A stretch of 64,000 nucleotides of DNA from an uncultured Gammaproteobacteria bacterium (GTDB taxonomy: Bacteria > Patescibacteriota > Microgenomatia > UBA8517). Made by a program: the position numbers and the translations under genes. The notes below the pieces were generated by a model. It saw only the letters and a list, made by a program, of their open reading frames with translations. It had not been told where the DNA came from and did no database searches. Each line of letters begins with the position of its first letter. Position 1 is the first letter of the stretch. The stretch covers positions 23,367 through 87,366 of the forward strand of contig CAYHMW010000002.1 in NCBI GenBank assembly GCA_964357925.1, given 5' to 3'. Shown here one piece after another: positions 1 to 64,000 of this stretch.

Positions 1-769
1 CGTTGTCATATTCTTCGCTATATTCTTGATCGTAAACATGATACTCGATAGGATATCCAAAAGCTGTAGTTTTTTCTCGTTCCATCAACTTTTGCCTAAT
101 AGTCAATAATAATTCAACAACTCGAAATTGCTTCAAAAACTCTTTTGCTCCACTCAAACGCCTCTCTTTGTGCATCTTTGGAGGGAGTGGCATAAGCTGG
201 TCTTGTTCGTCGACCTTGTAATATGGTTGATATGGATCGTTTTGCAAAGTTTGCGAGTTATTACGAACATCGTTTGCAGTCAAAAACATTTGTATTACCA
301 AGTCTGGCTTGTACTTCAACCCAAAATTTGTAAGGGAAACCAACTGCTGAGCCGTTCCAGTATTACCCTGACCAGTCGCAATCACCTCAACTTGCCTCGC
401 CGAAGAATCGCGAAGGCGGGCCTCCACTTGCCTAAAAAACCTTTTCTCCAGGGGCACTTGTGTATTCTCTACAAAAGAATCTCCTAAAAACAGTATTCTA
501 TAAGTCCCCTCTGGTTTTTCAAAAGCGTGTTCTACATCCGGCCAACCATGCGAGTTAACTTCAATCCAAGTAAAATACTCTTTGGTGTGTGGGACAAACC
601 AACCTTTTTGATTTGGAATCAATCTACTTCCCAGTACGGAGTCATCTTGCCAGACGATAGTTGTGCGCACCGGCTTCAACCCAAAATATTTGTTGTCTGT
701 CACGTAATGATAAAGTCTAAATAATAGCTCTAGTGAAAAAAAAGCAAAGACGACCCCAATAATTGTCAT
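1..769 (-). CDS. SGNH/GDSL-family hydrolase (esterase or O-acetyltransferase-like), partial with C-terminus off the window edge; N-terminal membrane anchor
   Basis: Hand translation of the minus strand from the ATG at 767-769 down to position 1 gives an open frame with no stop, so it is absent from the complete-ORF track. It has an N-terminal TM segment (MTIIGVVFAFFSLELLF). It carries block I YRILFLGDSFVE (GDS), a Gly block TGQGNTGT and block III FLTANDV (GxND-like). Confidence 0.6.
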   Translation of the reverse strand, partial: MTIIGVVFAFFSLELLFRLYHYVTDNKYFGLKPVRTTIVWQDDSVLGSRLIPNQKGWFVPHTKEYFTWIEVNSHGWPDVEHAFEKPEGTYRILFLGDSFVENTQVPLEKRFFRQVEARLRDSSARQVEVIATGQGNTGTAQQLVSLTNFGLKYKPDLVIQMFLTANDVRNNSQTLQNDPYQPYYKVDEQDQLMPLPPKMHKERRLSGAKEFLKQFRVVELLLTIRQKLMEREKTTAFGYPIEYHVYDQEYSEEYDN

Positions 770-788
770 GCAAAGCCAAACAATTACG

Positions 789-2186
789 TTATTTATCCAC
801 CTTTTTGTAGACGAAGAGTTTTGTTGTTGGGACTCTTGAGAAGATTTTCCGGTCTCCCGTAAATTCTCGTTCATCAACTAGATTATACCCAAGTAAACCC
901 GGCAATGTCAGTACGCCATTGTGTTCCAAAATGACCGATTCAGTATTAAACTCCAATGGTGCTTCACTCCCAAGATAGTTTACCAATCCGGGAGCATAAT
1001 ATTGAAATTGCCTATAAGTAAAAGTCGATACAACAGTAGTATCTTTTGGGTCAAAATTATTGAGAACATACTTAACTGGTGCAACAGTAGGTGGTAGGGT
1101 AATGTGCTGGAGATACGCATACCGTAACCCAGTCATAAAAACAGGAAATATCGTAAATACTAGAATTAATTTTACGTAAACACTTCTATCGGCGATTTTT
1201 CCAATCAATAATAAAAGTGGCACAGATAGCGGCAGTACATACCTTGGAATTTCTAAGTTGTAAAAAATAAAAAGAGGTACGGCGTAGGAAACTAACCAAA
1301 CAAATATAAATAAGTAGTCAAAGTCACTATAAATTTTTTTCCAGTTTCTAGGAATATAAAAGCAAATGATTACAAAAAACACAAAAATCCACTTCGTATA
1401 GCCTGTCTCCAGTAACCATTTTAAATCATGCAGCCTGCTCCAAAAAGTAATATCGTCAGCAAAAATTGAATCATGCCAGTAAACGTAATCAGAGTGCTCG
1501 CGATACAAAAATACAAATTGTGAGAGTCCTGTATCAATGACCGTTGGGACAAGCCAAACCATAACTCCAGCTAAAAAATAAACAGTCGTTTTAAGCAATT
1601 CAATCAATCGCTTCCTTTTGTAAAGGATGAGCGACAAGAGTGATACTACGATTGAGTATTCTGCAAAACGATAGCCTAGCGATAAGCCACCCAAAAAAGC
1701 ACACCCATAGAGATATGCTTTAGGTTTCGCTTGATTCACACATAAATAACACAAAGTAGCAATTAACAAAACAAAAAATAATCCGACTATGTAATTAAGT
1801 GCTACCTCGCTCAAAGCCCAAACAATTGGAAACGACATAAGTAATAGTGAAGTCCAGTATGCAGAGGATCTACTCATCATTCTTTGAGCCAGGTAAAAAT
1901 ATGCCAAAAACAATCCCGACCCTGCTACAACTGATAGTAAAGTTAAAGCAAAAACGTCGTTTTTTGCAAAAATATCAATTATCCTGCCGGTTGCAATATA
2001 AACTGGATAACCGGGAGGGTGTGGAGTATGGTTCGCAATTGAGTAATCGTCGAGTGCCAGGGCATACTGCACACTATCCCAATCTTCAAGCCAAGGAGAA
2101 TACATCGTTGCCCTTGAGATAAGCACAAATACAAAAGTAATATAGACGACTAGATTTCTCCGGAAGTTGTCAGTTATTGTCTCCAT
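789..2186 (-). CDS. polytopic membrane glycosyltransferase, GT-C fold (ArnT/PMT-like, GT39/GT83-type)
   Basis: The 465-aa protein is hydrophobic throughout, with more than 10 predicted TM helices. It has an acidic DD motif in the first extracytoplasmic loop (LALDDYS) and a PPGYP motif. It sits within a glycosyltransferase cluster. Confidence 0.5.
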   Translation of the reverse strand: METITDNFRRNLVVYITFVFVLISRATMYSPWLEDWDSVQYALALDDYSIANHTPHPPGYPVYIATGRIIDIFAKNDVFALTLLSVVAGSGLFLAYFYLAQRMMSRSSAYWTSLLLMSFPIVWALSEVALNYIVGLFFVLLIATLCYLCVNQAKPKAYLYGCAFLGGLSLGYRFAEYSIVVSLLSLILYKRKRLIELLKTTVYFLAGVMVWLVPTVIDTGLSQFVFLYREHSDYVYWHDSIFADDITFWSRLHDLKWLLETGYTKWIFVFFVIICFYIPRNWKKIYSDFDYLFIFVWLVSYAVPLFIFYNLEIPRYVLPLSVPLLLLIGKIADRSVYVKLILVFTIFPVFMTGLRYAYLQHITLPPTVAPVKYVLNNFDPKDTTVVSTFTYRQFQYYAPGLVNYLGSEAPLEFNTESVILEHNGVLTLPGLLGYNLVDEREFTGDRKIFSRVPTTKLFVYKKVDK

Positions 2187-4063
2187 TTTATCCTTGAAAG
2201 AAATAAATAAACCAACACAGAAATTAACGTAATTTTAGTAACTCTGCTTCCTAGTTTGTATCCGGATGGCTCATACACCAAAACAATACGATCAGTATTA
2301 TTGATCAAACCAATTGATCTGTGGTGGTCAGGCGTTTCCTGAACACTGAGTGCTTCTCCGACAGAATCATAAGCAGTCCACCCAGGGCTATAAGTGTCTC
2401 TTAATAAAACACTATCGCCAGAGGAAAGTTCACTGGTGTCAAAGATAATTCTATTGGGCGAATAATAGAGGATACGAACGTTAGCTCTGGGTTTAAAGTA
2501 TTTGTTTAGGTAAACGAAAAAATGGCCATCATCAAACACTAAATAAGCTCCATCAATGTCGCGGCGAGTCTCAAGTATTAAATACTTAACATTATTGACT
2601 CCAAGAAGTTCCAGGTTTGGTTTGAATTCAGTAGCTTTATCTGACCCAAGCGGGGGAATAGCAAGAGAATAATAGTCCCAAAAGAAGTTTGTATAACCAA
2701 CTATCGCGCTCATGTAATTACTCTGAGTCAAAGTGCTATAGCCCTCGACTAGCTCAATGTCATAAAAGATCGCATCCCTTTGAGATACACAACGTGCCAC
2801 ACAAAAGACCCTCATCTGCTCGGCATCCGAAGCCAGGTAGTTGAGAATTTGCGCTGAAACATAACTGTTCTTTTTAAAATCCCTAGCCGTATAAGTCCAC
2901 GACAAGACCAAACTTTCAACTACCAAGACTAGCGCAACCAGCTTAAAATATTTGATTTTCTCAGCGCCATATGCAGCCAAGACGATACCGAGAAGGGTTA
3001 CTACAACCCACATTCGACTTGCGACACGCATTAGTCTATACCAAGACATACTGACCAATACGTCCCTGGCAGGGGAGATATTGTTCAATGTAACTACAAG
3101 AACTACAACAAAGGCCAAGCAAACTAGTAGTCTGAGTTTCCTAGGTAATCTTAAAAGTCCTAAAAATGCCAGCAACGAAACTCCAGTGCCTAAGGTCAAC
3201 CATTTTTCAGTCTCAACCGATTGCAATGCGCCTGCGCCGCCCCACCACGGAACAAAAACAGCTTTAACAAAATCAAGCCCCCCGGACCATATTGGGTAAA
3301 CTTCAGGATTCTTAAGTAACAAAAATCGTGTGGTCTCAGGACTCCACAGTAATTGTGGGATCAACACAATTGCACTAAAACCAAATGTTAGTACTGAAGT
3401 CAAAAAGTAATAAAAAAAAGCTCGCTTCATAGTTTTTGCTTGAAACGCTACTAAAGTAAACAAACCCGCGCTGAAAAAGCCAATAACTACAAACGTGATG
3501 TTATGCAAAAGAAATACCGTTGCCATGAGCAGGGCAAGAACTAGGCTAGTAGTTAGTCTTGGCTTCCGCGCAACTTCCAGACTATAAAATAAGATCCATG
3601 GTAAGTACGCCCATGAAGTTATTAGTCCGAAATGTCCGGCTTCAAGATAAGCCGAGAGTCTGGGGGCAGTCACGTACAAAAGCCCAGCAAGAAGAGCAGA
3701 TCTGCTTTTAAGGCTTAACCCCTTTAAAACGAGCATATACATGCCGACGCCACCAACAACGATATGCAAAACTATCGAAGTTATGAACCCGGCACCAATT
3801 GGCAAAAATATAAAAATAGTATTTGGCAAATAAAAGAGCATAGCTTGTGGATCAGGTAAAAGAGGGGTTCCAGAAAGTATATTGCTATACCAGAGTGGAA
3901 GCTCGCCATGGTCCCCCAAACTATTTTTTGTATATTCAATAATTGGCCAGAAAAATTCTTGTAGATCGTTGCCGCGGTTCAATAAAAGCGAAGGGCTCAC
4001 CAAAAAAGGAAGGCACATTGCCAAGGTGCCTAGAACAATCAACAAATAATGCTTATATCTCAC
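2174..4063 (-). CDS. polytopic membrane protein, YfhO/GT-C-like, with a C-terminal extracytoplasmic beta-rich domain of about 190 aa
   Basis: The 629-aa protein has about 12 TM helices in its N-terminal 440 aa followed by a soluble C-terminal domain. It overlaps the upstream gene by 13 nt, which suggests an operon. Confidence 0.5.
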   Translation of the reverse strand: MRYKHYLLIVLGTLAMCLPFLVSPSLLLNRGNDLQEFFWPIIEYTKNSLGDHGELPLWYSNILSGTPLLPDPQAMLFYLPNTIFIFLPIGAGFITSIVLHIVVGGVGMYMLVLKGLSLKSRSALLAGLLYVTAPRLSAYLEAGHFGLITSWAYLPWILFYSLEVARKPRLTTSLVLALLMATVFLLHNITFVVIGFFSAGLFTLVAFQAKTMKRAFFYYFLTSVLTFGFSAIVLIPQLLWSPETTRFLLLKNPEVYPIWSGGLDFVKAVFVPWWGGAGALQSVETEKWLTLGTGVSLLAFLGLLRLPRKLRLLVCLAFVVVLVVTLNNISPARDVLVSMSWYRLMRVASRMWVVVTLLGIVLAAYGAEKIKYFKLVALVLVVESLVLSWTYTARDFKKNSYVSAQILNYLASDAEQMRVFCVARCVSQRDAIFYDIELVEGYSTLTQSNYMSAIVGYTNFFWDYYSLAIPPLGSDKATEFKPNLELLGVNNVKYLILETRRDIDGAYLVFDDGHFFVYLNKYFKPRANVRILYYSPNRIIFDTSELSSGDSVLLRDTYSPGWTAYDSVGEALSVQETPDHHRSIGLINNTDRIVLVYEPSGYKLGSRVTKITLISVLVYLFLSRIKWRQ

Positions 4064-4082
4064 AATATATTATAATAACCCA

Positions 4083-4251
4083 CATGTTTCTGACGTCACT
4101 TCTATTTATCACAATATGCAACGCACTAGTAGTTGCACTACTGCTTGTAACAGAACATCCAGGATATGCAATTAAATTTTCAAATTATTTATTTTTGGCA
4201 CTCACGATTCATCTACTTGTCACCCTGTTAAAACATGCGAAAAAGTCATAG
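4083..4251 (+). CDS. possible small 2-TM membrane protein (56 aa), doubtful
   Basis: Internal ATG of the 3943..4251 ORF. It lies in the divergent intergenic region after a TATAAT-like box, and its hydrophobic sequence is MFLTSLLFITICNALVVALLLV... Confidence 0.2.
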
Positions 4252-6730
4252 TCTGTTTCTCTTATTTTTCTTTATACTGCCATTAATTCTTGTTTTTAAG
4301 TCACTATTTCTTCCCGGTCCGCTTGCGTGGGGGGACGCACCACATTTTTATCCAAACGAACTTAAGGAGCTCTTGAACTTTCCATCTGCATGGACTGAAA
4401 GAGGACATCTCCTTGGGGGCGTCAATCAACTTGTTTGGTTGTCACCACTAATGTTTATATATGGTTTATTAGGAACTTTGTTCGGCAACGACCTAGTAAT
4501 CAGACTTATGTTTTACTTTCCGTCGCTTATTCTCTCCGCCACTGGAGCTAGACATCTCGCCAGACATTATAAATTATCAGCAAACGGACAGTTTTTTGCT
4601 TCCTTAGTCTATATCCTCAACACCTATTTCATTACATTAATAGATGGTGGACAAGCAGGACTCGCTCTGGCATACGGCATATTCCCGTGGACGATACTTC
4701 ATTTAATAAAATTACTAGATAATCCAAGAACCACAACTTTTTCAAAAGCATTACTATCTTTGTCGTTACTCACACTGGCAGATCCAAGAATAGCATTAAT
4801 AGCCGACCTTTTTATTTTCATTAGCTACATTAGGAGCCGCAACTTATTTCTGTTTTTTGTCTTAAATGCAATAAACGTTGCCCTTCACGCCTACTGGCTT
4901 GTTCCTTTCCTTAGAATTGTTGGCAGCGCACCTACAGCAGGCGGATCCTACTTGCAATTGACATCCGTCCTTAACGGACTAACGCTTTATCAACCTCACT
5001 GGCCTAAAAATATATTTGGCAAAATTACATACCCAGCAATTCCAGGAGCCCTTCTCTTGTTGCTGCTCACGACTTCATTGCTCACCGCACGAACACGCAA
5101 AACACGAACAATTGGTATCCTATTTTTGCTATCAACTCTGCTTGTTAATGGCGAAACACTCCCACTCGGTTATTTCTACAGCTGGCTTATGAACAACATC
5201 CCGGGATCTGCCGCTTTCCGAGATTCTACAAAGTTTTTCTTCCCACTGACGCTTTTTGCAGGGCTCTTGTTGGGTTCACTCGCGGAGCAAACTAAAAACA
5301 AACTTCTACCAGGAATAATATATATGGTTATCTTGGGCAGTATTGCTCCGGCATTATTAGGTCAAATGAACTTCGTTCTTTCACGAAGAAGTCCATCGCC
5401 AGATTTTGAAAAACTGAATACTTATTTATCCAATGAAACAGGCTTCGGAAGGACAGCTTGGGTTCCCGAACAGCCTCCACTTGCTACACAAACCATAAAT
5501 AAACCAGCAACTAATGCCCGGGAGCTTGTAAATCTACGCCCACTAGGAAGACTCAATGCAGGTACGTTTGATCGATTCAATTATTTCCACAATGGAAAAT
5601 TCCTCGATTTCTACAGACTGTTTGGTATTAAGCATTTAGTGCTAAGCGGCGATCCCAGGGCGATTCAATTAAACAAAGAAGAGGAAAAACATTGGGAAGA
5701 TCTTTCTTTAAGAATTGCAACAAGTGCTGGGTTAATAAAAGAGGACACTAACACAAGCATTGGAGTATTTAGAGTTGATGAAACACTCCCACATATTTAT
5801 GGAGTTGAAAACGTGATTGCAGTTGTAGGGAGCGACGATATTTATGAGTCAGTGAGTCCCATTGGTCAGCCATTTGTTTTTTTCGAAGATGGAAAGTTGA
5901 ATCCAAAAAATCTTGATAATTATGATCAAGATTCAATAAAAATTCTATTTAACAACAAATCAGAGTTGGATCTAACAATGAGTTTTCTTCAGGAATATTA
6001 TTACGGGTCGCCGGAAGCAAAGGAATCAGGTTGGGCAGAGCATTCCGACTATCTTCAATATAAATATGAACTCTTAGTAAAAGGTCTGAACTATAACGAC
6101 TTTGATTATGGCCGTGGCATCGCGTTTTCAACAATGGAAGGCGAGAAAATACGATTCGATTTCAACGTAGCAAAAGAAGGTGATTATATTTTCGCAACTC
6201 GCTCTCTGAACAATAATTCACTTGAGTGGAATGTTAGGGGGTTGAGTCTTGAGCGTGGGGTCCACACGGAAACAATAATAAGTAGTGGAAAACTGAGTTT
6301 ACTAAACGTAGTCGCCTTGATTCCAAAAGAAGAATTTATTGAAGCGGAAGCTAAAGCCAAATCACTAGTATCTAAGTTTGAAGTTATCGAAAAAATAGAC
6401 TTATCCGTCGTCCCTAAACAAATTCTTAAAGTAGACTTTTCAAACAAAAGCCCTGTCAAATACGAAATAGAATCATCAGTCGGAGGTCGTTGGCTAATTT
6501 TTTCTGATTCATACCACAAAAACTGGAAGCTCAGGACAAAAAACAACTCAATCGACTCTTTGCCAATTTACTCTACCATAAATGGTTTCTACCTTGGCGG
6601 TAGTCAAGAAGACGTGGAAATCGTCTTCGCCCCCCAGAAGTATTTCATGGAAGGCATATATGTTAGCCTTACTGTTCTTAGTATCCTTGTTATCTCGTTT
6701 GCCATAGCCTACTCTAAGAAAAAGAAGTGA
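4235..6730 (+). CDS. large membrane protein, YfhO/GT-C-like N-terminal TM domain (about 370 aa) plus extracytoplasmic domain of about 460 aa
   Basis: The 831-aa protein has multiple TM helices followed by a large soluble domain. It is the first gene of the long + strand glycan operon. Confidence 0.5.
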   Translation: MRKSHSLFLLFFFILPLILVFKSLFLPGPLAWGDAPHFYPNELKELLNFPSAWTERGHLLGGVNQLVWLSPLMFIYGLLGTLFGNDLVIRLMFYFPSLILSATGARHLARHYKLSANGQFFASLVYILNTYFITLIDGGQAGLALAYGIFPWTILHLIKLLDNPRTTTFSKALLSLSLLTLADPRIALIADLFIFISYIRSRNLFLFFVLNAINVALHAYWLVPFLRIVGSAPTAGGSYLQLTSVLNGLTLYQPHWPKNIFGKITYPAIPGALLLLLLTTSLLTARTRKTRTIGILFLLSTLLVNGETLPLGYFYSWLMNNIPGSAAFRDSTKFFFPLTLFAGLLLGSLAEQTKNKLLPGIIYMVILGSIAPALLGQMNFVLSRRSPSPDFEKLNTYLSNETGFGRTAWVPEQPPLATQTINKPATNARELVNLRPLGRLNAGTFDRFNYFHNGKFLDFYRLFGIKHLVLSGDPRAIQLNKEEEKHWEDLSLRIATSAGLIKEDTNTSIGVFRVDETLPHIYGVENVIAVVGSDDIYESVSPIGQPFVFFEDGKLNPKNLDNYDQDSIKILFNNKSELDLTMSFLQEYYYGSPEAKESGWAEHSDYLQYKYELLVKGLNYNDFDYGRGIAFSTMEGEKIRFDFNVAKEGDYIFATRSLNNNSLEWNVRGLSLERGVHTETIISSGKLSLLNVVALIPKEEFIEAEAKAKSLVSKFEVIEKIDLSVVPKQILKVDFSNKSPVKYEIESSVGGRWLIFSDSYHKNWKLRTKNNSIDSLPIYSTINGFYLGGSQEDVEIVFAPQKYFMEGIYVSLTVLSILVISFAIAYSKKKK

Positions 6731-8016
6731 ACAAATACATAAGCGACTTGAAAGATTTAGTTTTTTCAAAAACGGCCAAGGACGCCACAGTGGTATTTAT
6801 TGGAAATGCCACCTCGTCACTCCTGGCCATTGTATTTACAATATTTGCAGCACGCTCGCTGGGGCCTGAAAATTGGGGAATGGTCGCAGCCGTCACAAGC
6901 CTCGTTGCCATTCTTGTGGCTTTCGGAGAACTAGGTCTCGATGCCGGTCTTCTCAAGTTCGTCTCTAAATTGTGGAGAGAAAACAAATTCAAGGAGGCAA
7001 AAAGTATTTTTCAAACAGTATTCACAGTCCGACTGATGCTCGCAGCTACAATAATTGCAATTTTGTTTTTGGCTCCACAGGAAATATCAAAATTAGCTTT
7101 TAACTCAAAAGACACCTCGCTCGTATACTTTTCAGCCTTAGGTTTTCTTGCTGCTCTCATCTTTGATTATCAAATCGCCGCAACTCAATCTAAAGAACAC
7201 TGGATAGTTGCTGCCTTTCTGCTCACCTTAACAAACATAATTCGAATCCTCGGGTTGCTATTTTTAATCTGGACAGATTCTGTAAATTTAGCATCTGTAC
7301 TTAAAGTCTTCACAGGCAGCGGCTTCATATGTTTTCTTCTTTCTCTCTACTGGCATCAGACACCCTTGGGTTTTTCAAAAAACTGGCAAGAAATTCTTCG
7401 CCAGATAATACCGTTTTCAGGGTGGATGGGTCTCAATAAAATAGTAAGCGTCTTAAACGGGAGAATAGATGTTCTCTTGCTCTTGAGTCTCTCGAGCGCA
7501 TATAGCGCAGGAGTGTATGCTGCAGCGAACAGGCTGGCAATGGGTGTGCCAATCATAGTTGCCAGCTTCGCCACAGTTTTGGCACCAAAACTTGCAGGCT
7601 TCAATACAAAAGAAGAATTAGAAATATACTTCAAAAAAAGTCTAGGTCTAACACTCCTAATTTCCATCGGACTCTTATTCGGAGTCTTAGTCTCACCTTT
7701 CGTAATCAAGCTCTTCGGTCCAGAATACAAAGAGGCCGGCCCGATACTTCAACTACTTTTCATAAGCTATATTCCTTTTACACTCTCGACTCCAGCTGTT
7801 AATACTCTAATCTACTCATTCAAGCGACCACAAATCATTGCGATAATGACAATTATTCAATCGCCGCTTGTGATAGCGGCCAACTACTTTCTGATTCCCA
7901 GATTCGATATCTACGCCCCAGTAGTTATTATTGCGGCTACAAACACGATCTCTATGTTTGTCAGTTATTATTTTGTCTGGCGCTACTTATCAAAAAAAGA
8001 AGAAGGTCTTCAATGA
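6727..8016 (+). CDS. polysaccharide biosynthesis protein / oligosaccharide flippase (Wzx-like, MOP superfamily)
   Basis: The 429-aa protein has about 12-14 TM helices. Its N-terminal pattern (VVFIGNATSSLLAIVFTIFAARSLGPENWGMVAAVTSLV) is typical of PF01943/PF13440 flippases. Its start overlaps the upstream stop. Confidence 0.7.
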   Translation: MNKYISDLKDLVFSKTAKDATVVFIGNATSSLLAIVFTIFAARSLGPENWGMVAAVTSLVAILVAFGELGLDAGLLKFVSKLWRENKFKEAKSIFQTVFTVRLMLAATIIAILFLAPQEISKLAFNSKDTSLVYFSALGFLAALIFDYQIAATQSKEHWIVAAFLLTLTNIIRILGLLFLIWTDSVNLASVLKVFTGSGFICFLLSLYWHQTPLGFSKNWQEILRQIIPFSGWMGLNKIVSVLNGRIDVLLLLSLSSAYSAGVYAAANRLAMGVPIIVASFATVLAPKLAGFNTKEELEIYFKKSLGLTLLISIGLLFGVLVSPFVIKLFGPEYKEAGPILQLLFISYIPFTLSTPAVNTLIYSFKRPQIIAIMTIIQSPLVIAANYFLIPRFDIYAPVVIIAATNTISMFVSYYFVWRYLSKKEEGLQ

Positions 8017-8855
8017 AAATATCAGCTCATGTTTTAGTCAAAAATGAAGCCAGATTTATTTGGTACTCAGTTATGTCCGTCATTAATCATGTCGACAAAG
8101 TTAGATTAGTCGACACCGGGAGTACCGATGGGACTCTCGAAATAATTGAAGAACTCCGAAAAACACCAGTCGGTAAAGAAAAAATAATCTTCCAGAAATT
8201 TAAACTCGATCCTTTTAACGAAGAGGTGGCAAGGCAGCAAATGCTAGATGCAACAATTGAAGATTGGTTTATTGTTATCGATGGCGACGAAATTTGGTGG
8301 GAAGACAGTATTAAAGCAGTAACCCAAATGATACATGGGAAGGGCAATCAATATGAATCAATTGTCGTCCCAACTATTAATGTGGTTGGCGACATGTTCC
8401 ACTACCAAGAAGAAAAAGCTGGTCTATATAAACTCGCCGGCAGAAAAGGTCATTATAATTTAAGAGCAATAAATAGGTCGATCCCAGGTTTAAAGTCCCT
8501 TGGAGAGCATGGGATCTGGGGCTGGGCAGATGAGGATAATAAAATGATTCAGGACCGCGACCCGGGAAAAATATTATTTGTCGACGCACCGTACTTGCAC
8601 ACCACCTTTCTACAGCGTGCAGGTAATGTCACAGACGACAAAAAAGTCCTAAAGCGCGCGCAAAAGCTCAAACACGAAATAGGAATTCCATTTCCAGGTG
8701 ATTATTATTATCCGGAAGTTTTTTTCAGAGAAAAGCCAAATATTGTTAAAGATGTTTGGCAGAACATGCCAGGTTCCTTCTATTTGCAATCGATAATCGA
8801 AACCCCCTTAAGGAAATTAAAACGCAGATTGCTCCCTCCAAAAGTTGGTTATTGA
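8013..8855 (+). CDS. GT-A fold glycosyltransferase (GT2-like)
   Basis: N-terminal HVLVKNEARFI...VDTGSTDGT is typical of GT2-like enzymes. It has a DGDE acidic motif. It forms an ATGA junction with the flippase gene. Confidence 0.5.
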   Translation: MKISAHVLVKNEARFIWYSVMSVINHVDKVRLVDTGSTDGTLEIIEELRKTPVGKEKIIFQKFKLDPFNEEVARQQMLDATIEDWFIVIDGDEIWWEDSIKAVTQMIHGKGNQYESIVVPTINVVGDMFHYQEEKAGLYKLAGRKGHYNLRAINRSIPGLKSLGEHGIWGWADEDNKMIQDRDPGKILFVDAPYLHTTFLQRAGNVTDDKKVLKRAQKLKHEIGIPFPGDYYYPEVFFREKPNIVKDVWQNMPGSFYLQSIIETPLRKLKRRLLPPKVGY

Positions 8856-9472
8856 AGATCAACTCCTAGAAGTTCTGACAAGTCGAGACGAAGTTGAGCT
8901 GCATCTCGGAATAGGAGCCCTTTAATCCCCAGTTTTTCACAAGCAACTAAGTTTTCCTCCCTGTCATCGACGAATATTGTCTCTCTTACAGTAGTTTTCA
9001 TATTTTGTATCGCTGTTAGGTAAATCCTAGGATCAGGTTTTGCTACCCCTACTGTGCATGAGCAATATACGCCATTGAATATATCTTTCAATCCGAACTT
9101 TCGCATCTTAATATCCACCCAATCCACGGCAGTATTAGTAATAACCCCAATCTTAAAGCCTTTCTCCCGAAGCTTAGCTGCGATAAGCAGGACATCTTTG
9201 TTCCCCCGAACTCCATCTTCGTAATACTTCTCGAGAGTCCCTCGGATTGGTTTTTTAGGTGCAAGCTCGTATACCTCGTCCCAAAAGGTGCTTGCAAGTT
9301 CAGCCCCGATAGAGAGTTTTGGCCAGTGTTTGTTGTATAGCTCATGAAGTTTTTCAGCAGTAAGCCCGGATTCCTCCACGACTTTCCTATATTCATCCTC
9401 CCACCGATCAGAGTCAGAGCCGATGACTCCTCCGAAATCAAAAATTATAGTTTTGTAATTACTCACGTCCAT
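8849..9472 (-). CDS. HAD-superfamily hydrolase (subfamily IA-like phosphatase/phosphomutase)
   Basis: Motif I IIFDFGGVI, motif III K, motif IV FVDDREENL. Confidence 0.8.
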   Translation of the reverse strand: MDVSNYKTIIFDFGGVIGSDSDRWEDEYRKVVEESGLTAEKLHELYNKHWPKLSIGAELASTFWDEVYELAPKKPIRGTLEKYYEDGVRGNKDVLLIAAKLREKGFKIGVITNTAVDWVDIKMRKFGLKDIFNGVYCSCTVGVAKPDPRIYLTAIQNMKTTVRETIFVDDREENLVACEKLGIKGLLFRDAAQLRLDLSELLGVDLQ

Positions 9473-9510
9473 GGCTTCAACCTCCTTACATATTAAAGTA
9501 AAATATAGTC

Positions 9511-10335
9511 ATGATTCAATGCAAACTCTGCGGCAGTACTAGTTTCAAGCCCATTTACGTCGACCCTGCAATCGAAAAATGTGCCAAATGCGAGCTGGTA
9601 AGAACTAAAAAAACACCACATCCTAATTACAGAAGCTACCACCGGGACGTTGACTACGAGAATAATGAAAAGCTTTTTAGAAACATATTTCTAAAGCGTT
9701 ACAAATTGATTGCTGGATTTACAAACAAGAAAGGCAAAGTACTTGAAATCGGCTGCTCCACAGGTGTTTTCCTTGAAATCTTCAAGCAAAATAGCTGGGA
9801 TGTAGTGGGAATAGAACCTTCCCAATCTGGAAAAGTAGCTGAAGCAAAAGGCATAAAGGTTATAAAAAACTCATTCGAGAAGGTAAAGTTCAAGAGTAAA
9901 TTCGACCTAATAATCTTAAATCACACCCTAGAACATGTCGAAGACCCAGTGTTTGTACTCACGAAGGCACAAAAACTTCTTAGTGAAGACGGTCTCCTGT
10001 TTGTTGATGTTCCAAATTTCGACAGTTTTAGTAGTAGACTCTGGGGGAAAAGATGGAAATACCTACTTCCAGAAGAACACGTTCACCATTTTACTTCGTG
10101 GTCGCTTATAAAAGCTCTTGAAGGATCAGGTCTCAAACCAATTTATATCAACACCTGGACTGGTGTATTTGATGTAGATAACCCATTACAAAAAATAGTC
10201 ACACAAATAACTTCAGGCAAACCATATTTATATAAAAGTTTCATTTTAGATATGCTCAATCTCCCCTTCGATATTCTAAGTACAAAAATATTCCACCTAG
10301 GTACAAATTTAGTAGTAATAGCTAAAAAACCATGA
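9511..10335 (+). CDS. class I SAM-dependent methyltransferase with N-terminal 4-Cys zinc ribbon (sugar C- or O-methyltransferase-like)
   Basis: CKLCGS...CAKCE zinc ribbon; SAM motif I VLEIGCSTGVF; acidic motif II. Confidence 0.8.
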   Translation: MIQCKLCGSTSFKPIYVDPAIEKCAKCELVRTKKTPHPNYRSYHRDVDYENNEKLFRNIFLKRYKLIAGFTNKKGKVLEIGCSTGVFLEIFKQNSWDVVGIEPSQSGKVAEAKGIKVIKNSFEKVKFKSKFDLIILNHTLEHVEDPVFVLTKAQKLLSEDGLLFVDVPNFDSFSSRLWGKRWKYLLPEEHVHHFTSWSLIKALEGSGLKPIYINTWTGVFDVDNPLQKIVTQITSGKPYLYKSFILDMLNLPFDILSTKIFHLGTNLVVIAKKP

Positions 10336-11675
10336 TACCGGGTCTTCTAATCATTTTTCACCTGCTGATACTAGGCAATATTCAGTTCACTGCCTGGCCA
10401 GAAATACTGAGCTTCCCATATCTTAAAAACAACGGCTTTGACTTGTACCGCGATTTTGTTCATGCCTACCCACCCTTACTTACAATTATCTTGGCAACGC
10501 TTTATAAGTACCTTGGCTACAGAATGATTGTCATCAAAGGATTCACCTGGGTATTAATTCTCATTAACGATGTTCTTATCTTCAAAATTACTCAGAAGCT
10601 AACCAGTTCAAAGTACATAGCCTTGCTCGCACTGCTTTTTTATGTCTTAACTCAACCTTTTCTTGAGGGCAACATGCTTTGGTTCGATACTGCACTCACG
10701 ACACCACTTTTAGCCACGCTTTACACTTTGCTATTCCCAAATCTTTTGGTCTTGTCAGGCTATTTTATGGCCTTGGCACTCCTTACAAAACAAACTGCAA
10801 TTCTATACCTCCCAATTTTTAGCTTGTTATTGTTAGTGAGTTCCAAAAAAATAGGTAATTTCGCCCGTTTTCTTGCAGCACCAATTATTTTATGTGGAGT
10901 TTTGGCCCTCAAGCTGTTTTCAGCCAGCAATCTTGAACACTTTCTCAACTGGACATTAATTTACCCCTCAAAATACTGGACCAAATTTCCCGGCTATGTA
11001 GACCTAGACCTCACCATAAAAGACCTTAGCACTCTGGCTGTCCTATTCGCACCAACATTTTCATTGCTTGTCTACTCCAAAACTAGGCAGAAGTATTTAC
11101 TGATAACTTTATTTACAATTGCTGGAATTGTTGGCGTTTATCCACGGTTCTCCTATTTTCACCTTCAGCCCGCAATTGCCTTCGCCGCAATCGGCTCAAG
11201 CCTGTCATTTATAAACCTTAAGAAATATAAATATTTACCAATAATTTATTCTCTCACTCTTATTTTTTTAATAGCGATTCCAGCTCTAAAACAAAATTTC
11301 GGCAAACCGACGCGTTTTTATGGCAATGAGGAAACGCTTTTTACAAGTGCTTTAAAATCACAAGTGAGCAGAGGTGATACGATATACCTCCTCGGCCCAC
11401 ACTCAGGCTACTATGTCTTCACGGAGACCCTTCCCCCAAAACCCTGGCTAGATAACTTCGGTTGGTATTGGGAAATGTCAGGAGAGGCAGAGAAGGCTTT
11501 AGCTAAATGGTCAGAAACTCCACCGTCAGCGATTGTTGTCGATACAAAAAGCCCTGGTGACTGGTATGACCTTGGAGCATATCAGTCTGGGACATTGGTC
11601 AATTGGATAGAGGAAAACTATACTAAAGGCGAAGAGCTAGACGATAAAAGTACATTATGGACAAAAAACAACTGA
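10332..11675 (+). CDS. polytopic membrane protein, putative GT-C glycosyltransferase
   Basis: The 447-aa protein has about 10 TM helices and a soluble C-terminal domain of about 110 aa. It lies within the glycosyltransferase operon. Confidence 0.45.
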   Translation: MIPGLLIIFHLLILGNIQFTAWPEILSFPYLKNNGFDLYRDFVHAYPPLLTIILATLYKYLGYRMIVIKGFTWVLILINDVLIFKITQKLTSSKYIALLALLFYVLTQPFLEGNMLWFDTALTTPLLATLYTLLFPNLLVLSGYFMALALLTKQTAILYLPIFSLLLLVSSKKIGNFARFLAAPIILCGVLALKLFSASNLEHFLNWTLIYPSKYWTKFPGYVDLDLTIKDLSTLAVLFAPTFSLLVYSKTRQKYLLITLFTIAGIVGVYPRFSYFHLQPAIAFAAIGSSLSFINLKKYKYLPIIYSLTLIFLIAIPALKQNFGKPTRFYGNEETLFTSALKSQVSRGDTIYLLGPHSGYYVFTETLPPKPWLDNFGWYWEMSGEAEKALAKWSETPPSAIVVDTKSPGDWYDLGAYQSGTLVNWIEENYTKGEELDDKSTLWTKNN

Positions 11676-12688
11676 AAATTGCATTTCTAAATATCAGCCA
11701 AGGACAAATAGAGCGAGGGAGTGAAGTTTTTGTTACAGAACTTGCAAAACGTTTAGGTAAAAACCATAAAGTAGAAATACTATTTGGAGACGAACTTCCA
11801 GGCTGGAGGACTCCGTTACTTTGGAGATTCTTTCTAGACTTCCACAGTATTTCAATCCTTTTATTTACACTAAAGCAAATCCCAAAACTTCTTTTTAATC
11901 GTTATGACATTGTAATTCCTCTTAATGGCGGCTGGCAGTCAATGATAGTTAGGACTATTACTTGGCTTTACAGAGGAAAGATGATCATCTCTGGTCAGTC
12001 TGGTTTTGGGTGGGACGATAGAATTAACCTTTGGTGTTTACCGGATGTTTTTGTAACGCTCTCTAAAAAAGGCATTAGATGGTCGAAGATGACCAATCCG
12101 CTCATAAGGGTCGAACACATTCCAAACGGAGTAGACATAAGCCAATTCCAACCTGGCAAGTCAAGGCTTGAGTTTAAACTCGCACAACCAATCATACTCT
12201 GTGTCTCAGCGCTCGAGAAAACAAAAAGAATTGGCTTAACAATTAAAGCCGTATCAAAACTAAAAAAAGGCAGCTTGTTAGTGGTTGGCAAGGGTTCTGA
12301 AAAAGTGATTCTAACTAGCCTAGGTAAAGAGATGCTTGGTAGTAGATTTCACCTAACCTCATTCTCTCACGAAAAAATGCCAGAAGTTTACCGGGCTGCA
12401 GATGTTTTCACTCTATCATCACATAAATCTGAAGCTTTCGGTATTGTTTATGTTGAAGCCCTCGCAAGTGGTCTTCCAGTGGTCGGAACAAATGATGAAT
12501 TAAGGGAAGAAATAATAGGGGATGCAGGCATTCTGGTTGACCCAACAGATACAGATGCTTACGCCATAGCATTGCAAAAAGCCCTAGACACCAATTGGGG
12601 GAATAAACCAAGGAACCAAGCACAAAAATTCTCCTGGGACAAAATAGCAAGGCAATATGAAGAATTATTTGTAGAACTTACACAATGA
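11657..12688 (+). CDS. glycosyltransferase family 4 (GT-B)
   Basis: C-terminal GT4 signature EAFGIVYVEALASGLPVVGTND (E-x7-E). Confidence 0.85.
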   Translation: MDKKQLKIAFLNISQGQIERGSEVFVTELAKRLGKNHKVEILFGDELPGWRTPLLWRFFLDFHSISILLFTLKQIPKLLFNRYDIVIPLNGGWQSMIVRTITWLYRGKMIISGQSGFGWDDRINLWCLPDVFVTLSKKGIRWSKMTNPLIRVEHIPNGVDISQFQPGKSRLEFKLAQPIILCVSALEKTKRIGLTIKAVSKLKKGSLLVVGKGSEKVILTSLGKEMLGSRFHLTSFSHEKMPEVYRAADVFTLSSHKSEAFGIVYVEALASGLPVVGTNDELREEIIGDAGILVDPTDTDAYAIALQKALDTNWGNKPRNQAQKFSWDKIARQYEELFVELTQ

Positions 12689-13521
12689 AAATCTCTACAA
12701 TAATCCCAGCCTATAATGAAGAAAAGGTTATTTTGAATTGCCTGAAATCTCTTGATGATCAGTCAGCAAAAAATTTTGAAGTAATCGTCGTTGATGACGG
12801 TTCAAGTGATTCCACACTATCTCTCCTTGGGGCATTTAAAACTCAAAAATACGAATATAAATTCCTAAACACCGACCACAAAGGGCCAGCCCTTGCTCGA
12901 AATCTCGGAGCCAAAAATTCTAAAGGGCAAATCTTGGTTTTTGTTGACTCAGATATGACTTTCAGTAAAGATTTCATCAAAAACCTTGTGGCACCAATAA
13001 TTAGCCACAAATCCAAAGGAACATTCTCAAAAGATGAATTTGTGGCCAACTGGCATAATGTTTGGGCACGCTGCTGGAACTATAATCAAAATCTCTCTGG
13101 AAATAAGCGCCACACTGACGACTATCCCGATACACAAAAAGTTTTTCGAGCAATCCTCAAATCTGAATTCGATGGAGTAGGAGGGTTCAATAAAGGTGGT
13201 TACACTGATGATTATACTTTAAGTGAAAAACTTGGTTACAAGGCAGAAGAAGCATCAGATGCAATCTTTTATCACAATAATCCTGAAAATCTTGTAGAAG
13301 TTTTCCACCAAGCCAAATGGACTGCAAAAAGAGAATATAGGTTCGGGATATTTGGAATTATTGTAAATCTAGTTAGGCTAACTATGTTTTATTTGCCAAC
13401 AGCTGTTTGGAAAACTGCTAAATTCAAATCACCGGCATTTGCCATCTTTAAATTAGTTTATAATTTAGGTTCAATTGTGGGAATTTTAGAGTACAAAATA
13501 AAAGGTTTAGGGATAAAATGA
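12685..13521 (+). CDS. GT2 polyprenyl-phosphate sugar synthase (Dpm1/GtrB/ArnC-like)
   Basis: N-terminal IIPAYNEEKVI...VIVVDDGSSDST and a DSD motif. C-terminal hydrophobic helices are typical of GtrB/Dpm1-type membrane-anchored GT2 enzymes. Confidence 0.7.
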   Translation: MKISTIIPAYNEEKVILNCLKSLDDQSAKNFEVIVVDDGSSDSTLSLLGAFKTQKYEYKFLNTDHKGPALARNLGAKNSKGQILVFVDSDMTFSKDFIKNLVAPIISHKSKGTFSKDEFVANWHNVWARCWNYNQNLSGNKRHTDDYPDTQKVFRAILKSEFDGVGGFNKGGYTDDYTLSEKLGYKAEEASDAIFYHNNPENLVEVFHQAKWTAKREYRFGIFGIIVNLVRLTMFYLPTAVWKTAKFKSPAFAIFKLVYNLGSIVGILEYKIKGLGIK

Positions 13522-14975
13522 ACAAAAATAACAACATCTACTATATTTTGACTCTGGCGTTTGTGTTACGCCTGCTTTCTTTGAACCAATCATTTTGGCT
13601 GGACGAAGCCACGAGTGCGGGAGTTGCACGCGATTTATCTTTATACCAAATACTCAACGATTTCCTTCCAGGTGACTTTCACCCAGCTGGCTATTACCTT
13701 TTACTCAAAGGCTGGGGGGCAGTATTTGGCTTTAGTACTGTTGCACTTCGACTGTCGTCAGTGTGTGTGGGCGTTGCAACAGTTTTCGTAGTGTATCTGA
13801 TCGGCAAAACTTTGAAAAATGAAACACTTGGTACACTTTCAGCTCTATTGTTTGCCACCGCTCCACTCCACATCTACTACTCGCAGGAAGTAAGAATGTA
13901 CTCACTTTCAACACTTTTAGCTAGTTTAACTATCTATTTCTATCTTCGAATACAAAAAAGGCCCAATAAAACTGATTGGCTATGGTTCTCTACCTTCTTA
14001 GCTTCAAATCTGTTAATAGATTATCTCCCGGTACTCATAATAATTCCAATCTGGGCGGCCACATTATTTGGCTTTAGTAAACGTAAAGCCATCTGGAAAA
14101 GAAACTTTTTACTATCGCATGTTCCAGCCCTACTTGCCTTTGGTGTATTATGGCCCATCCTAAAGACACAGTTGGCTGCTGGACTTTCTGTCAAGATAAG
14201 CTCTCCTGCATGGTGGAGTCTTCTAGGAACAACAAATTTCAAAAATATTGCACTAATTCCAGTAAAATTTCTAATTGGAAGAATCAGCTTTGAGAATGAT
14301 TACGTTTATGTTCTTATGGCAGTTTCTGCCTTAGCCCTCTATGTATTCGCATTCAAAGAGACAGTAAAAAAAATAAACAACTACAAAATTCTTTATTTAT
14401 GGGCTACATTGCCAGTAATAGCGGGTGTGTTTATTGGCTTATTTATTCCAGTGCTAAGCTACTTCAGGTTCCTTTTTGTACTCCCAGTAGTATATTTGCT
14501 GGCAGCCTTAGGCCTCACAGAAATTAAAGAAAAGTACTTTGTTCCGCTTTTGTTTTCATTGTTATTACTAAATATGACGATGAGCTACAGATATCTTTCT
14601 ACCCCAAAGTTTCTAAGGGAAGATTGGCGAGGACTAGCCACCTATATAAGTGAAGATTCGGTTTTTATGCCATCGCCGCTAGTTATTTTCCCAGCCAACT
14701 CACAAATGGAAGCCTTAAAATTCTACAACAGCGATGGGAGGGTCCAAATTTCGGGGCCAGATATTGAAATCGGTTCTCAAGAAAGACTGTATTTGATCCG
14801 CTATGTAGTTGCTATATTTGATCCAGAGGATAAAGTAAGAACCAAAATAGAATCAAACAACTATCAAAAAGTAGAGGAAAAGGATTTCAACGGAATCACA
14901 GTTTGGAAGTATGAAAAATTACCGGAAATTCCACCCGAGCTCGAATTAAACTCAGAAAAGGTAATTAAGCTTTAA
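13518..14975 (+). CDS. GT-C glycosyltransferase, ArnT/PMT family (GT83/GT39-like)
   Basis: The 485-aa polytopic protein has an acidic DE motif in loop 1 (FWLDEA). It directly follows the GtrB-like GT2 through an ATGA junction. Confidence 0.7.
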   Translation: MNKNNNIYYILTLAFVLRLLSLNQSFWLDEATSAGVARDLSLYQILNDFLPGDFHPAGYYLLLKGWGAVFGFSTVALRLSSVCVGVATVFVVYLIGKTLKNETLGTLSALLFATAPLHIYYSQEVRMYSLSTLLASLTIYFYLRIQKRPNKTDWLWFSTFLASNLLIDYLPVLIIIPIWAATLFGFSKRKAIWKRNFLLSHVPALLAFGVLWPILKTQLAAGLSVKISSPAWWSLLGTTNFKNIALIPVKFLIGRISFENDYVYVLMAVSALALYVFAFKETVKKINNYKILYLWATLPVIAGVFIGLFIPVLSYFRFLFVLPVVYLLAALGLTEIKEKYFVPLLFSLLLLNMTMSYRYLSTPKFLREDWRGLATYISEDSVFMPSPLVIFPANSQMEALKFYNSDGRVQISGPDIEIGSQERLYLIRYVVAIFDPEDKVRTKIESNNYQKVEEKDFNGITVWKYEKLPEIPPELELNSEKVIKL

Positions 14976-16052
14976 ATGAAAATTGCCATAGATATTTCTC
15001 AAGTTGTTTACGGTACAGGTGTCTCTGTATATACTGAGAATTTAGTACGTTCGTTGCTGGCAATCGACGATGAAAACCAATACTTACTTTATGGTGGTTC
15101 ACTACGAAAAAAAAGTAAATTGGTTGAGTTCACAGAAAATCTGACCGGTAATTTCGACTGTAAACTCTACAACTTCCCTCCTACTTTGACAGACATAATG
15201 TGGAACAGACTTCATATAATCAATCTTGAACAGATTATCGGCCAGTTTGATGTTGTGCATACCTCAGACTGGGCCGAGCCACCATCAAAAATACCAAAAG
15301 TGACGACAATTCATGATCTTGCCCCTATTAATTATCCAGGAGAAACTCACCCTAAAGTTGTTTCTGCACATAAAAAGCGTCTAAAACTTGTTAAAGCTGA
15401 GTCAGCACATATTATTGTTCCTTCCCTGTCTGTGAAGAAAGAACTCATCGACTACGGCTTTCATAGCAGTAAAATAGCCGTGATTCCTGAATCACAAAAC
15501 CCAAACATTAAAAAAGTCACTAATACTGAGATTACACGCGTGAAAAATAAATTTAATATAGTGGGGGACTATATTGTCGGTTGGGGAACAAGTAAAAGAA
15601 AAAACTACGAACGAAGTTTCGAGGCGTTCAAAAAAGTCAAAACCCATTTAAACCTAAGCACATTCGTGCTATTGGGTGTTGCGTCGCACAATACCAGCGA
15701 TAACATGATAGCGACTGGGTATGTAAGTGATGCTGATGTTTCTGCCTTATACTCAGGGGCCTCTGCACTCGCCTATCCGTCTATTACTGAAGGCTTCGGC
15801 ATTCCAATTTTAGATGCTTTTGCTTGCGACTGCCCGGTAGTAACATCAAGAGAGAGTAGCATGCCCGAGGTAGCAGGTAACGCGGCAATTCTTGTTGACC
15901 CATTTAGTATTAAATCGATTGCCGACGGGCTAGTGAGTGCCGTCAAACAAAGAAATAAACTAATGCAGAAAAGTCATTCACAACTCAAAAAATTTTCATG
16001 GGAGAAAACTGCCAGAGAAACTCTTAAAGTTTACAAACTAGCAGCCAACTAG
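14976..16052 (+). CDS. glycosyltransferase family 4
   Basis: EGFGIPILDAFACDCPVVTS...E signature. Confidence 0.85.
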   Translation: MKIAIDISQVVYGTGVSVYTENLVRSLLAIDDENQYLLYGGSLRKKSKLVEFTENLTGNFDCKLYNFPPTLTDIMWNRLHIINLEQIIGQFDVVHTSDWAEPPSKIPKVTTIHDLAPINYPGETHPKVVSAHKKRLKLVKAESAHIIVPSLSVKKELIDYGFHSSKIAVIPESQNPNIKKVTNTEITRVKNKFNIVGDYIVGWGTSKRKNYERSFEAFKKVKTHLNLSTFVLLGVASHNTSDNMIATGYVSDADVSALYSGASALAYPSITEGFGIPILDAFACDCPVVTSRESSMPEVAGNAAILVDPFSIKSIADGLVSAVKQRNKLMQKSHSQLKKFSWEKTARETLKVYKLAAN

Positions 16053-16076
16053 AATTAATAATTCAAAAACAATGAT

Positions 16077-17204
16077 ATGATAATCGGCATTGATGGTAAC
16101 GAGGCAAATATAAAGGAAAGGGTGGGAGTCAACACTTACGCCTTCGAAATCCTGTGGGGACTCTATAAACTACAGGATGAGGTTCCAAATCCAAAGCACA
16201 GATTTATAATATACTTGAAAAACGAACCACTTGGTGACCTACCCAAAGCCAGTAGCTTTTGGGAATATAAAGTTTTAGGTCCACGAAAATTCTGGGTGGC
16301 AACACGATTAACACCTCACCTTTACACGACTAAGTTAAAAACGGACATTTTTTTTACTCCAAGTCACTACTTACCGCCGTTTTGTCCGGTTCCGGCGGCC
16401 TGCTCGATTATGGACATAGGTTTTCTCGAATTCTCGGAACAATTTAACCCAAAAGATTATTGGCAGTTAAGGCTTTGGACTGCCAGGTCAGTTAGAGTCG
16501 CAAAAAAAATCTTCTCAATTTCTGAAACCACCAAAAAAGAAATTGTACGACACTATAGTTTTGCCCGTACTAAAGTAGTTGTTACGCCACTTGGGTATGT
16601 AAAAGGTAGGTTTAATCTCCAAAGAAACAAAAATGATGTGCGACGACTACAAATAAAACTCAACTTACCAAAAAACTATATCTTATTTTTAGGTACATTG
16701 AAACCAAGCAAAAATTTAGAAGGCTTAATAGAAGCATGGGCATTAATCGAGCAAAAATTTCCTGAGACGCAACTGGTAATTGCTGGAAAAAAAGGCTGGC
16801 TCTTCAACCGAATTTTCCAGACAGTAAAAAGTTTAAACATTGAGAAGAGAGTAGTCTTCACTGGCTTTATCCCGGAAGCAGATAAGGAGTCATTAATCAA
16901 AGGTGCAAAGGCTTTTGTGCTTCCATCCCTTTGGGAGGGCTTCGGCTTGGATGTAGTATCTGCAATGGCTAGTGGAATTCCCGTAATAGTGTCCGATCGT
17001 GGTAGTTTGCCAGAGGTGGTAGGAACAGCTGGAATAATTATAGATCCAACAAACTATCAAGAAATTGGGAGTGCAATAGAAAAAGTACTAACAATGAATA
17101 AGACAAGCTATAATATAGTGGCAGGCAACGGCGTAGCTCAAGCAAAAAAATTTTCCTGGAGTAAAGCAGCCAAAATTACCCTTAAATCGTTTGAAAAGAT
17201 GTAA
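16077..17204 (+). CDS. glycosyltransferase family 4
   Basis: [30 protein letters not shown] signature. Confidence 0.85.
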
Positions 17205-17845
17205 TGCTATATAGTGAAAACATAAATATTGGCAAACACGGAATTTATTTTACAGATAAGCATGGGAATAAATTGTCCTTATTTTCGGCGTTTAACAAAG
17301 CAATGATCAGATCCTACAACTGGTGGTTAGACCTAAAACTATTCCTCATTCACTCAACTAGTCTTCATGTTCCAATATTCTTCATTAGAAAAACAGTTTT
17401 CCTCTTAGCAGGTCTGAAAATGGGCAAAGGTAGTGTAATTCACATGGGCTGTAAGTTCTTCGATCCGAGAAACATAAGAATTGGGCAAGATACTATCATA
17501 GGCGAGGGAGCTTTCCTTGACGGCCGAGATGCACTGGTAATAGGTGACCATGTCGATATAGCCTCAGAAGTTATGATCTTTAATTCTGAACATGACTTGG
17601 AAAGTCCAACGTTCACGGCCGTAAATGAGCCTATAAAAATCGGCAACTATGTATTTATTGGCCCAAGGGCAATTCTTCTCCCAGGAATCAATATAGGGGA
17701 TGGTGCAATAATTGCGGCGGGAGCGGTTGTTACCAAAGACGTCGCTCCAAACACTATTGTAGGCGGGGTACCAGCAAAGCTAATAGGCCAACGCAAACTT
17801 AAAGACCATAAATATATCTTGGGCAGAGCCCGATTATTCCAATAA
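17204..17845 (+). CDS. hexapeptide-repeat (LbH) sugar O-acetyltransferase, WbbJ/WcaF-like
   Basis: Left-handed beta-helix repeats ([14 protein letters not shown]..., [31 protein letters not shown]). Confidence 0.75.
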
Positions 17846-17853
17846 TAGTAGGA

Positions 17854-18354
17854 ATGTTGAGTAAATTAACTGTTCTAGTAATTATATTACTCACTTATGG
17901 GTACCTTCTTTACCCAAAATTGACCTTTCCTAAGCCGCCCCCAGATTCGAGTCAGTCTGCAGAAGATGCTGATTCTGAGAGTTTCTACCGAAGAGCATAT
18001 TTCACAAATTATTCGAGGGAAGAGGTTGTTGCACATTATGAATCTCAATTTAATTACCTCCCAATTCTCAAGCTAAATTACCCACCTGAAGATGCGCAAA
18101 CTCTAATTCGCGACCAGGCTAGAAGTAGCTATCTAGAGGAGCTTGTTCATCCTTTGAGAGAATCAATCTATATAAATGGTTTTAGCCCAAAAACAGCAAA
18201 AGATGAAATTTGGCACCGAGGCATAAAATATAAACATAAGATCACGATAAAATACGTTCCAGGGAATGTTATCCCGGCATTCTTGGTGGTAACAGCAGCG
18301 GGCATGCTGGCTTATTGGCTAATAAAGGAAATTGAAATCACCCTAAAAGAATGA
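17854..18354 (+). CDS. hypothetical small membrane protein (N- and C-terminal TM helices)
   Basis: 166-aa ORF in the operon with ATGA-type coupling to the downstream GT2. No family recognised. Confidence 0.4.
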   Translation: MLSKLTVLVIILLTYGYLLYPKLTFPKPPPDSSQSAEDADSESFYRRAYFTNYSREEVVAHYESQFNYLPILKLNYPPEDAQTLIRDQARSSYLEELVHPLRESIYINGFSPKTAKDEIWHRGIKYKHKITIKYVPGNVIPAFLVVTAAGMLAYWLIKEIEITLKE

Positions 18355-19277
18355 GCAAAATTCCAAGGCTCTCAATTATCATTGTGAGCTACAACACAAA
18401 AATTCTTCTTGAAGCATGCCTGGGGTCCGTAGTTAAATACACCAAAGGTATAGACTACGAAATAATAGTTGTCGACAATGCTTCAAGCGACAACAGCCTT
18501 GACGAACTATCAAAATTTGAAATTAAAAATTTCAAATTAAAACTTATTCACAACCGTTCTAATTTAGGCTTCGCTGTGGCAAACAACCAAGGCGCGAAAA
18601 TCGCTAAAGGACAATATATATTACTGTTAAACTCAGACACAGAGCTTACTGCAAATATTCTCCCTGAAATGTTGGACTGGATGGATGAACACAAAAAAAC
18701 GGGAATTGTCACATGCATGCTCAAATATCCGGATGCACGTGTTCAGGCAACAGGAGGTTATTTCCCAACTCTCCTTAGAGTGATTTCCTGGATGACAATA
18801 CAAGACATTCCTGGCGTTGATAAGCTGATTAAGCCATTCCACCCAATGAAAGACAAATCATGGAGAAAAGCAGAAGATTTTTACTCCAGAGAAAAAGAGC
18901 TAGATTGGGTCACAGGAGCATTTTTATTAATGAGTAAAAAAACCTTCGAGGATGTTGGTCCAATTGACGAAGATTATTTCATGTATACAGAGGAAGTCGA
19001 TTATTGTTACCGAGCAAAAGCATTAGGCTGGCAAGTTTGGTACCTCCCAAGATGGAGTATTATCCATGTGGGAGGAGCAAGCAGTACAACAGAAAATGCA
19101 GTCTTGAAGGAGTTTGAGGGCATTAAACTTTTTTACAAGAAGCACTACCCAACATGGCAATACCCCCTGCTAAAGTTTTTTTTAAAACTAGGTGCATTAA
19201 TTAGAATTCCGATTTTAGGTATACTTGAAGGGCCAAAAGCAGCCAAAACCTATGCTAAAGCATTTATTAGAGCGTAA
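18351..19277 (+). CDS. glycosyltransferase family 2
   Basis: LSIIIVSYNTKILL...IVVDNASSD, DTE/DxD motif LLLNSDTE. Confidence 0.85.
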   Translation: MSKIPRLSIIIVSYNTKILLEACLGSVVKYTKGIDYEIIVVDNASSDNSLDELSKFEIKNFKLKLIHNRSNLGFAVANNQGAKIAKGQYILLLNSDTELTANILPEMLDWMDEHKKTGIVTCMLKYPDARVQATGGYFPTLLRVISWMTIQDIPGVDKLIKPFHPMKDKSWRKAEDFYSREKELDWVTGAFLLMSKKTFEDVGPIDEDYFMYTEEVDYCYRAKALGWQVWYLPRWSIIHVGGASSTTENAVLKEFEGIKLFYKKHYPTWQYPLLKFFLKLGALIRIPILGILEGPKAAKTYAKAFIRA

Positions 19278-20661
19278 CACAACCATAATCAAACTTAGTG
19301 AGTATTCAGATCGGCTACTCAAATATTTAGTAGCCGCCGTTCTTATTGCGGTCCCGCTTTTCCCAAAATTCCCATTTCTAAATGTTCCAGGTACACAAGT
19401 TTCAATTAGGCTCGAAGACTTTCTAATTCTAGCGACACTCATAGTATACTCATTTACAATCCTACCATCAGTTTTTACCCTCTTCCAAAGCAGAATCTTC
19501 CGAGCTGTAATGCTTTTCCTATTAGTTGGCCTTGTCTCTGTCTACTCAGGAATCTTTCTAACCAAAACTGTTATTTTCCATATTGGAATACTCCACTGGG
19601 CAAGACGTGTCGAATATCTCTCGTGTCTATTAATTGGAGCCCAATCAGTCAAAAATAGAGAAAACCTGAAATTCTATTCAAAGCTCTTAGTTATTGTCGT
19701 CACACTCACATTTCTTTATGGAGTAGGGCAGAAACATCTCAATTGGCCAGTCATAACCACTCAAAATTCGGAATATTCGAAGGGCATCGCGCTCCGCTAT
19801 ACAGAAGATTCACATTTAATATCAACATTTGCGGGTCACTACGACCTAGCTACGTACATTATCCTCACAACACCCATTTTTTATGCACTTTTGCTTGGTG
19901 GTAAGGCTGTTGCAAATGACTTGGGGTTGTCAAAACATTACTGGCTCGGGAATGGAATTCTTTTTTCTGTGATTACAATGTCGCTCTGGCTCTTGGTCAA
20001 CGCCGCCTCAAGAATCTCCATGGTTTCCTATCTCGGCAGTGTAACACTTGTTTTACTTGTCATGAAGAAATACAAATTCATCCCTCTAGTCATCATCTTC
20101 ACGCTGATCTTTACCTCAATGTCTAGTAATCTGATTGATCGGTATACTAACATTCTTGAGGTTGCTACCAAAAAAGTATTTTCATTCGTGCCGACAGCTT
20201 ATGCGCAAGAAATTGTAGATAGACCGATTAGATCAGGCTCTTCACTTCTTGAAAAAGTTAATCCAATCTCTGTTTTCGAAGACAGATCAACTTCGATCAG
20301 GCTTAATATTGAATGGCCAAGAGCTTTGAGAGCCCTCAATAAAAATCCAATATTAGGGACAGGATTTTCGTCAATCACTCTTGCAACGGACAATGGATAT
20401 CTTCGCCTCCTAGGTGAGGTTGGTATCCTTGGGTTTGTTTCTTTTTGTCTGTTGCTTTTTCGGATATTGAGGTACCTCTTTTCACTAATTTCATTTAAAC
20501 ACCAAAGTTTGGCAAGTGTTTATACACTTGGGCTATTGGCTGCTATTCCAGGTATTATGCTTAATATGGTTTTCATCGACGTTCTAGAAGCATCAAAGTT
20601 CGCTATCAGCTTTTGGTTATTAATAGGTTTTGCGGTTGGTTTATCCAATAATGAGAAATAA
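19225..20661 (+). CDS. O-antigen ligase/polymerase-like membrane protein (Wzy_C family)
   Basis: It has about 10 TM helices and a large extracytoplasmic loop. It carries an ILGTGFSSITLATDNGYLRLLGEVGILG motif resembling the Wzy_C GxGxG...HNxYL...ExG block. The start is uncertain: 19252 is an alternative. Confidence 0.55.
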   Translation: MKGQKQPKPMLKHLLERNTTIIKLSEYSDRLLKYLVAAVLIAVPLFPKFPFLNVPGTQVSIRLEDFLILATLIVYSFTILPSVFTLFQSRIFRAVMLFLLVGLVSVYSGIFLTKTVIFHIGILHWARRVEYLSCLLIGAQSVKNRENLKFYSKLLVIVVTLTFLYGVGQKHLNWPVITTQNSEYSKGIALRYTEDSHLISTFAGHYDLATYIILTTPIFYALLLGGKAVANDLGLSKHYWLGNGILFSVITMSLWLLVNAASRISMVSYLGSVTLVLLVMKKYKFIPLVIIFTLIFTSMSSNLIDRYTNILEVATKKVFSFVPTAYAQEIVDRPIRSGSSLLEKVNPISVFEDRSTSIRLNIEWPRALRALNKNPILGTGFSSITLATDNGYLRLLGEVGILGFVSFCLLLFRILRYLFSLISFKHQSLASVYTLGLLAAIPGIMLNMVFIDVLEASKFAISFWLLIGFAVGLSNNEK

Positions 20662-22123
20662 AATTGATCGAGTAATAAAAAGTAACAAATTTGAGTATTT
20701 TTTACTTGCTTTAATACTGATTTTAAGCTTCGCGTTGAGGCTTTATAAAATCCAAAACCCCGTTGCCGACTGGCATTCTTGGAGGCAGGCAGATACAGCC
20801 TCTGTCAGTAGAATCTATTTAGATGAAGGAATTGATCTCCTACGTCCCAAATATCACGACATCTCAAGTATCCAGACAGGCTATTTCAATCCAGAAGGTT
20901 ACCGTTTCGTAGAATTTCCTATGTTTAATCTAATTCATGTTGTCCTATTTAAAACATATGGGCGATTTACATTTGAAGTCTGGGGCAGATTGACTGCAGT
21001 CATTGGAGCACTATTTACAGTCCTTGCTGTTTATGGGATCGGTAGGCGATTATGGGGGAAAGCACACGGTCTTCTCGCTGCATTTTTTTACGCAATTATT
21101 CCTTTTAACATCTATTTTACAAGGGTAATATTGCCGGATCCTTTAGCAGTCACATTTGCAACCATTTCAGTTTGGCTTTTCCTTGTGTATTTCCAAGAAA
21201 GCAAAACCAAGTATGCTATTGCATCTTCAATTTTCTTTTCACTGGCAATGTTAACAAAGCCCCATTCAATCTTCTTTGGCCTACCAATTGCTTATATGGC
21301 GATTGTGAAACACGGCTTTCGTGGGATATTTAAGCAAAAAATGCTTCTTCTTTGTATTGACATAGCACTTGTCCCATTTTTCCTGTGGCGAACTTGGATA
21401 AACAATTTTCTTGAAGGCATTCCCCATTTTCTTTGGTCGTTTAATGGTGACGAAATTCGCTTTCGTCCTTCCTTCTGGCGTTGGATTTATTCAGAACGCT
21501 TGGGAAACCTTATTCTAGGAGTGTGGGGACTTATCCCTTTATCATTCGGCGCTTTGGTAGTAGATGAAAAACACAAACTCAAATACTTTGTTCAATCACT
21601 CCTTCTTGGCATGTTCCTCTACACAACTATTTTTGCCACTGCCAGTGTTCGTCACGACTATTATCAAGTATTCGTTATCCCGGCAGTTGCGCTAACACTT
21701 GCGCAAGGCACTGTTTATTTATGGAACAAAAAGGAGTACAACATTTGGCTCAGACGCTCTCTTGTCATTTTTTCAATTGGAATGATAATTAATTCAGGAG
21801 CAGACAAAATAAAGGGTTTTTACAATATTAACCATTATGAAATCGTTGAAGCAGGTATGGCTGCCGACTCGCTTCTCCCTAAAGACGCACTTGTCATTGC
21901 ACCCTATAATGGTGATACAGCATTTCTTTACCAAACTAAACGTTCAGGCTGGCCAATTGTCGACACAGGCATCGAGAAAATGATTAAAAAGGGGGCTAGT
22001 TATTATATTTCAGTAAACAAAGGAGACAGCGACAGCGTAACATTTAAAAGAATGTTCAAGACAGTTGTCGAAGCCGATCGCTACATTATCCTTGATCTTA
22101 CTTCACCGATTTCTGAAAAATGA
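20651..22123 (+). CDS. polytopic membrane protein, putative GT-C glycosyltransferase (ArnT-like)
   Basis: About 12 TM helices and a C-terminal soluble domain. The ATG at 20651 overlaps the upstream stop (ATGAGAAATAA). The ORF track starts at 20630. Confidence 0.5.
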   Translation: MRNKIDRVIKSNKFEYFLLALILILSFALRLYKIQNPVADWHSWRQADTASVSRIYLDEGIDLLRPKYHDISSIQTGYFNPEGYRFVEFPMFNLIHVVLFKTYGRFTFEVWGRLTAVIGALFTVLAVYGIGRRLWGKAHGLLAAFFYAIIPFNIYFTRVILPDPLAVTFATISVWLFLVYFQESKTKYAIASSIFFSLAMLTKPHSIFFGLPIAYMAIVKHGFRGIFKQKMLLLCIDIALVPFFLWRTWINNFLEGIPHFLWSFNGDEIRFRPSFWRWIYSERLGNLILGVWGLIPLSFGALVVDEKHKLKYFVQSLLLGMFLYTTIFATASVRHDYYQVFVIPAVALTLAQGTVYLWNKKEYNIWLRRSLVIFSIGMIINSGADKIKGFYNINHYEIVEAGMAADSLLPKDALVIAPYNGDTAFLYQTKRSGWPIVDTGIEKMIKKGASYYISVNKGDSDSVTFKRMFKTVVEADRYIILDLTSPISEK

Positions 22124-23319
22124 AAATCTTAATGCTAGTTCCCTTTCTCCCGAACACCGAAACTTCTGGTGGACAAACCAGGTGGTATAACTTGATAAAG
22201 TATTTGTCTGTAGATCACGACATCACGCTATTTAGCTTAATAAAGGACAATTCTGAAAAAAACTACATCCCAGAACTCGAAAAATATTGTAAAAAAGTAC
22301 GCGTCTTCAAGCGTTCAAAAACCCCATGGACATGGAGAAATTTAATTTTAACAGCCTTTGGCTACTATCCATTTCTAGTTATCAGAAATTACTCTCCACA
22401 AGAAAAGGCTGCCATAGCAGAGGAACTGAAACAAAATAAATATGATCTCATACATGCAGAAACTTTTTACGTCATGCCGCACATTCCAAAAACAAATGTC
22501 CCTTCCATTCTCGTTGAGCAGACAATCGAATATCTTGTTTACAAACACTACGTCGATCACGTAGCCCCAAAAATATTATGGCCAATTTTCATGATCGATG
22601 TAGTCAAACTAAAGTTTTGGGAAATGTATTTCTGGAAAAAAACTAATAGATTAGTTAGCGTCAGTAGTGAAGACAAAAAAGTAATGCAACGGCTTGTCAA
22701 AAATATTTCTGTTGACATTGTTCCAAACGGCGTAGATTCGCACTTTTATTCGTCCAAGAAAGTAAGTAAAAAAACTCCACCCAGAGTTATGTATGGAGTA
22801 ACAAATTTCGAATGGTTACAGAATGTTGAAGCTGTTGACGTATTACTAAATGAAGTCTGGCCAGCAATTCACACAATGCACAAAAATGCCATTCTTTGGA
22901 TTGTCGGTCGAAAAATTCCACAAAGGATTCGAGAATTGGCAAGCGCACGAGACGATATAGAAATTACTGAGTCAATCAAAGATGCGAGAAATGCTTATCT
23001 TGGAGCAAGTGTCATGGTGACACCAATAAAAGGCTCAGGAGGCACAAGACTTAAAATACTAGAGGCAATGGCCGCTGGATTACCCATCGTATCTACCAGT
23101 ACAGGTGTCGCGGGCCTCGATGTGACACACGAAGAAAACGTCCTCATAAGTGATTCCTCCAAAGGTTTGGCTAAGGAAACGATACGGTTACTAGAAAATG
23201 GTTCTCTCGCTAAAAAAATTGGCACGGCTGGCAAGAAATTCGTTGCAGATAATTTTGATTGGCGTCAAATAGTGAAGCTCCATAATCCGATCTACAAAGC
23301 AGCAATTGAAAGAAAATGA
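22120..23319 (+). CDS. glycosyltransferase family 4
   Basis: GGTRLKILEAMAAGLPIVSTSTGVAGLDVTHEEN signature. Confidence 0.8.
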   Translation: MKILMLVPFLPNTETSGGQTRWYNLIKYLSVDHDITLFSLIKDNSEKNYIPELEKYCKKVRVFKRSKTPWTWRNLILTAFGYYPFLVIRNYSPQEKAAIAEELKQNKYDLIHAETFYVMPHIPKTNVPSILVEQTIEYLVYKHYVDHVAPKILWPIFMIDVVKLKFWEMYFWKKTNRLVSVSSEDKKVMQRLVKNISVDIVPNGVDSHFYSSKKVSKKTPPRVMYGVTNFEWLQNVEAVDVLLNEVWPAIHTMHKNAILWIVGRKIPQRIRELASARDDIEITESIKDARNAYLGASVMVTPIKGSGGTRLKILEAMAAGLPIVSTSTGVAGLDVTHEENVLISDSSKGLAKETIRLLENGSLAKKIGTAGKKFVADNFDWRQIVKLHNPIYKAAIERK

Positions 23320-24188
23320 GCATACCAAAATTATCAATAATTATTCTTAGCTACAACACCAAAGATTTGCTGCTGAATTGTTTACGCTCGCTAGAAAAAG
23401 TAAAAAATGAAGTCATTTTTGAAATAATAGTAGTAGATAACGCTTCCACAGACGGAAGTCTCGAGGCAATTAAAAATTTGAAAATTGAAAATTTGAAAAT
23501 TCTTGGGAACGAAGTCAACCTCGGTTTTGCCCGGGGCAACAATACTGCTCGCACTATTGTCAGAGGTGAATACATCCTCTTCCTTAATTCGGATACAGAG
23601 GTACAACCAGAAACACTTAAAAAATCTATAAATTATTTATCTCAACACAAGGACACGGGGGTAGTGACTGTCCGAACACTTCTTCCGAGTGGCAAGCTTG
23701 ATAAAGACGTCCGACGTAGTTTCCCAACTCCCTTTATTGCGCTCACTCATTTCTCCGGTCTGGACCGCCTGTTTCCAAAGTCCAAAATGCTAGCGAGTTA
23801 TTGGTACGGTTATATCCCAGATACAAAATCTCACTACATTGACGTTGCTCAAGGAGCTTTTTTCATGACCAGAAAAAAACTACTGGATGAGGTTGACTGG
23901 TTCAGCGAAGAGTATTTCTTAGATGGCGAAGATATCGACCTCTGTTGGAAGATTAAACTGGCGGGAAAAAAGATATATTACTTTGCAGATGCCAGCATAC
24001 TTCACACTAAAAAGGCTTCCAAAAAAAGCAGAAAGAAAATAAAATTTGTCCACACAGGTGTCGACTCAATGGAAATTTTTTATAGAAAATTCATGTGGGA
24101 TAACTACCCTCTACCGATAAACCTCCTAGTTATTTCAGGAATAAAAGTGATAAAAATTGTCAGGACACTGAAACACTTAATTATATGA
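23316..24188 (+). CDS. glycosyltransferase family 2
   Basis: LSIIILSYNTKDLL...IVVDNASTDGS, NSDTE motif. Confidence 0.85.
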   Translation: MSIPKLSIIILSYNTKDLLLNCLRSLEKVKNEVIFEIIVVDNASTDGSLEAIKNLKIENLKILGNEVNLGFARGNNTARTIVRGEYILFLNSDTEVQPETLKKSINYLSQHKDTGVVTVRTLLPSGKLDKDVRRSFPTPFIALTHFSGLDRLFPKSKMLASYWYGYIPDTKSHYIDVAQGAFFMTRKKLLDEVDWFSEEYFLDGEDIDLCWKIKLAGKKIYYFADASILHTKKASKKSRKKIKFVHTGVDSMEIFYRKFMWDNYPLPINLLVISGIKVIKIVRTLKHLII

Positions 24189-25321
24189 AGATAGTTATCG
24201 ATGCCAGGTTTTATGGGCTGGAGAATGGAGGACTGGGCAGGTACCTCATCAATTTAATCCGTGAACTTTCAGTAATCGATAAGGAAAATAACTACACCCT
24301 ACTACTTCGCAAAAAATACCTAAATAACAACGAGCTTCCCAGGAATTGGCATAAGGTTCTTCTTGACCATCGTCACTATAGTGTGGGCGAGCAAATCTAC
24401 GTACCGAAAATGCTAAAAATTCTGAAGCCAGACTTAGTTCACTTTCCTCATTTCAATGTACCTTTTTTATATCGAGGCAAATTTGTTGTAACTATTCATG
24501 ACATCCTTATGCACAAAATGAAAGGCAAAGATGCTACAACGTTGCCTCCTTACAAATATGTGATCAAAAGGATTGGTTACAAAACTATTTTTAATAAAGC
24601 CATTAAAAAGTCAGTAAGAATAATTGTTCCAAGTAATGCCGTTAAAAACGACATAGTTAACTATTACAAAATAGATGAAAACAAAATATCAGTAACATAC
24701 GAAGGTTTTGACGCAAGTATCAAGTCGGAGAAAGGTACAAAGAAGAGTCTCAAGAAATTGTATGATCTAACCACCCCTTTTTTCCTATATGTTGGCAACG
24801 CATACCCACACAAAAATATAAAAAGGTTAATCGAAGCTACAGTATTTTTGAATGAAAATTCGGGGAGAAAAACTACTCTAGCAATCTCAACACCAAAAAA
24901 TGTTTTTGGCGACAGGCTATCACTGCTAGTTAAGGAACTTCGAGCTGAACAATATGTCAAGCTACTAGGCTTTGTCCCCGATCAAGATATCGCACTTCTC
25001 CACAAGGAATCTGCTGGTTTTGTTTACCCATCTTTAATAGAAGGTTTTGGCCTACAGGGTCTTGAAGCAATCAGCAATGGTACAATATTCATTGCATCGG
25101 ATATACCCGTGTTTAAAGAAGTTTATAGAGATAACGCAATTTACTTTAACCCTTTCGACTTCAGTTCAATTGAAAGTGCAATGAAGAGGGTATTGGAAAT
25201 GGATTCCTCAAATCGCATAGAGATGATCGCAAAATCTCAAGAGTTTATCAAACGCTACTCCTGGCGCAAAATGGCACAAGAGACACTAGGGGTGTACAAT
25301 GCGGCCGCCGCCGAAGAATGA
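24185..25321 (+). CDS. glycosyltransferase family 4
   Basis: EGFGLQGLEAISNGTIFIASDIPVFKEV signature. Confidence 0.85.
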   Translation: MKIVIDARFYGLENGGLGRYLINLIRELSVIDKENNYTLLLRKKYLNNNELPRNWHKVLLDHRHYSVGEQIYVPKMLKILKPDLVHFPHFNVPFLYRGKFVVTIHDILMHKMKGKDATTLPPYKYVIKRIGYKTIFNKAIKKSVRIIVPSNAVKNDIVNYYKIDENKISVTYEGFDASIKSEKGTKKSLKKLYDLTTPFFLYVGNAYPHKNIKRLIEATVFLNENSGRKTTLAISTPKNVFGDRLSLLVKELRAEQYVKLLGFVPDQDIALLHKESAGFVYPSLIEGFGLQGLEAISNGTIFIASDIPVFKEVYRDNAIYFNPFDFSSIESAMKRVLEMDSSNRIEMIAKSQEFIKRYSWRKMAQETLGVYNAAAAEE

Positions 25322-26394
25322 AAGTAGCTCTTGTTTACGATAGGGTAAATAAATGGGGCGGGGCTGAGAGAGTTTTGCTGGCACTGAACGAACTTTTCCC
25401 AGAAGCGCCCTTATACACTTCAGTTTACTCAAATGAATCTGCCGCATGGGCAAATGTTTTTCCTAAAATTCACACATCATTCATACAAAAAATTCCTTGG
25501 GCAAAGACAAATCACGAATACCTTCCCTGGCTCATGCCAAAAGTATTTGAATCTTTTGATTTTAGGCAGTACGACCTTGTCATATCAGTCACAAGTGAAT
25601 CTGCTAAAGGTATAATTACTCACCCAAACACAAAACATATCTGCTATTGCCTTACACCAACAAGATATTTATGGAGTGGCCACGAAGACTATTTCCCCAC
25701 TTCATTTAAACGAACTGCAGCACAACCACTTATTAGGTACTTAAGAAGTTGGGACCAAGTTGCCGCCCACCGTCCAGACACAATGATAGCTATTTCGACT
25801 GAGGTACAAAATCGAATAAAAAAATATTACAGCCGTGACGCTACAATTATTTTTCCTCCAACACCACTGGGCCACCCCGCATTCAATGCGGGATCTAAAA
25901 GCTCGAGATCATATTACTTGTTGGTTTCTCGTCTTGTCCCTTACAAAAAGGTAGATCTAGCAATCAACGCCTTCAACGCTCTCAATCAACCCTTAGTTAT
26001 CATTGGAACCGGCAAAGATGAAAGTAGACTCAAAAATATTGCAAACAAAAACATTAAATTTTTAAGTAAATTGACAGACAGGCAACTTGGCAATTACTAT
26101 ATGGGAGCCAAGGCGCTGATTTTTCCGCAAAACGAAGATTTTGGTTTAGTAACAGTCGAAGCTCAAAGCTTCGGAGTGCCAGTCATAGCGTTTCGAGGAG
26201 GCGGAGCACTCGATACAGTAATTGACGGTGATACTGGAGTTTTTTTTAACGAGCAAACAATTGATTCCTTGATAGACGCAATCAATAGATTTGAAAAAAT
26301 GAGTTTTGAGAGGAAACTGATTAAACAAAATGCAGAAAGATTTTCAAAGGAAATATTTAAAGAAAACTTTTTGAAAACAATTAATGAGCAATAA
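25318..26394 (+). CDS. glycosyltransferase family 4
   Basis: EDFGLVTVEAQSFGVPVIAFRGGGALDTV signature. Confidence 0.85.
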   Translation: MKVALVYDRVNKWGGAERVLLALNELFPEAPLYTSVYSNESAAWANVFPKIHTSFIQKIPWAKTNHEYLPWLMPKVFESFDFRQYDLVISVTSESAKGIITHPNTKHICYCLTPTRYLWSGHEDYFPTSFKRTAAQPLIRYLRSWDQVAAHRPDTMIAISTEVQNRIKKYYSRDATIIFPPTPLGHPAFNAGSKSSRSYYLLVSRLVPYKKVDLAINAFNALNQPLVIIGTGKDESRLKNIANKNIKFLSKLTDRQLGNYYMGAKALIFPQNEDFGLVTVEAQSFGVPVIAFRGGGALDTVIDGDTGVFFNEQTIDSLIDAINRFEKMSFERKLIKQNAERFSKEIFKENFLKTINEQ

Positions 26395-27502
26395 TTCAGA
26401 TTACAAAAACCACGTCTACGCTTTAATTTTGGCAGGAGGTGGAGGGACACGACTTTGGCCGAAATCAACAAACAAAACTCCAAAGCAATTTTTGAAACTC
26501 TTCAATAGTCAAACTCTCACGCAAATCACAGCAAGTAGATTTAGCGAAATTTTACCATGGGAAAAAATCTTCTGTGTCACTGTGTCCGAGGAATACAAAA
26601 AAGAAATCTTGAAAGAAGTTCCATCTTTCATCTCCAAAAATATTATTGTTGAGCCAGCAAGAAGGGAAACAGGACCAGCACATGGCATTGGAGCACTTCA
26701 CATCTATAAAAAAGATCCAGACGCAGTGATTATCACTGAAGCTGCCGATAGATTAGTCAACCCCGTTAAAAGCTATCTTAAGTGTTTGAACGCAGCTGCA
26801 AAAGTAGCATATGAGAAATCCATGCTAATCTCAATTGGTGTTGAGCCAAGATATCCACATACCGGCTTAGGGCACATTAAAAGAGGACAGAAATACGGCA
26901 TATTCGAACACCGAGCTTTTTATGCCATGGATAAATTTGTGGAAAAACCACCTCTTAAACTTGCGATTAAATATACTAACTCTGGAAATTATTATTGGAA
27001 CGCTGGACAGTTTGTTTGGCGAGCAGACAGTATCCTGAACGCTCTCAAAGAATTTGAACCAAACATTAGTGAGAACTTAGACAAAATATTTCCAGTTATT
27101 GATACTAATGCAGAAGAAGCGGTAACCGAAAAGGCATACAAAGCCATGCCAAAAATTTCTATTGACTATGCAGTCGCAGAACGGGCAAAAAATATGTTAG
27201 TACTTCCAGGGGATTTTTTCTGGACTGATATTGGTGACTGGAAGGAAGTTTGGAGCAACTTAAAGCAGGACGAGAGAGGCAACGTTATAATTTCAGGCGA
27301 TGGTAAGCCAAATATTGTTGCTCTCGAAACATCGGATTCCATAATCCATACAAATGGAAGGCTTATTGCACTTGTAGGCATTGAAAACCTTGTAGTAATA
27401 GACACGAAAGATATCTTATTGATATGCTCTAAGAGTAAAGCCCAAAAAGTGAAGGAAGTAGTAAATATTCTCAAAGAAGAAAAGCGCGAAAAATATTTGT
27501 GA
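26384..27502 (+). CDS. manC: mannose-1-phosphate guanylyltransferase (GDP-mannose pyrophosphorylase, ManC-type nucleotidyltransferase domain)
   Basis: N-terminal ALILAGGGGTRLWPKST...PKQF NTP-transferase motif. Its overall length matches the ManC N-domain, with no obvious C-terminal cupin. Confidence 0.8.
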   Translation: MSNNSDYKNHVYALILAGGGGTRLWPKSTNKTPKQFLKLFNSQTLTQITASRFSEILPWEKIFCVTVSEEYKKEILKEVPSFISKNIIVEPARRETGPAHGIGALHIYKKDPDAVIITEAADRLVNPVKSYLKCLNAAAKVAYEKSMLISIGVEPRYPHTGLGHIKRGQKYGIFEHRAFYAMDKFVEKPPLKLAIKYTNSGNYYWNAGQFVWRADSILNALKEFEPNISENLDKIFPVIDTNAEEAVTEKAYKAMPKISIDYAVAERAKNMLVLPGDFFWTDIGDWKEVWSNLKQDERGNVIISGDGKPNIVALETSDSIIHTNGRLIALVGIENLVVIDTKDILLICSKSKAQKVKEVVNILKEEKREKYL

Positions 27503-28161
27503 TACAATCACCTGCCCGGAAAATGAGTTACAACTTTATCAAAAGATTCATCGACGTCTTTGGGTCCATCTTCCTTCTGCTTTTTTTTTCTCCAATAATT
27601 CTAATCACCTCAATTGTCATTAAATTGACCTCCAAAGGTCCAATAATGGCAGATACTCCGAAACGTGTCGGCAAAGGTGGCAAGCTATTCAAGCATTATA
27701 AATTCAGAAGCATGGTTGTAAACGCTCACAAACTTCTTCGAACAGACCCTAAGTTTAAAAAGCTTTATAAGAAATACAAGGCAAGCAGCTATAAACTCCA
27801 CGATGACCCAAGGGTAACTCCAGCTGGAAAATTTATCAGAAAGCACTCGATCGACGAAATCCCGCAACTAGTCAATGTTTTAAAAGGGGAGATGAGCATT
27901 GTTGGTCCGAGGCCATATTATGGAGACGAATTAAAAGAGCAGCAAAAGAAATACCCACATACCCAAAAATTGGTCAAAGAAGTCCTTTCTGTCAGACCCG
28001 GAATCACAGGCTATTGGCAAGTAACAGGGAGAAGTGAAGTTAATTTTGATAAGAGAATTGAAATGGATGCATATTATGCAAGAAAAAAATCGATCATCTT
28101 GGATTTCCTTATACTTCTAAAAACCCCTTGGGCTATGGTCACTGGCCGTGGCGCAGTGTAG
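27499..28161 (+). CDS. polyprenyl-phosphate sugar-1-phosphate transferase (bacterial sugar transferase, WbaP/PglC/WcaJ catalytic-domain type), the initiating enzyme
   Basis: Single N-terminal TM helix. PF02397 motifs are present: KRFIDVFGS, KFRSM and DEIPQLVNVLKGEMSIVGPRP. Confidence 0.9.
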   Translation: MIQSPARKMSYNFIKRFIDVFGSIFLLLFFSPIILITSIVIKLTSKGPIMADTPKRVGKGGKLFKHYKFRSMVVNAHKLLRTDPKFKKLYKKYKASSYKLHDDPRVTPAGKFIRKHSIDEIPQLVNVLKGEMSIVGPRPYYGDELKEQQKKYPHTQKLVKEVLSVRPGITGYWQVTGRSEVNFDKRIEMDAYYARKKSIILDFLILLKTPWAMVTGRGAV

Positions 28162-28170
28162 AATATTTGT

Positions 28171-30246
28171 GTGGAAAACGACATTAACATCCCCCAGATT
28201 AAGCCAGTTCAATCCATTCTTGAACCACCGAAGTTAGAAGTTGTCAGTGACGCCGAAGCTGGATCTAATGTAAAAGAACAAGTAGAACCTCCTAAACAAA
28301 GTTTTTTTAAGCGAATTAAATTTCCCAGATTAGGGCTCCCTGGACTGGGAAGCTCGGGTGGTAGAACAAAGAAAATTTTAGTCGGTTCCCTGGGATCTCT
28401 CTTGCTTGTCGCACTTATTATTCTCGTTCTGGTAGTTTTGCCGGCAGTGGATGTTTACAAAAAAGGGAAAACACTTGAAGTTAGCGCCAGAGCTCTCAAA
28501 GATTCTGTTAACTCACAGGATATAAATGTAGTAAAAAATAAATTAAGTGACTTTAAAAAAGACTTCTTGAGTTTTCAAAAAAGCTATAAACGCCTCACTT
28601 GGACGAAGCCACTTCCAGTTATCGGCAATTACTACAAGGATGGTGAAGCTGGTCTCAAGGCTGGTGTATATGGAATTGAGGCAGGTGAGTTGACTCTCGA
28701 GACAGTAACTCCCTTCGCGGACATAATCGGCTTTGCAGGCCCCGATTCCCAACAATCAGAAAGTGGCGAGGACACGGCCAATGACAGAATTGATTTTCTA
28801 GTGCAATCTCTGGATGTCTTCATCCCTAAAATGGATGAATTAACGCAAAAGGTCTCCCTCGCACAGGCAGAGCTCGCAATCATCGACCCAAATCGCTATC
28901 CAGAGCACGTCAAAGGTAAGCCTGTCAGAAGCACACTTAAAAAATATCTAACATTAGCAGACGAAGGTGCTGAATTTGTTAAAAACGCAAAACCCCTAAT
29001 GGAAGCGACACCCTATCTAATTGGCCTCGACGACACCAGAACATACCTCCTTTTATTCCAAAACGACAAAGAACTTCGTCCCACAGGAGGCTTTCTGACT
29101 GCATATTCATTTGTCGAGGTGACGGGTGCCAAACTTAATCCAACAAGCAGTAATGATATCTATAATCTCGACGGTAATTACAAAGCAACCATTGACGCAC
29201 CAGAACCTTTCATTAAATTTGTCAAAGAGCCTTATAGACGCTTTCCACAACTAAGGCTCAGGGATATGAATTGGTCACCGGACTTCAGAGTTAGCATGGA
29301 GCAATTTCTTGAAGAGGCCGAAAGCGTTGGAGTGAAGGATATAGATGGGGTTATTGCGGTCGACACACAAGTAGTTGTAAATATACTGAAGGCAATAGGT
29401 CAAGTCGGTGTTTTTGGTTTTGGCAACTTCAATGCAGATACTGACCCAAGGTGCAATTGTCCACAAGTTGTCTACGAGCTCGAAAGTTTTGCCGATGTCG
29501 AAGGAGCAATAGTGTGGAGTGAAAACGAGCCTGGCAAAATTGTCTTCGCCCCTCCAAATTACGAAAATAGAAAGAAAATTGTAGGTCCACTTATGAATTC
29601 TGTCCTCGCCAACGCACTCGGTCAACCAAAGGATAAAATACCAGCCCTTTTTGAAGCAGCATGGAAAACAGTTACTGAAAAACATGTTCTACTTTATGTT
29701 TATGATGAAGAGGCACAAAGGGGGATTGAAGCTTTTGGAATTGGCGGGAGAATTGTCGATACCGACGGGGACTTTTTGCACGTCAATGATGCCAATTTAG
29801 CAGGCAGAAAATCTAATCTTTACGTGACACAAGAAGTGAGTCAGGACATTGAAATATCAAAGGACGGCAGTGTAGTTAAAACTCTAACACTAACATACAA
29901 AAATCCTGCACCCTATGATGGCTGGCTCAACTCAGTTCTTCCAAATTGGACAAGAGTTTATGTACCAAAAGGCTCAGAACTAATCGATAGCCAAGGTTTT
30001 GATCAAGCGGCCATAGTTGAAGAAGATCTTGGCAAAACCGTATTCGCAGGAAGTTTTAGTCTCCGACCAGAAGGAGTCCAAAAAATAACCCTAACCTACA
30101 AACTTCCATTTAAAGTTGAAGATAAATATAAGATTTTTATTCAAAAACAGCCAGGTACAGATACCCCTCTTCATACAATAAAAGTGGGTAAACAACTCGA
30201 GGAGCTCTTCCTGCGCACTGACAAATCCTTCACATTTCATCTATAA
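28171..30246 (+). CDS. membrane-anchored extracytoplasmic protein, DUF4012-like (ELRPTGGF motif)
   Basis: The 691-aa protein has an N-terminal TM helix (ILVGSLGSLLLVALIILVLVVL) and a large exported domain. It has the conserved-looking LLFQNDKELRPTGGFLTAY block. It is the last gene of the glycan operon. Confidence 0.55.
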   Translation: MENDINIPQIKPVQSILEPPKLEVVSDAEAGSNVKEQVEPPKQSFFKRIKFPRLGLPGLGSSGGRTKKILVGSLGSLLLVALIILVLVVLPAVDVYKKGKTLEVSARALKDSVNSQDINVVKNKLSDFKKDFLSFQKSYKRLTWTKPLPVIGNYYKDGEAGLKAGVYGIEAGELTLETVTPFADIIGFAGPDSQQSESGEDTANDRIDFLVQSLDVFIPKMDELTQKVSLAQAELAIIDPNRYPEHVKGKPVRSTLKKYLTLADEGAEFVKNAKPLMEATPYLIGLDDTRTYLLLFQNDKELRPTGGFLTAYSFVEVTGAKLNPTSSNDIYNLDGNYKATIDAPEPFIKFVKEPYRRFPQLRLRDMNWSPDFRVSMEQFLEEAESVGVKDIDGVIAVDTQVVVNILKAIGQVGVFGFGNFNADTDPRCNCPQVVYELESFADVEGAIVWSENEPGKIVFAPPNYENRKKIVGPLMNSVLANALGQPKDKIPALFEAAWKTVTEKHVLLYVYDEEAQRGIEAFGIGGRIVDTDGDFLHVNDANLAGRKSNLYVTQEVSQDIEISKDGSVVKTLTLTYKNPAPYDGWLNSVLPNWTRVYVPKGSELIDSQGFDQAAIVEEDLGKTVFAGSFSLRPEGVQKITLTYKLPFKVEDKYKIFIQKQPGTDTPLHTIKVGKQLEELFLRTDKSFTFHL

Positions 30247-30792
30247 GTGAAACCTCGTCAATTTTCAACAGATGCTATCGTGCTAGCGGCGAAAAGCAGT
30301 AAAGAGGCTGATAAAATTATTACGCTCTTTACCAAGGATCACGGTAAGTTAGTTGTGATCGCCAAGGGGGTAAAAAAAATTAGTAGCAGAAAACGTGGCA
30401 ACATAGAACTTTTTAGCCACATCAAAACGAGCATAGTGAATAGTCATGATTTTGGGTTAATGACGGAGGCACAACTTCTCGAAAGCTTCGAGAATATTAG
30501 AAAAAGCCTCAAAAAAACAGCAGTCGCGTATTTCATGGTAGAAGTTGTTGCAAAAGTGGCACAACAAGAAGAAAAGAATATTGAAATTTTTGATTTGCTT
30601 CTTAATTATTTAGGCAAAGTAAATTCCTCTGGAAAATTAAAAGAGATTAGAGAAAATTTCACCAAAGACATTTTGACTGTACTCGGCTTCTGGCCAAGAG
30701 GTAGAAGCATGCTCGAGCCAGATATAATCTTGGAGCAAATATTGGAGAGAAGACCTCACACCGTAAGAATCGCCAAAAAACTGTTTTATTAA
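30247..30792 (+). CDS. recO: DNA repair protein RecO (short form, N-terminal OB-fold domain)
   Basis: AIVLAAKSSKEADKIITLFTKDHGKLVVIAKGVKKISSRK aligns to the RecO N-terminus ([38 protein letters not shown]). Confidence 0.6.
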   Translation: MKPRQFSTDAIVLAAKSSKEADKIITLFTKDHGKLVVIAKGVKKISSRKRGNIELFSHIKTSIVNSHDFGLMTEAQLLESFENIRKSLKKTAVAYFMVEVVAKVAQQEEKNIEIFDLLLNYLGKVNSSGKLKEIRENFTKDILTVLGFWPRGRSMLEPDIILEQILERRPHTVRIAKKLFY

Positions 30793-30800
30793 TAATTAAA

Positions 30801-30822
30801 GCCAGGGCAAGAGTGCCCTGGC
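30801..30822. terminator. GC-rich perfect hairpin between convergent genes (GCCAGGGCA-agag-TGCCCTGGC)
   Basis: 9-bp perfect inverted repeat. It has AT-rich flanks (a U-tract on the minus-strand side). Confidence 0.45.
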
Positions 30823-30830
30823 AACAAACC

Positions 30831-31201
30831 TCACAGCAAATATATCACCCATGCCATGACCAACATTATAGCGCCGGCAGCAGAGACGAAATCACCAACA
30901 CTCGCCTTTCCGTATCCGACATCAAATCGATCAATAAGCCAAAGTAATCGTGAATTCTCGTTGGCACGGACGTGAGGTGGATTTAAATCATATCTCCACT
31001 CCTCTTCATCAGCAAGCAAGACTGGAAAGGTGCTCTTGTTAGACACATGACAAGAGTATTCGAAAGTCCTCCTACAAACAGTGCAAGTGTGGCTAGTGCC
31101 AGCAGCGGAACATCAAAAAAATAATAAAATAAACCTGCCGCACACGCCTGGTAAATGACGACAGTGACCATTGCAATTGTTCGGATCACGAAAACCTCCA
31201 C
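30831..31201 (-). pseudogene. phosphatidylglycerophosphatase A (PgpA)-like membrane protein, split across two frames (frameshift near 31040)
   Basis: Two overlapping minus-strand ORFs in different frames (30983..31201 and 30831..31046). The C-terminal part LWLIDRFDVGYGKASVGDFVSAAGAIMLV resembles the PgpA C-terminus (WFDRNVHGGMGIMIDDIVAGVISAG). Confidence 0.3.
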
Positions 31202-31309
31202 ATTTAAATGATCGGAGGCCTATAATAACACAGCACCTTGTTTTACTCAATTGAAAATCAAGTTATGACCCACTATGTCATACGAAGCGAAGCATAGTAT
31301 AATCACCTC

Positions 31310-32686
31310 ATGGCAACGATGGATGAAATTGTTTCCTTAGCTAAGCGTCGTGGGTTTGTTTATCAAACCAGCGAAATTTATGGCGGCCTGGCAAACTCCT
31401 ACGATTATGGCCCAATGGGCGTGGAACTCCTTAAAAACATCAAAGACCTCTGGTGGAAAGAATTTATCCAAAAACGTCCAGATATGGTCGGTATCGATAC
31501 TCAAATTATTCTGCACCCCAAAACATGGGAGGCATCTGGCCATGTAACTTCATTCACCGAGCCCTTGGTCGAAGACAAAGTAACCCACAAACGCTATCGT
31601 GCCGATCATTTGATCGAAGGCTGGCTTGGGGCAGATTCTGACATCAAAGCTGAAGATATGACAGTTTCCGAAATGGCCGCTTTCATAAAGGAAAATAAAA
31701 TTAAAAGCCCGGATGGCAATGAAATTACAGAGCCCAAGGCCTTCAATGTCCTCTTTGAAACGGCGCTTGGTTCAGTCGAAGGTGGCAAACAAAAAGCTTA
31801 TCTTCGCGGGGAAACAGCCCAAGGCATCTTCACCAATTTTAAGCAAGTATTGGGTAGCACAAGAATTCAATTGCCTTTTGGTATCGGCCAGATCGGCAAG
31901 AGCTTCAGGAATGAAATCACAACAGGCCAATTTGTTTTTAGGACATTGGAGTTTGAACAAGCGGAAATCGAATATTTCTTTGATCCAGAAGTAACTGACT
32001 GGGAAAAGCTAATGCTCGAGTGGAAAGAATCAATGATGAATTTTATTGTCGACGGACTCGGTATCAATAAAGAAAATCTCAGGTGGCGAAGGCACACAGA
32101 TAAAGAGAGAAGTCATTACAGCAAAGACACGTTTGACTTGGATTACCAGTTCCCTTTTGGGTGGAAAGAACTTTGGGGCATAGCATATCGCACAGACTAT
32201 GACCTAAAGCAACATATGGAGTTTTCAGGCCAGTCTTTGGAATATACAGACCCAATATCAGGTAGGAAATTCGTCCCCCATGTCCTCGAACCTGCAATTG
32301 GAGTAAATAGAATGTTTTTCATGGTATTAAATGATGCATATTATAAAGATAAAGAAAATGGCCGCAAAGTGCTAAAGGTCAAACCCTCTCTTGCCCCGTA
32401 TAAGGCAGCAGTCTTCCCATTACTTGCCAATAAACCAGAATTAGTTGCAAAAGCTCAAACAATATACAACATACTAAATACCAAATACGCTGTTGCTTGG
32501 GATGATCGTGGCAATATAGGCAAACGCTACTTTGCTCAAGACGAAGTCGGCACACCATTTTGCATAACCGTCGATTTCGACACACTAAAGGATGACACAG
32601 TTACAGTGCGCGACCGCGACACAGCAAAACAAGAAAGAGTAAGTGTTGAAAAATTAAATGAATTTATTTCCTCCAAGCTCGAATAA
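31310..32686 (+). CDS. glyQS: glycine--tRNA ligase, alpha2 single-chain type (eukaryote/archaea-like GlyRS)
   Basis: N-terminal RRGFVYQTSEIYGGLANSYDYGPMGVELLKNI. Class II motifs are present. Its 458-aa length fits the alpha2 type. Confidence 0.9.
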   Translation: MATMDEIVSLAKRRGFVYQTSEIYGGLANSYDYGPMGVELLKNIKDLWWKEFIQKRPDMVGIDTQIILHPKTWEASGHVTSFTEPLVEDKVTHKRYRADHLIEGWLGADSDIKAEDMTVSEMAAFIKENKIKSPDGNEITEPKAFNVLFETALGSVEGGKQKAYLRGETAQGIFTNFKQVLGSTRIQLPFGIGQIGKSFRNEITTGQFVFRTLEFEQAEIEYFFDPEVTDWEKLMLEWKESMMNFIVDGLGINKENLRWRRHTDKERSHYSKDTFDLDYQFPFGWKELWGIAYRTDYDLKQHMEFSGQSLEYTDPISGRKFVPHVLEPAIGVNRMFFMVLNDAYYKDKENGRKVLKVKPSLAPYKAAVFPLLANKPELVAKAQTIYNILNTKYAVAWDDRGNIGKRYFAQDEVGTPFCITVDFDTLKDDTVTVRDRDTAKQERVSVEKLNEFISSKLE

Positions 32687-32889
32687 TGTCAGACGAAGTA
32701 CCAGAAAATTTGATTAAAAAAGTAGCAAGCAAAGTTGGTATTCGGGACAGACAAGAAGCTGAAGGATTTGTGACAGGTGAATACCCCGAAGAGAAAGATA
32801 TCGACACCGAAAAATTACTAGAAGGCTACAACATTAACCTAGAATTAGATCTTAAAAGCCTAGCTGACAAAGAGAGAGTTGCTAGTTGA
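32686..32889 (+). CDS. hypothetical acidic small protein
   Basis: 67-aa ORF coupled to the glyQS stop (ATGTCAGAC overlaps TAATG). No family recognised. Confidence 0.3.
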   Translation: MSDEVPENLIKKVASKVGIRDRQEAEGFVTGEYPEEKDIDTEKLLEGYNINLELDLKSLADKERVAS

Positions 32890-33379
32890 GACTATCCACT
32901 TCCTAACTGATACCTCAGATATTTTTCGACGCGAGATGAGAAGCACGCTCGATGAATATAGAACTGCAAACCCTATCGCACTTACAGAAAAGATGCAAGC
33001 CGAAATTCTTGAAAGGGGCTACGATACTCCAAGGTTCGGCGTATACGACAAAGATAGAGGGAATAAGTTTTTGAGTGAAGTTGGTCTAGTGGAAAATATC
33101 GACGACGATAAAATACTCATTACTTTTAATTTCCCTAAACCCATTGCCGAATGGTGGTGGAAAGGCGAAGGAGATTGGGGAGATCAAGGGGTTGATATCG
33201 GAGGTGCTGCGGTCGAGTGGGGCGTTTTATACAGAGAAATCCTTCCTGTTATTTGGGAGCAAAAAGACAAACTTGAATATTCAGATGATGCAAAGATTTA
33301 CCTCGATCGCATTAATGGCGTCGGCGCCCATGACCCTCACAAGTTCTACTACATCTGGGAGGTAGGAAAAAAAGAATAA
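32879..33379 (+). CDS. hypothetical protein (Trp/Gly-rich, WWWKGEGDWGDQG)
   Basis: 166-aa ORF with a TTG start in the ORF track. It overlaps the previous ORF by 11 nt. Confidence 0.35.
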   Translation: MLVETIHFLTDTSDIFRREMRSTLDEYRTANPIALTEKMQAEILERGYDTPRFGVYDKDRGNKFLSEVGLVENIDDDKILITFNFPKPIAEWWWKGEGDWGDQGVDIGGAAVEWGVLYREILPVIWEQKDKLEYSDDAKIYLDRINGVGAHDPHKFYYIWEVGKKE

Positions 33380-33387
33380 TTCTCCAC

Positions 33388-33411
33388 AAAAAAAGCGGGA
33401 TTTTCACCCGC
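33388..33411 (-). terminator. rho-independent terminator oriented on the minus strand (GCGGG-tgaaaat-CCCGC followed by T7)
   Basis: The reverse complement of 33388..33411 reads GGCGGGTGAAAATCCCGCTTTTTTT. Confidence 0.5.
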
Positions 33412-33648
33412 CATGTTTACTTATATCTTACTCATCTTCTTGATCGAGACTTTCATCCCACTGTTCAATGACTTTCCAGCCACGATCAACTAATTCATCC
33501 ATCCGAGGAGGATGTTCGCCACCGAACGAGTAGCCGTCCTGGGAGTCCGAGAACTCCACGTAGACTGTAACCCCACTATCAAGTACTATAGGGTTTACTT
33601 CAAGTTTGAACTTGACTTATTAACTACTCCTAATGCAATATTAAATAA

Positions 33649-34260
33649 GTGAAAAAAGCTCTCCCCGTAATCCTAGTCGTTGTAGGACTCCTGACAATTG
33701 GTGGGGTTTTTGCAGTTAGAAGTTTCTTAAGAGGGCCAAGTGATCAAATGGAAGAAAATGCTCCTGATGTTCCTGTTGGGCAGAGGCCATTTACAAGCCT
33801 TACTCCAAGTGAGGATGGTCACTGGCTCAAGCTTAAGATCAAAAATGTTAGTGTTGAAGGAGCCGCATCTTTCGATTATGAGCTTCTATACACCCGTGGC
33901 GATGGTATCGATCAAGGTGTACCAGGGAATATAAAGTATAGTAAAGGCGAGACAATCGAACGCGATCTACTATTGGGCTCAGAGTCCTCAGGTAGATTCC
34001 GCTACGACGAAGGCGTCGAAAAAGGTATGCTCACGCTTCGTTTCCGTGATGGTAAAGGCAAGCTAATCGGCAAGCTGAAAACCGACTTTCACCTCCAATC
34101 AGGTGTTAAAGAGGCAACATCAGTCGATGGCAGCTTCAAGGCAGATGTCAGCGGAGCCGATGACAATACTTTCTTCGTGGTAATGCAAACTTTCGGCAAA
34201 AGTGACGACTTCGATGGCGGGTACGCCGTGTTCAGTTCTGACGGCGAAGACTACAACTGA
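33649..34260 (+). CDS. hypothetical exported protein (signal peptide/TM anchor)
   Basis: GTG start. N-terminal KKALPVILVVVGLLTIGGVFA. Gly/Asp-rich mature part. Confidence 0.45.
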   Translation: MKKALPVILVVVGLLTIGGVFAVRSFLRGPSDQMEENAPDVPVGQRPFTSLTPSEDGHWLKLKIKNVSVEGAASFDYELLYTRGDGIDQGVPGNIKYSKGETIERDLLLGSESSGRFRYDEGVEKGMLTLRFRDGKGKLIGKLKTDFHLQSGVKEATSVDGSFKADVSGADDNTFFVVMQTFGKSDDFDGGYAVFSSDGEDYN

Positions 34261-34294
34261 CGCTTCATCCCCATTTATTTACTTCGGGTAATGT

Positions 34295-34323
34295 TTGTCT
34301 TGATCTCTCCGTGAAAATATATC
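34295..34323 (+). promoter_or_regulatory. candidate sigma70-type promoter of the dcw cluster (TTGTCT-N17-TATATC)
   Basis: -35-like 34295..34300, a 17-nt spacer, and -10-like 34318..34323, which sits 49 nt upstream of the mraZ ATG. Confidence 0.35.
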
Positions 34324-34327
34324 AAAA

Positions 34328-34353
34328 TGGTGAGAATTGGTGACAAATGGTGA
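34328..34353 (+). promoter_or_regulatory. putative MraZ operator: three direct TGGTGA repeats at 10-bp phasing
   Basis: TGGTGAgaatTGGTGAcaaaTGGTGA at 34328..34353. It lies immediately downstream of the candidate -10 and 19 nt upstream of mraZ. Confidence 0.5.
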
Positions 34354-34371
34354 TAAAGTACAACGAAAGCG

Positions 34372-34809
34372 ATGTTAATCGGTCAATACGAAACAACAAT
34401 TACAGAGGCCAAAAGGGTAGCAATACCCAAAAAATTTAGGTCCGAGCTCGGAAGTAATTTTATCATCGCACGTTGGTATGAAAAGTGTTTAGTTCTGGTA
34501 GCCAAGAATAACTGGACATCGCTCATGGAACGCGTCACAGGCACAAACGCACCTGTCATAGCACCAGTGAGACGCACAGACCGTTTTATTTTGGGTTCTG
34601 CCTTTGAGCTCACACCAGATAGTCAAGGTAGAGCAGTCCTGCCAACTTCCTTAGTGGAATATGCCGGACTCAAAGTAGAAGTTGTCTTTGTAGGGCTTGG
34701 CGATCGAGTTGAAATATGGGACAAAACACATTGGGAAAAAGAAGAAAGTGAATTGGCAAATATTGCCGGTGATTTAATCGAAAATCTGAACAATGGACAA
34801 AGGCCATGA
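34372..34809 (+). CDS. mraZ: transcriptional regulator MraZ
   Basis: MLIGQYETTITEAKRVAIPKKFR matches the MraZ N-terminus (MF.GE.....D.KGRV.IPAKFR). The two-repeat architecture and first position in the dcw cluster also fit. Confidence 0.85.
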   Translation: MLIGQYETTITEAKRVAIPKKFRSELGSNFIIARWYEKCLVLVAKNNWTSLMERVTGTNAPVIAPVRRTDRFILGSAFELTPDSQGRAVLPTSLVEYAGLKVEVVFVGLGDRVEIWDKTHWEKEESELANIAGDLIENLNNGQRP

Positions 34810-35695
34810 AAGCGTATTACTGCTCGAGGCAGTAGACGCTCTGCACATTAAGAATCAAGCTCTATATGTTGATGCCACATTAGGTGGCGGAGGACATACG
34901 ATCGAAATATTAAAGAGAGGTGGAAAAGTGATCGGAATTGAGGCAGACAAATCAATAATCGAGATTGCCAAAAATAACATAGAAGAAGCCCGCCCTGTCC
35001 CTCATCCTTTGGATGGGAGATTGCTTCATATTGTAAATGGCAACGCGAAAGACATTGATTTAATAGTCAAGAATTATACTCACGAACCAGTATTTGGTGT
35101 TCTATATGATCTTGGGGTCTCGAATTATCACTTTGGAAGTGAGGAAAGAGGTTTTTCATTTAAAAATCCAAAAGCGAGACTTGACATGAGACTAGACCCA
35201 GACACTCAATCAGTCACAGCTGCGGATTTGCTCAATTTGTTGAGAGAAGATCAACTATTTGAACTATTTAGGTACGCAATGGATTACAAGAGTGCCAAAA
35301 AAAGTGCATTTCTGATAGTTAATTTTAGGAAAACTAAGAAATTTGAAACCGTGGGTGATCTCTTGGACGCAATTGAGTCGTGGAAAAGTTCAAATACTAA
35401 AGTTCATCCCTCAACGAAAGCCTTTTTAGCACTAAGGATCGCAGTTAATCGAGAGCTTGATAACGCTGAGGAATCAATCAATAAAGCGGTGCATTTACTT
35501 GAAAAAAGTGGAAGGTTGAGTGTTATCACGTTTCATTCAACAGAAGACAGATTAGTTAAAAACATTTTTAAAGCTTTGGCAGAGAGTCACAAGGTTAAAA
35601 TCATTACAAAAAAGCCAATTACACCAAGTGCAGATGAGATTGAAAGGAATATTAAAAGTAGAAGCGCGAAATTAAGAGTTATTGAAAAATTATGA
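34793..35695 (+). CDS. rsmH: 16S rRNA (cytosine1402-N4)-methyltransferase RsmH (MraW)
   Basis: HESVLLLEAVDAL...YVDATLGGGGHT motif. Positioned after mraZ. Confidence 0.9.
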   Translation: MDKGHESVLLLEAVDALHIKNQALYVDATLGGGGHTIEILKRGGKVIGIEADKSIIEIAKNNIEEARPVPHPLDGRLLHIVNGNAKDIDLIVKNYTHEPVFGVLYDLGVSNYHFGSEERGFSFKNPKARLDMRLDPDTQSVTAADLLNLLREDQLFELFRYAMDYKSAKKSAFLIVNFRKTKKFETVGDLLDAIESWKSSNTKVHPSTKAFLALRIAVNRELDNAEESINKAVHLLEKSGRLSVITFHSTEDRLVKNIFKALAESHKVKIITKKPITPSADEIERNIKSRSAKLRVIEKL

Positions 35696-35973
35696 AAAGA
35701 AAAATTATATTACCAGTTATAATAGGCATATTTATTTTTGCCAACGTTTTTATGACAATCATCGCGGGGGCTGAGGGCACGAAGCTTGGGGACATTGAAA
35801 AGAAGCTTGCTACTCTTAAGGAAGACAAAAGGAAATCAGGGATAGAACTGGTCGAAGCGAGTTCTCTCAAGAATATTAAAGCGGGAGTAAACGAGCTGGG
35901 TTTTGCCGAACCAACACGAATAGTATATTTGTTAGAAGAAGGATCACTCGCTAAACTTCCTGACAGTTTCTAA
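35692..35973 (+). CDS. ftsL: cell division protein FtsL-like (single TM plus coiled coil)
   Basis: 93-aa protein with one TM helix and a short coiled-coil region. Position is between rsmH and ftsI. Confidence 0.55.
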   Translation: MKRKIILPVIIGIFIFANVFMTIIAGAEGTKLGDIEKKLATLKEDKRKSGIELVEASSLKNIKAGVNELGFAEPTRIVYLLEEGSLAKLPDSF

Positions 35974-35974
35974 T

Positions 35975-37693
35975 ATGCATGTCAGATTCAAGGTAATCTT
36001 TATCATCTTCATTTTACTGACCATTAGCGTTATTTCTCGGCTCTTCTATTGGCAAGTTCTGGAAGGAGGTAGAATCGCTGCCCTTGCACGTGCTCAACAA
36101 ACTGGTGGTCAAAGATTAGAGGCTCATAGGGGCAATATCTTAGATAAAAGCGGCAGTTGGTTGGCTGCCAGCGGAGATAGTTGGCTTCTATACGCATCTA
36201 TTCCAGATTTGGAAAATGGTGCTGGTATGATAGCAAAACTTCTCGCCCCTCTCTTTATCGATTTGGAATCAGAAACTGCAAAAGAGGATCTCCTTAAGGA
36301 AACTCTAAGATTAGAAAATAACATCAATCAACCTAAAGTTGTCTGGGTCCCATTAAAAAAACGAATCGACGATGAAAAAAGACGAGAAATAGAAGCACTT
36401 GGCATCAAGGGATTAGGTTTTGAGACAGAGGAGGCAAGAGTATACCCCGAAGGTAGTAGCTCTGCCCATCTCCTGGGATTTGTTGGCAAGGACGAAGACG
36501 GCAATGACAAAGGTTATTTCGGTCTCGAAGGCTTTTACGATTTGACTTTAAAAGCTAGAACTGGCTATCAAAGTACGACCGCCAATGCACTTGGCTCTCC
36601 GCTAGTATTTGGCAAAAAGAAACGCATAGATGCTGTGGGAGGAGTGGACTTGATAACGCACATAGACAAAGCTATTCAATTAACAGTTGAAGAAAAACTT
36701 GAAGAAGCCCTCGTTCGCTACGGCGCAAAGTCAGGCACAGTTATTATCATGAACCCACACACAGGTGGAGTATTGGCAATGGCTTCTTCGCCCAACTACG
36801 ACCAAAAAACATATTACGATTTTGGCGACGATCTATTTAGAAATCCAAGCATTAGTGATAGTTTCGAACCAGGCTCGGTATTTAAGCCCATTGTTATGGC
36901 AGCGGCTTTTGATGCAGGCGTCGTTAAACCAGACACAGTATGCGATATTTGCGATCGCTTCTTCAAAATAGACAAATATACAATTGGCACTTGGGATGGA
37001 AAGTATTATCCAAATTCCACAATGATCGATGTCATCAAACATTCGGATAATGTTGGAATGGTTTTTGCCGGACAAAAATTGGGCATCGAAAAATTTAGGA
37101 AATACATCTCAGACTTTGGCTTTGGACAAATCACAGGGATAGATCTTGAAGGAGAAAGTTCTCCTAAATTAAGAGGAAATGGGGAGTGGAGCATGGTGGA
37201 TCTTGCTACTTCCACATTTGGCCAAGGTATTGCAGTCACACCGATTCAATTAATTAAAGCGATATCAATTATTGGTAACGGTGGTGTTAGTGTCACACCA
37301 CAGGTAGTTGATAAAGTAAAGCTAGGTAGTTGGGAGGAGGATGTTGCACCGGAATTAGGCGACAGAGTGATAAGTGAGAAGGCTGCAAGAGAAATAACAG
37401 AAATAATGGTTTTGGCTGTTAAAGAAGGTGAAGCCAAATGGGCAGTTCCTAAAGGTTTCAAAATCGCAGGCAAAACAGGTACAGCACAAATTCCGGTCCT
37501 AGGACACTATGACGAGGAAAAAACAATCGCTTCGTTTGTAGGTTATGCTCCTGCCGACAACCCAAAATTCACCATGCTTGTGACTCTTCGGGAACCAGAA
37601 AGTTCAACCTGGGCAAGTGAGACCGCAGCCCCGCTCTGGTTCGATATCGCCCTGGATATTTTCCCATACTTAGGCGTAGAACCTGAAAAATAA
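35975..37693 (+). CDS. ftsI: class B penicillin-binding protein, division transpeptidase FtsI
   Basis: SxxK (SVFKP), SxN (HSDN) and KTG (KTGTA) motifs. N-terminal TM anchor. Confidence 0.9.
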   Translation: MHVRFKVIFIIFILLTISVISRLFYWQVLEGGRIAALARAQQTGGQRLEAHRGNILDKSGSWLAASGDSWLLYASIPDLENGAGMIAKLLAPLFIDLESETAKEDLLKETLRLENNINQPKVVWVPLKKRIDDEKRREIEALGIKGLGFETEEARVYPEGSSSAHLLGFVGKDEDGNDKGYFGLEGFYDLTLKARTGYQSTTANALGSPLVFGKKKRIDAVGGVDLITHIDKAIQLTVEEKLEEALVRYGAKSGTVIIMNPHTGGVLAMASSPNYDQKTYYDFGDDLFRNPSISDSFEPGSVFKPIVMAAAFDAGVVKPDTVCDICDRFFKIDKYTIGTWDGKYYPNSTMIDVIKHSDNVGMVFAGQKLGIEKFRKYISDFGFGQITGIDLEGESSPKLRGNGEWSMVDLATSTFGQGIAVTPIQLIKAISIIGNGGVSVTPQVVDKVKLGSWEEDVAPELGDRVISEKAAREITEIMVLAVKEGEAKWAVPKGFKIAGKTGTAQIPVLGHYDEEKTIASFVGYAPADNPKFTMLVTLREPESSTWASETAAPLWFDIALDIFPYLGVEPEK

Positions 37694-37720
37694 GTACATG
37701 TTTGCTATAATCCAAAGTTC

Positions 37721-38473
37721 ATGAAAGATGTCTCAGCCGTAGTCCTCGCGGCAGGAAAAGGAAGTCGACTAAAAGGGAACAAACCTAAAGTTCTCAAAAT
37801 TCTAGGTGGACAACCAATTATTATTCGAATACTGAAACTGCTCGACAAGCTTAAAATTCAAAATCGAATTCTGGTTCTCGGGCACAGATCCAACACAATT
37901 CTAGACAAACTCTTAAAATCTAATTACAAAGAAAATATCTTAATTCAGAAAGAGCCCCAAGGAACGGCCCACTCACTTCAATTTGTTATTAGGCTAATAA
38001 GTACAAAAGAAGTTCTCGTACTTTATGGAGATGATTCAGGACTTTATAGACCACAAACCATTAAGAATTTTGTTAAATACCATATAAATTCAGGAAACAA
38101 AGCTACCTTCATGGTTTCAAAAGTTAATCAGAAAACAGATATAGGCGGAATACTTCTAGATAAAAAAGGATATGTCATGACAGTTGTCACCCGAAGCCAG
38201 ATGGAAGAACACGATATTAATCAAATACGTAACCTCTGTGGAGCTTTTTGTTTCAATTCGCAATGGATTTCCAAAAACATATCAAATATACCAAAAAGTG
38301 AAATTAGTGGTGAGTATCCGTTGCCAGGCATAATCAAAATAGCAAATTCTCAGGAAGTAAAAATCGGCAGCTATTTATTGCCGGATCAAAATGAATGGAA
38401 CAGTCTGAATACTAATAAAGAATTAATAGAAGCTAGAAAAAAGATGAAAAAAAAGCTGCAAATTAAAAAATGA
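37721..38473 (+). CDS. sugar-1-phosphate nucleotidyltransferase, GlmU N-terminal (uridylyltransferase) domain-like; no LbH acetyltransferase domain
   Basis: AVVLAAGKGSRLK...PKVL, PQGTAHSL (cf. GlmU EQLGTGHA). Confidence 0.6.
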   Translation: MKDVSAVVLAAGKGSRLKGNKPKVLKILGGQPIIIRILKLLDKLKIQNRILVLGHRSNTILDKLLKSNYKENILIQKEPQGTAHSLQFVIRLISTKEVLVLYGDDSGLYRPQTIKNFVKYHINSGNKATFMVSKVNQKTDIGGILLDKKGYVMTVVTRSQMEEHDINQIRNLCGAFCFNSQWISKNISNIPKSEISGEYPLPGIIKIANSQEVKIGSYLLPDQNEWNSLNTNKELIEARKKMKKKLQIKK

Positions 38474-39453
38474 CTGAAAGAAAAATAGACTTCCATATTC
38501 ACTATAACCCAGAAATTGATTCAACTGCGTACGAGGCGATTGATCGTGCAAGAGAAAGAGGTATTGTGGCGATGGCTTTGATGGGTAAACAACTTGTCTC
38601 CCCCCATTTCAATGATTTTCAAGAATACGGGAAAGAAATAGGAGTCGACGTTTTTTCAGGGATGGAGTTGGTCACTCAAGACGGAAACATTGGCATGAAC
38701 ATCATCGCAATTGGCTTTGATCCCCTCGCTCCTTCTATCGAAAAATGGCGTTCTGATCTTGAAAACAAGGATATTATGGCACAAAGATATAAGGCTCAAT
38801 ACGAATATCTTTTGAATTCTGGTTACATTTTTCCAGAAACAGAAGAAGCAAACAACATACTATCGACACTGCTTGACGGCTCAAATGACCAGGGAGCGAT
38901 TGAATACTGCAGAATGATTTCTGACTATCTGCCTAACCACCAGCATATCGAAGTTGATAAATTAAGCGAACCAGAAACATGGAAAGAAACTGTTGAGAAG
39001 TATAGCGATATTCCAGAGTATTCACACATGTTGGAGGCTAAGTTTTTATATAAAAAACATTTTGCATTTGGCAAACCAGGGAACTTTATCAGGTTTACTG
39101 ATACAAATGAAGCTATTAATCGAATTCATAGTGCAGGAGGAGTTGCTCTATATTCGCCAGAAGGAAGTTTTGAACAAGAAAAATGGGATCGACTTATAGA
39201 ACTCCAAATCGACGGAATAATGGCATGGCATGGTGGAAAATTAGGAATGTCTGGCCACTCAAAAGATGTTCCACTAAGCGTCTTAAAAAATGCACTTCGA
39301 TCTGATCTCCTTATTCTTGGAGGGAGTGACTATCAAGCTAAAGACTGGCAAGCAGGTGTTGGAAACGGAGAAATGTTCATTAGTTCTAGGCGACTTGGAG
39401 ACTTGAGAAAATATCAAAAGCAAATGGATCGAAGAATCTTTAACAATACTTGA
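38470..39453 (+). CDS. PHP-domain-like metal-dependent phosphoesterase (tentative)
   Basis: IDFHIHYNPEIDS...A..RGIVAMAL N-terminal His motif and a C-terminal GGSDYQ (GSDAH-like) motif. Confidence 0.35.
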   Translation: MTERKIDFHIHYNPEIDSTAYEAIDRARERGIVAMALMGKQLVSPHFNDFQEYGKEIGVDVFSGMELVTQDGNIGMNIIAIGFDPLAPSIEKWRSDLENKDIMAQRYKAQYEYLLNSGYIFPETEEANNILSTLLDGSNDQGAIEYCRMISDYLPNHQHIEVDKLSEPETWKETVEKYSDIPEYSHMLEAKFLYKKHFAFGKPGNFIRFTDTNEAINRIHSAGGVALYSPEGSFEQEKWDRLIELQIDGIMAWHGGKLGMSGHSKDVPLSVLKNALRSDLLILGGSDYQAKDWQAGVGNGEMFISSRRLGDLRKYQKQMDRRIFNNT

Positions 39454-39463
39454 GCTAAAAATA

Positions 39464-40585
39464 GTGAGAAAAATTAAAAAAGGTCTTCACATTGGAATTG
39501 CACTAATCGCAAATCTCATTTACGGTATGCCCGGGAAGCGGTTAAAGTTAATCGGTGTAACCGGAACAGACGGCAAAACAACAACTGTCTTGATGATTTA
39601 CCACATTTTAAAAAATGCGGGCTATAAAGTCGGGTATATTTCAACAATCGGCTATGACGTAGGCGGTAAACGCTTTGATCAGGGTTTACATGTGACTACA
39701 CCATCTAGCTTAGTGCTGCAAAAATTGTTGAGAGCTGCAGTCAACAATAAGCTCACTCATCTAGTACTTGAGTCAAGCTCTCACGGCCTCGATCAAAACA
39801 GGTTATTGGGATGTCACTTTGAAGTGTCTGTGATTACAAACATAACCCCCGAACACCTGGATTATCACAAGACTTACGATAATTACTTAAACACAAAGGC
39901 AAAACTGCTGAGTCTTTCAAAAGTAAAGTTAATAAACAAAGGTGATCGAAGCTATAAGGAATTGATAAAAAAATTTCCAGATAGTATTGCTTTTGAATTT
40001 GAGGACTTCGGTTTTGCAGAAAAATATAATAACGAGAACGCAGCGGCAGCCGCCAAAGTCTGCAAGGAAATAGGTATAAAGGAGAAGGAAATTAAAAAAT
40101 ATCTTAAATCTTTCGAGTTTCCTGCTGGGAGATATGATGTTGTACAAAAGAAACCTTTTACAGTTATAGTTGACTTTGCCCACACACCAAACGGTTTAAT
40201 AAATTTTCTAAGTTCACTTCCTAAGTCCAGTGGAAAACTAATTCACATCTTCGGATGCGCAGGTGAAAGAGATAAATACAAACGTCCGGAAATGGGAAAA
40301 AATTCAGCGAGTTTCGCTGACATTATTATATTAACCGCCGAAGATCCCAGGTCAGAAAAGGTTGAAGACATTAATGGCTCAATTAAAAAAGGAATACCTA
40401 AGTCATTCAAAGGCAAGTTGATAGAAGTTCATGATCGTGGAAAGGCAATTGCCACAGGGATAAAGTTGGCAAAAGTAGGTGATAGAGTTGTCATAACAGG
40501 CAAAGGACCGGAAAAATCTAACAACATTGGAGGAGTTGAATACCCTTGGTCTGATTTAGAAGAAGTTAAAAAATATTTAGAATGA
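39464..40585 (+). CDS. murE: Mur ligase, MurE-like (UDP-MurNAc-tripeptide synthetase), N-terminally short
   Basis: ATP-binding loop LIGVTGTDGKTTT appears about 30 aa from the start. Mur ligase middle and C-terminal regions are present. Position is after ftsI. Confidence 0.6.
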   Translation: MRKIKKGLHIGIALIANLIYGMPGKRLKLIGVTGTDGKTTTVLMIYHILKNAGYKVGYISTIGYDVGGKRFDQGLHVTTPSSLVLQKLLRAAVNNKLTHLVLESSSHGLDQNRLLGCHFEVSVITNITPEHLDYHKTYDNYLNTKAKLLSLSKVKLINKGDRSYKELIKKFPDSIAFEFEDFGFAEKYNNENAAAAAKVCKEIGIKEKEIKKYLKSFEFPAGRYDVVQKKPFTVIVDFAHTPNGLINFLSSLPKSSGKLIHIFGCAGERDKYKRPEMGKNSASFADIIILTAEDPRSEKVEDINGSIKKGIPKSFKGKLIEVHDRGKAIATGIKLAKVGDRVVITGKGPEKSNNIGGVEYPWSDLEEVKKYLE

Positions 40586-41355
40586 ATATCAAATCACTCA
40601 ACAAAGAATGCGTTAAAATGGCCAATCGCTATGCAAAACTAAATATTCACAATAAAAAAATACCAACTCCATATTACATAAACAGCATTCAAGGACATTT
40701 CTCAGAGATCTTTAATATGGTTGGTATTCCATCGGAAAAAATTATTGAGATTTGGCGAATCTATAAAAGTAATAAATTTCCATACGGTAGGTACAGAGGT
40801 AAGGGAACACCGGAAGAAATTGAAGACGCGGTAATTAAAGTTTCAACTGCAGTTGGGCTACCACTCGATAATAGTAGCATTGAAGTAATACTAAATTTTA
40901 TGAAGCTTTATGGGCTTGGCGTTGATTGTTCAGGATATGTTTACAACCTCTTAAGTAGCGCCTTTAAAAAAATAGAAGGCAGTGATCAACAGCTGAAAGC
41001 CAGCCTTAACTGGATGGCAAAAAGCAAAAGAGATGTTTGGAATGCTGGAGCGTTCGCTTTTGCTGGCAAAGCTTCAGTATTAGTTACGCCAGAAAGACTT
41101 CAACCGCTTGATCTAATTCTCTTAAAGGATAAAGACCAAAAGTATGTTCATGTAGCTTTAGTAATAAAACACAATGGTAAATTATTAATAACCCAGTCAC
41201 AAATATGTATGAATCCAAGTGGTGTTAGATCTGATAATGCTGTGGCGCTACAGCCAGAGCCTTTATTTGATTATCATCCTGAAATAGGTCCGAGCTGGGA
41301 GGATCTCTATAAGAAAGGTAGACTTGAATTTAGAAGATTAAAAATACTTGCATGA
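40582..41355 (+). CDS. NlpC/P60-family (permuted papain-fold) cysteine peptidase/amidase-like protein, no signal peptide
   Basis: GLGVDCSGYVYNLL resembles the catalytic Cys motif G-x-DCSG-x-V. Downstream PLDLILLKDKDQKYVHVALVIKHNGKLL resembles the GDL.FF...HVGIY His region. There is no N-terminal hydrophobic segment. Confidence 0.45.
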   Translation: MNIKSLNKECVKMANRYAKLNIHNKKIPTPYYINSIQGHFSEIFNMVGIPSEKIIEIWRIYKSNKFPYGRYRGKGTPEEIEDAVIKVSTAVGLPLDNSSIEVILNFMKLYGLGVDCSGYVYNLLSSAFKKIEGSDQQLKASLNWMAKSKRDVWNAGAFAFAGKASVLVTPERLQPLDLILLKDKDQKYVHVALVIKHNGKLLITQSQICMNPSGVRSDNAVALQPEPLFDYHPEIGPSWEDLYKKGRLEFRRLKILA

Positions 41356-42482
41356 AAAATATTAAAACACTTATTTACCATCCCGCCAAAAGGTATCTTG
41401 CTCATTACTACTTAAAAATTTTGAAACTTTTAGGCTGTGAAGTAATTGGAATAACAGGAAGCGCTGGCAAAACAACTACTAAGGAAATGATTGCATCTGT
41501 ACTCAAAACTAAATACAAAGTTGCCTACTCATTAGCCAATATCGACCCTGTTTATAACATTCCCAATACAATTCTCAAAACACCTCTATGGACCAAAAAA
41601 TTAGTTCTAGAAATGGGGGTAGAATTTCCGAGGGAAATGAACTTTTACATATGGCTTGCGAACCCAGACGTTGGAGTTTTGACAAACGTTACTTGGACTC
41701 ACACTCAGTTTTTTAAAAATATCGAGGGTGTGGCTGCTGAAAAAAGTAAACTTATCAAATCGCTCCCAAAAAATGGACTAGCAATTTTAAACAAAGACGA
41801 CGCGAGAGTCGCAAAGCTTGCACACAAAACAAATGCAAAGGTAATTTATTTTGGATCGGGCGAGAAAAACAAAGTACACGCAACTGATATTAAGTTTACA
41901 AAAAATCTTACTACCTCTTTCATATTACATGTTGGTAAAGAAAAAACTGAAGTTACCCTTGCAGTTCTTGGTAGGCATTTTGTTGATCTTGCTTTGGCAG
42001 CAGCTGCAGTCGGCAACAACAGTAAAATTCCACTTCAAAAAATTAGAGAAGGTTTGGAAAATTTCAAAAGTGAACCCCACAGAATCCACCCACACGTCTT
42101 AAAAAATGGAACTTTAATTTTAGACGACACTTACAACGCCAATCCAGAAGCAGTTCTTCGGGCAATAGATGTATTAAAAGAGGTTGGCAAAAGCAAAAAA
42201 ACAATTTTAGTTTTAGGAGAAATGAAAGAGCTCGGCAGTTACGCAAAATCCGGACATATCCTCGTTGGCAATTACGCCAAAAAGCAAAAAATTGCTAAAC
42301 TACTTAGCCTGGGGAAAGAAACACTGTATACAGTTGATGCTTTCGGAAAAGGTGGAAAATATTTTAAAAGTAAAAGAGAAATAGTAAAAGAGCTTAGAAG
42401 CTTAAAAACTCCCCACACAATACTAATAAAAGGTTCAAGATCAATGGGCATGGAAGAAATTGTAAAGACACTAATATCATAA
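41352..42482 (+). CDS. murF: Mur ligase, MurF-like (UDP-MurNAc-pentapeptide synthetase), N-terminally short
   Basis: VIGITGSAGKTTTKEM P-loop and a Mur ligase C-domain. Position is before ddl-mraY. Confidence 0.65.
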   Translation: MKNIKTLIYHPAKRYLAHYYLKILKLLGCEVIGITGSAGKTTTKEMIASVLKTKYKVAYSLANIDPVYNIPNTILKTPLWTKKLVLEMGVEFPREMNFYIWLANPDVGVLTNVTWTHTQFFKNIEGVAAEKSKLIKSLPKNGLAILNKDDARVAKLAHKTNAKVIYFGSGEKNKVHATDIKFTKNLTTSFILHVGKEKTEVTLAVLGRHFVDLALAAAAVGNNSKIPLQKIREGLENFKSEPHRIHPHVLKNGTLILDDTYNANPEAVLRAIDVLKEVGKSKKTILVLGEMKELGSYAKSGHILVGNYAKKQKIAKLLSLGKETLYTVDAFGKGGKYFKSKREIVKELRSLKTPHTILIKGSRSMGMEEIVKTLIS

Positions 42483-42486
42483 ATTC

Positions 42487-43518
42487 ATGAGCAAAAGGCT
42501 TAAAATTGCAGTTTTAATGGGCGGACGTACACCCGAATACGAAATATCTATAATTTCTGGTCAAAGTGTAACTAAAGCACTTGAAGAGAAGGGCCACATT
42601 GTGCTGCCTATTATTGTTTCCAGAGACGGTCAAATCTGGAAGTCGATCGACCCTGACGTTTTGTACAAATTACCAAACCCACTTCTTCTAAAAGGTACAA
42701 ATAAAGAAATTATTTCTACAAAAACAAAATCCCTCGAAAGCCCCACCAGTATTAAGCACCAAGGTGTAGATGTAATTTTCCCCGCAATGCACGGCCCTTT
42801 TGGCGAAGACGGAACAATTCAAGGACTTCTAGATGTACTAGATATTCCGTATATTGGCTCCGGTGTTCTGGCAAGCGCTATTGGAATGAACAAATATGTC
42901 TTTAGAAAAATATTAAATGGGAGTGGTATTCAATTTCCCAAATTTATAGCACTCAAAAAAAACGATGACCATCAAAACTTTAAAAAAATCTTAGGAAATA
43001 TGCCATATTTTGTAAAGCCAAATTCTCAAGGTTCATCTGTCGGCGCGTCTTTAGTTACAAAAGCCTCAGACCTTAAGGCGGCAATTTCCAAAGCGCTCCA
43101 ATATGGCGACACAGTTTTAATTGATGAGTATATTAAAGGCACCGAACTGACATGTGGTGTTATTGGTAATGATGAATTAGAAGCACTCCCAGTTGTCGAG
43201 ATCGTCACAGAAAGCGACTTTTTCGACTACAACGCCAAATATACCACGAGCACCACGCAAGAAATTGTCCCTGCGAGAATTTCGCCGGAACTAACAAAAA
43301 AAGTACAAGAATTAGCGAAAAGAGTGTACTTGGAAATTGGAGCAAGAGGCTTTGCTCGAGTAGACTTTATTTTACGAAATAATGAATTGTATGTACTGGA
43401 AATTAACACTATTCCGGGGCTTACACCCATGTCTTTGATGCCGAAAGCTGCGAAAGTTGCAGGCTATTCATACAGTGACTTAGTTGAAAAAGTTGTAGAA
43501 CTTGCATTAACCAAGTAG
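42487..43518 (+). CDS. ddl: D-alanine--D-alanine ligase
   Basis: KIAVLMGGRTPEYEISIISG N-terminus, HGPFGEDGTIQGLLDVLDIPYIGSGVLASAIGMNK, ATP-grasp C-terminus. Confidence 0.9.
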   Translation: MSKRLKIAVLMGGRTPEYEISIISGQSVTKALEEKGHIVLPIIVSRDGQIWKSIDPDVLYKLPNPLLLKGTNKEIISTKTKSLESPTSIKHQGVDVIFPAMHGPFGEDGTIQGLLDVLDIPYIGSGVLASAIGMNKYVFRKILNGSGIQFPKFIALKKNDDHQNFKKILGNMPYFVKPNSQGSSVGASLVTKASDLKAAISKALQYGDTVLIDEYIKGTELTCGVIGNDELEALPVVEIVTESDFFDYNAKYTTSTTQEIVPARISPELTKKVQELAKRVYLEIGARGFARVDFILRNNELYVLEINTIPGLTPMSLMPKAAKVAGYSYSDLVEKVVELALTK

Positions 43519-43536
43519 GCTATAATTATTAAAGAG

Positions 43537-44595
43537 ATGAACTTCTACAATACAGCACCTCTAGCACTTGGATTGATAGTATTCTCCTTTCTTATCACAA
43601 GCGCTCTAGTCATCCCATTTATCGACCTCCTTTACAAGTTCAAAATGCTGAGACGCAAAGAAGGAGACTTCAGGGGCAAAAAAGAATCTCTCTTCGATAA
43701 GCTTCATGACAAAAAAGCAGGAACTCCAATTGGCGGAGGCATTTTGCTGATAACTGTAGTCAGCGTAATGTTTCCATTTTTGTTTTCCTTTATCTCCAAT
43801 ATGGGTGTTTTCATCCACACCTCTTTTAAACTTAATTACGAGCTTTTGGTTATCTTCTTCACCTTTCTTGGTTTTGGAGCCATCGGTCTCCTGGACGATC
43901 TTGTTAAAATCTTCGGTAAACCAAAACCAAATATTTACGGCTCTGTATTCGGATTATCAAAAACCCAGAAGTTTGGACTTCAGTGGATTTTAGCTTTTGC
44001 CATCTCTTTTATGCTTTACTTTTTACTTGGAATTCAAATTCTTCACATACCAATTCTTGAAATAACAATCAATCTTGGTCCTCTATACTTACTTTTTTCT
44101 GCATTCATAATTGTTTTCTTTGCAAATGCCTTTAACATCACAGATGGACTCGATGGTCTATCCTCCGGCCTTCTCATGATTTATCTTTTTTCCTATGTCA
44201 TTATCGCAGCCAGCAACTTAGATACACCGCTTTTTATCTTTATTTCTCTCTGGCTTGGCTCAATAATTGCCTTCTTATATTTTAACGTTTGGCCAGCAAG
44301 AATATTTTTAGGCGATGCAGGAGCACTAAGCTTTGGTGCAATGATCGCTGTTATTGGATTAGTTATTGGGAACGTAACAACTCTTTTTATAATTGGAGGT
44401 TTATTTGTAATTGAGGCACTTTCTTCGTTGATTCAAATACTTGGACGAAAATTCCTGAAACGTAAAATTTTTCCCATTGCACCAATTCACCACACTTTTC
44501 TTTGGTTAGGTTGGGAAGAACCAAAAATTGTCATGCGAGCTTGGTTGGCAGGATTAATGCTAGCAATTTTCGGACTCTGGCTTGCAACTATCTAA
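43537..44595 (+). CDS. mraY: phospho-N-acetylmuramoyl-pentapeptide transferase MraY
   Basis: DDLVKIFG and NAFNITDGLDGLSSG motifs; 10 TM helices. Confidence 0.9.
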   Translation: MNFYNTAPLALGLIVFSFLITSALVIPFIDLLYKFKMLRRKEGDFRGKKESLFDKLHDKKAGTPIGGGILLITVVSVMFPFLFSFISNMGVFIHTSFKLNYELLVIFFTFLGFGAIGLLDDLVKIFGKPKPNIYGSVFGLSKTQKFGLQWILAFAISFMLYFLLGIQILHIPILEITINLGPLYLLFSAFIIVFFANAFNITDGLDGLSSGLLMIYLFSYVIIAASNLDTPLFIFISLWLGSIIAFLYFNVWPARIFLGDAGALSFGAMIAVIGLVIGNVTTLFIIGGLFVIEALSSLIQILGRKFLKRKIFPIAPIHHTFLWLGWEEPKIVMRAWLAGLMLAIFGLWLATI

Positions 44596-44598
44596 CTA

Positions 44599-45756
44599 AT
44601 GTCTAGATTATTTTTCTTAAGGCAAAAAAGGGCAAAACACAAAAGTCGCACGATTTCGCACCCCGGAAAGCGTCAAAATACAAGCAGAATACTCTTCGCT
44701 CTAACATTACTATTGACGGGGCTTGGCCTTATAGCAGTGTTTGATGTTAGTTCTCCTCAAGCGATAAGACTTTTCGGTGACCCATATTACTTTGCAAAAC
44801 AACAACTGATGTGGGCAGGGATTGGTTTGGGTGCTTTTGTTGGCGGAAGCGTTATGTCATACAAATTGTTAAGTAAGTACGCACTAGTTATTTTTGGCGT
44901 CTCACTATTATTACTATTGATTGTTTTGATACCAGGTATTGGCTCAAATGTCTTAGGTGCTAGAAGGTGGATAAGGTTAGGACCAGTTGGCATTCAGCCA
45001 TCAGAAGTAGCTAAGTTGGCAGTCATCATAATCATTGCAAAATTTGCAGAGGCAAAATATCCAGTTTGGTACGGTGTTTCAGTACTTGGTATTGTCTCGA
45101 CCCTCATAATGCTTCAACCAGATCTGGGGACAACAATAGTGGTTGCCTCAATTGGCCTGGTCCAGCTATTCGCGGCGGGCTACACGCTTGTAAATCTCGG
45201 TGCCATGGCAGCAGCAGGAACGGGCTTAGCGGGATTACTTGTTATATTTTCTGACTACAGAAGACAACGTCTTATGACGTTTATTAATAACCTCTATGAC
45301 CCATTAAGCCTAGATCTTACGGAAGCATATGGAGCTGGTTATCACATCAGACAGATACTGATCGCAATAGGTTCTGGTGGAATTCTGGGACTGGGAGTGG
45401 GCCAATCTCGCCAAAAACACCTTTTTCTTCCAGAAACAGCCACAGATTCAGTCTTTGCAATTATTGCTGAAGAGTTCGGATTTATTGGAGCAGCAACGCT
45501 AATCATACTGCTTATGTATTTTACACTTGTAGTTGTCAGGGTAGCCATGCACGCTCCTGATAAATTCAGCGCGATCTTGGCAATTGGCATAGCAGGTTGG
45601 ATTGGTGGGCAAACTATACTCAATCTTTCAGCAATGCTCGCTCTCGCGCCGCTTACAGGGATTCCTCTACCATTTTTCAGTTATGGTGGCTCCAGTTTGA
45701 CAATGACACTTTTTTCGGTTGGAATACTTGTAAATATTGGAAATTCAAAAAAATGA
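44599..45756 (+). CDS. ftsW: SEDS-family peptidoglycan glycosyltransferase FtsW
   Basis: SEDS motifs (QPSEVAKLAVII, PETATDSVFAIIAEEFGFIG). Position is between mraY and murG. Confidence 0.85.
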   Translation: MSRLFFLRQKRAKHKSRTISHPGKRQNTSRILFALTLLLTGLGLIAVFDVSSPQAIRLFGDPYYFAKQQLMWAGIGLGAFVGGSVMSYKLLSKYALVIFGVSLLLLLIVLIPGIGSNVLGARRWIRLGPVGIQPSEVAKLAVIIIIAKFAEAKYPVWYGVSVLGIVSTLIMLQPDLGTTIVVASIGLVQLFAAGYTLVNLGAMAAAGTGLAGLLVIFSDYRRQRLMTFINNLYDPLSLDLTEAYGAGYHIRQILIAIGSGGILGLGVGQSRQKHLFLPETATDSVFAIIAEEFGFIGAATLIILLMYFTLVVVRVAMHAPDKFSAILAIGIAGWIGGQTILNLSAMLALAPLTGIPLPFFSYGGSSLTMTLFSVGILVNIGNSKK

Positions 45757-46859
45757 GCAATAAAATTTTACTTACTGGTGGCCACGCAGGTTCGACAGCC
45801 CTCGCAACAATTAAGGCAATTCAGAAAGCCAGGAGAGCTACCCAAGAAATCTATTGGGTCGGTGCGGCTTCTGCGCACACGGGTATAAACACTGGCAAGA
45901 CTTTTGAAGAGCGAGAATTTGGCAAACACGACATAAATTATCTTAAAATTCATGCTGGCAAAATCCCAAGAAAGATTACTTTCTATGCCCTTATAAATTC
46001 CTTGTTACTGCCAGTGGGCTTCTTTGAGGCCTTGTGGCTAATCGCAAAGATTCGTCCAAATGTAATTGTCAGTTTCGGCGGCTACGCCGCATTCCCCGTA
46101 GTAGTTATTGGCTATCTAATGCAAATTCCCATAGTAATTCAAGAGCAGACAGTGGTAGCTGGGCTAACTAACAGGATAACTGCCCGCCTTGCAAGTAAAA
46201 TTGCAATTGGCAGGCCACAGAGTATGGATTTTTTCCCCAAATCCAAAACCGTACTGACTGGCCTTCCGCTTTCCGAGGACATAACGAGTTTGGGACCAAA
46301 GCCAAAAATTGGGAAACCACCAGTGCTTCTGGTAACAGGTGGCAGCAGAGGTGCAAGGCCAATAAATCAAGTAATAGGCAAGGCACTTACTGAAATCCTT
46401 AAAAAATTCAAAGTTATTCATCTGACTGGGGAGATTGATTTCTCAAGAGTCGAAGGTTTCAAAGATACACTTAGCGAGGATCTTGCGCGGAGATACGAAG
46501 TTCACGCACATGTTGCTCCTGATGAAATGAAAGAACTATATAAAAAATCTGACATCATAATATCGAGAGCTGGTGCAAACTCAGCTGCTGAAATACTCTC
46601 AGTTGGCCGACCAGCCATAATCATTCCGCTCCCAATTACATGGTTTGATGAGCAAAGGAAAAACGCACAACTTGCCGAAAATGCCGGTATCGCAGAAGTC
46701 ATTGAACAAAAGGACTTAAATAAACATACACTTTTGACCACCCTCAACAAAATTCTAAAAAATTGGGATGCTATGACCAAAAATTATGATCGATCCTGGG
46801 CAAAGCTCGACAAAAATGCGGCTAACAATGTGGCGGAAATAGTCCTCAGTTACTTATAG
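45753..46859 (+). CDS. murG: UDP-GlcNAc:undecaprenyl-PP-MurNAc-pentapeptide GlcNAc transferase MurG (GT28)
   Basis: Start at the internal ATG 45753 (MSNKILLTGGHAGS), forming an ATGA overlap with ftsW. The ORF track's 45597 start would overlap ftsW by 160 nt. Confidence 0.85.
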   Translation: MSNKILLTGGHAGSTALATIKAIQKARRATQEIYWVGAASAHTGINTGKTFEEREFGKHDINYLKIHAGKIPRKITFYALINSLLLPVGFFEALWLIAKIRPNVIVSFGGYAAFPVVVIGYLMQIPIVIQEQTVVAGLTNRITARLASKIAIGRPQSMDFFPKSKTVLTGLPLSEDITSLGPKPKIGKPPVLLVTGGSRGARPINQVIGKALTEILKKFKVIHLTGEIDFSRVEGFKDTLSEDLARRYEVHAHVAPDEMKELYKKSDIIISRAGANSAAEILSVGRPAIIIPLPITWFDEQRKNAQLAENAGIAEVIEQKDLNKHTLLTTLNKILKNWDAMTKNYDRSWAKLDKNAANNVAEIVLSYL

Positions 46860-47509
46860 TGGTAAAAGCAATAAATCTAGCTCTTGCCTTAATACTAATA
46901 GCATTCTCAATATTAGGTTTACCCAGAATCATCCGAATCAAGCACATAACATGTATAAGTGATAAATCACCATGTCGTGGCGAGACAGTTGAAAAAATTA
47001 GTAAGCACATTGGTATTCCAATTCAAGAGGCTCTAACCAGAGTTCAAAAAGAACTTAATAATAATTCTTTGATTAAGAGTTCAGAGGTAAAATACGTGTT
47101 TCCAAATTCAATTTCAGCCTCAATAGATTACAAAAAACCAGCATTGAGACTCAAATACATAGGTTTTTCTAACACAATTGTCGTTGATGAATCGGGAAGT
47201 ATTATCAGAACTGAAAACGTTGACAATCTACCAACATTGCTAATCGAAGGTAACGCAGGTGAACTTTCAAAATCTATTCCTCTAATTCTAAATTTAAACA
47301 AATATTATGGTTTCAACTATTTCACATTAACAAAAGATGTGTTAAGTACAAAAACAAAAGACGATATCGCTCTAGTAATACCGACAGATAATGATATTGA
47401 CATAACGCTTGGGTCAATAAATTTGACTCTTTCCCAGTTGAATAGGCAATTACAAGGAATTAGAATTGAAGAGATTGACTTTAGGTACAAAAACCCCATT
47501 GTAAGATAG
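46859..47509 (+). CDS. ftsQ: cell division protein FtsQ/DivIB-like (TM plus POTRA)
   Basis: N-terminal TM helix then a POTRA-like region. Position is between murG and ftsA. Confidence 0.55.
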   Translation: MVKAINLALALILIAFSILGLPRIIRIKHITCISDKSPCRGETVEKISKHIGIPIQEALTRVQKELNNNSLIKSSEVKYVFPNSISASIDYKKPALRLKYIGFSNTIVVDESGSIIRTENVDNLPTLLIEGNAGELSKSIPLILNLNKYYGFNYFTLTKDVLSTKTKDDIALVIPTDNDIDITLGSINLTLSQLNRQLQGIRIEEIDFRYKNPIVR

Positions 47510-48780
47510 TGAAAATGACTAAAAGCAAAATTATAGCCGCCATTGATATAGGTTCCTCGAAGGTGACATCGCTCCTCGCGCAAGCTGTAGTCGAACAGGC
47601 CACCTTAGAAACGGTCATAAATATTATGGGAGTGTCGACTGTGCCTTCAAAAGGCATAAAAAAGGGTCAGATTGTCGACATTGAAGAAGCAGTTGAAGCA
47701 ACAATAATATCTGTTGAAGGAGCAGAGCGGATGGCTGGCTACAATATTGACAAAGCGTTTGTCTCGGTGGGAGGGGGGCATATCCAATCGCAAAACAGCA
47801 AAGGTGTAGTCGCTGTATCGGATCCAAATGGTGAAGTTTCAGGTGAAGATGTTGGTCGTGTAATAGAATCGGCTAGAGCAGTTTCACTCCCTGCCTCAAG
47901 AGAAATCATCCATGTGATTCCAAGAGAATACATTGTCGATGGTGAAGCAGGCGTGCGTGACCCAGTTGGGATGACCGGAGTGCGTCTTGAAGTTGAGACA
48001 CATCTTGTGACAGCGAGTTCACCAGCCCTGAAAAACCTCACAAAGACTATAAAGGAAGTTGGCGTTGATATCGAAGAAACAGTTTTCTCAGCCCTCGCCG
48101 CAAGCCACTCGACACTCACAGGGACCGAGAAGGAATTGGGCTGTGTCCTCATTGATATTGGAGCTGGAACCACCTCAATTGCTGCACATATCGATAACGC
48201 ACTTGCCTATTCAGGCTCGATACCCATAGGTGCAAGAAATGTAACAAATGATTTAGCAATCGGCCTTCGGGTAACACTCGATACTGCAGAGAAAATAAAA
48301 ATTGCACTAAATAATCCTCCTAAAAGAGGTGATGATGGAAAGCAAATGGACTTGACTGAATTCGGCGCAAAAGAACACAAAAAGATTTCGACTAGAACAT
48401 TAACCGAAGGAATAATAAGACCACGCTTGAATGAAATATTTTCAATGGTCAAGTTAGATTTGGAGCGAGCAGGACTCATTCACAGAGTCCCTTCAGGCGC
48501 AATTCTCTGTGGTGGTGGAGCATTAACTTCAGGCATTGAGGAATCCGCAAGAAGAACGCTTGGTTTACCAGTTAGAGTTGCAAAACCCGGTGGAGTCGGC
48601 GGACTTATTGACGATACTGGCACACCTGAGTACGCAGCCGCCGTTGGACTAATCCTATATGGCGCTGGCTCTGGCGGAAAGTTTATAGAAAGTAAGCAAT
48701 TTATGCCAACAAAGCTCAGTCTTCCTGGAAGGGGCGCATTTGGTAACGCAGTCCGAATGATCAAAGATTTACTGCCGTAA
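47509..48780 (+). CDS. ftsA: cell division protein FtsA
   Basis: Actin-fold N-terminus IIAAIDIGSSKVTSLLA. Position is before ftsZ. Confidence 0.9.
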   Translation: MKMTKSKIIAAIDIGSSKVTSLLAQAVVEQATLETVINIMGVSTVPSKGIKKGQIVDIEEAVEATIISVEGAERMAGYNIDKAFVSVGGGHIQSQNSKGVVAVSDPNGEVSGEDVGRVIESARAVSLPASREIIHVIPREYIVDGEAGVRDPVGMTGVRLEVETHLVTASSPALKNLTKTIKEVGVDIEETVFSALAASHSTLTGTEKELGCVLIDIGAGTTSIAAHIDNALAYSGSIPIGARNVTNDLAIGLRVTLDTAEKIKIALNNPPKRGDDGKQMDLTEFGAKEHKKISTRTLTEGIIRPRLNEIFSMVKLDLERAGLIHRVPSGAILCGGGALTSGIEESARRTLGLPVRVAKPGGVGGLIDDTGTPEYAAAVGLILYGAGSGGKFIESKQFMPTKLSLPGRGAFGNAVRMIKDLLP

Positions 48781-48839
48781 CTTTTGACTTTCTGCCCTCA
48801 TCTGCTACACTGCGCTTAAGTTTTTTTTAGAGAGATTAT

Positions 48840-57639: not shown

Positions 57640-59151
57640 CTAGTGAGTGTTCCTTTGAAAGGCATCAAAACTTGTAGTTCGCTTCAAAGGTGATGGGTCA
57701 ATATTTTGAAGCTCAGAAATCGAGTTTACATTCCTAAAAACCATCGCAAGAATTGCATCCTCAATCAGTAAGTGCAAATTATAAGTTAAAGTCGGCAAGG
57801 CATGTTTTACATAACTTTTTGTGGCACGGGCCGTCTCTCCCTCAACAAATGATGGCACATTAAATGGCAACAATTTGCCATCAAGATACTTTGTCCGAGC
57901 TGAAGCTTCACCGCCATAGGGCTTAAATAGCTCACCCTTTTCGTCAACGCAATACAAGCCCCCTCCAGGAGACTCTATTGTTCCCCCAGAGACTACTCTT
58001 GAAACACTTATTCCCGAGGCTCCCAATAAAAGTGTTGCTGCCACATGATCAGATGCCCCTCCCTCAACAATTATTGGAATGTGAATTTTTCCACGCAAAT
58101 TCCATACAAGCTCTGGCCAATCAATGACAGATCCACTGCGTACGCCCGTAATACACCGGCCTCCACCACCAATCCCAATATAAAGTCCATCAGCGCCAGC
58201 TTCCTCTGCCTCAACACACTGGCGGTCATCAACCATCATCCCGGCGAAAATCTCAATTTCACCTGAAAAAGTTTTTCGAAGTGCTCGAATTGAGTTTACT
58301 ACTCCAGTTCCAGGCTCTGGAGAGTAAACTCGAAATGTTCGTACACCAGCTGAGTACAAAATATGTGCACGCTTCACAACATCCTCAGGAGTAGCCCCTA
58401 GAGTACCACAAACATTTTTTCTCCAGAGGGTAGATATGAATTCTCTATCAGATCGACCGCGAAGCAGATCCCGTTCAAGCTCGTCAAGCCAGTCAAAAAC
58501 TTCTCTTGCCAAATCGGCCTGTCTTGTAACGTCAGCTGTTACACCGTTTCTTGGGATGCATGCCAGACAGTGTGAAGCGGCCATAGTAGAAATCGAAGCG
58601 GCGCTATTCCAAACATCAGGCGATGCAGAGCCAACAAAGAGACTCCTTGCTTGCCGCCCAAGCTTCACAAATGGTCCATCAGCGTACCGCTCGTTCCGGC
58701 TGCGACGCTCCGTCTGACTCCCGCAAACGCTAGCACCAAGATCTCCAATTGATATCGAAAGCCCTGTGTTTTTTGCGTATTCAAAAGTCGTGCTTGAAAC
58801 GATTTTTGGAGCGCTGAATTCTTCTTTGTCAACATGTCTCAAAGCACGAACGCGGTAAGGGTGATTAAACATCTCCAAAAAAAGTCTCCTTAATCTTAGA
58901 GTTTGTACAATTTCTTCAAAAGGCAAAAGCTGCTTGGATTTATACTTTAAATAGTCATGAGGAGTTGTGAGCAGTCCTTGTGATGGATAAACATGTTTAT
59001 CCTCTTTACTAAATGCCAACCAGGGAGATAAATAAACCTCAGTATCGCGCTCGCGAGGTTTCAAGATTGCTTTTATCTTGCGTTCGCCAATTTCAGGGTC
59101 TCGAAGATCATAAAAGTCCCTTTTTGCTTTCTCAATTCTTGGCCCAAGCAT
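57640..59151 (-). CDS. IMP dehydrogenase/GMP reductase-family protein lacking CBS domains, with an N-terminal extension of about 200 aa of unknown function
   Basis: Catalytic loop GIGGGGRCITG (cf. GSGSICIT), IPIIVEGGASDHVAATLLLGASGISVSRVVSGGTIESPGG (cf. IADGGI...KALALGAS...GSLLAGT.E.PGE) and KPYGGEAS (cf. YRGMGS). Start taken at Met65 (59151) of the 567-aa ORF so that it does not overlap the divergent rdgB. The core is visibly more GC-rich than its flanks. Confidence 0.65.
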   Translation of the reverse strand: MLGPRIEKAKRDFYDLRDPEIGERKIKAILKPRERDTEVYLSPWLAFSKEDKHVYPSQGLLTTPHDYLKYKSKQLLPFEEIVQTLRLRRLFLEMFNHPYRVRALRHVDKEEFSAPKIVSSTTFEYAKNTGLSISIGDLGASVCGSQTERRSRNERYADGPFVKLGRQARSLFVGSASPDVWNSAASISTMAASHCLACIPRNGVTADVTRQADLAREVFDWLDELERDLLRGRSDREFISTLWRKNVCGTLGATPEDVVKRAHILYSAGVRTFRVYSPEPGTGVVNSIRALRKTFSGEIEIFAGMMVDDRQCVEAEEAGADGLYIGIGGGGRCITGVRSGSVIDWPELVWNLRGKIHIPIIVEGGASDHVAATLLLGASGISVSRVVSGGTIESPGGGLYCVDEKGELFKPYGGEASARTKYLDGKLLPFNVPSFVEGETARATKSYVKHALPTLTYNLHLLIEDAILAMVFRNVNSISELQNIDPSPLKRTTSFDAFQRNTH

Positions 59152-59181
59152 ACAAATACAGTTATATAGTACACTGTCACC

Positions 59182-59736
59182 ATGAACAAGCTCCTTTTTG
59201 GCACAACGAATCAGGGAAAGCTCCGTGAGGCCGAAAACATACTGGGGATTGAACTTGATGGCATTAGTCTTGAAATTGATGAAGTCCAATCTCTTGATCG
59301 AACATTGGTAGCTACAAAAAAAGCAGAAGCCTATTTTGCACAAATTAAAAAACCATTATTTATCGAAGACACTTCGCTTGTGTTCAACACATTAGGAAAT
59401 TTGCCTGGCACATTTATTGATTACTTTTTGAAAGAACTCGGAAACGACGGTCTACTTAAATTATTGAAAAACAACAAAGATCGTAAGTCCACAGCAACTG
59501 TGTGTATCGTCTATATCGATAAAAATCAAAAACAACTATTTACAGGTGAAACTAAAGGTACTATTTCATTAAGAACCAAGGGTAACAAGGGTTTTGGCTG
59601 GGACCCAATATTTATCCCAAATGGCTCCAAAAAAACCTTTGGCGAGATGAACATTGAAGAGAAAAACAAGTATTCTATGAGACGCAAAGCTCTTGAGAAG
59701 TTCAAAAAGCGGCTAGATAAAGCATACCCACAATAA
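59182..59736 (+). CDS. rdgB: non-canonical purine NTP pyrophosphatase (ITPase/XTPase, RdgB/Ham1 family)
   Basis: LLFGTTNQGKLREA N-terminal motif, FGWDPIF motif. Confidence 0.85.
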   Translation: MNKLLFGTTNQGKLREAENILGIELDGISLEIDEVQSLDRTLVATKKAEAYFAQIKKPLFIEDTSLVFNTLGNLPGTFIDYFLKELGNDGLLKLLKNNKDRKSTATVCIVYIDKNQKQLFTGETKGTISLRTKGNKGFGWDPIFIPNGSKKTFGEMNIEEKNKYSMRRKALEKFKKRLDKAYPQ

Positions 59737-59812
59737 GGACCCGTAACTCAGAGGCCAGAGTGTTCGATTCACATTCGAAAAGTCGATGGTTCAAATCCAT
59801 CCGGGTCCACCA
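59737..59812 (+). tRNA. tRNA-Val (anticodon CAC), CCA encoded
   Basis: Hand-folded cloverleaf. Acceptor GGACCCG/CGGGTCC. D-stem ACTC/GAGT. Anticodon stem TTCGA/TCGAA with loop TTCACAT. T-stem GATGG/CCATC with T-loop TTCAAAT. Discriminator A plus CCA. Confidence 0.8.
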
Positions 59813-59844
59813 AGTGCGCCTGCCCGCCTTTGGAGGGAGCACCC

Positions 59845-60519
59845 TTACTCCAACACAGCCTTCTCAAACTCACTTATAAAACTCAAAAACTCAGGGTGGG
59901 CTTCATGCACACCTGCTTTCATCTCCTCGCGAGTTACATCACCCAGTCTCGTATAAACATAAACCACCTGGCTGGTGCTCTGATCAAAAGTGTAATAAAC
60001 CCTGTGATACGAACTCGATGGAAAGTAAAAATACTCAGCAATCGCCCAATCGCGCCCACCGATATTTTTAAGTTCAACAGTGGCTTTCGGATTGCACCCA
60101 TAAAAAACAGCACAAGAAAGGGCCGTTTGTGAGCCGGGTTTAAGTTTCACAAATTGATCCACCTCATCATCAAGGTCGATCGTCCAGTCCAGACTCTCAA
60201 ATCCGGCAATAAAAGAACTTTCACCAGGAAAATACTTGTAAGAAGTTAAAGCTATGCGATCCTGATCAAATTCAAAGTAGGCAACCTCGCTCTTATTTTG
60301 ATCATGCACCACTTCTCCACCAAATACTTCGCCCAATTTATTACGCATATCTTGATACGCGTTTACCGGAGTTGCCGTAGGCCCGGGAATAAATTTGTCG
60401 TACCCAATATTGTTCTGTGAAAAAGAATAAAGAACTAATAAAACCAAAAGCATTATAAAAACCACAACAAGCAGAGCAGTAGGTAAAAATCCACGACGAA
60501 TCACTTTAAATTTCGACAT
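59845..60519 (-). CDS. hypothetical membrane-anchored protein
   Basis: Start taken at MSKFKV (60519), overlapping the upstream stop (ATGTCGAAATTTAA). TM helix FLPTALLVVVFIMLLVLLVLY. The ORF track allows extension to 60618. Confidence 0.45.
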   Translation of the reverse strand: MSKFKVIRRGFLPTALLVVVFIMLLVLLVLYSFSQNNIGYDKFIPGPTATPVNAYQDMRNKLGEVFGGEVVHDQNKSEVAYFEFDQDRIALTSYKYFPGESSFIAGFESLDWTIDLDDEVDQFVKLKPGSQTALSCAVFYGCNPKATVELKNIGGRDWAIAEYFYFPSSSYHRVYYTFDQSTSQVVYVYTRLGDVTREEMKAGVHEAHPEFLSFISEFEKAVLE

Positions 60520-61915
60520 TAAATTTCCATAATACCGAAGACTCGATTCCACATCCTCCATCTTCAGTTTGTGCTGCCCAAGGATCCTCACTTTCACCAC
60601 TCCAGCCATTTGGATCAACCATCACAAAAGTACTACCATTTGGAGCGCTATATTTACACACTGACTTCTTGCTTATGTTAAATGAGACGGATTCGTTAAC
60701 TGCAATCTGACTTGCCAAATTATCCCAGTCCGACTTTTTCATTTTATTAAAAGCCGTAAGTCCAATGTCAGGAAGTTTAATCATCGAAGCAAAATGCAGA
60801 TGTTTTCCTGACGAATTTCCAGTCGATCCCATGCTACCTATTTGACCTGTTTCATCCGTTGTTGAGTCAAAACCGACATTAATTTCTTTCAAATGAGCAT
60901 AAAGCCCGTACAAGTTCTGATATTCATCGGTAGAATAGTCAACTATTACAACACAACCAAAAGGCCCCTTTGGTTTACATTTATCGTTGCCAACGCTCGG
61001 AATATCAAGCGATCTATAAACTACAGCTCCAACACCCACAGACCTTACGACGTCATCAGGAAAAGGTAAAAAATCCACACCAGTGTGAGAATCGTAACAA
61101 GCAGCACGGTTTGTATTACAATCAATAGGTAAGTATTCATCACCCAAAAAATTAACAAACGATTCTTTAGCTGGTTGATGGTCAAAAAGTGAGTTATAAC
61201 GATCAAAGAAAGCTTGAGCAAACGTCTCCGGATCATCTTCCCCCCGACCAGGATAGTCAAACGGAAGTTCAAATGGTCCAATGGGCTCTGTCCTCAAAGA
61301 AGTTACCCTTACATCATCAAACCAGACTTGAGTTGGGCCTACGTCCCCCGTACCAGCACGCAAGCCAACACGCCAATTATTAAATCTCGGTAAAGGATCA
61401 GTTGCACTGAGAACGGGTTCAGATGAATTATTTATGAACACGTTAATTAATTTATCGTCATTAACTACAATTCTGAAATTATAATCGAACCCGTTAAACA
61501 GAGGAAAGGTCGCTGAGTCCAACTCCCCATACCCTGTCTTATCTAAAATAAGCTGATTTGTCGCTCCAGTTGTGTGATGTATTTCCAAAAATTCCGAGGG
61601 TGATTTGTACTTAACTAAGATGTTTTTATCTACTCCTGACGCACCGCGCAAAGTCACTGAATACTCAATATTTTTCCAAGAATCATCCCATATATCCGGA
61701 AGTGAATTACTGACTCCCGACAAGCTAATACCATACCGACCATCTTGGACACTCCACCCAGGTACACCATCTACATGCCATCCACTCGCGTCACCATCAT
61801 TAAAGTTATCAGAGAACAGGACAATAGCTAAAGCGCTCGAGGGAGTCATCAAACACCATATATTTAAAAATAGCAACACCAAGAAAACTCCTCTCCAAGC
61901 AGTTCGACGTTTCAC
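60506..61915 (-). CDS. secreted M23-family (LytM/lysostaphin-like) metallopeptidase with an N-terminal beta-rich (lectin/LamG-like) domain
   Basis: Signal peptide MKRRTAWRGVFLVLLFLNIWCLMTPSSALA. M23 motifs HTGVDF (HxxxD) and GKHLHF (HxH). Confidence 0.75.
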   Translation of the reverse strand: MKRRTAWRGVFLVLLFLNIWCLMTPSSALAIVLFSDNFNDGDASGWHVDGVPGWSVQDGRYGISLSGVSNSLPDIWDDSWKNIEYSVTLRGASGVDKNILVKYKSPSEFLEIHHTTGATNQLILDKTGYGELDSATFPLFNGFDYNFRIVVNDDKLINVFINNSSEPVLSATDPLPRFNNWRVGLRAGTGDVGPTQVWFDDVRVTSLRTEPIGPFELPFDYPGRGEDDPETFAQAFFDRYNSLFDHQPAKESFVNFLGDEYLPIDCNTNRAACYDSHTGVDFLPFPDDVVRSVGVGAVVYRSLDIPSVGNDKCKPKGPFGCVVIVDYSTDEYQNLYGLYAHLKEINVGFDSTTDETGQIGSMGSTGNSSGKHLHFASMIKLPDIGLTAFNKMKKSDWDNLASQIAVNESVSFNISKKSVCKYSAPNGSTFVMVDPNGWSGESEDPWAAQTEDGGCGIESSVLWKFNVEI

Positions 61916-61978
61916 AACTTAGTCTATGTTTAATGAGAAACAAGTGTCAATAGTCACAACGTAATATAATATCAATGT

Positions 61979-62743
61979 ATGTTTACGATAAGAGACCCAT
62001 TTACGACTGAAATAATCAGAGACTATTTTGCAAAGAAAAATAAGGATGATTTATTCCTAAGTACATATAGACATGGTAAACCAGTCATAAAAGATCTAAA
62101 CACAAAGGCATTTTGGGACTTGAAGCTAAGTAACCCTACTCGCCATCCAGACAGTATGGCAAAGAGGCGTATACAATACGTTGCGAATATCATCAATAAC
62201 CGTAAAGGAAAATTTCTTAATATTGGCTTTGGATCCCTTGACTTGGAAAAGAAACTTAAACACGTACTCCCTAACAATATACACGGTGTCGACATTTCAA
62301 AATGGGCAGTTGACAATGCAACAAAAAATATAAAGGGGACATTCTTGCAAGCAAGTATTCAAAAGCTACCATTTAAAAACAATTTTTTTAATACAGTAAA
62401 CGCCTCAGAAGTTTTAGAACATCTTCCTGCGGACAAGGTATTAAATGCCTTGGGCGAAATAAATAGGGTCACAAAAATCAATGGTTTTATTATAGTTTCT
62501 GTACCTTTAAATGAAGGACTAGAAGAAATGATAACAAATGGATTGAACCCCAATGGGCACATGCGAGCTTACACAACCCCAATTATTTTAAAGGAAATTG
62601 AGGTATCAGGCTTCAGCATTCGCTCGACAAAACACCTTTTTGCATTTAATCGGCATTATTTTTTGAAAAACATACTTAGTCAAACTATCTGTCCCAAAAG
62701 ATGGGAGCCCAACAACATAATAGTAGTTGCTCAAAAGAAATGA
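61979..62743 (+). CDS. class I SAM-dependent methyltransferase
   Basis: Motif I FLNIGFGSLDL; post-I acidic; INGFIIVSVP motif. Confidence 0.65.
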   Translation: MFTIRDPFTTEIIRDYFAKKNKDDLFLSTYRHGKPVIKDLNTKAFWDLKLSNPTRHPDSMAKRRIQYVANIINNRKGKFLNIGFGSLDLEKKLKHVLPNNIHGVDISKWAVDNATKNIKGTFLQASIQKLPFKNNFFNTVNASEVLEHLPADKVLNALGEINRVTKINGFIIVSVPLNEGLEEMITNGLNPNGHMRAYTTPIILKEIEVSGFSIRSTKHLFAFNRHYFLKNILSQTICPKRWEPNNIIVVAQKK

Positions 62744-63717
62744 ACATTCTTTTCATTTCTCATTTTTACTACCCTCATATCGGAGGTGTGGAAAAACACA
62801 TCCAATTCCTCTCTAAAGAACTCCTGAAAGATCACCACAAAATTACTGTTATCACCTCCCTCCACGATCCTTCTCTCAAAGCTCACGAAATAATTGACGG
62901 CATTGAAGTCTTCCGCATTAGTGTCCCCAAAATTAAAATCCTCGGCCTACTAGATATATGGTGTTTATTGATCAAGCTGCGCAAGCTCATTAATATAGCT
63001 GATATTATTCATATCCACGATGTATTTATATGGGTACTTCCTCTTCGCTTAATTCACTTTAAAAAACAATTTTACCTGACACACCATGGCTGGGAAGGGG
63101 AGTACCCTATCCCATTTAATAAAATTTTGATCAAAAAACTAAGTAATGCGCTGTCAACAAAATCCATGGCAGTCGGCCACTATATAGAGAAATATTATGG
63201 AATCAAAACAAATTCGATTACTTACGGAGCAGTTAACCACCAGAAAGTTTCCCAAAAAAAACCAAACACTATTCTTTATCTCGGAAGACTAAGCACTGAC
63301 ACTGGCCTCACAATCTTATTGGAAGCATTTCCAAAACTAAAGAATTTCTCAATTTCTTTTTGCGGCAGCGGAGAACTGGAGAGCAAGTGCAAAAAAATTG
63401 GCAAAGTCGCAACAACAGTGAATCCAAATTTACTCCTTAAATCTACACAGTTTTGTATAGTAAGTGGTTACCTGTCGTTACTCGAAGCAATCTCTTGGAA
63501 CTGTATACCTGTTGCAATTTACGTCAACTCCCTCAAAAAAGATTATTTCAAGATGAGTCCATTTATAAAAGATATAATTTTAGTCAAAAGTGCAGATGAA
63601 CTTGTAGATGCAATAAAAAAAGCACATCAATCAAGCTTTCCAGGACCCAAGTTTAATGAATATTCTTGGTTTAACTTAAAAATGGAGTATTATAACCTCT
63701 GGAGACAGGAAAGATGA
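62740..63717 (+). CDS. glycosyltransferase, GT4-like (GT-B)
   Basis: Start at the internal ATG 62740 (MNILFISHFYYPHIGGVEKH, a typical GT4 N-domain), forming an ATGA junction with the upstream gene. Confidence 0.6.
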   Translation: MNILFISHFYYPHIGGVEKHIQFLSKELLKDHHKITVITSLHDPSLKAHEIIDGIEVFRISVPKIKILGLLDIWCLLIKLRKLINIADIIHIHDVFIWVLPLRLIHFKKQFYLTHHGWEGEYPIPFNKILIKKLSNALSTKSMAVGHYIEKYYGIKTNSITYGAVNHQKVSQKKPNTILYLGRLSTDTGLTILLEAFPKLKNFSISFCGSGELESKCKKIGKVATTVNPNLLLKSTQFCIVSGYLSLLEAISWNCIPVAIYVNSLKKDYFKMSPFIKDIILVKSADELVDAIKKAHQSSFPGPKFNEYSWFNLKMEYYNLWRQER

Positions 63718-64000
63718 AAGTAAGCGTCGTTGTAACTTTGCTCAACGAAGAGGGTTCTGTGGGAGATTTATTAGAATCGCTCTTGAATCAGAGCATGAGT
63801 CCGGATGAAATTGTTATTGTTGATGGCGGTAGTCACGACAATACTATTCCAATCATAAAAGGCTTTATCGCAACAAATAGGAAGATAAAACTATTGGAAA
63901 AACCAGGAAATATTGCCTCTGGCAGGAATCTTGCCATAGAGAAATCCAAGTACGACATAATTGCTCAAACAGACGGAGGTTGCGTGGCCGATCCGAATTG
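63714..64000 (+). CDS. glycosyltransferase family 2, partial (runs off the window end)
   Basis: MKVSVVVTLLNEEGSV...IVIVDGGSHDNT. There is no stop within the window, so it is absent from the ORF track. Confidence 0.7.
   Translation, partial: MKVSVVVTLLNEEGSVGDLLESLLNQSMSPDEIVIVDGGSHDNTIPIIKGFIATNRKIKLLEKPGNIASGRNLAIEKSKYDIIAQTDGGCVADPN

Follow-up and report, generated by a model that had tools for sequence, protein, structure and literature searches.

In a groundwater Woesebacterium, two sugar-transferase genes overlap within a large cell-surface polysaccharide operon, and this arrangement raises the question of whether the first gene product, a GT2 glycosyltransferase, supplies a lipid-linked sugar to the second, a GT-C fold membrane enzyme. 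An initial annotation had read the genes in this way, as a Dpm1/GtrB-like synthase coupled to an ArnT/PMT-like transferase, with GDP-mannose provided by a nearby ManC. Our analysis of the whole stretch of DNA (64 kb; hereafter the window) retained from this two-step reading an ArnT/PMT_2-type GT-C and a conserved gene pair, but placed the GT2 outside the Dpm1/GtrB/ArnC family.

The lengths of both proteins and the ATGA overlap of their genes (Table 1) proved to be as first described when the open reading frames and the junction were read from the sequence; the GT2 product begins with MKISTIIPAYNEE...VVDDGSSDST. Overlaps of 4 nt are the norm in this operon and are not peculiar to the GT2/GT-C pair, occurring at 10 of the 20 junctions between positions 6727 and 30792.

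Table 1. Features of the gene pair and of its operon neighbours (window positions).
Feature	Position	Strand	Remarks
Wzx-type flippase (Polysacc_synt)	6727..8016	+	
Probable third GT-C-like polytopic membrane protein	10332..11675	+	PMT_2 17 bits, sub-threshold
GT2 glycosyltransferase	12685..13521	+	278 aa; C-terminal two-helix hairpin after the GT-A catalytic domain (residues 1 to ~215)
DDG nucleotide-binding motif, D37-D38-G39	12793..12801	+	Invariant in GT2 family
DxD metal/donor motif, D88-S-D90	12946..12954	+	Context FVDSDMTF; without the Leu-Gln of Pren-P GT DADLQ
T174-D175-D176	13204..13212	+	Both Asp invariant; in register with PgaC TED
Q209-A-K-W212	13309..13320	+	W212 invariant; QxxRW acceptor motif minus one residue
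K215-R216, after Q-A-K-W	13327..13332	+	Invariant
C-terminal helical hairpin of GT2, residues 220-273	13342..13503	+	Borderline hydrophobic
GT-C fold glycosyltransferase	13518..14975	+	485 aa; ~12 membrane helices and C-terminal alpha/beta domain
ATGA overlap, GT2 stop codon/GT-C start codon	13518..13521	+	
FWLDEA, GT-C residues 26-31	13593..13610	+	
D29-E30, first loop past TM1	13602..13607	+	Invariant in 53/53 homologues; opposite E. coli ArnT D31-E32
GT-C C-terminal soluble alpha/beta domain, residues ~370-470	14625..14927	+	Probably extracytoplasmic
Wzy_C-domain polymerase or ligase	19225..20661	+	
Second clear GT-C paralogue	20630..22123	+	PMT_2 62.7 bits, PMT 26.3 bits
ManC, mannose-1-phosphate guanylyltransferase (GDP-mannose pyrophosphorylase) without PMI domain	26384..27502	+	PF00483 and ManC beta-helix
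Small polyprenyl-phosphate phosphoglycosyl transferase (Bac_transf), likely initiating enzyme	27499..28161	+	PF02397 202.6 bits; TIGR03025 247.6 bits

The assignment of the second gene product to the ArnT/PMT-type (PMT_2) GT-C membrane enzymes is supported. A Pfam search matched residues 55-211 to PF13231 (PMT_2; 47.9 bits, cut-off 26.1) and gave no match to YfhO, and the loop-1 Asp-Glu motif claimed for this protein was found as FWLDEA. Structural modelling (AF2 pLDDT 92.7) located the putative catalytic acidic pair, D29-E30, after TM1 (helix 3-19) and at the beginning of helix 28-39. Foldseek placed the ArnT structures 5ezm and 5f15 first (E 3e-7 and 6e-7; TM 0.57-0.59), followed by ALG12, STT3/PglB, DPY19 and Pmt4, and thus by other GT-Cs only. 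At the sequence level the hhalign alignment with ArnT was marginal (E 0.009, 12% identity), the NCBIfam ArnT model gave no match (the best model, MnslTaseMT1671, gave 35 bits where its cut-off is 900), and a PDB sequence search returned none. RYA and YFEKP are parts of the ArnT loop-1 signature, and both are missing from the GT-C in its alignment with ArnT.

The GT2 fits a different family from that first proposed for it. It matches PF00535 (106 bits) in a Pfam search, and its best NCBIfam match is EpsD, a model of a Wzx/Wzy-pathway EPS glycosyltransferase (84 bits, residues 3-227). A profile of 46 sequences of the GT2 family aligned in hhalign with E. coli PgaC over 196 columns (residues 1-209, probability 99.3), with TDD opposite TED and Q209 opposite the first Gln of QRLRW; in phmmer comparisons of PgaC with family members, which extended over PgaC 76-297, Q-(A/S)-R-W fell opposite QRLRW with a one-residue gap. 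DDG (37-39), DSD (88-90) and TDD (174-176) are all in register with the PgaC motifs and every Asp is invariant, as are W212, K215, R216 and K256 across the family together with D175 and D176. Because TDD pairs with the PgaC TED, D176 may be the general base, the role played by the equivalent Asp in TarS, TarP, SpsA and PcManGT (PMC12595478). The family variant of the acceptor motif, [Q/H]-A-[K/R]-W, lies on helix 203-214, and its one-residue gap relative to QRLRW makes the spacing non-canonical.

A lipid-sugar donor synthase of the Dpm1/GtrB/ArnC type is therefore probably not what this GT2 represents, and we rejected that assignment. Only the generic nucleotide-binding half is shared with ArnC and GtrB: hhalign covers residues 1-108 for ArnC and 1-103 for GtrB, the NCBIfam ArnC model reaches 28.7 bits at model positions 7-113 of 316, in the N-terminal half only, and all PDB sequence matches end near residue 110. 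Genuine Pren-P GTs of the related loci L005, L035 and L047, used as positive controls, scored 61-175 bits over the full domain with the PpgS, AglJ and ArnC models. Pren-P GTs carry an extended DXD motif, DADLQ(D/N/H), in which the Gln ligates the metal (PMC12690121, PMC5526996); the DADLQ of GtrB, ArnC and DPMS is replaced in our GT2 by 86-FVDSDMTF-93 (family consensus FVD[AS]DMTF). In structural comparisons the best fold match was the minimal synthase-like PcManGT, with DPMS, GtrB and ArnC at ranks 17-24.

The C-terminal hydrophobic helices attributed to the GT2 are present as two segments (220-238 and 250-268), with Kyte-Doolittle 19-residue means of only ~1.6, which is borderline. In the AlphaFold model (pLDDT 94) the GT-A domain is followed by one interface-type helix (203-214) and then by a helical hairpin (221-247 and 251-273); the model contains no terminal beta-hairpin, and neither hydropathy nor the model revealed an N-terminal TM helix or a multi-helix translocation channel. 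Pren-P GTs, which form tetramers, have two amphipathic juxtamembrane helices, at least two TM helices and a C-terminal beta-hairpin; the predicted structure lacks the pair of juxtamembrane helices and the beta-hairpin. Having two helices at its C-terminus and none that spans the membrane at its N-terminus, the GT2 resembles the minimal, non-channel form of synthase. The hairpin carries conserved polar residues (R231, K243, invariant K256, Y259, D/N260 and E269) and may be a membrane anchor or a lipid-acceptor site. The proposed donor synthase failed on the family of the catalytic domain, and not on the topology of the GT2 or the clade of the GT-C, where the initial annotation had expected it to be vulnerable.

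Both genes belong to one co-directional array that includes Wzx, Wzy_C, the Bac_transf phosphoglycosyl transferase, six GT4 and four GT2 genes, an acetyltransferase, a methyltransferase and ManC; no terminator-like sites were found between its genes, the site counts being at shuffle level. A dcw cell-division cluster lies ~5 kb downstream of the glycan cluster in the window. ManC (TIGR01479 290 bits, model positions 2-352 of 467) does lie in the same operon, as had been noted, 11 kb downstream of the pair; it shares their strand, and the run of genes between them is unbroken. It stands alongside the initiating phosphoglycosyl transferase with the six GT4 genes around it, and these six could equally well be the users of its GDP-mannose. 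Mannose as the sugar and protein as the acceptor are unsupported for the gene pair, and the operon context argues against a protein acceptor. Searches of the 64-kb window by phmmer detected no DPM1/PpgS-like synthase (no full-domain match with ArnC or GtrB) and no GtrA/ArnE/ArnF-like flippase.

The gene pair is conserved, with the GT2 adjoining the GT-C in 65 of 76 related Microgenomates loci (0.86), but this adjacency is not above that of neighbouring junctions: the others in this ~20-gene Wzx/Wzy-type cluster range from 0.70 to 1.00, with one exception at 0.48 that involves the often absent methyltransferase. Of the 59 evaluable related loci, 30 share the -4 nt junction, and in 11 of 76 the GT-C is displaced or replaced while the GT2 is retained. 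In the loci examined from Woesebacteria, Blackburnbacteria, Daviesbacteria and Gottesmanbacteria, the genes of the cluster follow the same order, and three to six of the membrane proteins that it encodes are GT-C-like. The true Pren-P sugar synthases of this lineage are genes separate from the target GT2, as illustrated by an inserted module in L005 (a DUF2304 protein, a PpgS-like GT2 of 175 bits over its full length, and a GtrII/PMT_2 GT-C) and by AglJ/ArnC-like GT2s in L035 and L047.

Taken together, these observations lead us to favor, with moderate confidence, a scheme in which the GT2 extends a lipid-linked glycan at the cytoplasmic face and the GT-C decorates it outside, using a donor whose synthase is encoded elsewhere. 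The two enzymes would be consecutive yet mechanistically separate in a Wzx/Wzy-type cell-envelope glycan pathway. The phosphoglycosyl transferase would prime a polyprenyl-diphosphate-linked intermediate, a sugar hydroxyl of which would be glycosylated from a nucleotide sugar by the GT2, acting as a membrane-tethered, metal-dependent, inverting enzyme of the synthase-like GT2 branch (D, DxD, T-D-D, Q-x-K/R-W) with D176 as base; W212 and the K215/R216/K256 cluster may hold the lipid-linked acceptor at the membrane interface. Flipping by Wzx would then be followed by polymerisation or ligation by the Wzy_C protein. On the outer face, the D29-E30 loop of the GT-C would move one sugar from a polyprenyl-monophosphate sugar to the glycan, the donor coming from a DPM1/PpgS-type synthase elsewhere in the genome. 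This scheme draws on open reading frames, family and fold assignments, motif conservation and synteny, and from these we infer the topology, the identities of donors and acceptors, and the order of steps. Several observations count against it: the synthase and flippase for the GT-C donor were not found in the window, the conserved GT2 hairpin with basic residues and the upstream position of the GT2 (half with the 4-nt overlap) would fit a direct link, and Q-x-K-W is one residue short of the canonical QxxRW.

That direct link would take the form of a GT2 making a polyprenyl-phosphate sugar, possibly mannose via ManC, that is flipped and used by the adjacent GT-C, on the pattern of ArnC-ArnT, GtrB-GtrC or Ppm1-Pmt, and we consider it unlikely. 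The position of the GT2 directly upstream of an ArnT-like GT-C (65/76 loci, 30/59 with the 4-nt overlap), the two-helix hairpin, the invariant basic residues predicted to lie at the membrane interface, ManC in the same array and a window with no other candidate synthase would all be consistent with it. However, the adjacency is cluster background, and the GT2 stays in the 11 loci where the GT-C has been displaced or replaced. The ArnC/GtrB alignment stops at residue 108, as PDB sequence matches do near 110, the juxtamembrane helices and beta-hairpin are missing from the model, and the real Pren-P GTs of the lineage score 61-175 bits at full length compared with 28.7 bits for the GT2. The GT2 also has an invariant TDD, the putative general-base motif, and a QxKW variant of the acceptor motif, in the absence of DADLQ; the structure of PfDPMS indicated that a phosphate nucleophile requires no base (PMC5526996), although a later study of ArnC puts forward the initial Asp of the DXD motif as a base (PMC12690121).

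The structural comparison offers a variant of this link. The best structural analogue, as noted above, is PcManGT, which is reportedly dolichyl-phosphate dependent. On that report, polyprenyl phosphate is a conceivable substrate for a synthase-like GT2, a point for the direct link and against the favored scheme. The GT2 would then be a non-DPM1 polyprenyl-phosphate sugar synthase of the PgaC/PcManGT branch, with the hairpin and K/R cluster binding Und-P, that feeds the coupled GT-C. We regard this as distinctly unlikely; if true, it would constitute a previously unrecognised route to lipid-linked donors in ultra-small CPR bacteria.

Protein O-glycosylation by the GT-C of secreted or surface proteins, in the manner of PMT or TMEM260 and in place of glycan modification, is very unlikely. 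The loop-1 Asp-Glu is as in PMTs, Pmt4 and DPY19 are in the Foldseek list, NCBI names the homologues 'family 39', and there is a weak TMEM260-like match (16 bits). Against this, a Pfam search found no PF02366 PMT, MIR or PMT_4TMC domain in the GT-C of the window, precomputed PF02366 assignments being carried by a minority of its homologues; ArnT is structurally ahead of PMT, whose matches cover only ~260 columns; and the gene keeps a conserved position in a polysaccharide assembly operon whose products include a further two to five GT-C-like proteins. Equally improbable is a processive synthase-like GT2, suggested by the motifs D, D, D and Q(x)RW, that would use a lipid carrier to assemble a homo-oligomer or polymer for the GT-C to transfer, ligate or decorate outside, since two C-terminal helices are too few for a translocation channel, BcsA aligns over the N-terminal part only (probability 85.9), and the cluster already has Wzx/Wzy machinery.

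With a genuine ArnT/PMT-type GT-C and a GT2 that is probably no lipid-sugar donor synthase, the pair is fairly ordinary, and the useful result is the whole locus. Its constant gene order and its several GT-C-like proteins suggest an envelope glycopolymer that is itself conserved, matters structurally and is partly built outside the membrane; a literature search found no relevant experimental paper on Microgenomates surface glycans. For annotation, a GT2 with C-terminal helices beside a GT-C is insufficient for a Dpm1/GtrB-type call, and the family of the catalytic domain should be checked.

Among known systems, the nearest in fold to the GT2 is PcManGT, the Pyrobaculum calidifontis membrane mannosyltransferase (PDB 6YV7-6YV9), a 'minimal cellulose-synthase-like' GT2 with three antiparallel TM helices (PMC10569066) compared with two in our protein, and with sequence likeness in the N-terminal half only. 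The PgaC/NodC/BcsA-type synthases (D, D, TED, QxxRW) are closer in sequence, the entire catalytic domain being shared with E. coli PgaC, but the GT2 has neither their multi-helix channel nor N-terminal TM helices, and its motif is one residue shorter. With GtrB, ArnC, DPMS/Dpm1 and PpgS it has in common the nucleotide-binding half of the GT-A domain, membrane association through C-terminal helices and a place upstream of a GT-C. For the GT-C, the nearest counterpart is ArnT (GT83, the Und-P-L-Ara4N:lipid A transferase), its best Foldseek match and a member of the same Pfam family, PMT_2; D31-E32 and SGDW of ArnT pair with the D-E and the subsequent G-D-aromatic motif of our protein. The context differs from that of ArnT: the gene lies in a glycan cluster of the Wzx/Wzy type, and its host, a CPR bacterium, presumably lacks lipid A. 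The GtrA/GtrB/GtrC, PpgS/Rv3632/Rv3779 and GacI/GacJ/GacL modules likewise include a GT-C that presumably needs a Pren-P sugar; of their three components the window holds only the GT-C, and the neighbouring GT2 comes from another GT2 branch, whereas a complete-looking three-component module is inserted in the same cluster at L005.

The initial annotation had read the gene pair as a Dpm1/GtrB/ArnC-type GT2 coupled to an ArnT/PMT-like GT-C, and this interpretation proved half right: the GT-C call holds, whereas the GT2 call fails. The two ORFs with their lengths and coordinates (see table), the FWLDEA motif of the GT-C and the ATGA at 13518..13521, shared by the end of the GT2 and the start of the GT-C, were all as described, and the GT2 matches PF00535 (106 bits, Pfam). 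The pair lies inside a co-directional, nearly gap-free array of glycan genes that also holds ManC, as had been noted. The array opens with a Wzx flippase, a GT2, a HAD hydrolase (on the opposite strand), a methyltransferase, a weak PMT_2-like polytopic protein and a GT4, followed by the target GT2 and GT-C, two GT4s, a hexapeptide acetyltransferase, an unknown 166-aa protein and a GT2. It continues with a Wzy_C protein, a second clear GT-C (PMT_2, 62.7 bits), a GT4, a GT2, two GT4s and ManC, and ends with a small Bac_transf phosphoglycosyl transferase, a DUF4012 protein and RecO. Overlaps of 4 nt occur at 10 of its 20 junctions. A consensus scan of the array was uninformative, with promoter-like sites at shuffle level and no terminator between genes. 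About 5 kb downstream of the operon is a complete-looking dcw cell-wall and division cluster, with a PBP, two Mur ligases, Ddl, MraY, FtsW, MurG, FtsA and FtsZ.

Coordinates and properties of the target pair and of other features in the window
Feature	Position	Strand	Length	Remarks
TMEM260-like/PMT_2-like protein	789..2186	-		GT-C-like, polytopic
Large polytopic protein	2174..4063	-	629 aa	8-9 predicted TM segments
Large polytopic protein	4235..6730	+	831 aa	8-9 predicted TM segments
Glycan gene array	~6727-30792
GT-C-like polytopic protein	10332..11675	+
Target GT2	12685..13521	+	278 aa	N-terminus MKISTIIPAYNEE...VVDDGSSDST
Target GT-C	13518..14975	+	485 aa	FWLDEA = residues 26-31
GT-C-like polytopic protein	20630..22123	+
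ManC	26384..27502			GDP-mannose pyrophosphorylase without PMI domain
DUF4012 protein	28171..30246		691 aa	Single N-terminal TM segment; directly after the phosphoglycosyl transferase
dcw cluster	35975..50006

The ArnT/PMT-like character of the GT-C was borne out by several lines of evidence. Its Pfam match to PMT_2 (PF13231; 47.9 bits, cut-off 26.1) was accompanied by no match to YfhO, and its structural model (pLDDT 92.7) comprises approximately twelve membrane helices and a C-terminal alpha/beta domain. Foldseek against the PDB placed ArnT on top (5ezm and 5f15; E 3e-7 and 6e-7; TM 0.57-0.59), followed by GT-Cs only (ALG12, STT3/PglB, AglB, DPY19, Pmt4, ALG9 and Emb). All 53 homologues share D29 and E30, which begin the first loop helix directly behind TM1, together with D53-F-H-P56, R78, Y120-Y-S-x-E124-x-R126, K250, R255, F316-R317 and E368. 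A weak, marginal hhalign match of the family to E. coli ArnT sets D29-E30 opposite D31-E32 and PGDF opposite SGDW, and profile comparison with E. coli YfdI (GtrC type) revealed no relation. The sequence had no PDB match at E <= 1. It was rejected as a PMT in the strict sense, given that Pfam detected no PF02366, MIR or PMT_4TMC domain, and as an ArnT equivalog by NCBIfam and PDB sequence searches; it would best be filed as an unassigned PMT_2-family GT-C.

Three more GT-C-like polytopic proteins in the window (see table) share only 22-27% identity with the target GT-C, or no detectable similarity, and each has its own acidic motif after TM1 (e.g., VADWHSWRQAD, PWLEDWD). The two large polytopic proteins, which many loci conserve at the cluster's 5' edge, have no Pfam domain at E <= 1, and their N-terminal motifs, NRGNDLQEFFWP and AWGDAPHFYP, appear GT-C/YfhO-like by eye only.

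The GT2 gave a different picture. Single-sequence and profile searches against solved structures returned DPMS, GtrB and ArnC among the matches, with all sequence matches limited to residues 1 to ~110, the nucleotide-binding half. When a profile of 46 GT2 family sequences was compared with E. coli K-12 reference proteins, ArnC aligned over 104 columns (target residues 1-108, probability 98.3) and GtrB/YfdH over 103 (residues 1-103, probability 97.8), whereas PgaC aligned over 196 columns (residues 1-209, probability 99.3). BcsA aligned in the N-terminal part only (119 columns, residues 3-124, probability 85.9), and PgaC is therefore the informative synthase reference. The PgaC alignment pairs Y-T-D-D-Y-T-L-S with I-T-E-D-I-D-I-S and N-P-E-N-L..Q with m-P-E-T-L..Q; phmmer comparison with family members covered PgaC 76-297 and set Q-(A/S)-R-W opposite QRLRW, with a one-residue gap.

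Invariant residues of the GT2 family are D37, D38, D88, D90, D175, D176, W212, K215, R216 and K256. In TarS, TarP, SpsA, K4CP and PcManGT, a minimal synthase-like GT2 of Pyrobaculum calidifontis, the Asp corresponding to D176 serves as general base (PMC12595478). For the polyprenyl-phosphate glycosyltransferases (Pren-P GTs), the PfDPMS structure paper has the Dol-P phosphate needing no catalytic base (PMC5526996), and in a later study of ArnC the proposed base is the DXD motif's first Asp (PMC12690121); on either account, a dedicated TED-type base is not among the described features of this family. The C-terminal hydrophobic helices of the initial annotation are present: the AlphaFold model (pLDDT 94.2) has a helical hairpin (221-247 and 251-273) preceded by an interface-type helix (203-214), and the two hydrophobic segments are borderline in hydropathy (Kyte-Doolittle 19-residue means ~1.6).

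The target GT2 family profile, run against one genome per GTDB species, found 236 relatives, of which the best 80 loci were analysed; where informative, their titles were Woese-, Blackburn-, Davies- or Gottesman-bacteria or unnamed Microgenomates/Patescibacteria. Across these 80 loci the whole cluster is syntenic (tblastn with all window proteins), in the order unk(-), unk(+), Wzx, GT2a, MT, GT-C-like, GT4, GT2, GT-C, GT4, GT4, AcT, unk, GT2b, Wzy, GT-C, GT4. The target GT-C lies immediately 3' of the GT2 in 65 of the 76 loci with room for it (0.86). Adjacency at the remaining junctions is 0.70-1.00, except between GT2a and the often missing methyltransferase (0.48). Of the 59 loci with placeable starts, 30 have the GT2 and GT-C overlapping by 4 nt and 17 by some other length, whereas 10 have a spacing of 0-30 nt and 2 a wider one. 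The conserved adjacency is real, yet mirrors the cluster-wide synteny because all junctions are similarly conserved and 4-nt overlaps are the operon rule, and it was therefore rejected as specific evidence of coupling. The two genes can also come apart: in eight loci an insertion lies between them, and in at least three of these (L002, L023, L073) the N-terminal motif marks the inserted gene as another GT-C-like one; in L007 and L026 the place of the GT-C is taken by a DUF6056 protein or by a PMT_2-like protein of a different kind; and in L070 the GT-C is missing.

Such retention of gene order, over ~20 genes in Woese-, Blackburn-, Davies- and Gottesman-bacteria alike, is atypical of Wzx/Wzy-type loci and suggests that the envelope glycopolymer is conserved as well. 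This lineage-wide, GT-C-rich envelope-glycan cluster is of greater interest than the pair itself; a literature search on glycan clusters and GT-C enzymes of Microgenomates, Woesebacteria or Patescibacteria returned nothing relevant. Many of the MAG records with the cluster at 50-57% protein identity (e.g., L006, L008, L012, L013, L018-L020), which are binchicken and SRP co-assembly bins, bear the title "uncultured Gammaproteobacteria bacterium", probably a placeholder or wrong taxonomic label.

Variable insertions beside the GT2, between the genes in L002, L023 and L073 or upstream (L008, L009, L011, L017, L020, L021, L023, L031, L036, L047, L058, L069, L078), are ORFs of ~400-600 aa. The eight that were read (L008, L011, L017, L036 and L078 upstream; L002, L023 and L073 between) resemble extra GT-C-like membrane proteins by an N-terminal motif of the type R-x-Y-N...(F/W)-D-(E/S). 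Pfam, applied to the L008 insertion and the L026 replacement only, gave sub-threshold PMT_2 matches. The locus seems to gain and lose GT-C paralogues. A single stop-free frame in L070 (5660..7744) joins a GT-C-like paralogue (~440 aa) to a GT2 whose first 25-28 residues are missing, the IIPxYNE motif included; possible explanations are a deletion/fusion, a pseudogene and an assembly artefact. In three other loci (L033, L045, L055; ~7170..9950), the target GT2 is separated from the GT4 by a 388-aa methyltransferase-GT2 fusion (YDADRT motif; Pfam) and by two genes judged by eye, one resembling NAD-dependent epimerases and one, on the opposite strand, resembling methyltransferases.

Beyond the observed family, fold and motif assignments and synteny, we infer the topology, substrates and step order of a scheme that we rate slightly better than an even chance, in which the target GT2 would extend an Und-PP-glycan inside the cell and the GT-Cs would decorate it outside. 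The phosphoglycosyl transferase of the cluster would prime Und-P, the GT4s and GT2s would lengthen the Und-PP-glycan on the cytoplasmic face, and Wzx would flip it for polymerisation or ligation by the Wzy_C protein. The GT-Cs would then attach residues from Pren-P sugars made by a DPM1/PpgS-type synthase encoded elsewhere.

That the target GT2 is itself the donor synthase of the adjacent GT-C, as initially proposed, appears improbable. Such a role would fit the conserved basic residues of the hairpin, the gene position and the absence of another synthase from the 64-kb window, in which neither a DPM1/PpgS-type synthase nor a GtrA/ArnE/ArnF-like flippase was found; PcManGT, reportedly Dol-P dependent, would fit as well. 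Against it stand the alignment to ArnC and GtrB in the N-terminal half only and the PgaC-like character over the catalytic domain. A processive GT2 and a GT-C acting on proteins are minor alternatives; mannose, which the initial annotation had linked to ManC, and protein O-mannosylation are unsupported.

Genuine Pren-P GTs occur in the related loci as short GT2s with QDADLEY or IDGDGQNNP motifs, and are genes separate from the target GT2. Taken as positive controls, those of L005, L035 and L047 match PpgS (75-175 bits), AglJ (113-135 bits) and ArnC (61-88 bits) over the whole domain, whereas the target GT2 has no match to PpgS and matches AglJ (26.6 bits) and ArnC (28.7 bits) in its N-terminal half only. 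Within the L005 cluster, an insertion at 12316..16578, between the GT-C and the next GT4, encodes a DUF2304 membrane protein, a PpgS-like Pren-P GT2 (175 bits), an AbiEii toxin-like gene and a GtrII/PMT_2 GT-C. DUF2304 is the family to which the partner proteins GacJ and Rv3632 belong, and the insertion looks like a canonical donor-synthase plus GT-C module. Structural hallmarks of the Pren-P GTs are a DADLQ(D/N/H) motif, two amphipathic juxtamembrane and two TM helices, and a C-terminal beta-hairpin in the tetramer (PMC12690121). The target GT2 differs from them in its C-terminal layout and carries FVDSDMTF instead of DADLQ(D/N/H).

Follow-up and report, generated by a model that had tools for sequence, protein, structure and literature searches.

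A stretch of DNA of 64,000 nucleotides (64 kb; referred to here as the window) from an uncultivated groundwater bacterium carries, on the + strand between positions 34372 and 50006, a single tightly packed dcw operon, in which three genes stand among the genes for cell wall synthesis and cell division. These encode a GlmU-N-like uridylyltransferase (NTPt), a PHP-fold protein (PHPl) and an NlpC/P60-like protein (P60l). In our judgement, this is probably an operon of the Patescibacteria (CPR) in which the three proteins are lineage-specific cytoplasmic enzymes that act as fixed, co-expressed parts of peptidoglycan precursor metabolism. The most likely role of NTPt and PHPl is the supply of UDP-amino-sugars, and that of P60l is the processing of stem peptides in the cytoplasm. 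The initial annotation of this DNA had proposed that the inserts take part in the synthesis or remodelling of precursors, a role that genomic context supports well.

The genes of the operon are all on the + strand and were called with Pfam and NCBIfam. The order begins with mraZ (34372–34809; Pfam MraZ), rsmH (34793–35695; Pfam Methyltransf_5), an ftsL-like gene (35692–35973; 93 aa, with one N-terminal TM-like segment and no Pfam match) and ftsI (35975–37693; Pfam PBP_dimer and Transpeptidase). These are followed by NTPt (37721–38473; 250 aa, Pfam NTP_transferase), PHPl (38470–39453; 327 aa, no Pfam match), murE (39464–40585; 373 aa, TIGR01085), P60l (40582–41355; 257 aa, Pfam NLPC_P60 with E=0.008, under the cutoff) and murF (41352–42482; 376 aa, TIGR01143). 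The remainder, called by Pfam/NCBIfam, consists of ddl (42487–43518), mraY (43537–44595), ftsW (44599–45756), murG (start at 45597 or 45753, end at 46859), the ftsQ-like gene (46859–47509), ftsA (47509–48780) and ftsZ (48840–50006). The conserved mraZ to ftsZ order that had been read from the sequence initially was recovered by HMM annotation, and the identities that had been given to the three inserts (GlmU-N-like, PHP-like and cytoplasmic NlpC/P60-like) proved correct. Their coupling into the operon was also borne out: NTPt/PHPl (38470/38473), murE/P60l (40582/40585) and P60l/murF (41352/41355) overlap by 4 nt each, 27 nt separate ftsI from NTPt and 10 nt separate PHPl from murE, and intergenic gaps, where genes do not overlap, are at most 59 nt from ddl to ftsZ (42487 to 50006) and in the operon as a whole. 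The series NTPt-PHPl-murE-P60l-murF was recovered in separate assemblies of three replicate groundwater samples (L050–L052), and is therefore not an artefact of assembly. A large glycosyltransferase cluster is also present in the window, at least 8 kb upstream of the module.

The collinear, single-strand order from mraZ to ftsZ is shared with the canonical dcw cluster. The canonical cluster, however, includes murD, murC and usually murB, whereas the cluster in the window has none of the three. Their absence had been described before and extends to the entire 64-kb window: Pfam searches, which covered nearly every ORF of 110 aa or longer, revealed no murA, murB, murC or murD, and with the MurA, MurB, MurC and MurD proteins of relatives as queries, phmmer matched none of the ORFs of 60 aa or longer. 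The emphasis that had been placed on this absence as a meaningful atypicality is not supported. That the cluster is without murC, murD and murB carries little information, because relatives hold these genes close to the cluster on the opposite strand (L005, L015), downstream of the cluster (L023, L029) or in a separate mur operon (L061/62); nor does it mean that the genome lacks them. The dcw clusters of L053 and L057 are without any Mur ligase, yet have kept mraY, murG and ftsW. Most probably, murA to murD are located elsewhere in the genome of the organism from which the window derives.

NTPt is a putative standalone uridylyltransferase of the GlmU-N type, with a sugar pocket that appears, from the sequence, to have been remodelled. 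It is homologous to GlmU over the whole of the uridylyltransferase domain, including the nucleotide-binding motifs, but aligns with only the N-terminal ~240 of the 430–488 positions of the NCBIfam GlmU models (145 bits against a cutoff of 450). GlmU has in addition a C-terminal acetyltransferase domain, a left-handed beta-helix (LbH), which is lacking from NTPt (250 aa, no Hexapep match), and NTPt, unlike GlmU, is always accompanied by the gene for its PHP-fold partner. When the profile of the NTPt family was compared with the PDB, the best match was GlmU of S. pneumoniae (4aaw, E=2e-44), followed by the next nucleotidyltransferase family at 2e-18. The family retains LAAGKGxR (LAAGKGTRM), PKVL, K23, Q76, G81/T82, D104/D105 (GDD) and N230 (equivalent to N227). 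The positions that align with Glu154 and Asn169 of GlmU, which we take from GlmU structures to be ligands of the GlcNAc hydroxyls, are T157 and L172 in the window. Within the clade of 25 NTPt clusters, the former is T, S, R or Q (once F or D) and the latter L or V (once M, A or F), whereas E and N occupy both positions in nearly all of the 95 other GlmU-like matches. Since these two positions have been lost, plain GlcNAc-1-P is perhaps not the substrate of NTPt.

PHPl gave no Pfam PHP match, and hydropathy revealed no TM segment. Its AF2 model (pLDDT 86) has as its top Foldseek matches 3o0f (E=4e-14), 9etk (RNase AM) and 2yb1 (Cv1693), with TM-scores of 0.6–0.7 and a probability of 1.0. On this model, PHPl is of the TrpH/YciV/RNase AM-type fold and is putatively a metal-dependent hydrolase whose metal site is degenerate, about half of the metal-ligand motifs having been kept. 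The similarity to the TrpH/YciV PHP phosphoesterases (RNase AM; Cv1693, a 3′,5′-pAp phosphatase; BAD_1165) covers the whole protein, including the helical insertion, and extends to HxH, the motif Glu, an Asp and one His; the profile alignment retains D7, H9, H11, E66, H254 and D287, and seven positions, each acidic or histidine, are invariant. In contrast to these relatives, which have the full set of ligands for a trinuclear site, PHPl has lost or replaced five of the usual motif positions; the Asp and His positions of the SDG, DHD, HIVG, AHPG and DxH motifs found in the solved structures have not been kept. Given that about half of the metal-ligand positions have been lost, PHPl could be non-catalytic or could have a chemistry other than that of a phosphatase. 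The gene for PHPl stands among cell-wall genes rather than in a setting of RNA or sulfur metabolism.

NTPt and PHPl form an obligate two-gene module. Their genes are adjacent, with homology verified, in all 12 independent contexts (the window, L053, L054, L055, L057, L059, L061 and L063–L067), and in 11 of these the pair has ftsI, murA, Mur ligases, ddl or mraY as immediate neighbours, frequently with overlaps of stop and start codons. The pair immediately follows ftsI in the window and in L053, L054, L057 and L063, and stands at the head of a murE-murC-murB-murD-murF operon in L061/62. The order in L066 is ftsI, then murA, then the pair, with murA overlapping NTPt; in L067, too, murA is adjacent or close. 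The pair co-occurs with murA or murB in these three contexts (L066, L067, L061/62). One pair is on a phage-like contig together with genes for SIS, a GHMP kinase, a second NTP_transferase and an epimerase. A gene for an APH-family kinase is near the pair in L065, where the best NCBIfam match is AmgK (E=4e-20, far under the family cutoff); no such AmgK-like gene is near the pair in the other 11 contexts or present in the window.

P60l has a papain-like NlpC/P60 fold with an invariant Cys-His-Gln/Glu/His triad, preceded by a family-specific helical domain of ~100 aa with an invariant YRGKG motif. It scores 16.5 bits against Pfam PF00877 (cutoff 23), and a few of its homologues have a precomputed PF00877 match. 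The NlpC/P60 endopeptidases of cell walls (MepS/Spr, CwlO, LytE, and the YkfC-like enzymes specific for gamma-D-Glu-diamino-acid) are typically exported, whereas P60l has neither signal peptide nor lipobox and is coupled genetically to mraY, murE and murF. As judged by simple hydropathy, which revealed no export signal, hydrophobic N-terminus, TM segment or lipobox, P60l is cytoplasmic. Of 49 loci, at least 22 have its gene next to mraY, murE or murF: in 13 loci it is directly upstream of mraY (−10 to +54 nt), and in nine more it is beside murE, murF or mraY. About half of the close homologues are found among unrelated genes (HD, PMT_2, CTP synthase, DNA methylase).

Canonical MurE and MurF have three domains, of which the N-terminal one binds the UDP moiety of their substrate, as seen in the E. 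coli structures. MurE and MurF of the window resemble them in the P-loop, in the central and C-terminal domains, in the (D/E)xPR motif of MurE and in scores above the TIGRFAM cutoffs, but both are without Mur-ligase domain 1, i.e., the ~75–90 N-terminal residues. MurE scores 357.9 bits against TIGR01085 (cutoff 257.3), yet matches the profile only from position 89: its alignment starts at residue 13, which corresponds to residue 89 of T. maritima MurE, and its P-loop is at residue 31. It also differs from canonical MurE by a deletion of ~30 residues where the central domain ends. MurF scores 322.4 bits against TIGR01143 (cutoff 288.6) from profile position 70, its alignment starting at residue 28, which corresponds to residue 99 of E. 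coli MurF. Neither the murE nor the murF ORF can be extended upstream. The form of MurE with the short N-terminus accounts for 81 of the 150 best representatives, and the complete mur operon of L061/62 encodes no other MurE. Loss of domain 1 from MurE and MurF is a trait of the whole clade. The initial annotation had overlooked it.

From genomic context and fold, substrates and an order of reactions may be inferred for the three proteins. The NTPt-PHPl module would stand at the start of the pathway. NTPt would be a UTP:sugar-1-phosphate uridylyltransferase; as it lacks an acetyltransferase domain, it would have to take an amino-sugar 1-phosphate that is already N-acetylated. The product would be a UDP-N-acetyl-amino-sugar (UDP-GlcNAc and/or UDP-MurNAc), which would then pass to MurA/MurG or to the Mur ligases. 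PHPl, with the fold of the TrpH/pAp phosphatases, would catalyse a coupled hydrolytic step, most likely the removal of a non-anomeric phosphate from an amino-sugar phosphate, as MupP, GmhB and KdsC do alongside partner nucleotidyltransferases, or else the removal of pyrophosphate or of a nucleotide by-product. P60l would be a cysteine hydrolase working alongside MurE, MurF and MraY, cutting within or trimming a stem peptide that belongs either to muropeptides (recycled or scavenged) or to nucleotide precursors. MurE and MurF would be functional, though of the clade-wide form without domain 1.

That the three genes are sporadic or hitch-hiking insertions, functionally unlinked to the operon, is highly improbable. 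The GC content over 38–42 kb is 4–5 points below that of the flanks, and a match resembling an extended −10 promoter immediately precedes NTPt, but promoter-like matches overall are not above chance. The initial annotation had tied such a reading to a lack of synteny in related dcw clusters; synteny was found both for NTPt-PHPl and for P60l, and spans many divergent Patescibacteria at 33–46% protein identity. As the genes have been kept next to cell-wall genes in relatives, they are probably parts of precursor synthesis rather than chance insertions. We also consider it improbable, if less so, that NTPt and PHPl supply some other UDP-sugar to the synthesis of surface glycans or glycoproteins, their place among dcw genes being mere co-location. 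A sugar pocket unlike that of GlmU and the glycosyltransferase cluster of the window are compatible with this, and the pair on the phage-like contig, being among sugar-nucleotide genes, fits a more general role in glycans; the 11 contexts beside wall genes speak against it, and in none of the 12 is the pair inside a bacterial glycosyltransferase cluster.

The alternative with the most substance, which we regard as possible but doubtful, is a bypass by salvage of MurNAc. In the anabolic MurNAc route, the phosphatase MupP, the anomeric kinase AmgK and the uridylyltransferase MurU (in Pseudomonas) bypass de novo synthesis of UDP-MurNAc, a phosphatase and a small standalone sugar-1-phosphate uridylyltransferase thereby feeding peptidoglycan (PMC5371407). 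NTPt would be the analogue of MurU (the MurNAc-alpha-1-P uridylyltransferase) and PHPl that of MupP (the MurNAc-6-P phosphatase); the two, aided by an AmgK-like kinase whose gene lies elsewhere, would convert host-derived MurNAc to UDP-MurNAc, replacing or supplementing MurA/MurB. The smaller or hydrophobic residues at the Glu154 and Asn169 positions throughout the NTPt clade are compatible with a bulkier 3-O-lactyl sugar, the kinase adjoins the module in L065, the window has neither murA nor murB, and the slot before murE that holds NTPt-PHPl in the window holds murA-murB in L019 (right after ftsI) and L003. NTPt, however, descends from GlmU and is not an orthologue of MurU: its closest relatives were all GlmU, with no MurU entry among 25 PDB matches of a single-sequence search (E<=1e-3) and no MurU family among the best 25 of 35 NCBIfam matches. 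PHPl has a PHP fold, unrelated to the HAD-family phosphatase MupP, and the kinase is linked to the pair in just one context of 12. Furthermore, as murA or murB occurs alongside the pair, the pair is no simple replacement for them, although both routes coexist in Pseudomonas. Less probable again is a broader form, in which the lineage derives most of its wall precursors, by an undescribed route, from fragments of host cell wall that it scavenges: NTPt and PHPl would re-activate MurNAc (or MurNAc-peptides) to the UDP level, P60l would trim the stem peptide and the short MurE and MurF would rebuild it, so that MurA/B, and possibly MurC/D, would be dispensable in some members. Its strictest version, an organism truly without MurC and MurD that takes up MurNAc-peptides or stem peptides from a host, which P60l trims, NTPt activates as MurNAc(-peptide)-1-P and the short MurE and MurF complete to the pentapeptide, seems to us improbable. 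It is favoured by the lack of murC and murD within 64 kb, by the missing UDP-binding domain of MurE and MurF, by the peptidoglycan-endopeptidase fold of a protein that is nonetheless cytoplasmic, and by the remodelled pocket of NTPt. Yet this lack was seen within 64 kb of a genome, murC and murD are nearby in relatives that have the short MurE, P60l or NTPt-PHPl (L005, L015, L010, L061/62), and in L053 and L057, whose clusters are without Mur ligases, the missing genes are evidently elsewhere.

Peptidoglycan synthesis has been kept in the Patescibacteria, a radiation that is very large, depends on hosts and is for the most part uncultivated, and the preferred reading, of three fixed parts of precursor metabolism, bears on how bacteria with such reduced metabolism source their amino-sugar and peptide precursors. 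The analysis also corrects the view of this cluster as one that is merely “missing” murC, murD and murB. The locus points to three conserved, uncharacterised families that are tied genetically to mraY, mur genes and ftsI, two of them without a Pfam model, and also brings out a clade-wide form of MurE and MurF without the N-terminal domain. The three families and the short MurE and MurF are concrete candidates, amenable to cloning, for steps that are missing or take an alternative form in precursor supply and recycling.

The dcw operon of this genome, that of a member of the Patescibacteria (CPR) from the 0.1-µm fraction of Hainich groundwater (well H41), occupies positions 34372-50006 on the + strand. 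Pfam and NCBIfam searches confirm the conserved gene order described in the initial annotation as one operon on that strand: mraZ, rsmH, an ftsL-like ORF with a single transmembrane segment, ftsI, NTPt, PHPl, murE, P60l, murF, ddl, mraY, ftsW, murG, an ftsQ-like ORF, ftsA and ftsZ. Three of these genes are inserts: NTPt (37721-38473, +; NTP_transferase by Pfam/NCBIfam), encoding a GlmU-N-like uridylyltransferase; PHPl (38470-39453, +), a 327-aa ORF without a Pfam match, encoding a PHP-fold protein; and P60l (40582-41355, +), a 257-aa ORF encoding a cytoplasmic NlpC/P60-like protein. The genes murE (39464-40585, +; 373 aa) and murF (41352-42482, +; 376 aa) encode short-N forms, i.e., ligases without the N-terminal Mur-ligase domain 1. 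The three claimed overlaps are real: NTPt shares 4 nt with PHPl, as do murE with P60l and P60l with murF, and all other intergenic gaps in the operon are at most 59 nt. The identical gene string was assembled separately in three replicate samples (L050-L052), and the closest locus in the set of related genome contigs searched has 46% identity. The GC content is 0.36-0.37 over PHPl-murE-P60l-murF (38001-42000) and 0.40-0.42 in the flanking dcw genes. A promoter and terminator scan gave no matches above chance; extended -10-like sequences lie directly 5′ of NTPt (TGCTATAAT, 37683-37711) and directly 5′ of mraY (GCTATAAT, about 43520-43536), and these could be internal promoters, promoter-like matches overall being no more frequent than chance.

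Outside the operon, a large surface-glycan cluster (4235-30246) contains genes for many GT1/GT2/GT4 glycosyltransferases, three PMT_2 proteins, a Wzy_C polymerase/ligase, a flippase, a ManC-like nucleotidyltransferase, Bac_transf and DUF4012. The neighbourhood DUF4012-recO-tRNA synthetase-mraZ is common to the window, L063 and L066 (L numbers denote loci from related genomes that carry homologues of the insert genes). A second SEDS gene (FtsW/RodA family; 54037-55092) lies downstream of the dcw operon, directly 3′ of ileS.

That murD, murC and murB are missing from the cluster was borne out by Pfam and homologue searches of the ORFs, and the absence extends to the whole 64 kb: Pfam found no murA, murB, murC or murD in nearly all window ORFs of at least 110 aa, and MurA-D of relatives had no match among all window ORFs. 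The meaning of this absence is limited, as relatives place such genes variably, and its weight for interpretation is small. The gene content of the dcw cluster is fluid among these bacteria: L053 and L057 have a cluster without any Mur ligase, L005 and L015 have murB, murA, murD and murC nearby on the opposite strand, and in L061/62 the mur operon is separate.

The contexts of NTPt and PHPl in relatives were gathered via PHPl homologues and then via NTPt homologues, with homology checked by phmmer. Counting the window, the two genes were adjacent in all 12 independent contexts examined and co-directional in 11, mostly with an overlap of a few bases; in L059 (murF-like-C39-like-PHPl) NTPt is convergent. 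The pairing is both conserved and obligate. Following ftsI, the pair is succeeded by mraY in L057, by an α/β-hydrolase gene and mraY in L053, by an M28/M42-like peptidase gene and mraY in L063, and by ddl and, further on, mraY in L054. Other arrangements are ftsI-murA-pair-murF-alr-mraY, with murA overlapping NTPt (L066); murA-(YkuD)-pair, beside (NlpC/P60)-(murE)-(ftsI) (L067); ftsI-(AmgK-like kinase)-x-murE-pair-...-murF-ddl-mraY (L065); pair-murE-murC-murB-murD-murF (L061/62); and M42-like-pair-ddl-(murF-like) (L064). The synteny check proposed at the outset therefore favours the inserts as a shared feature: as the pair is adjacent in all contexts, it is not missing from related clusters in the way that sporadic insertion would imply. 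On a phage-like contig (L055:737-10450 and L056; terminase and GP3_package matches), the pair is accompanied by SIS, GHMP kinase, second NTP_transferase, epimerase and split transketolase genes, possibly as a viral auxiliary sugar-nucleotide module of a CPR-associated phage. Within related dcw clusters, genes for α/β-hydrolases and M42/M28-like peptidases recur next to the pair or P60l in L053, L054, L063, L064 and L010, as does an opposite-strand MurF-like ligase gene, which suggests further lineage-specific peptide-processing accessories.

The NTPt protein (250 aa) is GlmU-N-like with a uridylyltransferase-type domain only, as had been proposed: its family profile matches Streptococcus pneumoniae GlmU with E=2e-44 (next family, 2e-18), and no acetyltransferase domain was found by Pfam or NCBIfam. 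On the nucleotide side, LAAGKGxR, K23, Q76, G81-T82, D104-D105 and N230 are invariant in the family, and UTP is very probably still used. The positions aligned to GlmU Glu154 and Asn169, residues that bind the GlcNAc hydroxyls in GlmU structures, are Thr157 and Leu172. Among 120 GlmU-like matches compared, the NTPt clade comprises the 25 best-scoring clusters (P0062-P0086, including the window protein), in which the first position is T, S, R or Q (once F or D) and the second, preceding a Cys-Gly, is L or V (once M, A or F). In nearly all of the other 95 matches, standalone or bifunctional alike, Glu and Asn are kept; therefore, NTPt constitutes a distinct, neofunctionalised clade derived from GlmU. 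Judged from these residues, its sugar pocket is remodelled. Because the acetyltransferase domain is lacking, the substrate would be an already N-acetylated sugar 1-phosphate.

The PHPl family (12 clusters) is without a Pfam domain, and its likeness to PHP enzymes, suspected from the sequence, is upheld by structure prediction. The AF2 model (pLDDT 86) is matched over its full length, helical insertion included, by TrpH/YciV-type PHP enzymes; the best fold matches are BAD_1165 (3o0f, E=4e-14), Vibrio cholerae RNase AM and Cv1693, a pAp phosphatase (TM 0.6-0.7). In profile alignment to the structures, the HxH motif (H9, H11), E66, H254 and D287 are kept and invariant, whereas the SDG, DHD, HIVG, AHPG and DxH motifs of TrpH/YciV-type enzymes have lost their ligand positions; Glu231, adjoining the lost AHPG histidine, is invariant in the family. 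From model and alignment, PHPl is probably a reduced, still functional mono- or binuclear hydrolase, although its role may be non-catalytic.

Routes to nucleotide sugars often couple a sugar-phosphate phosphatase to a nucleotidyltransferase, the GmhB-HddC and KdsC-KdsB pairs being examples. The same coupling is seen for MupP with MurU (PMC5371407). By analogy, the most parsimonious, and most likely, reading of the pair is as an entry module that would feed a UDP-N-acetyl-amino-sugar into the pathway. As to which sugar, supply of UDP-GlcNAc is plausible, if short of probable: the GlmU ancestry of NTPt and the tight linkage of the pair to murA (L066, L067) and murB (L061/62) speak for it. Production of UDP-MurNAc via salvage is somewhat less likely; speaking for it are the missing GlmU Glu and Asn, the AmgK-like kinase of L065, and the presence of murA-murB rather than the pair in the slot before murE in L019 and L003 (directly after ftsI in L019). 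In Pseudomonas, de novo and salvage routes are both present, so the co-occurrence of murA and murB is compatible with salvage. A simple in-situ swap of murA-murB for the pair, hinted at by L019 and L003, is weakened by murA overlapping NTPt (L066), murA beside NTPt (L067) and murB in L061/62. The L065 kinase (4288-5229, - strand), of the APH family and found between ftsI and murE-NTPt-PHPl in this one locus only, has as its best NCBIfam match AmgK, the MurNAc/GlcNAc anomeric kinase (E=4e-20, a match well short of the family cutoff).

The third insert belongs to a family of 49 clusters, of which every named one is from Patescibacteria (WWE3, Amesbacteria or 'Patescibacteria group'). The proposed NlpC/P60 fold holds: in profile alignment, the Spr/MepS triad Cys68-His119-His131 corresponds to Cys116, His190 and Gln205 of P60l, position 205 being Gln, Glu or His within the family. 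Invariant residues include the YRGKG motif, GLGVDCSG and His190, and DCSG is kept by all homologues. Of 49 genome loci with a homologue, 13 have mraY as the next gene downstream of it (-10 to +54 nt), and in 9 more it adjoins murE, murF or mraY, or has nothing but a glutamate racemase gene between it and a mur ligase gene (L002); murA, murB, murC or murD is often within 10 kb, and about half of the closest homologues sit among unrelated genes. The best inference is that P60l is a putative cytoplasmic stem-peptide hydrolase for precursor recycling, salvage or editing. A reading of short Mur ligase plus Cys enzyme as MurT/GatD was rejected: the ligases score above cutoff as MurE and MurF with negligible MurT matches, and the fold of P60l is NlpC/P60, not glutamine amidotransferase. 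In L019 (6344-12364), murA, murB and P60l seem split or shortened, possibly by assembly frameshifts, and C39-like peptidase and DUF5715 genes lie between P60l and murF; a DUF5715 gene is also 5′ of murF in L065.

In the short-N ligases, MurE residue 13 aligns with Thermotoga maritima MurE residue 89 (with an extra deletion of about 30 residues) and MurF residue 28 with Escherichia coli MurF residue 99; upstream extension is impossible for both ORFs. Among the best 150 MurE representatives at 50% identity, the P-loop lies at or before residue 60 in 81 (27-56 except in four 5′-truncated sequences) and at 99-152 in 33 full-length forms, with nothing between the two groups. A frameshift or assembly artefact behind the short MurE and MurF was rejected on account of the three independent assemblies and this bimodality. 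A relation to archaeal pseudomurein was likewise rejected, as matches to the pMur and PmurB models are weak, far below the bacterial models. By P-loop position, domain-1 loss in MurE is a clade-wide trait, and short-N MurE occurs in L001, L005, L015, L019, L045, L061 and L067. It is presumably functional, as it is the sole MurE of the otherwise complete L061/62 mur operon. In one related dcw cluster (L001:6274-12027), a full-length murE (543-aa ORF) occurs alongside a short-N one (429 aa), and P60l is present as two paralogues, of which one is encoded on the other strand. This cluster hints that P60l might work with the short-N ligase as a unit apart from canonical MurE.

A search of the literature on the NTPt, PHPl and P60l families in CPR found nothing relevant. 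All three proteins belong to known superfamilies and their setting is a known pathway, within which we infer the mechanisms proposed here; what appear to be undescribed are the obligate pairing of NTPt and PHPl with a remodelled GlmU pocket, a cytoplasmic NlpC/P60 family coupled to mraY, and MurE and MurF without domain 1.

Follow-up and report, generated by a model that had tools for sequence, protein, structure and literature searches.

Gene X within the dcw cluster

The window, that is the whole 64-kb stretch of DNA analysed here, carries a dcw cluster on the forward strand (34372..50006) with the gene order mraZ-rsmH-(ftsL-like)-ftsI-NTP transferase-PHP-murE-X-murF-ddl-mraY-ftsW-murG-(ftsQ-like)-ftsA-ftsZ. 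The gene under study, here called gene X (40582..41355, forward strand), begins with ATG and is predicted to encode a 257 aa, signal-less cysteine amidase of the NlpC/P60 superfamily. It comes from a tiny groundwater bacterium. Upstream of gene X, murE (39464..40585, forward strand) encodes a 373 aa protein that matches TIGR01085 with 357.9 bits (cutoff 257.3) and has the DAP-type motif EDPR at residue 293. Downstream, murF (41352..42482, forward strand) encodes a 376 aa protein that matches TIGR01143 with 322.4 bits (cutoff 288.6). Both proteins lack Mur-ligase domain 1. The murE stop codon and the gene X ATG share 4 nt (ATGA, 40582-40585), and the stop codon of gene X overlaps the murF ATG by a further 4 nt (41352-41355); these overlaps, together with the profile scores, confirm the position between murE and murF read from the sequence in an earlier note. 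As an in-frame stop codon lies four codons upstream of the gene X ATG, a longer N-terminus is impossible. We propose that gene X shares a transcript with murE and murF and is coupled to both in translation.

A recent horizontal insertion of gene X was rejected, its GC and GC3 contents matching those of murF and the operon being tightly packed. Assignment of the window MurE as MurT, the partner in a MurT/GatD-like amidation system, was rejected as well, given 358 bits for murE against 31 for MurT and no GATase nearby. The only ATP-grasp ligase near gene X in the window is ddl (42487..43518, forward strand), and neither a paralogue of gene X nor a second Mur ligase was found in the 64 kb.

Superfamily assignment and predicted active site

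Assignment of gene X to a superfamily by sequence required profile searches, as single-sequence searches returned no NCBIfam match and, in the PDB, just spurious haemoglobin hits (E ~2). The best sequence-profile match was Spr/MepS (E 1.2e-3), with the Cys and His motifs aligned, and MepS (Spr) was also the top Foldseek match. The nearest structures are the peptidoglycan endopeptidases MepS, CwlO, LytE and RipA, and the match to the glutathionylspermidine (Gsp) amidase is much weaker. The model has the papain-like alpha+beta arrangement, the Cys lying at the start of a helix that packs on the His-bearing beta-sheet, and the predicted catalytic Cys and His occur in the canonical order together with a third polar residue (Q/H/E at position 205). 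The family profile PF00877 scored 16.5 bits (E 0.0082) against gene X, below its gathering score of 23; it matched 33 of 38 homologues at E <= 0.1 (best 6.8e-6), and a precomputed match was present in only 4 of 49 homologue clusters. Thus, gene X represents a divergent family of the superfamily that falls outside PF00877 by the curated threshold. Profile and structure support its identification as an NlpC/P60-superfamily cysteine peptidase (Pfam clan Peptidase_CA, MEROPS C40), so that the NlpC/P60 reading of the earlier note stands at the level of the superfamily but not at that of the curated family model (16.5 against 23 bits). The kinship with the permuted LRAT/YiiX families that it also suggested was not borne out, since the His does not precede the Cys; the LRAT, YiiX and PLAAT families were rejected both by structure comparison and by the Cys-then-His order. 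No match to the CHAP model (PF05257) was obtained above its 26-bit cutoff. A prophage endolysin was likewise rejected: four family members matched no PHROG, and tblastn against 50,697 phage records found nothing.

The Cys motif, G113-V-D115-C116-S117-G118 (40918..40935, forward strand), aligns with GIDCSG of Spr/MepS and lies within GLGVDCSGYVY (residues 111-121), the codon of the putative nucleophile Cys116 being at 40927-40929. The downstream His region, HVALVIKHNGKL (residues 190-201), begins at His190 (41149..41151, forward strand), the predicted catalytic His, which is invariant in the core family and aligned with the Spr catalytic His in 'grHVgiyig'. Both motifs picked out in the earlier note are present, and their key residues do not vary. 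Gln205 of the Gln205-Ser206 pair (41194..41199, forward strand) is probably the third triad residue and falls at most one residue from Spr His131 in the profile alignment. This position is occupied by Q in 19, H in 3 and E in 1 of the core sequences and by H in the distant subfamily, and Ser206 is invariant. The non-redundant homologues of reference genomes comprise 73 sequences, 23 of them close (core) and 50 distant, and DCSG is retained in all 73. Indeed, in 38 aligned homologues sharing 34-53% identity G113, D115, C116, S117, G118 and H190 are invariant, and the motifs are therefore not due to chance. With D-C-S-G, H190 and S206 invariant and Q, H or E at position 205, gene X appears to be catalytically competent.

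That the Cys, the His and the Cys-flanking Asp and Ser never vary over 73 sequences, down to below 25% identity, argues for catalysis and against a non-catalytic scaffold or regulator that would bridge the domain-1-less MurE and MurF in a Mur-ligase complex. MurE-MurF complexes and chimeras do exist, with an interface that includes the N-terminal region of MurF (PMC10214165), and it is this part of the protein, domain 1, that both window ligases lack. Since many homologues are not encoded beside murE or murF, such a role is nevertheless highly improbable.

NlpC/P60 enzymes have a conserved Tyr some 12 positions ahead of the Cys (YkfC Tyr226; 'PY.wGG') with a role at the oxyanion or scissile carbonyl. 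In the family alignment, none of the 12 positions that precede C116 holds a conserved Tyr, and position 110 varies; its place could be taken by Y17 or Y31, both invariant and both in the N-terminal domain.

Residues 1 to ~110 (40582..40911, forward strand) form a family-specific helical domain, delimited by secondary structure and conservation, to which no Pfam domain was matched. Its predicted elements are H3-18, E20-22, E25-27, H35-46, H51-61, H67-70, H77-91 and H100-109, and its conserved residues include Y17, P30-Y31, N34 and W70/R72. It also holds the GKGxP loop, G73-K74-G75-T-P77 (40798..40812, forward strand), which is invariant in the core alignment. Of the 73 non-redundant homologues, 70 span the position (20/23 core, 50/50 distant), and every one of these has G73 and K74. 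Lys74, which does not vary in either subfamily or in the ATP-grasp fusions described below, is a candidate for binding an anion of the substrate. Close to the C-terminus, the motif E249-F-R251-R252-L253 (LEFRRL; 41326..41340, forward strand) lies in a predicted strand (E248-253); E249 is invariant in the core subfamily and R251, R252 and L253 are conserved at >=90%, and the motif is a candidate S' or anion-binding site.

Family distribution and predicted location

The gene X family comprises 621 clusters at 50% identity, nearly all from Patescibacteria, and neither a curated model nor any literature was found for it. Gene X is the founding member here of an undescribed, Patescibacteria-wide family linked to wall-precursor synthesis. 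The literature search disclosed no dcw-embedded or patescibacterial NlpC/P60 protein and no pairing of ATP-grasp and NlpC proteins in peptidoglycan synthesis, in keeping with the earlier statement that a dcw-embedded counterpart had not been described.

A signal peptide, a hydrophobic N-terminal stretch, a transmembrane segment and a lipobox are all absent from gene X and from the 37 homologues aligned with it, so that the lack of a secretion signal first noted for this one protein holds for 38 members. The peak 19-residue Kyte-Doolittle mean is 1.06 for gene X and at most 1.71 in the family, the peaks always being internal strands. SH3b, LysM and PG_binding wall-binding domains were not found by Pfam in gene X or its homologues. 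By all sequence criteria the predicted protein is cytoplasmic.

These features bear on whether the protein could be an extracytoplasmic wall hydrolase, either an autolysin of growth or division or a weapon against host walls, that leaves the cell by non-classical export or on lysis. Its nearest structures are extracytoplasmic endopeptidases, dcw clusters also encode division proteins, and Patescibacteria are episymbionts that might attack the walls of their hosts. This reading is nonetheless very improbable: none of the 38 members has an export or membrane signal, there is no wall-binding domain and no kinship to phage or endolysins, the neighbours are enzymes of cytoplasmic steps rather than ftsEX or secretion genes, and relatives are fused to a cytoplasmic ATP-grasp enzyme. 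E. coli MepS (Spr) and the Bacillus enzymes LytE and CwlO are DL-endopeptidases, either exported lipoproteins or secreted proteins, that act on the sacculus, whereas gene X has no export signal, adds a 110-residue N-terminal domain and is encoded among genes for cytoplasmic steps.

Neighbourhoods of the homologues

Peptidoglycan-precursor genes (mur/mraY) lie at most four genes away at 9-10 of the 23 core loci, where they directly adjoin the homologue, and at 33 of the 50 loci of distant homologues; 13 of the 23 core homologues are outside any peptidoglycan cluster. For the binomial test of this association, a background of 5% was taken, our own rough estimate of the share of genes within four genes of a peptidoglycan gene in a genome of ~1 Mb. 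The order murE-X-murF was seen again in diverged relatives. Operon gaps in relatives range from -8 to +84 bp. The link to the Mur ligases that the earlier note drew from a single locus is thus not a one-off and extends to a wider family with a strong mur/mraY association, with the qualification of the 13 close homologues found elsewhere. Recurrent neighbours across the family are biosynthetic, namely MraY, Mur ligases, MurA/B, ATP-grasp enzymes and a Fem-like transferase; genes for a peptide permease, an LD-carboxypeptidase or an L-Ala-D/L-Glu epimerase were not recurrent.

MraY directly follows the gene X homologue in 17 loci, and this enzyme, the Mur ligases and the Fem-like aminoacyl-tRNA transferase, the commonest immediate neighbours, handle UDP-MurNAc-peptides or lipid intermediates. 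Such company, like the tight translational coupling of gene X with murE and murF, would suit a precursor-editing amidase acting on UDP-MurNAc-tri- or pentapeptide, lipid I or lipid II, which would take off a residue that was wrongly incorporated or is in excess, from position 3 onwards, as quality control between MurE, MurF and MraY. Such editing was put forward in the earlier note, whose further suggestions of a transpeptidase and of a non-standard stem peptide are, like it, speculative. The conserved basic residues R72, K74, R251 and R252 could bind a diphosphate. This activity would be without precedent, as the cytoplasmic NlpC/P60 enzymes characterised so far have architectures that keep precursors out; hydrolysis of correct precursors would be futile, and 13 of the 23 core copies are away from mur genes. 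We consider precursor editing rather unlikely.

The neighbourhoods of the distant subfamily include a dedicated ATP-grasp ligase, which is adjacent or fused in 30 of 50 homologues. Natural fusions with a gene X-type domain occur in proteins P0151, P0170 and P0179 and at loci L053, L057 and L074, and no close solved relative of the ATP-grasp partner was found (best E 0.18). Gsp synthetase/amidase and trypanothione synthetase likewise join a CHAP amidase, a cytoplasmic papain-like cysteine amidase of the same superfamily, to an ATP-grasp synthetase. The fusion reproduces the domain pair of Gsp, which suggests a couple of amide-forming and amide-cleaving activities, although the ATP-grasp domain is N-terminal in the relatives of gene X, the order thus being reversed, and gene X itself stands alone, with no dedicated ATP-grasp and in a context of peptidoglycan rather than thiol metabolism. 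Gene X might then be the partner of a carboxylate-activating ligase in one of two ways. In a Gsp-like pair, the amidase would undo or proof-read the amide bond formed by its partner ligase, which is an ATP-grasp enzyme in the relatives and Ddl or a Mur ligase here; alternatively, as a glutaminase-like subunit it would hydrolyse a gamma-glutamyl amide, of the kind recognised by NlpC/P60 S1 sites, and supply ammonia for amidation of the stem peptide. The ATP-grasp gene ddl is one gene away from gene X in the window and immediately follows the homologue at locus L005. However, a dedicated ATP-grasp gene is present at none of the 23 core loci and has no homologue in the window, the structural similarity to the Gsp amidase is much weaker than that to peptidoglycan endopeptidases, no NlpC/P60 glutaminase is known, and neither MurT nor other amidation genes were seen. 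A partnership of either type is quite doubtful.

The distant subfamily also has MurC/Mpl-like ligases as neighbours. Mpl is a recycling ligase; as the NCBIfam scores for murC and mpl are near-equal and below threshold, the identity of these neighbours is ambiguous and lends weak support to recycling. None of the partners of the distant subfamily (ATP-grasp, ThrC-like PLP enzyme, ATE_C-like transferase, MurA, MurB) is encoded in the 64-kb window. It is conceivable, if rather improbable, that Patescibacteria possess a cytoplasmic quality-control or remodelling step in which the cysteine amidase, alongside carboxylate-activating ligases (MurE and MurF here; dedicated and sometimes fused ATP-grasp enzymes in relatives), edits or re-tailors stem peptides while these are still attached to UDP-MurNAc or a lipid carrier and have not left the cytoplasm. 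The distant subfamily would then belong to a larger module, so far unrecognised, that builds a non-canonical stem with an ATP-grasp ligase, a ThrC-like PLP enzyme, a Fem-like transferase and a MurC/Mpl-like ligase. Close relatives of gene X coexist with canonical murC and murD, and this, together with the EDPR motif of MurE, argues against a non-standard stem in the subfamily of gene X itself.

Comparison with YkfC and proposed function

Cytoplasmic NlpC/P60 enzymes of stem peptides are already on record: the substrates of YkfC, DPP VI and chlamydial YkfC (CT127) are free peptides, UDP-MurNAc-tripeptide being specifically left alone (PMC9928106, PMC2954226). The signal-less, cytoplasmic YkfC_Ctr splits mDAP off the free tripeptide and complements a dapD mpl mutant of E. 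coli (PMC9928106). Like YkfC, gene X combines a Cys-His-polar triad with an accessory N-terminal domain predicted to cap the active site; cytoplasmic, signal-less forms of YkfC occur in B. subtilis, B. sphaericus and Chlamydia, and the product, mDAP or Lys, feeds MurE. Asp237 and Ser239 of YkfC flank the Cys and bind gamma-D-Glu in S1, and residues of this type are the most conserved in S1 across 2277 NlpC/P60 domains (PMC2954226); through the common D-C-S motif they correspond to Asp115 and Ser117 of gene X.

The S2 side differs. A free L-Ala amine is bound by a Tyr of SH3b1 and an Asp 18 residues after the Cys (YkfC Asp256, AvPCP Asp144) (PMC2954226, PMC4600125), whereas this Tyr/Asp pair is missing from gene X, where the positions ~18 residues after C116 (133-135) are variable and gapped. 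YkfC has one or two SH3b domains, SH3b1 forming the wall of S2, and gene X has none, carrying instead the helical N-terminal domain with its GKGxP loop. Gene X also differs in its third triad residue, Gln (or His/Glu in homologues) against His in YkfC, in having ~20 more residues between the Cys helix and the His strand, in a sequence similarity that lies under family thresholds, and in the location of its family in biosynthetic mur operons rather than in catabolic operons of the ykfABCD type. Absence of the YkfC-type gate would leave S2 open to a MurNAc-linked peptide, a point in favour of precursor editing.

Taken together, gene X probably encodes a catalytically active NlpC/P60 amidase of the cytoplasm that is linked in function to the synthesis of peptidoglycan precursors. 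For its specific mechanism, we tentatively put forward, as the likeliest of the roles considered, the salvage of the diamino acid from free wall peptides. With His190 as its activator and Gln205 setting its orientation, Cys116 would attack the gamma-D-glutamyl amide of a stem peptide whose D-Glu moiety would be held by Asp115 and Ser117, as in other NlpC/P60 enzymes. The S2 side would be closed by the helical N-terminal domain with its invariant Lys74 in the GKGxP loop, and we propose that this closure restricts the enzyme to small soluble substrates and excludes the polymeric wall. Free tri- and tetrapeptides, released by turnover of the cell's own wall or coming from a host, would be cleaved and the freed diamino acid passed to the adjacent DAP-type MurE. 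The analysis shows the fold, the catalytic residues, the lack of export signals, the operon structure and the linkage of the family to mur and mraY genes, and from there we infer the gamma-D-Glu specificity, the free-peptide substrate and the salvage role. The proposed role would be functionally equivalent to that of YkfC in Bacillus and Chlamydia or of MpaA in E. coli, a zinc gamma-D-Glu-mDAP amidase that works with the Mpl ligase, the proposed function being in both cases to free mDAP from murein tripeptide in the cytoplasm; MpaA has an unrelated metallo-carboxypeptidase fold, and the likeness is functional only.

The lineage that carries gene X is generally unable to make amino acids. Salvage is supported by the catalytic residues, the S1 signature, the predicted cytoplasmic location, the operon and its mur/mraY linkage, the precedent of YkfC_Ctr and the EDPR motif of the window MurE, and weakly by the MurC/Mpl-like neighbours of the distant subfamily. 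Against it stand the lack of the YkfC features that select a free L-Ala N-terminus, the biosynthetic character of the family neighbours, with no recurrent permease, LD-carboxypeptidase or epimerase, and the non-peptidoglycan contexts of 13 of the 23 core homologues; moreover, the ATP-grasp fusion of the relatives points to a tie with ligation more than to plain catabolism.

Significance

NlpC/P60 enzymes are textbook extracytoplasmic wall hydrolases, and to our knowledge just a handful of cytoplasmic ones have been described, all in recycling operons. Here an entire family, cytoplasmic as predicted from sequence, forms part of mur/mraY biosynthetic operons across the Candidate Phyla Radiation. 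Genomes in this group are minimal, its members depend on their hosts for amino acids, and we know of no chemical characterisation of their walls. If gene X salvages the diamino acid or D-Glu, this would explain how MurE is supplied in auxotrophs and would suggest that host peptidoglycan serves as a nutrient; if it edits precursors or works with an ATP-grasp partner, it would add a new step to a pathway which is otherwise conserved universally and which many antibiotics target. In both cases, a single 257 aa protein, predicted to be soluble, offers a cheaply testable handle on the cell-wall biology of the Candidate Phyla Radiation.

The gene between murE and murF and its operon

The gene under study is an ORF of 257 aa with an ATG start (40582..41355, + strand). 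Its placement between two Mur ligases, put forward in the earlier note, was verified with NCBIfam models, the product of the upstream gene matching murE (TIGR01085) with 357.9 bits (cutoff 257.3 bits) and that of the downstream gene matching murF (TIGR01143) with 322.4 bits (cutoff 288.6 bits). The gene is translationally coupled to murE and murF: its start codon and the upstream stop overlap as ATGA (40582–40585), and its own stop overlaps the downstream start (41352–41355). An in-frame stop lies only four codons upstream of the ATG, so a longer N-terminus is impossible. GC content (0.359) and GC3 (0.279) match those of murF (0.359 and 0.297), and the gene is therefore compositionally native. 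Contigs of the 0.1 µm fraction of Hainich aquifer groundwater encode an identical protein.

The enclosing dcw cluster is complete, with the order mraZ-rsmH-(ftsL-like)-ftsI-NTP transferase-PHP-murE-NlpC/P60-like gene-murF-ddl-mraY-ftsW-murG-(ftsQ-like)-ftsA-ftsZ. Though mraZ to ftsZ are all present, none of murA, murB, murC and murD occurs within the 64-kb window, and the Mur pathway genes of this genome are split over at least two loci. Two unusual dcw residents occupy 37721–39453 between ftsI and murE: a 250 aa GlmU-N-terminal-like nucleotidyltransferase without the acetyltransferase domain, and a 327 aa protein weakly resembling PHP-type phosphoesterases (3',5'-nucleoside bisphosphate phosphatase, E 2e-7), the ATG of the latter overlapping the stop of the former. 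Upstream of the dcw genes is a polysaccharide-synthesis cluster (22120–30246) with four glycosyltransferases (GT1/GT4 and GT2 families), a mannose-1-phosphate guanylyltransferase-like NTP transferase, a Bac_transf initiating sugar transferase and a 691 aa DUF4012 protein.

Both ligases, murE (39464–40585, 373 aa) and murF (41352–42482, 376 aa), are short and lack the N-terminal UDP-binding domain 1. PF01225 is absent from both, the NCBIfam models match them only from about positions 89 and 70, respectively, and the space upstream could not accommodate the missing domain. MurE has EDPR where DAP-adding enzymes such as E. coli MurE have the DNPR motif. Short ligases are also present in related loci (MurF of 404 aa in L036, MurE of 413 aa in L008), and at L013 (3271–4872) and L049 (4950–6101) MurF-like ligases have a long hydrophobic N-terminal extension replacing domain 1. 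The first ~160 residues of the 533 aa L013 protein resemble several TM helices, which hints at membrane-anchored MurF variants.

Fold and active site

In single-sequence searches the protein scored 16.5 bits (E 0.008) with PF00877 (NlpC/P60), under the 23-bit cutoff, and E 0.02 with CHAP; NCBIfam gave no match and phmmer found no genuine match in the PDB. At E ≤ 0.1, PF00877 was matched by 33/38 aligned homologues (best E 6.8e-6), and the family alignment profile found E. coli Spr/MepS (E 1.2e-3), aligning GvDCSG with GIDCSG and ysHvalil with grHVgiyi, which contain the catalytic Cys and His of Spr. The proposed NlpC/P60 assignment thus stands for the homologues and the family profile, while the protein alone remains below the PF00877 threshold. 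Structure prediction bore it out: the AlphaFold2 model built from the family alignment was confident (mean pLDDT 94.2, pTM 0.91), and every meaningful Foldseek match was an NlpC/P60 protein, Spr among them (E 4.4e-4, probability 1.00).

The motif GLGVDCSGYVY is located at residues 111–121 and includes Cys116, and the His region HVALVIKHNGKL, also read in the earlier note, spans residues 190–201 and includes His190. The permuted fold and the LRAT/YiiX kinship suggested with them did not hold; Cys precedes His, all meaningful structural matches are NlpC/P60, and the protein is a canonical-order NlpC/P60-superfamily enzyme.

Invariant positions in the family alignment are Y17, G73, K74, G75, G113, D115, C116, S117, G118, F160, D177, H190, S206, G214 and E249. 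Position 205 falls no more than one residue away from His131 of Spr when the profile is aligned. Among the 23 sequences of the core subfamily (the close homologues, window protein included) it is occupied by Q (19), H (3) or E (1), and in the diverged distant subfamily mostly by H; this is the residue spectrum to be expected of the third triad position. The Cys-His(-Gln) active site is intact, with the D-C-S signature of the gamma-D-Glu type, and it is most improbable that the protein serves MurE and MurF, both without domain 1, as a non-catalytic scaffold. The two residues on either side of the catalytic Cys of YkfC, an Asp and a Ser, bind gamma-D-Glu in S1 and are, the dyad aside, the most conserved active-site residues over 2277 NlpC/P60 domains (PMC2954226). 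Since D115-C116-S117 is invariant, homology to YkfC supports a probable gamma-D-glutamyl acyl specificity.

Cellular location and comparison with known enzymes

The N-terminus is polar (MNIKSLNKECVKMANRYAKL), the most hydrophobic 19-residue stretch (Kyte-Doolittle mean 1.06) is internal, on the Cys-motif segment, and all 38 aligned family members lack both an N-terminal hydrophobic stretch and a lipobox. The absence of a secretion signal, as first noticed, is therefore upheld and the protein is cytoplasmic by sequence criteria; that it is an exported autolysin is very doubtful.

Known cytoplasmic NlpC/P60 peptidases include YkfC of B. subtilis and DPP VI of B. sphaericus (PMC2954226), and C. 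trachomatis YkfC, which has no signal sequence (PMC9928106). The chlamydial enzyme cuts gamma-D-Glu-mDAP in free tri- and tetrapeptides and leaves UDP-MurNAc-tripeptide, MurNAc-tripeptide and lipid II uncut; its release of mDAP rescues a dapD mpl mutant of E. coli (PMC9928106). In YkfC-type recycling enzymes the S2 site is gated for the free L-Ala amine by a Tyr of SH3b1 and by an Asp located 18 positions beyond the Cys (PMC4600125; PMC2954226). In contrast, the present family has neither: it lacks an SH3b domain, and it is variable and gapped 18 residues after Cys116. It further differs from known enzymes in ~20 extra residues between the Cys helix and the His strand and, in the core subfamily, in a conserved C-terminal LEFRRL strand. 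Residues 1 to ~110 form a helical domain in the model, without any Pfam match, and enclose a G-K-G-x-P loop whose Lys74 is kept in 70/70 homologues covering it (20/23 core and 50/50 distant, of 73 non-redundant), ATP-grasp fusions included.

No paper found in the literature search describes a dcw or mur operon with an embedded NlpC/P60 gene, in agreement with the claim that no such counterpart had been described, and none treats NlpC/P60 proteins in peptidoglycan (PG) synthesis of Patescibacteria.

Distribution and genomic context of the family

A word-indexed search gave 49 related clusters (204–282 aa, most 245–280), the named ones being WWE3, Amesbacteria or 'Patescibacteria group', and an exhaustive profile search of 1.84 billion representatives gave 621 clusters at E ≤ 1e-3, 383 at ≤ 1e-10 and 101 at ≤ 1e-30. 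A one-genome-per-species scan disclosed 221 loci encoding a relative, nearly all in Patescibacteria MAGs (WWE3, Ames-, Woese-, Shapiro-, Levy-, Davies-, Roizman-, Magasanik- and Dojkabacteria), several TPA assemblies bearing the labels 'Saccharibacteria' or 'Gammaproteobacteria'. A rare GKG-plus-DCSG domain outside Patescibacteria occurs in a Solirubrobacteraceae (Actinomycetota) genome (L066, 7377–10961), in a 1194 aa Pro/Ala-rich multidomain protein of very different architecture whose match is weak (41 bits) but spans VGKGT...GLGVDCSGFVY.

The core subfamily (>150 bits) and the distant one (60–110 bits, shorter N-terminal domain) have in common the motifs Y..L...PY.N, GKGxP, DCSG and H. At L003 a core copy (8001–8825) is directly followed by a distant paralogue (8812–9537), and similar tandems occur at L015 (864–2431) and L017 (5506–7097), all outside any PG cluster; this arrangement suggests two related, distinct activities acting together.

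For 73 non-redundant loci, ORFs were called, the four nearest genes in either direction from the homologue were clustered, and cluster representatives were identified by Pfam and NCBIfam. The neighbours included true MraY with the HHH motif (30 loci, immediately downstream in 17), Mur ligases (25), an ATE_C-like aminoacyl-tRNA transferase of Fem-like logic (18), a ThrC-like PLP enzyme (15), MurB (12) and MurA (5), and, in the distant subfamily only, an ATP-grasp ligase (26, mostly immediately upstream). In the core subfamily a PG-precursor gene is immediately adjacent in 9/23 loci (10 with the contig-edge murE of L025), and 13/23 loci, for example L001, L003, L007 and L009, are counter-examples with unrelated neighbours. 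The murE–murF placement recurs in L006 (WWE3, 43% identity), L026 (29%), L013 (37%) and, with extra small ORFs, L024 (38%); in the Amesbacteria-like L008 and L019 the homologue precedes mraY-murE, and in L005 ddl-murF. Intergenic gaps in the relatives' loci are −8 to +84 bp. Among distant loci, 33/50 have PG genes within four genes and 30/50 an adjacent or fused ATP-grasp. Against an assumed 5% background, our own rough estimate, the binomial p of PG linkage is 8e-7 (core) and 5e-31 (distant). These data link the family as a whole to PG synthesis, at its last cytoplasmic and first membrane steps. Clear murC and murD are present in the core loci L008 and L019, so the subfamily of the window protein accompanies the canonical Mur pathway and replaces no step.

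ATP-grasp fusions and distant-subfamily modules

Several distant members are 620–735 aa fusions of an N-terminal ATP-grasp domain (PF02655, E 4e-9 to 4e-11) with a C-terminal domain of the present type (proteins P0151, P0170 and P0179; L053 6036–8036, L057 6438–8645, L074 658–2703). Such fusions occur in Magasanikbacteria-type genomes, downstream of murB and just upstream of true mraY and the ATE_C-like (arginyl/Fem-like) transferase. They would fit a ligase partner of the Gsp or glutaminase type; the core subfamily, however, gives no evidence for such a role, which is improbable for the window protein. No close relative of the partner ligase was found among solved structures.

In the Microgenomates-type locus L036 the same ATP-grasp is a separate gene, and the mraY–ftsW slot, often that of murD, holds (6952–11226) the distant NlpC/P60-like gene, a ThrC-like PLP enzyme (PF00291, threonine-synthase-like) and the ATP-grasp ligase, in this order. 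The arrangement is repeated in L038, L047, L049, L054, L077 and L081, and no murD was seen in any of these seven loci; the three genes may together form a module that deals with a non-canonical residue of the stem peptide. MurC/Mpl-family ligases with the Mpl-like N-terminal motif GSD-x-G-x-YPP-x-S are encoded at L036 (2085–3485), L050 (4239–5657), L059 (6664–8004), L064 (6529–7890), L056 (592–1956) and some 20 further loci; in four loci the ligase gene immediately precedes the NlpC-like gene. The murC and mpl models score them about equally, both below cutoff (e.g. 242 vs 242 bits), and they could be recycling-type (peptide-adding) ligases.

Proposed role

An enzyme editing UDP-MurNAc- or lipid-linked precursors would agree with neighbours that are purely biosynthetic, with the lack of a free-amine gate and with the family's conserved basic residues; we consider this role unlikely. 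The best explanation, a tentative one, is a salvage amidase like YkfC or MpaA. Cleaving soluble stem peptides, such an enzyme would yield L-Ala-D-Glu and the diamino acid, the latter to be re-used by the adjacent MurE. Patescibacteria are generally amino-acid auxotrophs, and a salvage role would fit this condition. The original observation is confirmed and its interpretation, a cytoplasmic enzyme acting on stem peptides, is borne out in part. The family is a divergent, previously uncurated one of the well-known NlpC/P60 superfamily; its N-terminal domain is new, it is cytoplasmic, and its recurrent embedding in mur operons is unusual.

Follow-up and report, generated by a model that had tools for sequence, protein, structure and literature searches.

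Gene X, which lies in the 64-kb stretch of DNA analyzed here (the window), encodes a member of a distinct, uncharacterized clade of the IMPDH/GMPR superfamily. The clade is marked by a conserved N-terminal extension, the gene is native to the Patescibacteria, and it is coupled to the RdgB/Ham1 non-canonical purine NTP pyrophosphatase (ITPase). Among the functions considered, an IMPDH-type reaction (IMP to XMP) is the most likely, and we hold this assignment with moderate confidence. The coordinates of the gene, its main features, and its partner are given in Table 1.

Table 1. Gene X, its features, and the adjacent ITPase gene (window coordinates)
Feature	Coordinates	Strand	Remarks
Gene X (503 aa)	57640..59151	minus	ATG start; stop codon 57640-57642
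IMPDH-type (beta/alpha)8 barrel, aa 131-503	57643..58761	minus	Without CBS insertion
N-terminal extension, aa 1-130 (about 135)	58762..59151	minus	Helical
Catalytic loop GIGGGGRCITG, aa 326-336 (Cys333, Thr335)	58144..58176	minus	Aligns with IMPDH GIGPGSICTTR
Family signature RVYSPEPG, aa 274-281	58309..58332	minus	Includes Tyr276
YGGEAS (aa 412-417), short flap (aa 418-436), and EGE (Glu437)	57835..57918	minus	
RdgB/Ham1 ITPase (184 aa)	59182..59736	plus	PF01725, 152.8 bits; TIGR00042, 153 bits (cutoff 145.35)
Divergent intergenic spacer, 30 nt	59152..59181		Between the two start codons

Family membership and N-terminal extension

X belongs to the IMPDH/GMPR superfamily and lacks CBS domains, as a sequence-only reading of the region had proposed; its fold is an IMPDH-type TIM barrel without the CBS (Bateman) module. 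Its sole Pfam match is PF00478 (aa 245 to 421), at 56.4 bits against a gathering threshold of 25.6, and the Pfam search found no CBS domain (PF00571) in the protein. The site of the CBS insertion is filled by a helical hairpin of two helices (aa 208 to 245). Besides the Cys loop and YGGEAS, the motifs VEGGAS and ESPGG are present, and the start codon is shared in position with those of homologues. The same reading had likened the absence of CBS domains to GuaC. That comparison does not discriminate, because canonical GuaB proteins without CBS domains also exist, for example, at two of the X loci (L075 and L077); the absence is thus not decisive against an IMPDH.

The first 200 residues had been described as matching nothing recognizable and as possibly defining a new subfamily. 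A conserved, family-specific extension is real, but only about 135 residues are additional; aa ~135 to 200 form the ordinary start of the barrel. The idea that the N terminus is simply the normal first half of an IMPDH barrel therefore holds for aa ~135 to 200 and fails for the helical region ahead of them. This region comprises helices at aa 4 to 17, 19 to 34, 37 to 46, 78 to 95, 98 to 109, and 121 to 129, carries the invariant motifs VYPSQG (aa 54 to 59) and NHPYR (aa 96 to 100), and gave no match to a known or solved fold. It is also occupied in alignments of distant family members, and in relatives fused to Ham1 it sits between Ham1 and the barrel. The clade signatures (YPxQG, NHxxR, RxY[S/D]P, G-G-G-G-R-C-x-T, and Y-G-G-E-A-S) are all present in X, and each is 95 to 100% kept in the 72 Patescibacterial homologues that are at least 45% identical to it; in the six homologues below 45% identity, Y55-P56 is only 66% conserved and N96 is 83% conserved. 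The extension sets apart a distinct family, as the proposal of a new subfamily had anticipated, and this family occurs across the Patescibacteria.

Catalytic and ligand-binding residues

X retains the Cys333-Thr335-Glu437 catalytic triad, which is common to IMPDH and GMPR (PMC2525682). All three residues are 100% conserved in the 72 closer homologues. Cys333 and Thr335 are likewise invariant in the six below 45% identity, where Glu437 stands at 83% (one of the six open reading frames is truncated). In the set of 52 distant members, Cys is kept in 98 to 100% and Thr in 94%, and Glu437-Gly is kept in 100% by a MAFFT alignment or in 75% when the Patescibacterial profile is used for the alignment. 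The ribose- and phosphate-binding elements E363-G-G, ESPG, and Tyr412 are also kept. The near invariance of the triad and of these elements argues for catalysis, and X would be expected to bind a purine nucleoside 5'-monophosphate and to form a covalent Cys-C2 (E-XMP*-type) intermediate.

Other positions depart from the canonical enzymes. In a profile-based alignment to E. coli GuaB (hmmalign), the Asp residue that contacts the nicotinamide ribose of NAD falls opposite Tyr276; Asp is found at this site in both E. coli GuaB and the canonical GuaB of L075 (at the end of the D-S-S/A-H-G strand), and the E. coli residues aligned to the RVYSPEPG positions are L/D/S/H. Tyr276 is 98 to 100% conserved across the X family, and R274 and Y276 are each found in 98% of distant members. 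Several IMP contacts are changed and are conserved in their changed form (Ser to Gly331, Ile to Arg332, Asp to Glu363, Ser to Arg385, and Met to Glu415, the last replacing the Met of YRGMGS in YGGEAS). The family also has invariant arginines at R149, R152, R201, R274, and R419. The flap between Ser417 and Glu437 has 19 residues, compared with 24 in E. coli GuaB and 17 in E. coli GuaC. Its dyad region reads K421-Y422, with K/R421 conserved and Tyr next to it in only ~72 to 75% of homologues; a clear Arg-Tyr dyad is not evident in this stretch, where the alignment is uncertain and pLDDT is 62 to 73.

Comparison with known enzymes

All of the curated equivalog models for IMPDH and GMPR score far below their cutoffs on X. 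Those for IMPDH reach 41 bits against 481.5 (TIGR01302), 37.4 against 585 (NF005493), and 20.8 against 779 (NF005311); those for GMPR reach 39.7 against 344 (TIGR01305), 37.1 against 465.65 (TIGR01306), and 15 against 397 (NF003966). In the reverse direction, a profile of the X family gives IMPDHs 44 to 50 bits and E. coli GuaC 17 bits. X differs from IMPDH proper (GuaB, EC 1.1.1.205; PF00478, TIGR01302) in these low scores, in having Tyr276 for Asp, and in lacking the CBS pair, and it differs from GuaC (EC 1.7.1.7) in the low scores, in length, and in the extension: GuaC has ~330 to 350 residues and no N-terminal extension.

Proteins of the GuaB3 type (Synechocystis GuaB3, PDB 8p4q, and mycobacterial GuaB3) are, like X, divergent IMPDH paralogues without CBS domains; GuaB3 was not found to be the closest structural or sequence neighbor of X. 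The cyanobacterial form is treated as the functional IMPDH (PMC13273366), and the actinobacterial form sits beside canonical guaB (PMC9790621).

Coupling to the ITPase and genomic context

The functional link between X and the ITPase is strongly supported. The divergent arrangement noted from the sequence was confirmed, with a spacer of exactly 30 nt and a Ham1 protein above the TIGR00042 cutoff. No consensus promoter was found within the spacer, and in a promoter and terminator scan of positions 57000 to 60000 sites were no more common than in shuffled sequence. A tRNA gene abuts the pair. Of 25 close loci, 19 have Ham1 next to X in divergent orientation, with changes among the other neighbors; of 71 representatives of the distant family, 22 carry Ham1 fused to the N terminus of X. 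Such fusions extend beyond the Patescibacteria, e.g., to a MAG labeled as SAR324.

Other genes of purine metabolism recur beside the family, which supports the suggestion of a purine module. A metagenome scan with a narrow family alignment yielded 10 loci. GMP synthase (guaA) adjoins the X gene in five loci whose family members are 27 to 53% identical to X, and purB and purA lie near it in four to five (L005, L017, L026, and L062). These include co-directional X-purB-purA (L062 and L017) and X-purB (L026) arrangements and a convergent purB-purA pair immediately downstream of X (L005). The gene order PRTase-PNP-guaA-X was found in the 14.3-kb locus L096, from which canonical guaB is absent, so that X occupies the place of the missing IMPDH. 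In L075 and L077, a bona fide family member shares an operon with guaA and a canonical guaB lacking CBS domains (433 bits, PF00478); X is not the sole IMPDH-like enzyme there and may do something else. Canonical guaB was not seen nearby in most X loci. The contexts of three Ham1-X fusion genes and four distant stand-alone members were mostly uninformative, with the exception of L093, where tblastn located guaA upstream of X. Elsewhere in the 64-kb window itself, tblastn searches for guaA, guaB, and guaC (queried with the E. coli proteins) and for purA and purB detected none of these genes.

Proposed function

The recurrent association with an ITPase, both as a neighbor and as a fusion partner, indicates that X probably acts where purine salvage branches at IMP. 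In its most likely reaction, X would convert IMP to XMP and drain the IMP pool toward GMP synthase, with Ham1 returning ITP and XTP to IMP and XMP and PurA/PurB forming the other branch from IMP. ITP to IMP to XMP would then be consecutive Ham1 and X steps. This assignment is also favored by guaA in five loci, by the L096 cluster, and by the X-purB-purA clusters. The retained triad and fold and the preference of the family profile for IMPDHs over GuaC point the same way, and the divergent, CBS-less GuaB3 of cyanobacteria, which serves as the IMPDH, is a precedent. A role near the IMP pool is in keeping with the report that loss of ITPase interacts with IMPDH and PurA defects through that pool (PMC9016069). 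Against the IMPDH assignment stand the low equivalog scores, the replacement of the NAD-ribose Asp by Tyr276, the altered IMP contacts, and the presence of a canonical guaB in the X operons of L075 and L077; the shorter flap and the lack of a clear dyad would also count against it. More speculatively, the extension may dock Ham1 or rebuild a dinucleotide site that appears remodeled here by the Asp-to-Tyr276 change.

A tentative alternative is that X retains covalent Cys-C2 chemistry and has acquired a new specificity, neither IMPDH nor GMPR. It might act on another purine nucleotide related to Ham1; candidates are XMP, dIMP, an aberrant (for instance, deaminated) purine NMP, and conceivably an NTP that X would turn into a substrate for cleavage by Ham1. 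In a variant of this proposal, a different cofactor site might be built with the extension. The changes at base and cofactor contacts (Y276, R332, R385, and E415) are invariant in the family, as are many arginines, and the comparison with known folds gave no match for the N-terminal domain. X coexists with canonical guaB in the operons of L075 and L077, and its tight coupling to Ham1 reaches hosts outside the Patescibacteria. These fusion hosts probably have a normal guaB. However, IMP and XMP, which Ham1 produces, are ordinary intermediates in any case, a plain IMPDH is the simpler match for the guaA and PRTase-PNP contexts, and the results point to no particular alternative substrate. A fuller form of the proposal, possible but doubtful, is that Ham1 and X make up a dedicated two-enzyme unit, separate in the Patescibacteria and fused elsewhere, in which the extension docks the ITPase or forms a new cofactor or substrate site. 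X would then be no redundant IMPDH and would process a monophosphate or make a triphosphate that Ham1 handles.

It is unlikely that X acts as a GMPR (GMP + NADPH to IMP + NH3), feeding IMP to PurA/PurB for the conversion of guanine to adenine nucleotides, with Ham1 supplying IMP in parallel from ITP. The purB and purA genes in L062, L017, L026, and L005 would complete such a GMP-to-AMP route. A short flap and a missing Arg-Tyr dyad are GMPR traits (PMC2525682), and the flap of X is nearer in length to that of GuaC. The NCBIfam type 2 GMPR models also score about as well as the IMPDH models (37 to 40 versus 41 bits). However, the guaA contexts argue against the GMPR reaction direction; cotranscription with guaA in five loci, and with guaB-guaA in L075 and L077, would mean a futile cycle. 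The family profile prefers IMPDH to E. coli GuaC, and fusion to Ham1 would join two makers of one product rather than consecutive steps.

An inactive or regulatory paralogue, partnering a true IMPDH or Ham1 as mycobacterial GuaB3, which has no known activity, accompanies guaB2, is very improbable: canonical guaB does lie next to X in L075 and L077, and GuaB3 accompanies actinobacterial IMPDH genes (PMC9790621), but most X loci have no canonical guaB nearby, the triad and the phosphate/ribose motifs of X are essentially invariant over a large divergence, and the Cys loop of mycobacterial GuaB3 is, unlike that of X, not conserved (PMC9790621).

Base composition and origin

The raised GC content of the core was confirmed (48.7% against a 40% background): positions 58000 to 58760 have a GC content of 0.486 to 0.487, and no other 760-nt segment of the 64 kb has a higher value (mean, 0.400; standard deviation, 0.027). 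The horizontal acquisition that had been suggested on this basis was not upheld. From the amino acid sequence and the window's own synonymous codon usage, the expected GC content is 0.484 for the core (observed, 0.487) and 0.451 for the whole gene (observed, 0.449), so the rise is due to Gly/Ala/Arg/Pro content and is not a codon-level anomaly; amino acid composition was the explanation that the earlier reading had itself foreseen as fatal to its proposal. The GC3 of X (0.348 to 0.349) lies within the range of other genes (~0.28 to 0.46), and horizontal acquisition of X is rejected, as far as composition can show, by the expected-GC calculation together with this native GC3. The genes around X are housekeeping genes. 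Within the window, ftsA and ftsZ have GC contents of 0.458 to 0.460. On the grounds of GC3 and codon usage, housekeeping neighbors, and phylum-wide spread, X is a native Patescibacterial gene. That the X-Ham1 pair arrived as an acquired island is scarcely credible: it contains the highest-GC 760-nt segment and a tRNA gene adjoins it, but its composition is that expected from native codon usage, with a GC3 of 0.343 to 0.349, FtsA and FtsZ have the same GC content, the neighbors are housekeeping genes, and both the family and its pairing with Ham1 are widespread in related lineages.

Implications for purine metabolism in the Patescibacteria

Patescibacteria mostly lack de novo purine synthesis and must interconvert scavenged purines. 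The X family looks like a core purine branch-point enzyme of these organisms, and its members are currently labeled "IMP dehydrogenase" or "hypothetical protein." Its recurrent occurrence beside the ITPase or fused to it constitutes a Rosetta-stone link of which no description was found in the literature searched; that literature held nothing relevant on the family in the Candidate Phyla Radiation and described neither a dedicated IMPDH-like partner of RdgB/Ham1/ITPA pyrophosphatases nor a Ham1-IMPDH-like fusion. Should X prove to be a true IMPDH, it would show how far a cofactor site can be remodeled, through an Asp-to-Tyr replacement and a new N-terminal domain, and would supply a step now missing from the reconstructed metabolism of the Patescibacteria. 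If it is not, it would represent a new nucleotide-metabolizing activity tied to pool sanitation. A dedicated Ham1-X unit would tie the cleaning of the nucleotide pool directly to the salvage of purines and would explain why X and canonical guaB coexist in some operons.

Gene X and its divergent partner

Gene X, which encodes a 503-aa member of the IMPDH/GMPR superfamily, carries the motifs GIGGGGRCITG (residues 326 to 336), VEGGAS, ESPGG, and YGGEAS, all as quoted in the sequence-only reading. A Pfam search detects the IMPDH/GMP-reductase domain alone (56 bits, residues 245 to 421) and no CBS domain, as had also been claimed. A 567-aa version starting from a TTG (57640-59343, minus strand, start at 59343) was rejected as an ORF-calling artifact; it runs 162 nt into the Ham1 gene and is unsupported, because every homologue starts at the ATG or a few residues from it. 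The divergent RdgB/Ham1 ITPase gene (Ham1) scores above the TIGR00042 equivalog cutoff (NCBIfam; 145.35 bits) and also passes the Pfam model PF01725, which confirms the partner proposed earlier.

Coordinates of gene X, its neighbors, and the cell-division genes in the window
Feature	Positions	Strand	Remarks
PBP transpeptidase	35975-37693	+	
FtsA	47515-48780	+	
FtsZ	48840-50006	+	
Gene X	57640-59151	-	ORF of 503 aa, ATG start
Divergent spacer X/Ham1	59152-59181	.	30 nt between start codons
RdgB/Ham1 pyrophosphatase	59182-59736	+	184 aa; PF01725, 152.8 bits; TIGR00042, 153 bits
tRNA-Val(CAC)	59737-59812	+	First base directly after Ham1 stop codon, 0-nt gap
257-aa ORF	59845-60618	-	No Pfam family
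M23 peptidase ORF	60506-61915	-	469 aa from GTG; 447 aa from ATG at 61849

Gaps between the matched coding stretches of X and Ham1 in relatives (loci L004 to L031) are mostly 25 to 80 nt. The spacer has a central TATATA, and no Shine-Dalgarno-like sequence was seen on either side; a consensus promoter scan gave no match inside it. Unless the mRNAs are nearly leaderless, the promoters have to reach into coding sequence. A tRNA gene lies just 3' of Ham1 in relatives too (Val-CAC in L009 and L011, Ala in L019, Asp in L021), and on the opposite strand in L006 and L015 (Glu and Gly). The tRNA-Val(CAC) gene is probably behind the GC bump at about 59650-60100. Beyond it, the 257-aa ORF overlaps the GTG-extended start of the M23 peptidase by about 110 nt, leaving these gene boundaries uncertain.

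Composition and origin

The high-GC core noted in the sequence-only reading is real, 58000-58760 having the highest GC of any 760-nt window in the 64 kb (0.486 to 0.489 versus a mean of 0.400, SD 0.027), but it holds no anomaly beyond amino acid content. The excess is confined to codon positions 1 and 2 (GC1 0.548, GC2 0.450), and GC3 (0.349) is within the range of other genes. When expected GC was calculated from the protein sequence and the synonymous codon usage of the window's other 54 ORFs, observed and expected values were 0.487 and 0.484 for the core and 0.449 and 0.451 for the whole gene (z = -0.15). Gly, Ala, Arg, and Pro make up 33% of the core versus 22% in the remainder of the window. 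Since expected and observed GC agree and FtsA and FtsZ, 8 to 10 kb upstream, are equally GC rich (0.458 to 0.460), amino acid content explains the difference. The raised GC of FtsA and FtsZ has the same amino acid reasons. The composition is thus native and shows no sign of transfer, and horizontal acquisition of the X/Ham1 pair, suggested earlier from the raised GC, is highly improbable.

The neighbors are housekeeping genes (PBP, FtsA, FtsZ, KsgA, IleRS, FtsW/RodA-like, L21, L27, ParB, and signal peptidase), a number of which were named by reading ORF translations rather than from tool matches. The region 35975-50006 (plus strand), with PBP, FtsA, and FtsZ, looks like a cell-division/cell-wall cluster and lies within a run of about 37 codirectional ORFs (9511 to 50006). 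Among the ORFs checked, the sole one with a codon-level GC excess encodes 170 aa at 33748-34260 (plus strand; GC3 0.465 versus 0.366 expected, total GC 0.478 versus 0.435); it has no Pfam match at 1e-5 and no Rfam match.

Family, N-terminal extension, and active site

Hundreds of full-length homologues with 60 to 68% identity occur in Woesebacteria, Amesbacteria, Collierbacteria, Dojkabacteria, and other Patescibacteria, under the database names "IMP dehydrogenase" or "hypothetical protein." Among species-representative genomes, 79 loci came up, nearly all Patescibacteria by record title; several of these titles, "uncultured Pseudomonadales" among them, seem to be placeholders. The wider family comprises 95 representatives at E ≤ 1e-10 (HMMER, run exhaustively against 1.84 billion cluster representatives). 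Their alignments to X begin at residues 10 to 150, and therefore the N-terminal extension belongs to the whole family rather than to one lineage. Its length had been overestimated: an unmatched N terminus of 200 aa was proposed, but three mappings (Pfam coordinates in the relatives P0169, P0147, and P0133 with their alignment to X, and a profile-based alignment with IMPDHs of the PDB) put the start of the IMPDH domain at about residues 134 to 143 of X.

The signature residues are YPxQG (55-59), NHxxR (96-100), R149, R152, P178, R201, Q211, R274-x-Y276-S-x-E279, G-G-G-G-R-C333-x-T335, E363-G-G, E393, Y412-G-G-E415-A-S-x-R419, and E437-G. They are 95 to 100% conserved in 72 Patescibacterial homologues with ≥45% identity, and a few are weaker in six below 45%. 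D179, R385, and K421 are kept at that level only in the 72 and become D/E, Gly, and Arg in the six. At aligned positions, the NAD-ribose-binding Asp of Escherichia coli GuaB is replaced by Y276, Ser by G331, Ile by R332, Asp by E363, Ser by R385, and Met by E415.

Coupling to Ham1

In 19 of 25 distinct loci with X at least 59% identical and room upstream, Ham1 is the adjacent, divergently oriented gene; in one more (L024) it directly precedes X on the same strand, and a metagenome scan added one further divergent pair (L104). Signal peptidase comes next (5 to 6 loci), and other neighbors vary; the pairing is therefore maintained while its surroundings change. In the X clade with ≤56% identity, Ham1 is found within 10 kb in L026 only. 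Distant representatives of 690 to 800 aa (P0147, P0169, P0178, and P0200) are fusions of an N-terminal Ham1p_like and a C-terminal IMPDH domain by Pfam. A Ham1 domain is present in 22 of 71 near-full-length representatives, always in the order Ham1, extension, barrel; one such fusion (P0279) is from a MAG labeled SAR324. The fusions lend independent support to functional coupling, and together with the divergent pairs they bear out the proposed tie between X and the ITPase.

Purine genes near X

Among 99 loci with X, GMP synthase is adjacent in five (L057, L075, L077, L093, and L096; X 27 to 53% identical to that of the window), purB in four, purA in 3 to 4 (L005, L017, L026, and L062), and a phosphoribosyltransferase (PRTase) in four; in L075, purA is about 7 kb away. 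NUDIX genes (three loci) and HAD hydrolases (two to three) also occur next to X. The compact locus L026 (1921-6844) has Ham1 on the minus strand, followed on the plus strand by a CYTH-domain triphosphatase-like gene, X, a HAD hydrolase, and purB; a HAD hydrolase separates X from purB in L017 as well and may be a nucleotidase partner. SHMT lies directly 3' of X in L082, L093, L096, L097, and L098 (gaps of 25 to 237 nt), an adjacency that recurs among the most divergent stand-alone members.

The operons in L096 and L077 tell the most. The order in L096 is PRTase, purine nucleoside phosphorylase (PNP), GMP synthase, a deaminase on the opposite strand, X, and SHMT. No canonical guaB is present in this 14.3-kb locus, and X sits where an IMPDH would be needed. 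L077 (7743-13100) encodes an adenosine-deaminase family protein, a canonical CBS-less guaB (384 aa, 433 bits on PF00478), X, and guaA, codirectional with gaps of 21 to 59 nt, and L075 (6906-11494) is similar; both X proteins bear all family signatures. X is not the sole IMPDH-like enzyme in those genomes. Both loci are purine interconversion operons, found in distant relatives, and canonical IMPDHs without CBS domains thus coexist with X in these lineages.

Function of X

All of these contexts center on IMP: Ham1 leads from ITP to IMP, PurA/PurB from IMP to AMP, GuaA from XMP to GMP, and PRTase/PNP from a base to IMP. The data show the fold of X, its catalytic triad, the extension throughout the family, the native composition, and the linkage to Ham1 and purine genes; substrate, reaction direction, and cofactor of X, like any role of its N-terminal domain, are predictions. 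Conversion of IMP to XMP is the simplest single function to accommodate the Ham1 fusion, in which the two enzymes would catalyze consecutive steps, the adjacent guaA, which would follow classical guaBA logic, and purA/purB, which would form the second of two branches from IMP. A precedent comes from cyanobacteria, whose GuaB3, also divergent and CBS-less, is treated as the functional IMPDH (PMC13273366). Remodeled cofactor and base contacts, a short flap, very low equivalog scores (15 to 41 bits on all curated IMPDH and GMPR models versus cutoffs of 344 to 779), and the coexisting canonical guaB of L075 and L077 argue against a plain IMPDH. We regard an IMPDH-type activity as the leading reading, at about even odds. 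A new specificity is conceivable, though rather unlikely. In the flap, the Arg-Tyr dyad specific to IMPDHs cannot be clearly made out. The X family profile gives canonical IMPDHs 42 to 50 bits and E. coli GuaC 17 bits. A GMP-reductase-type enzyme is improbable. X retains the Cys-Thr-Glu triad common to all IMPDHs and GMPRs (PMC2525682), and an inactive or regulatory paralogue is very unlikely.

The superfamily and the ITPase are well known, and homologues of gene X already bear the database name "IMP dehydrogenase"; the N-terminal domain, altered active-site signature, and systematic Ham1 pairing and fusion appear to be undescribed in the literature searched, where no account of the X clade as a separate entity was found. 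Regarding IMPDH-type activity, published genetics show that loss of ITPase does harm against a background of defective IMPDH or PurA, because IMP and then ITP build up (PMC9016069); a module of an ITPase and IMP-consuming enzymes is therefore physiologically sensible.
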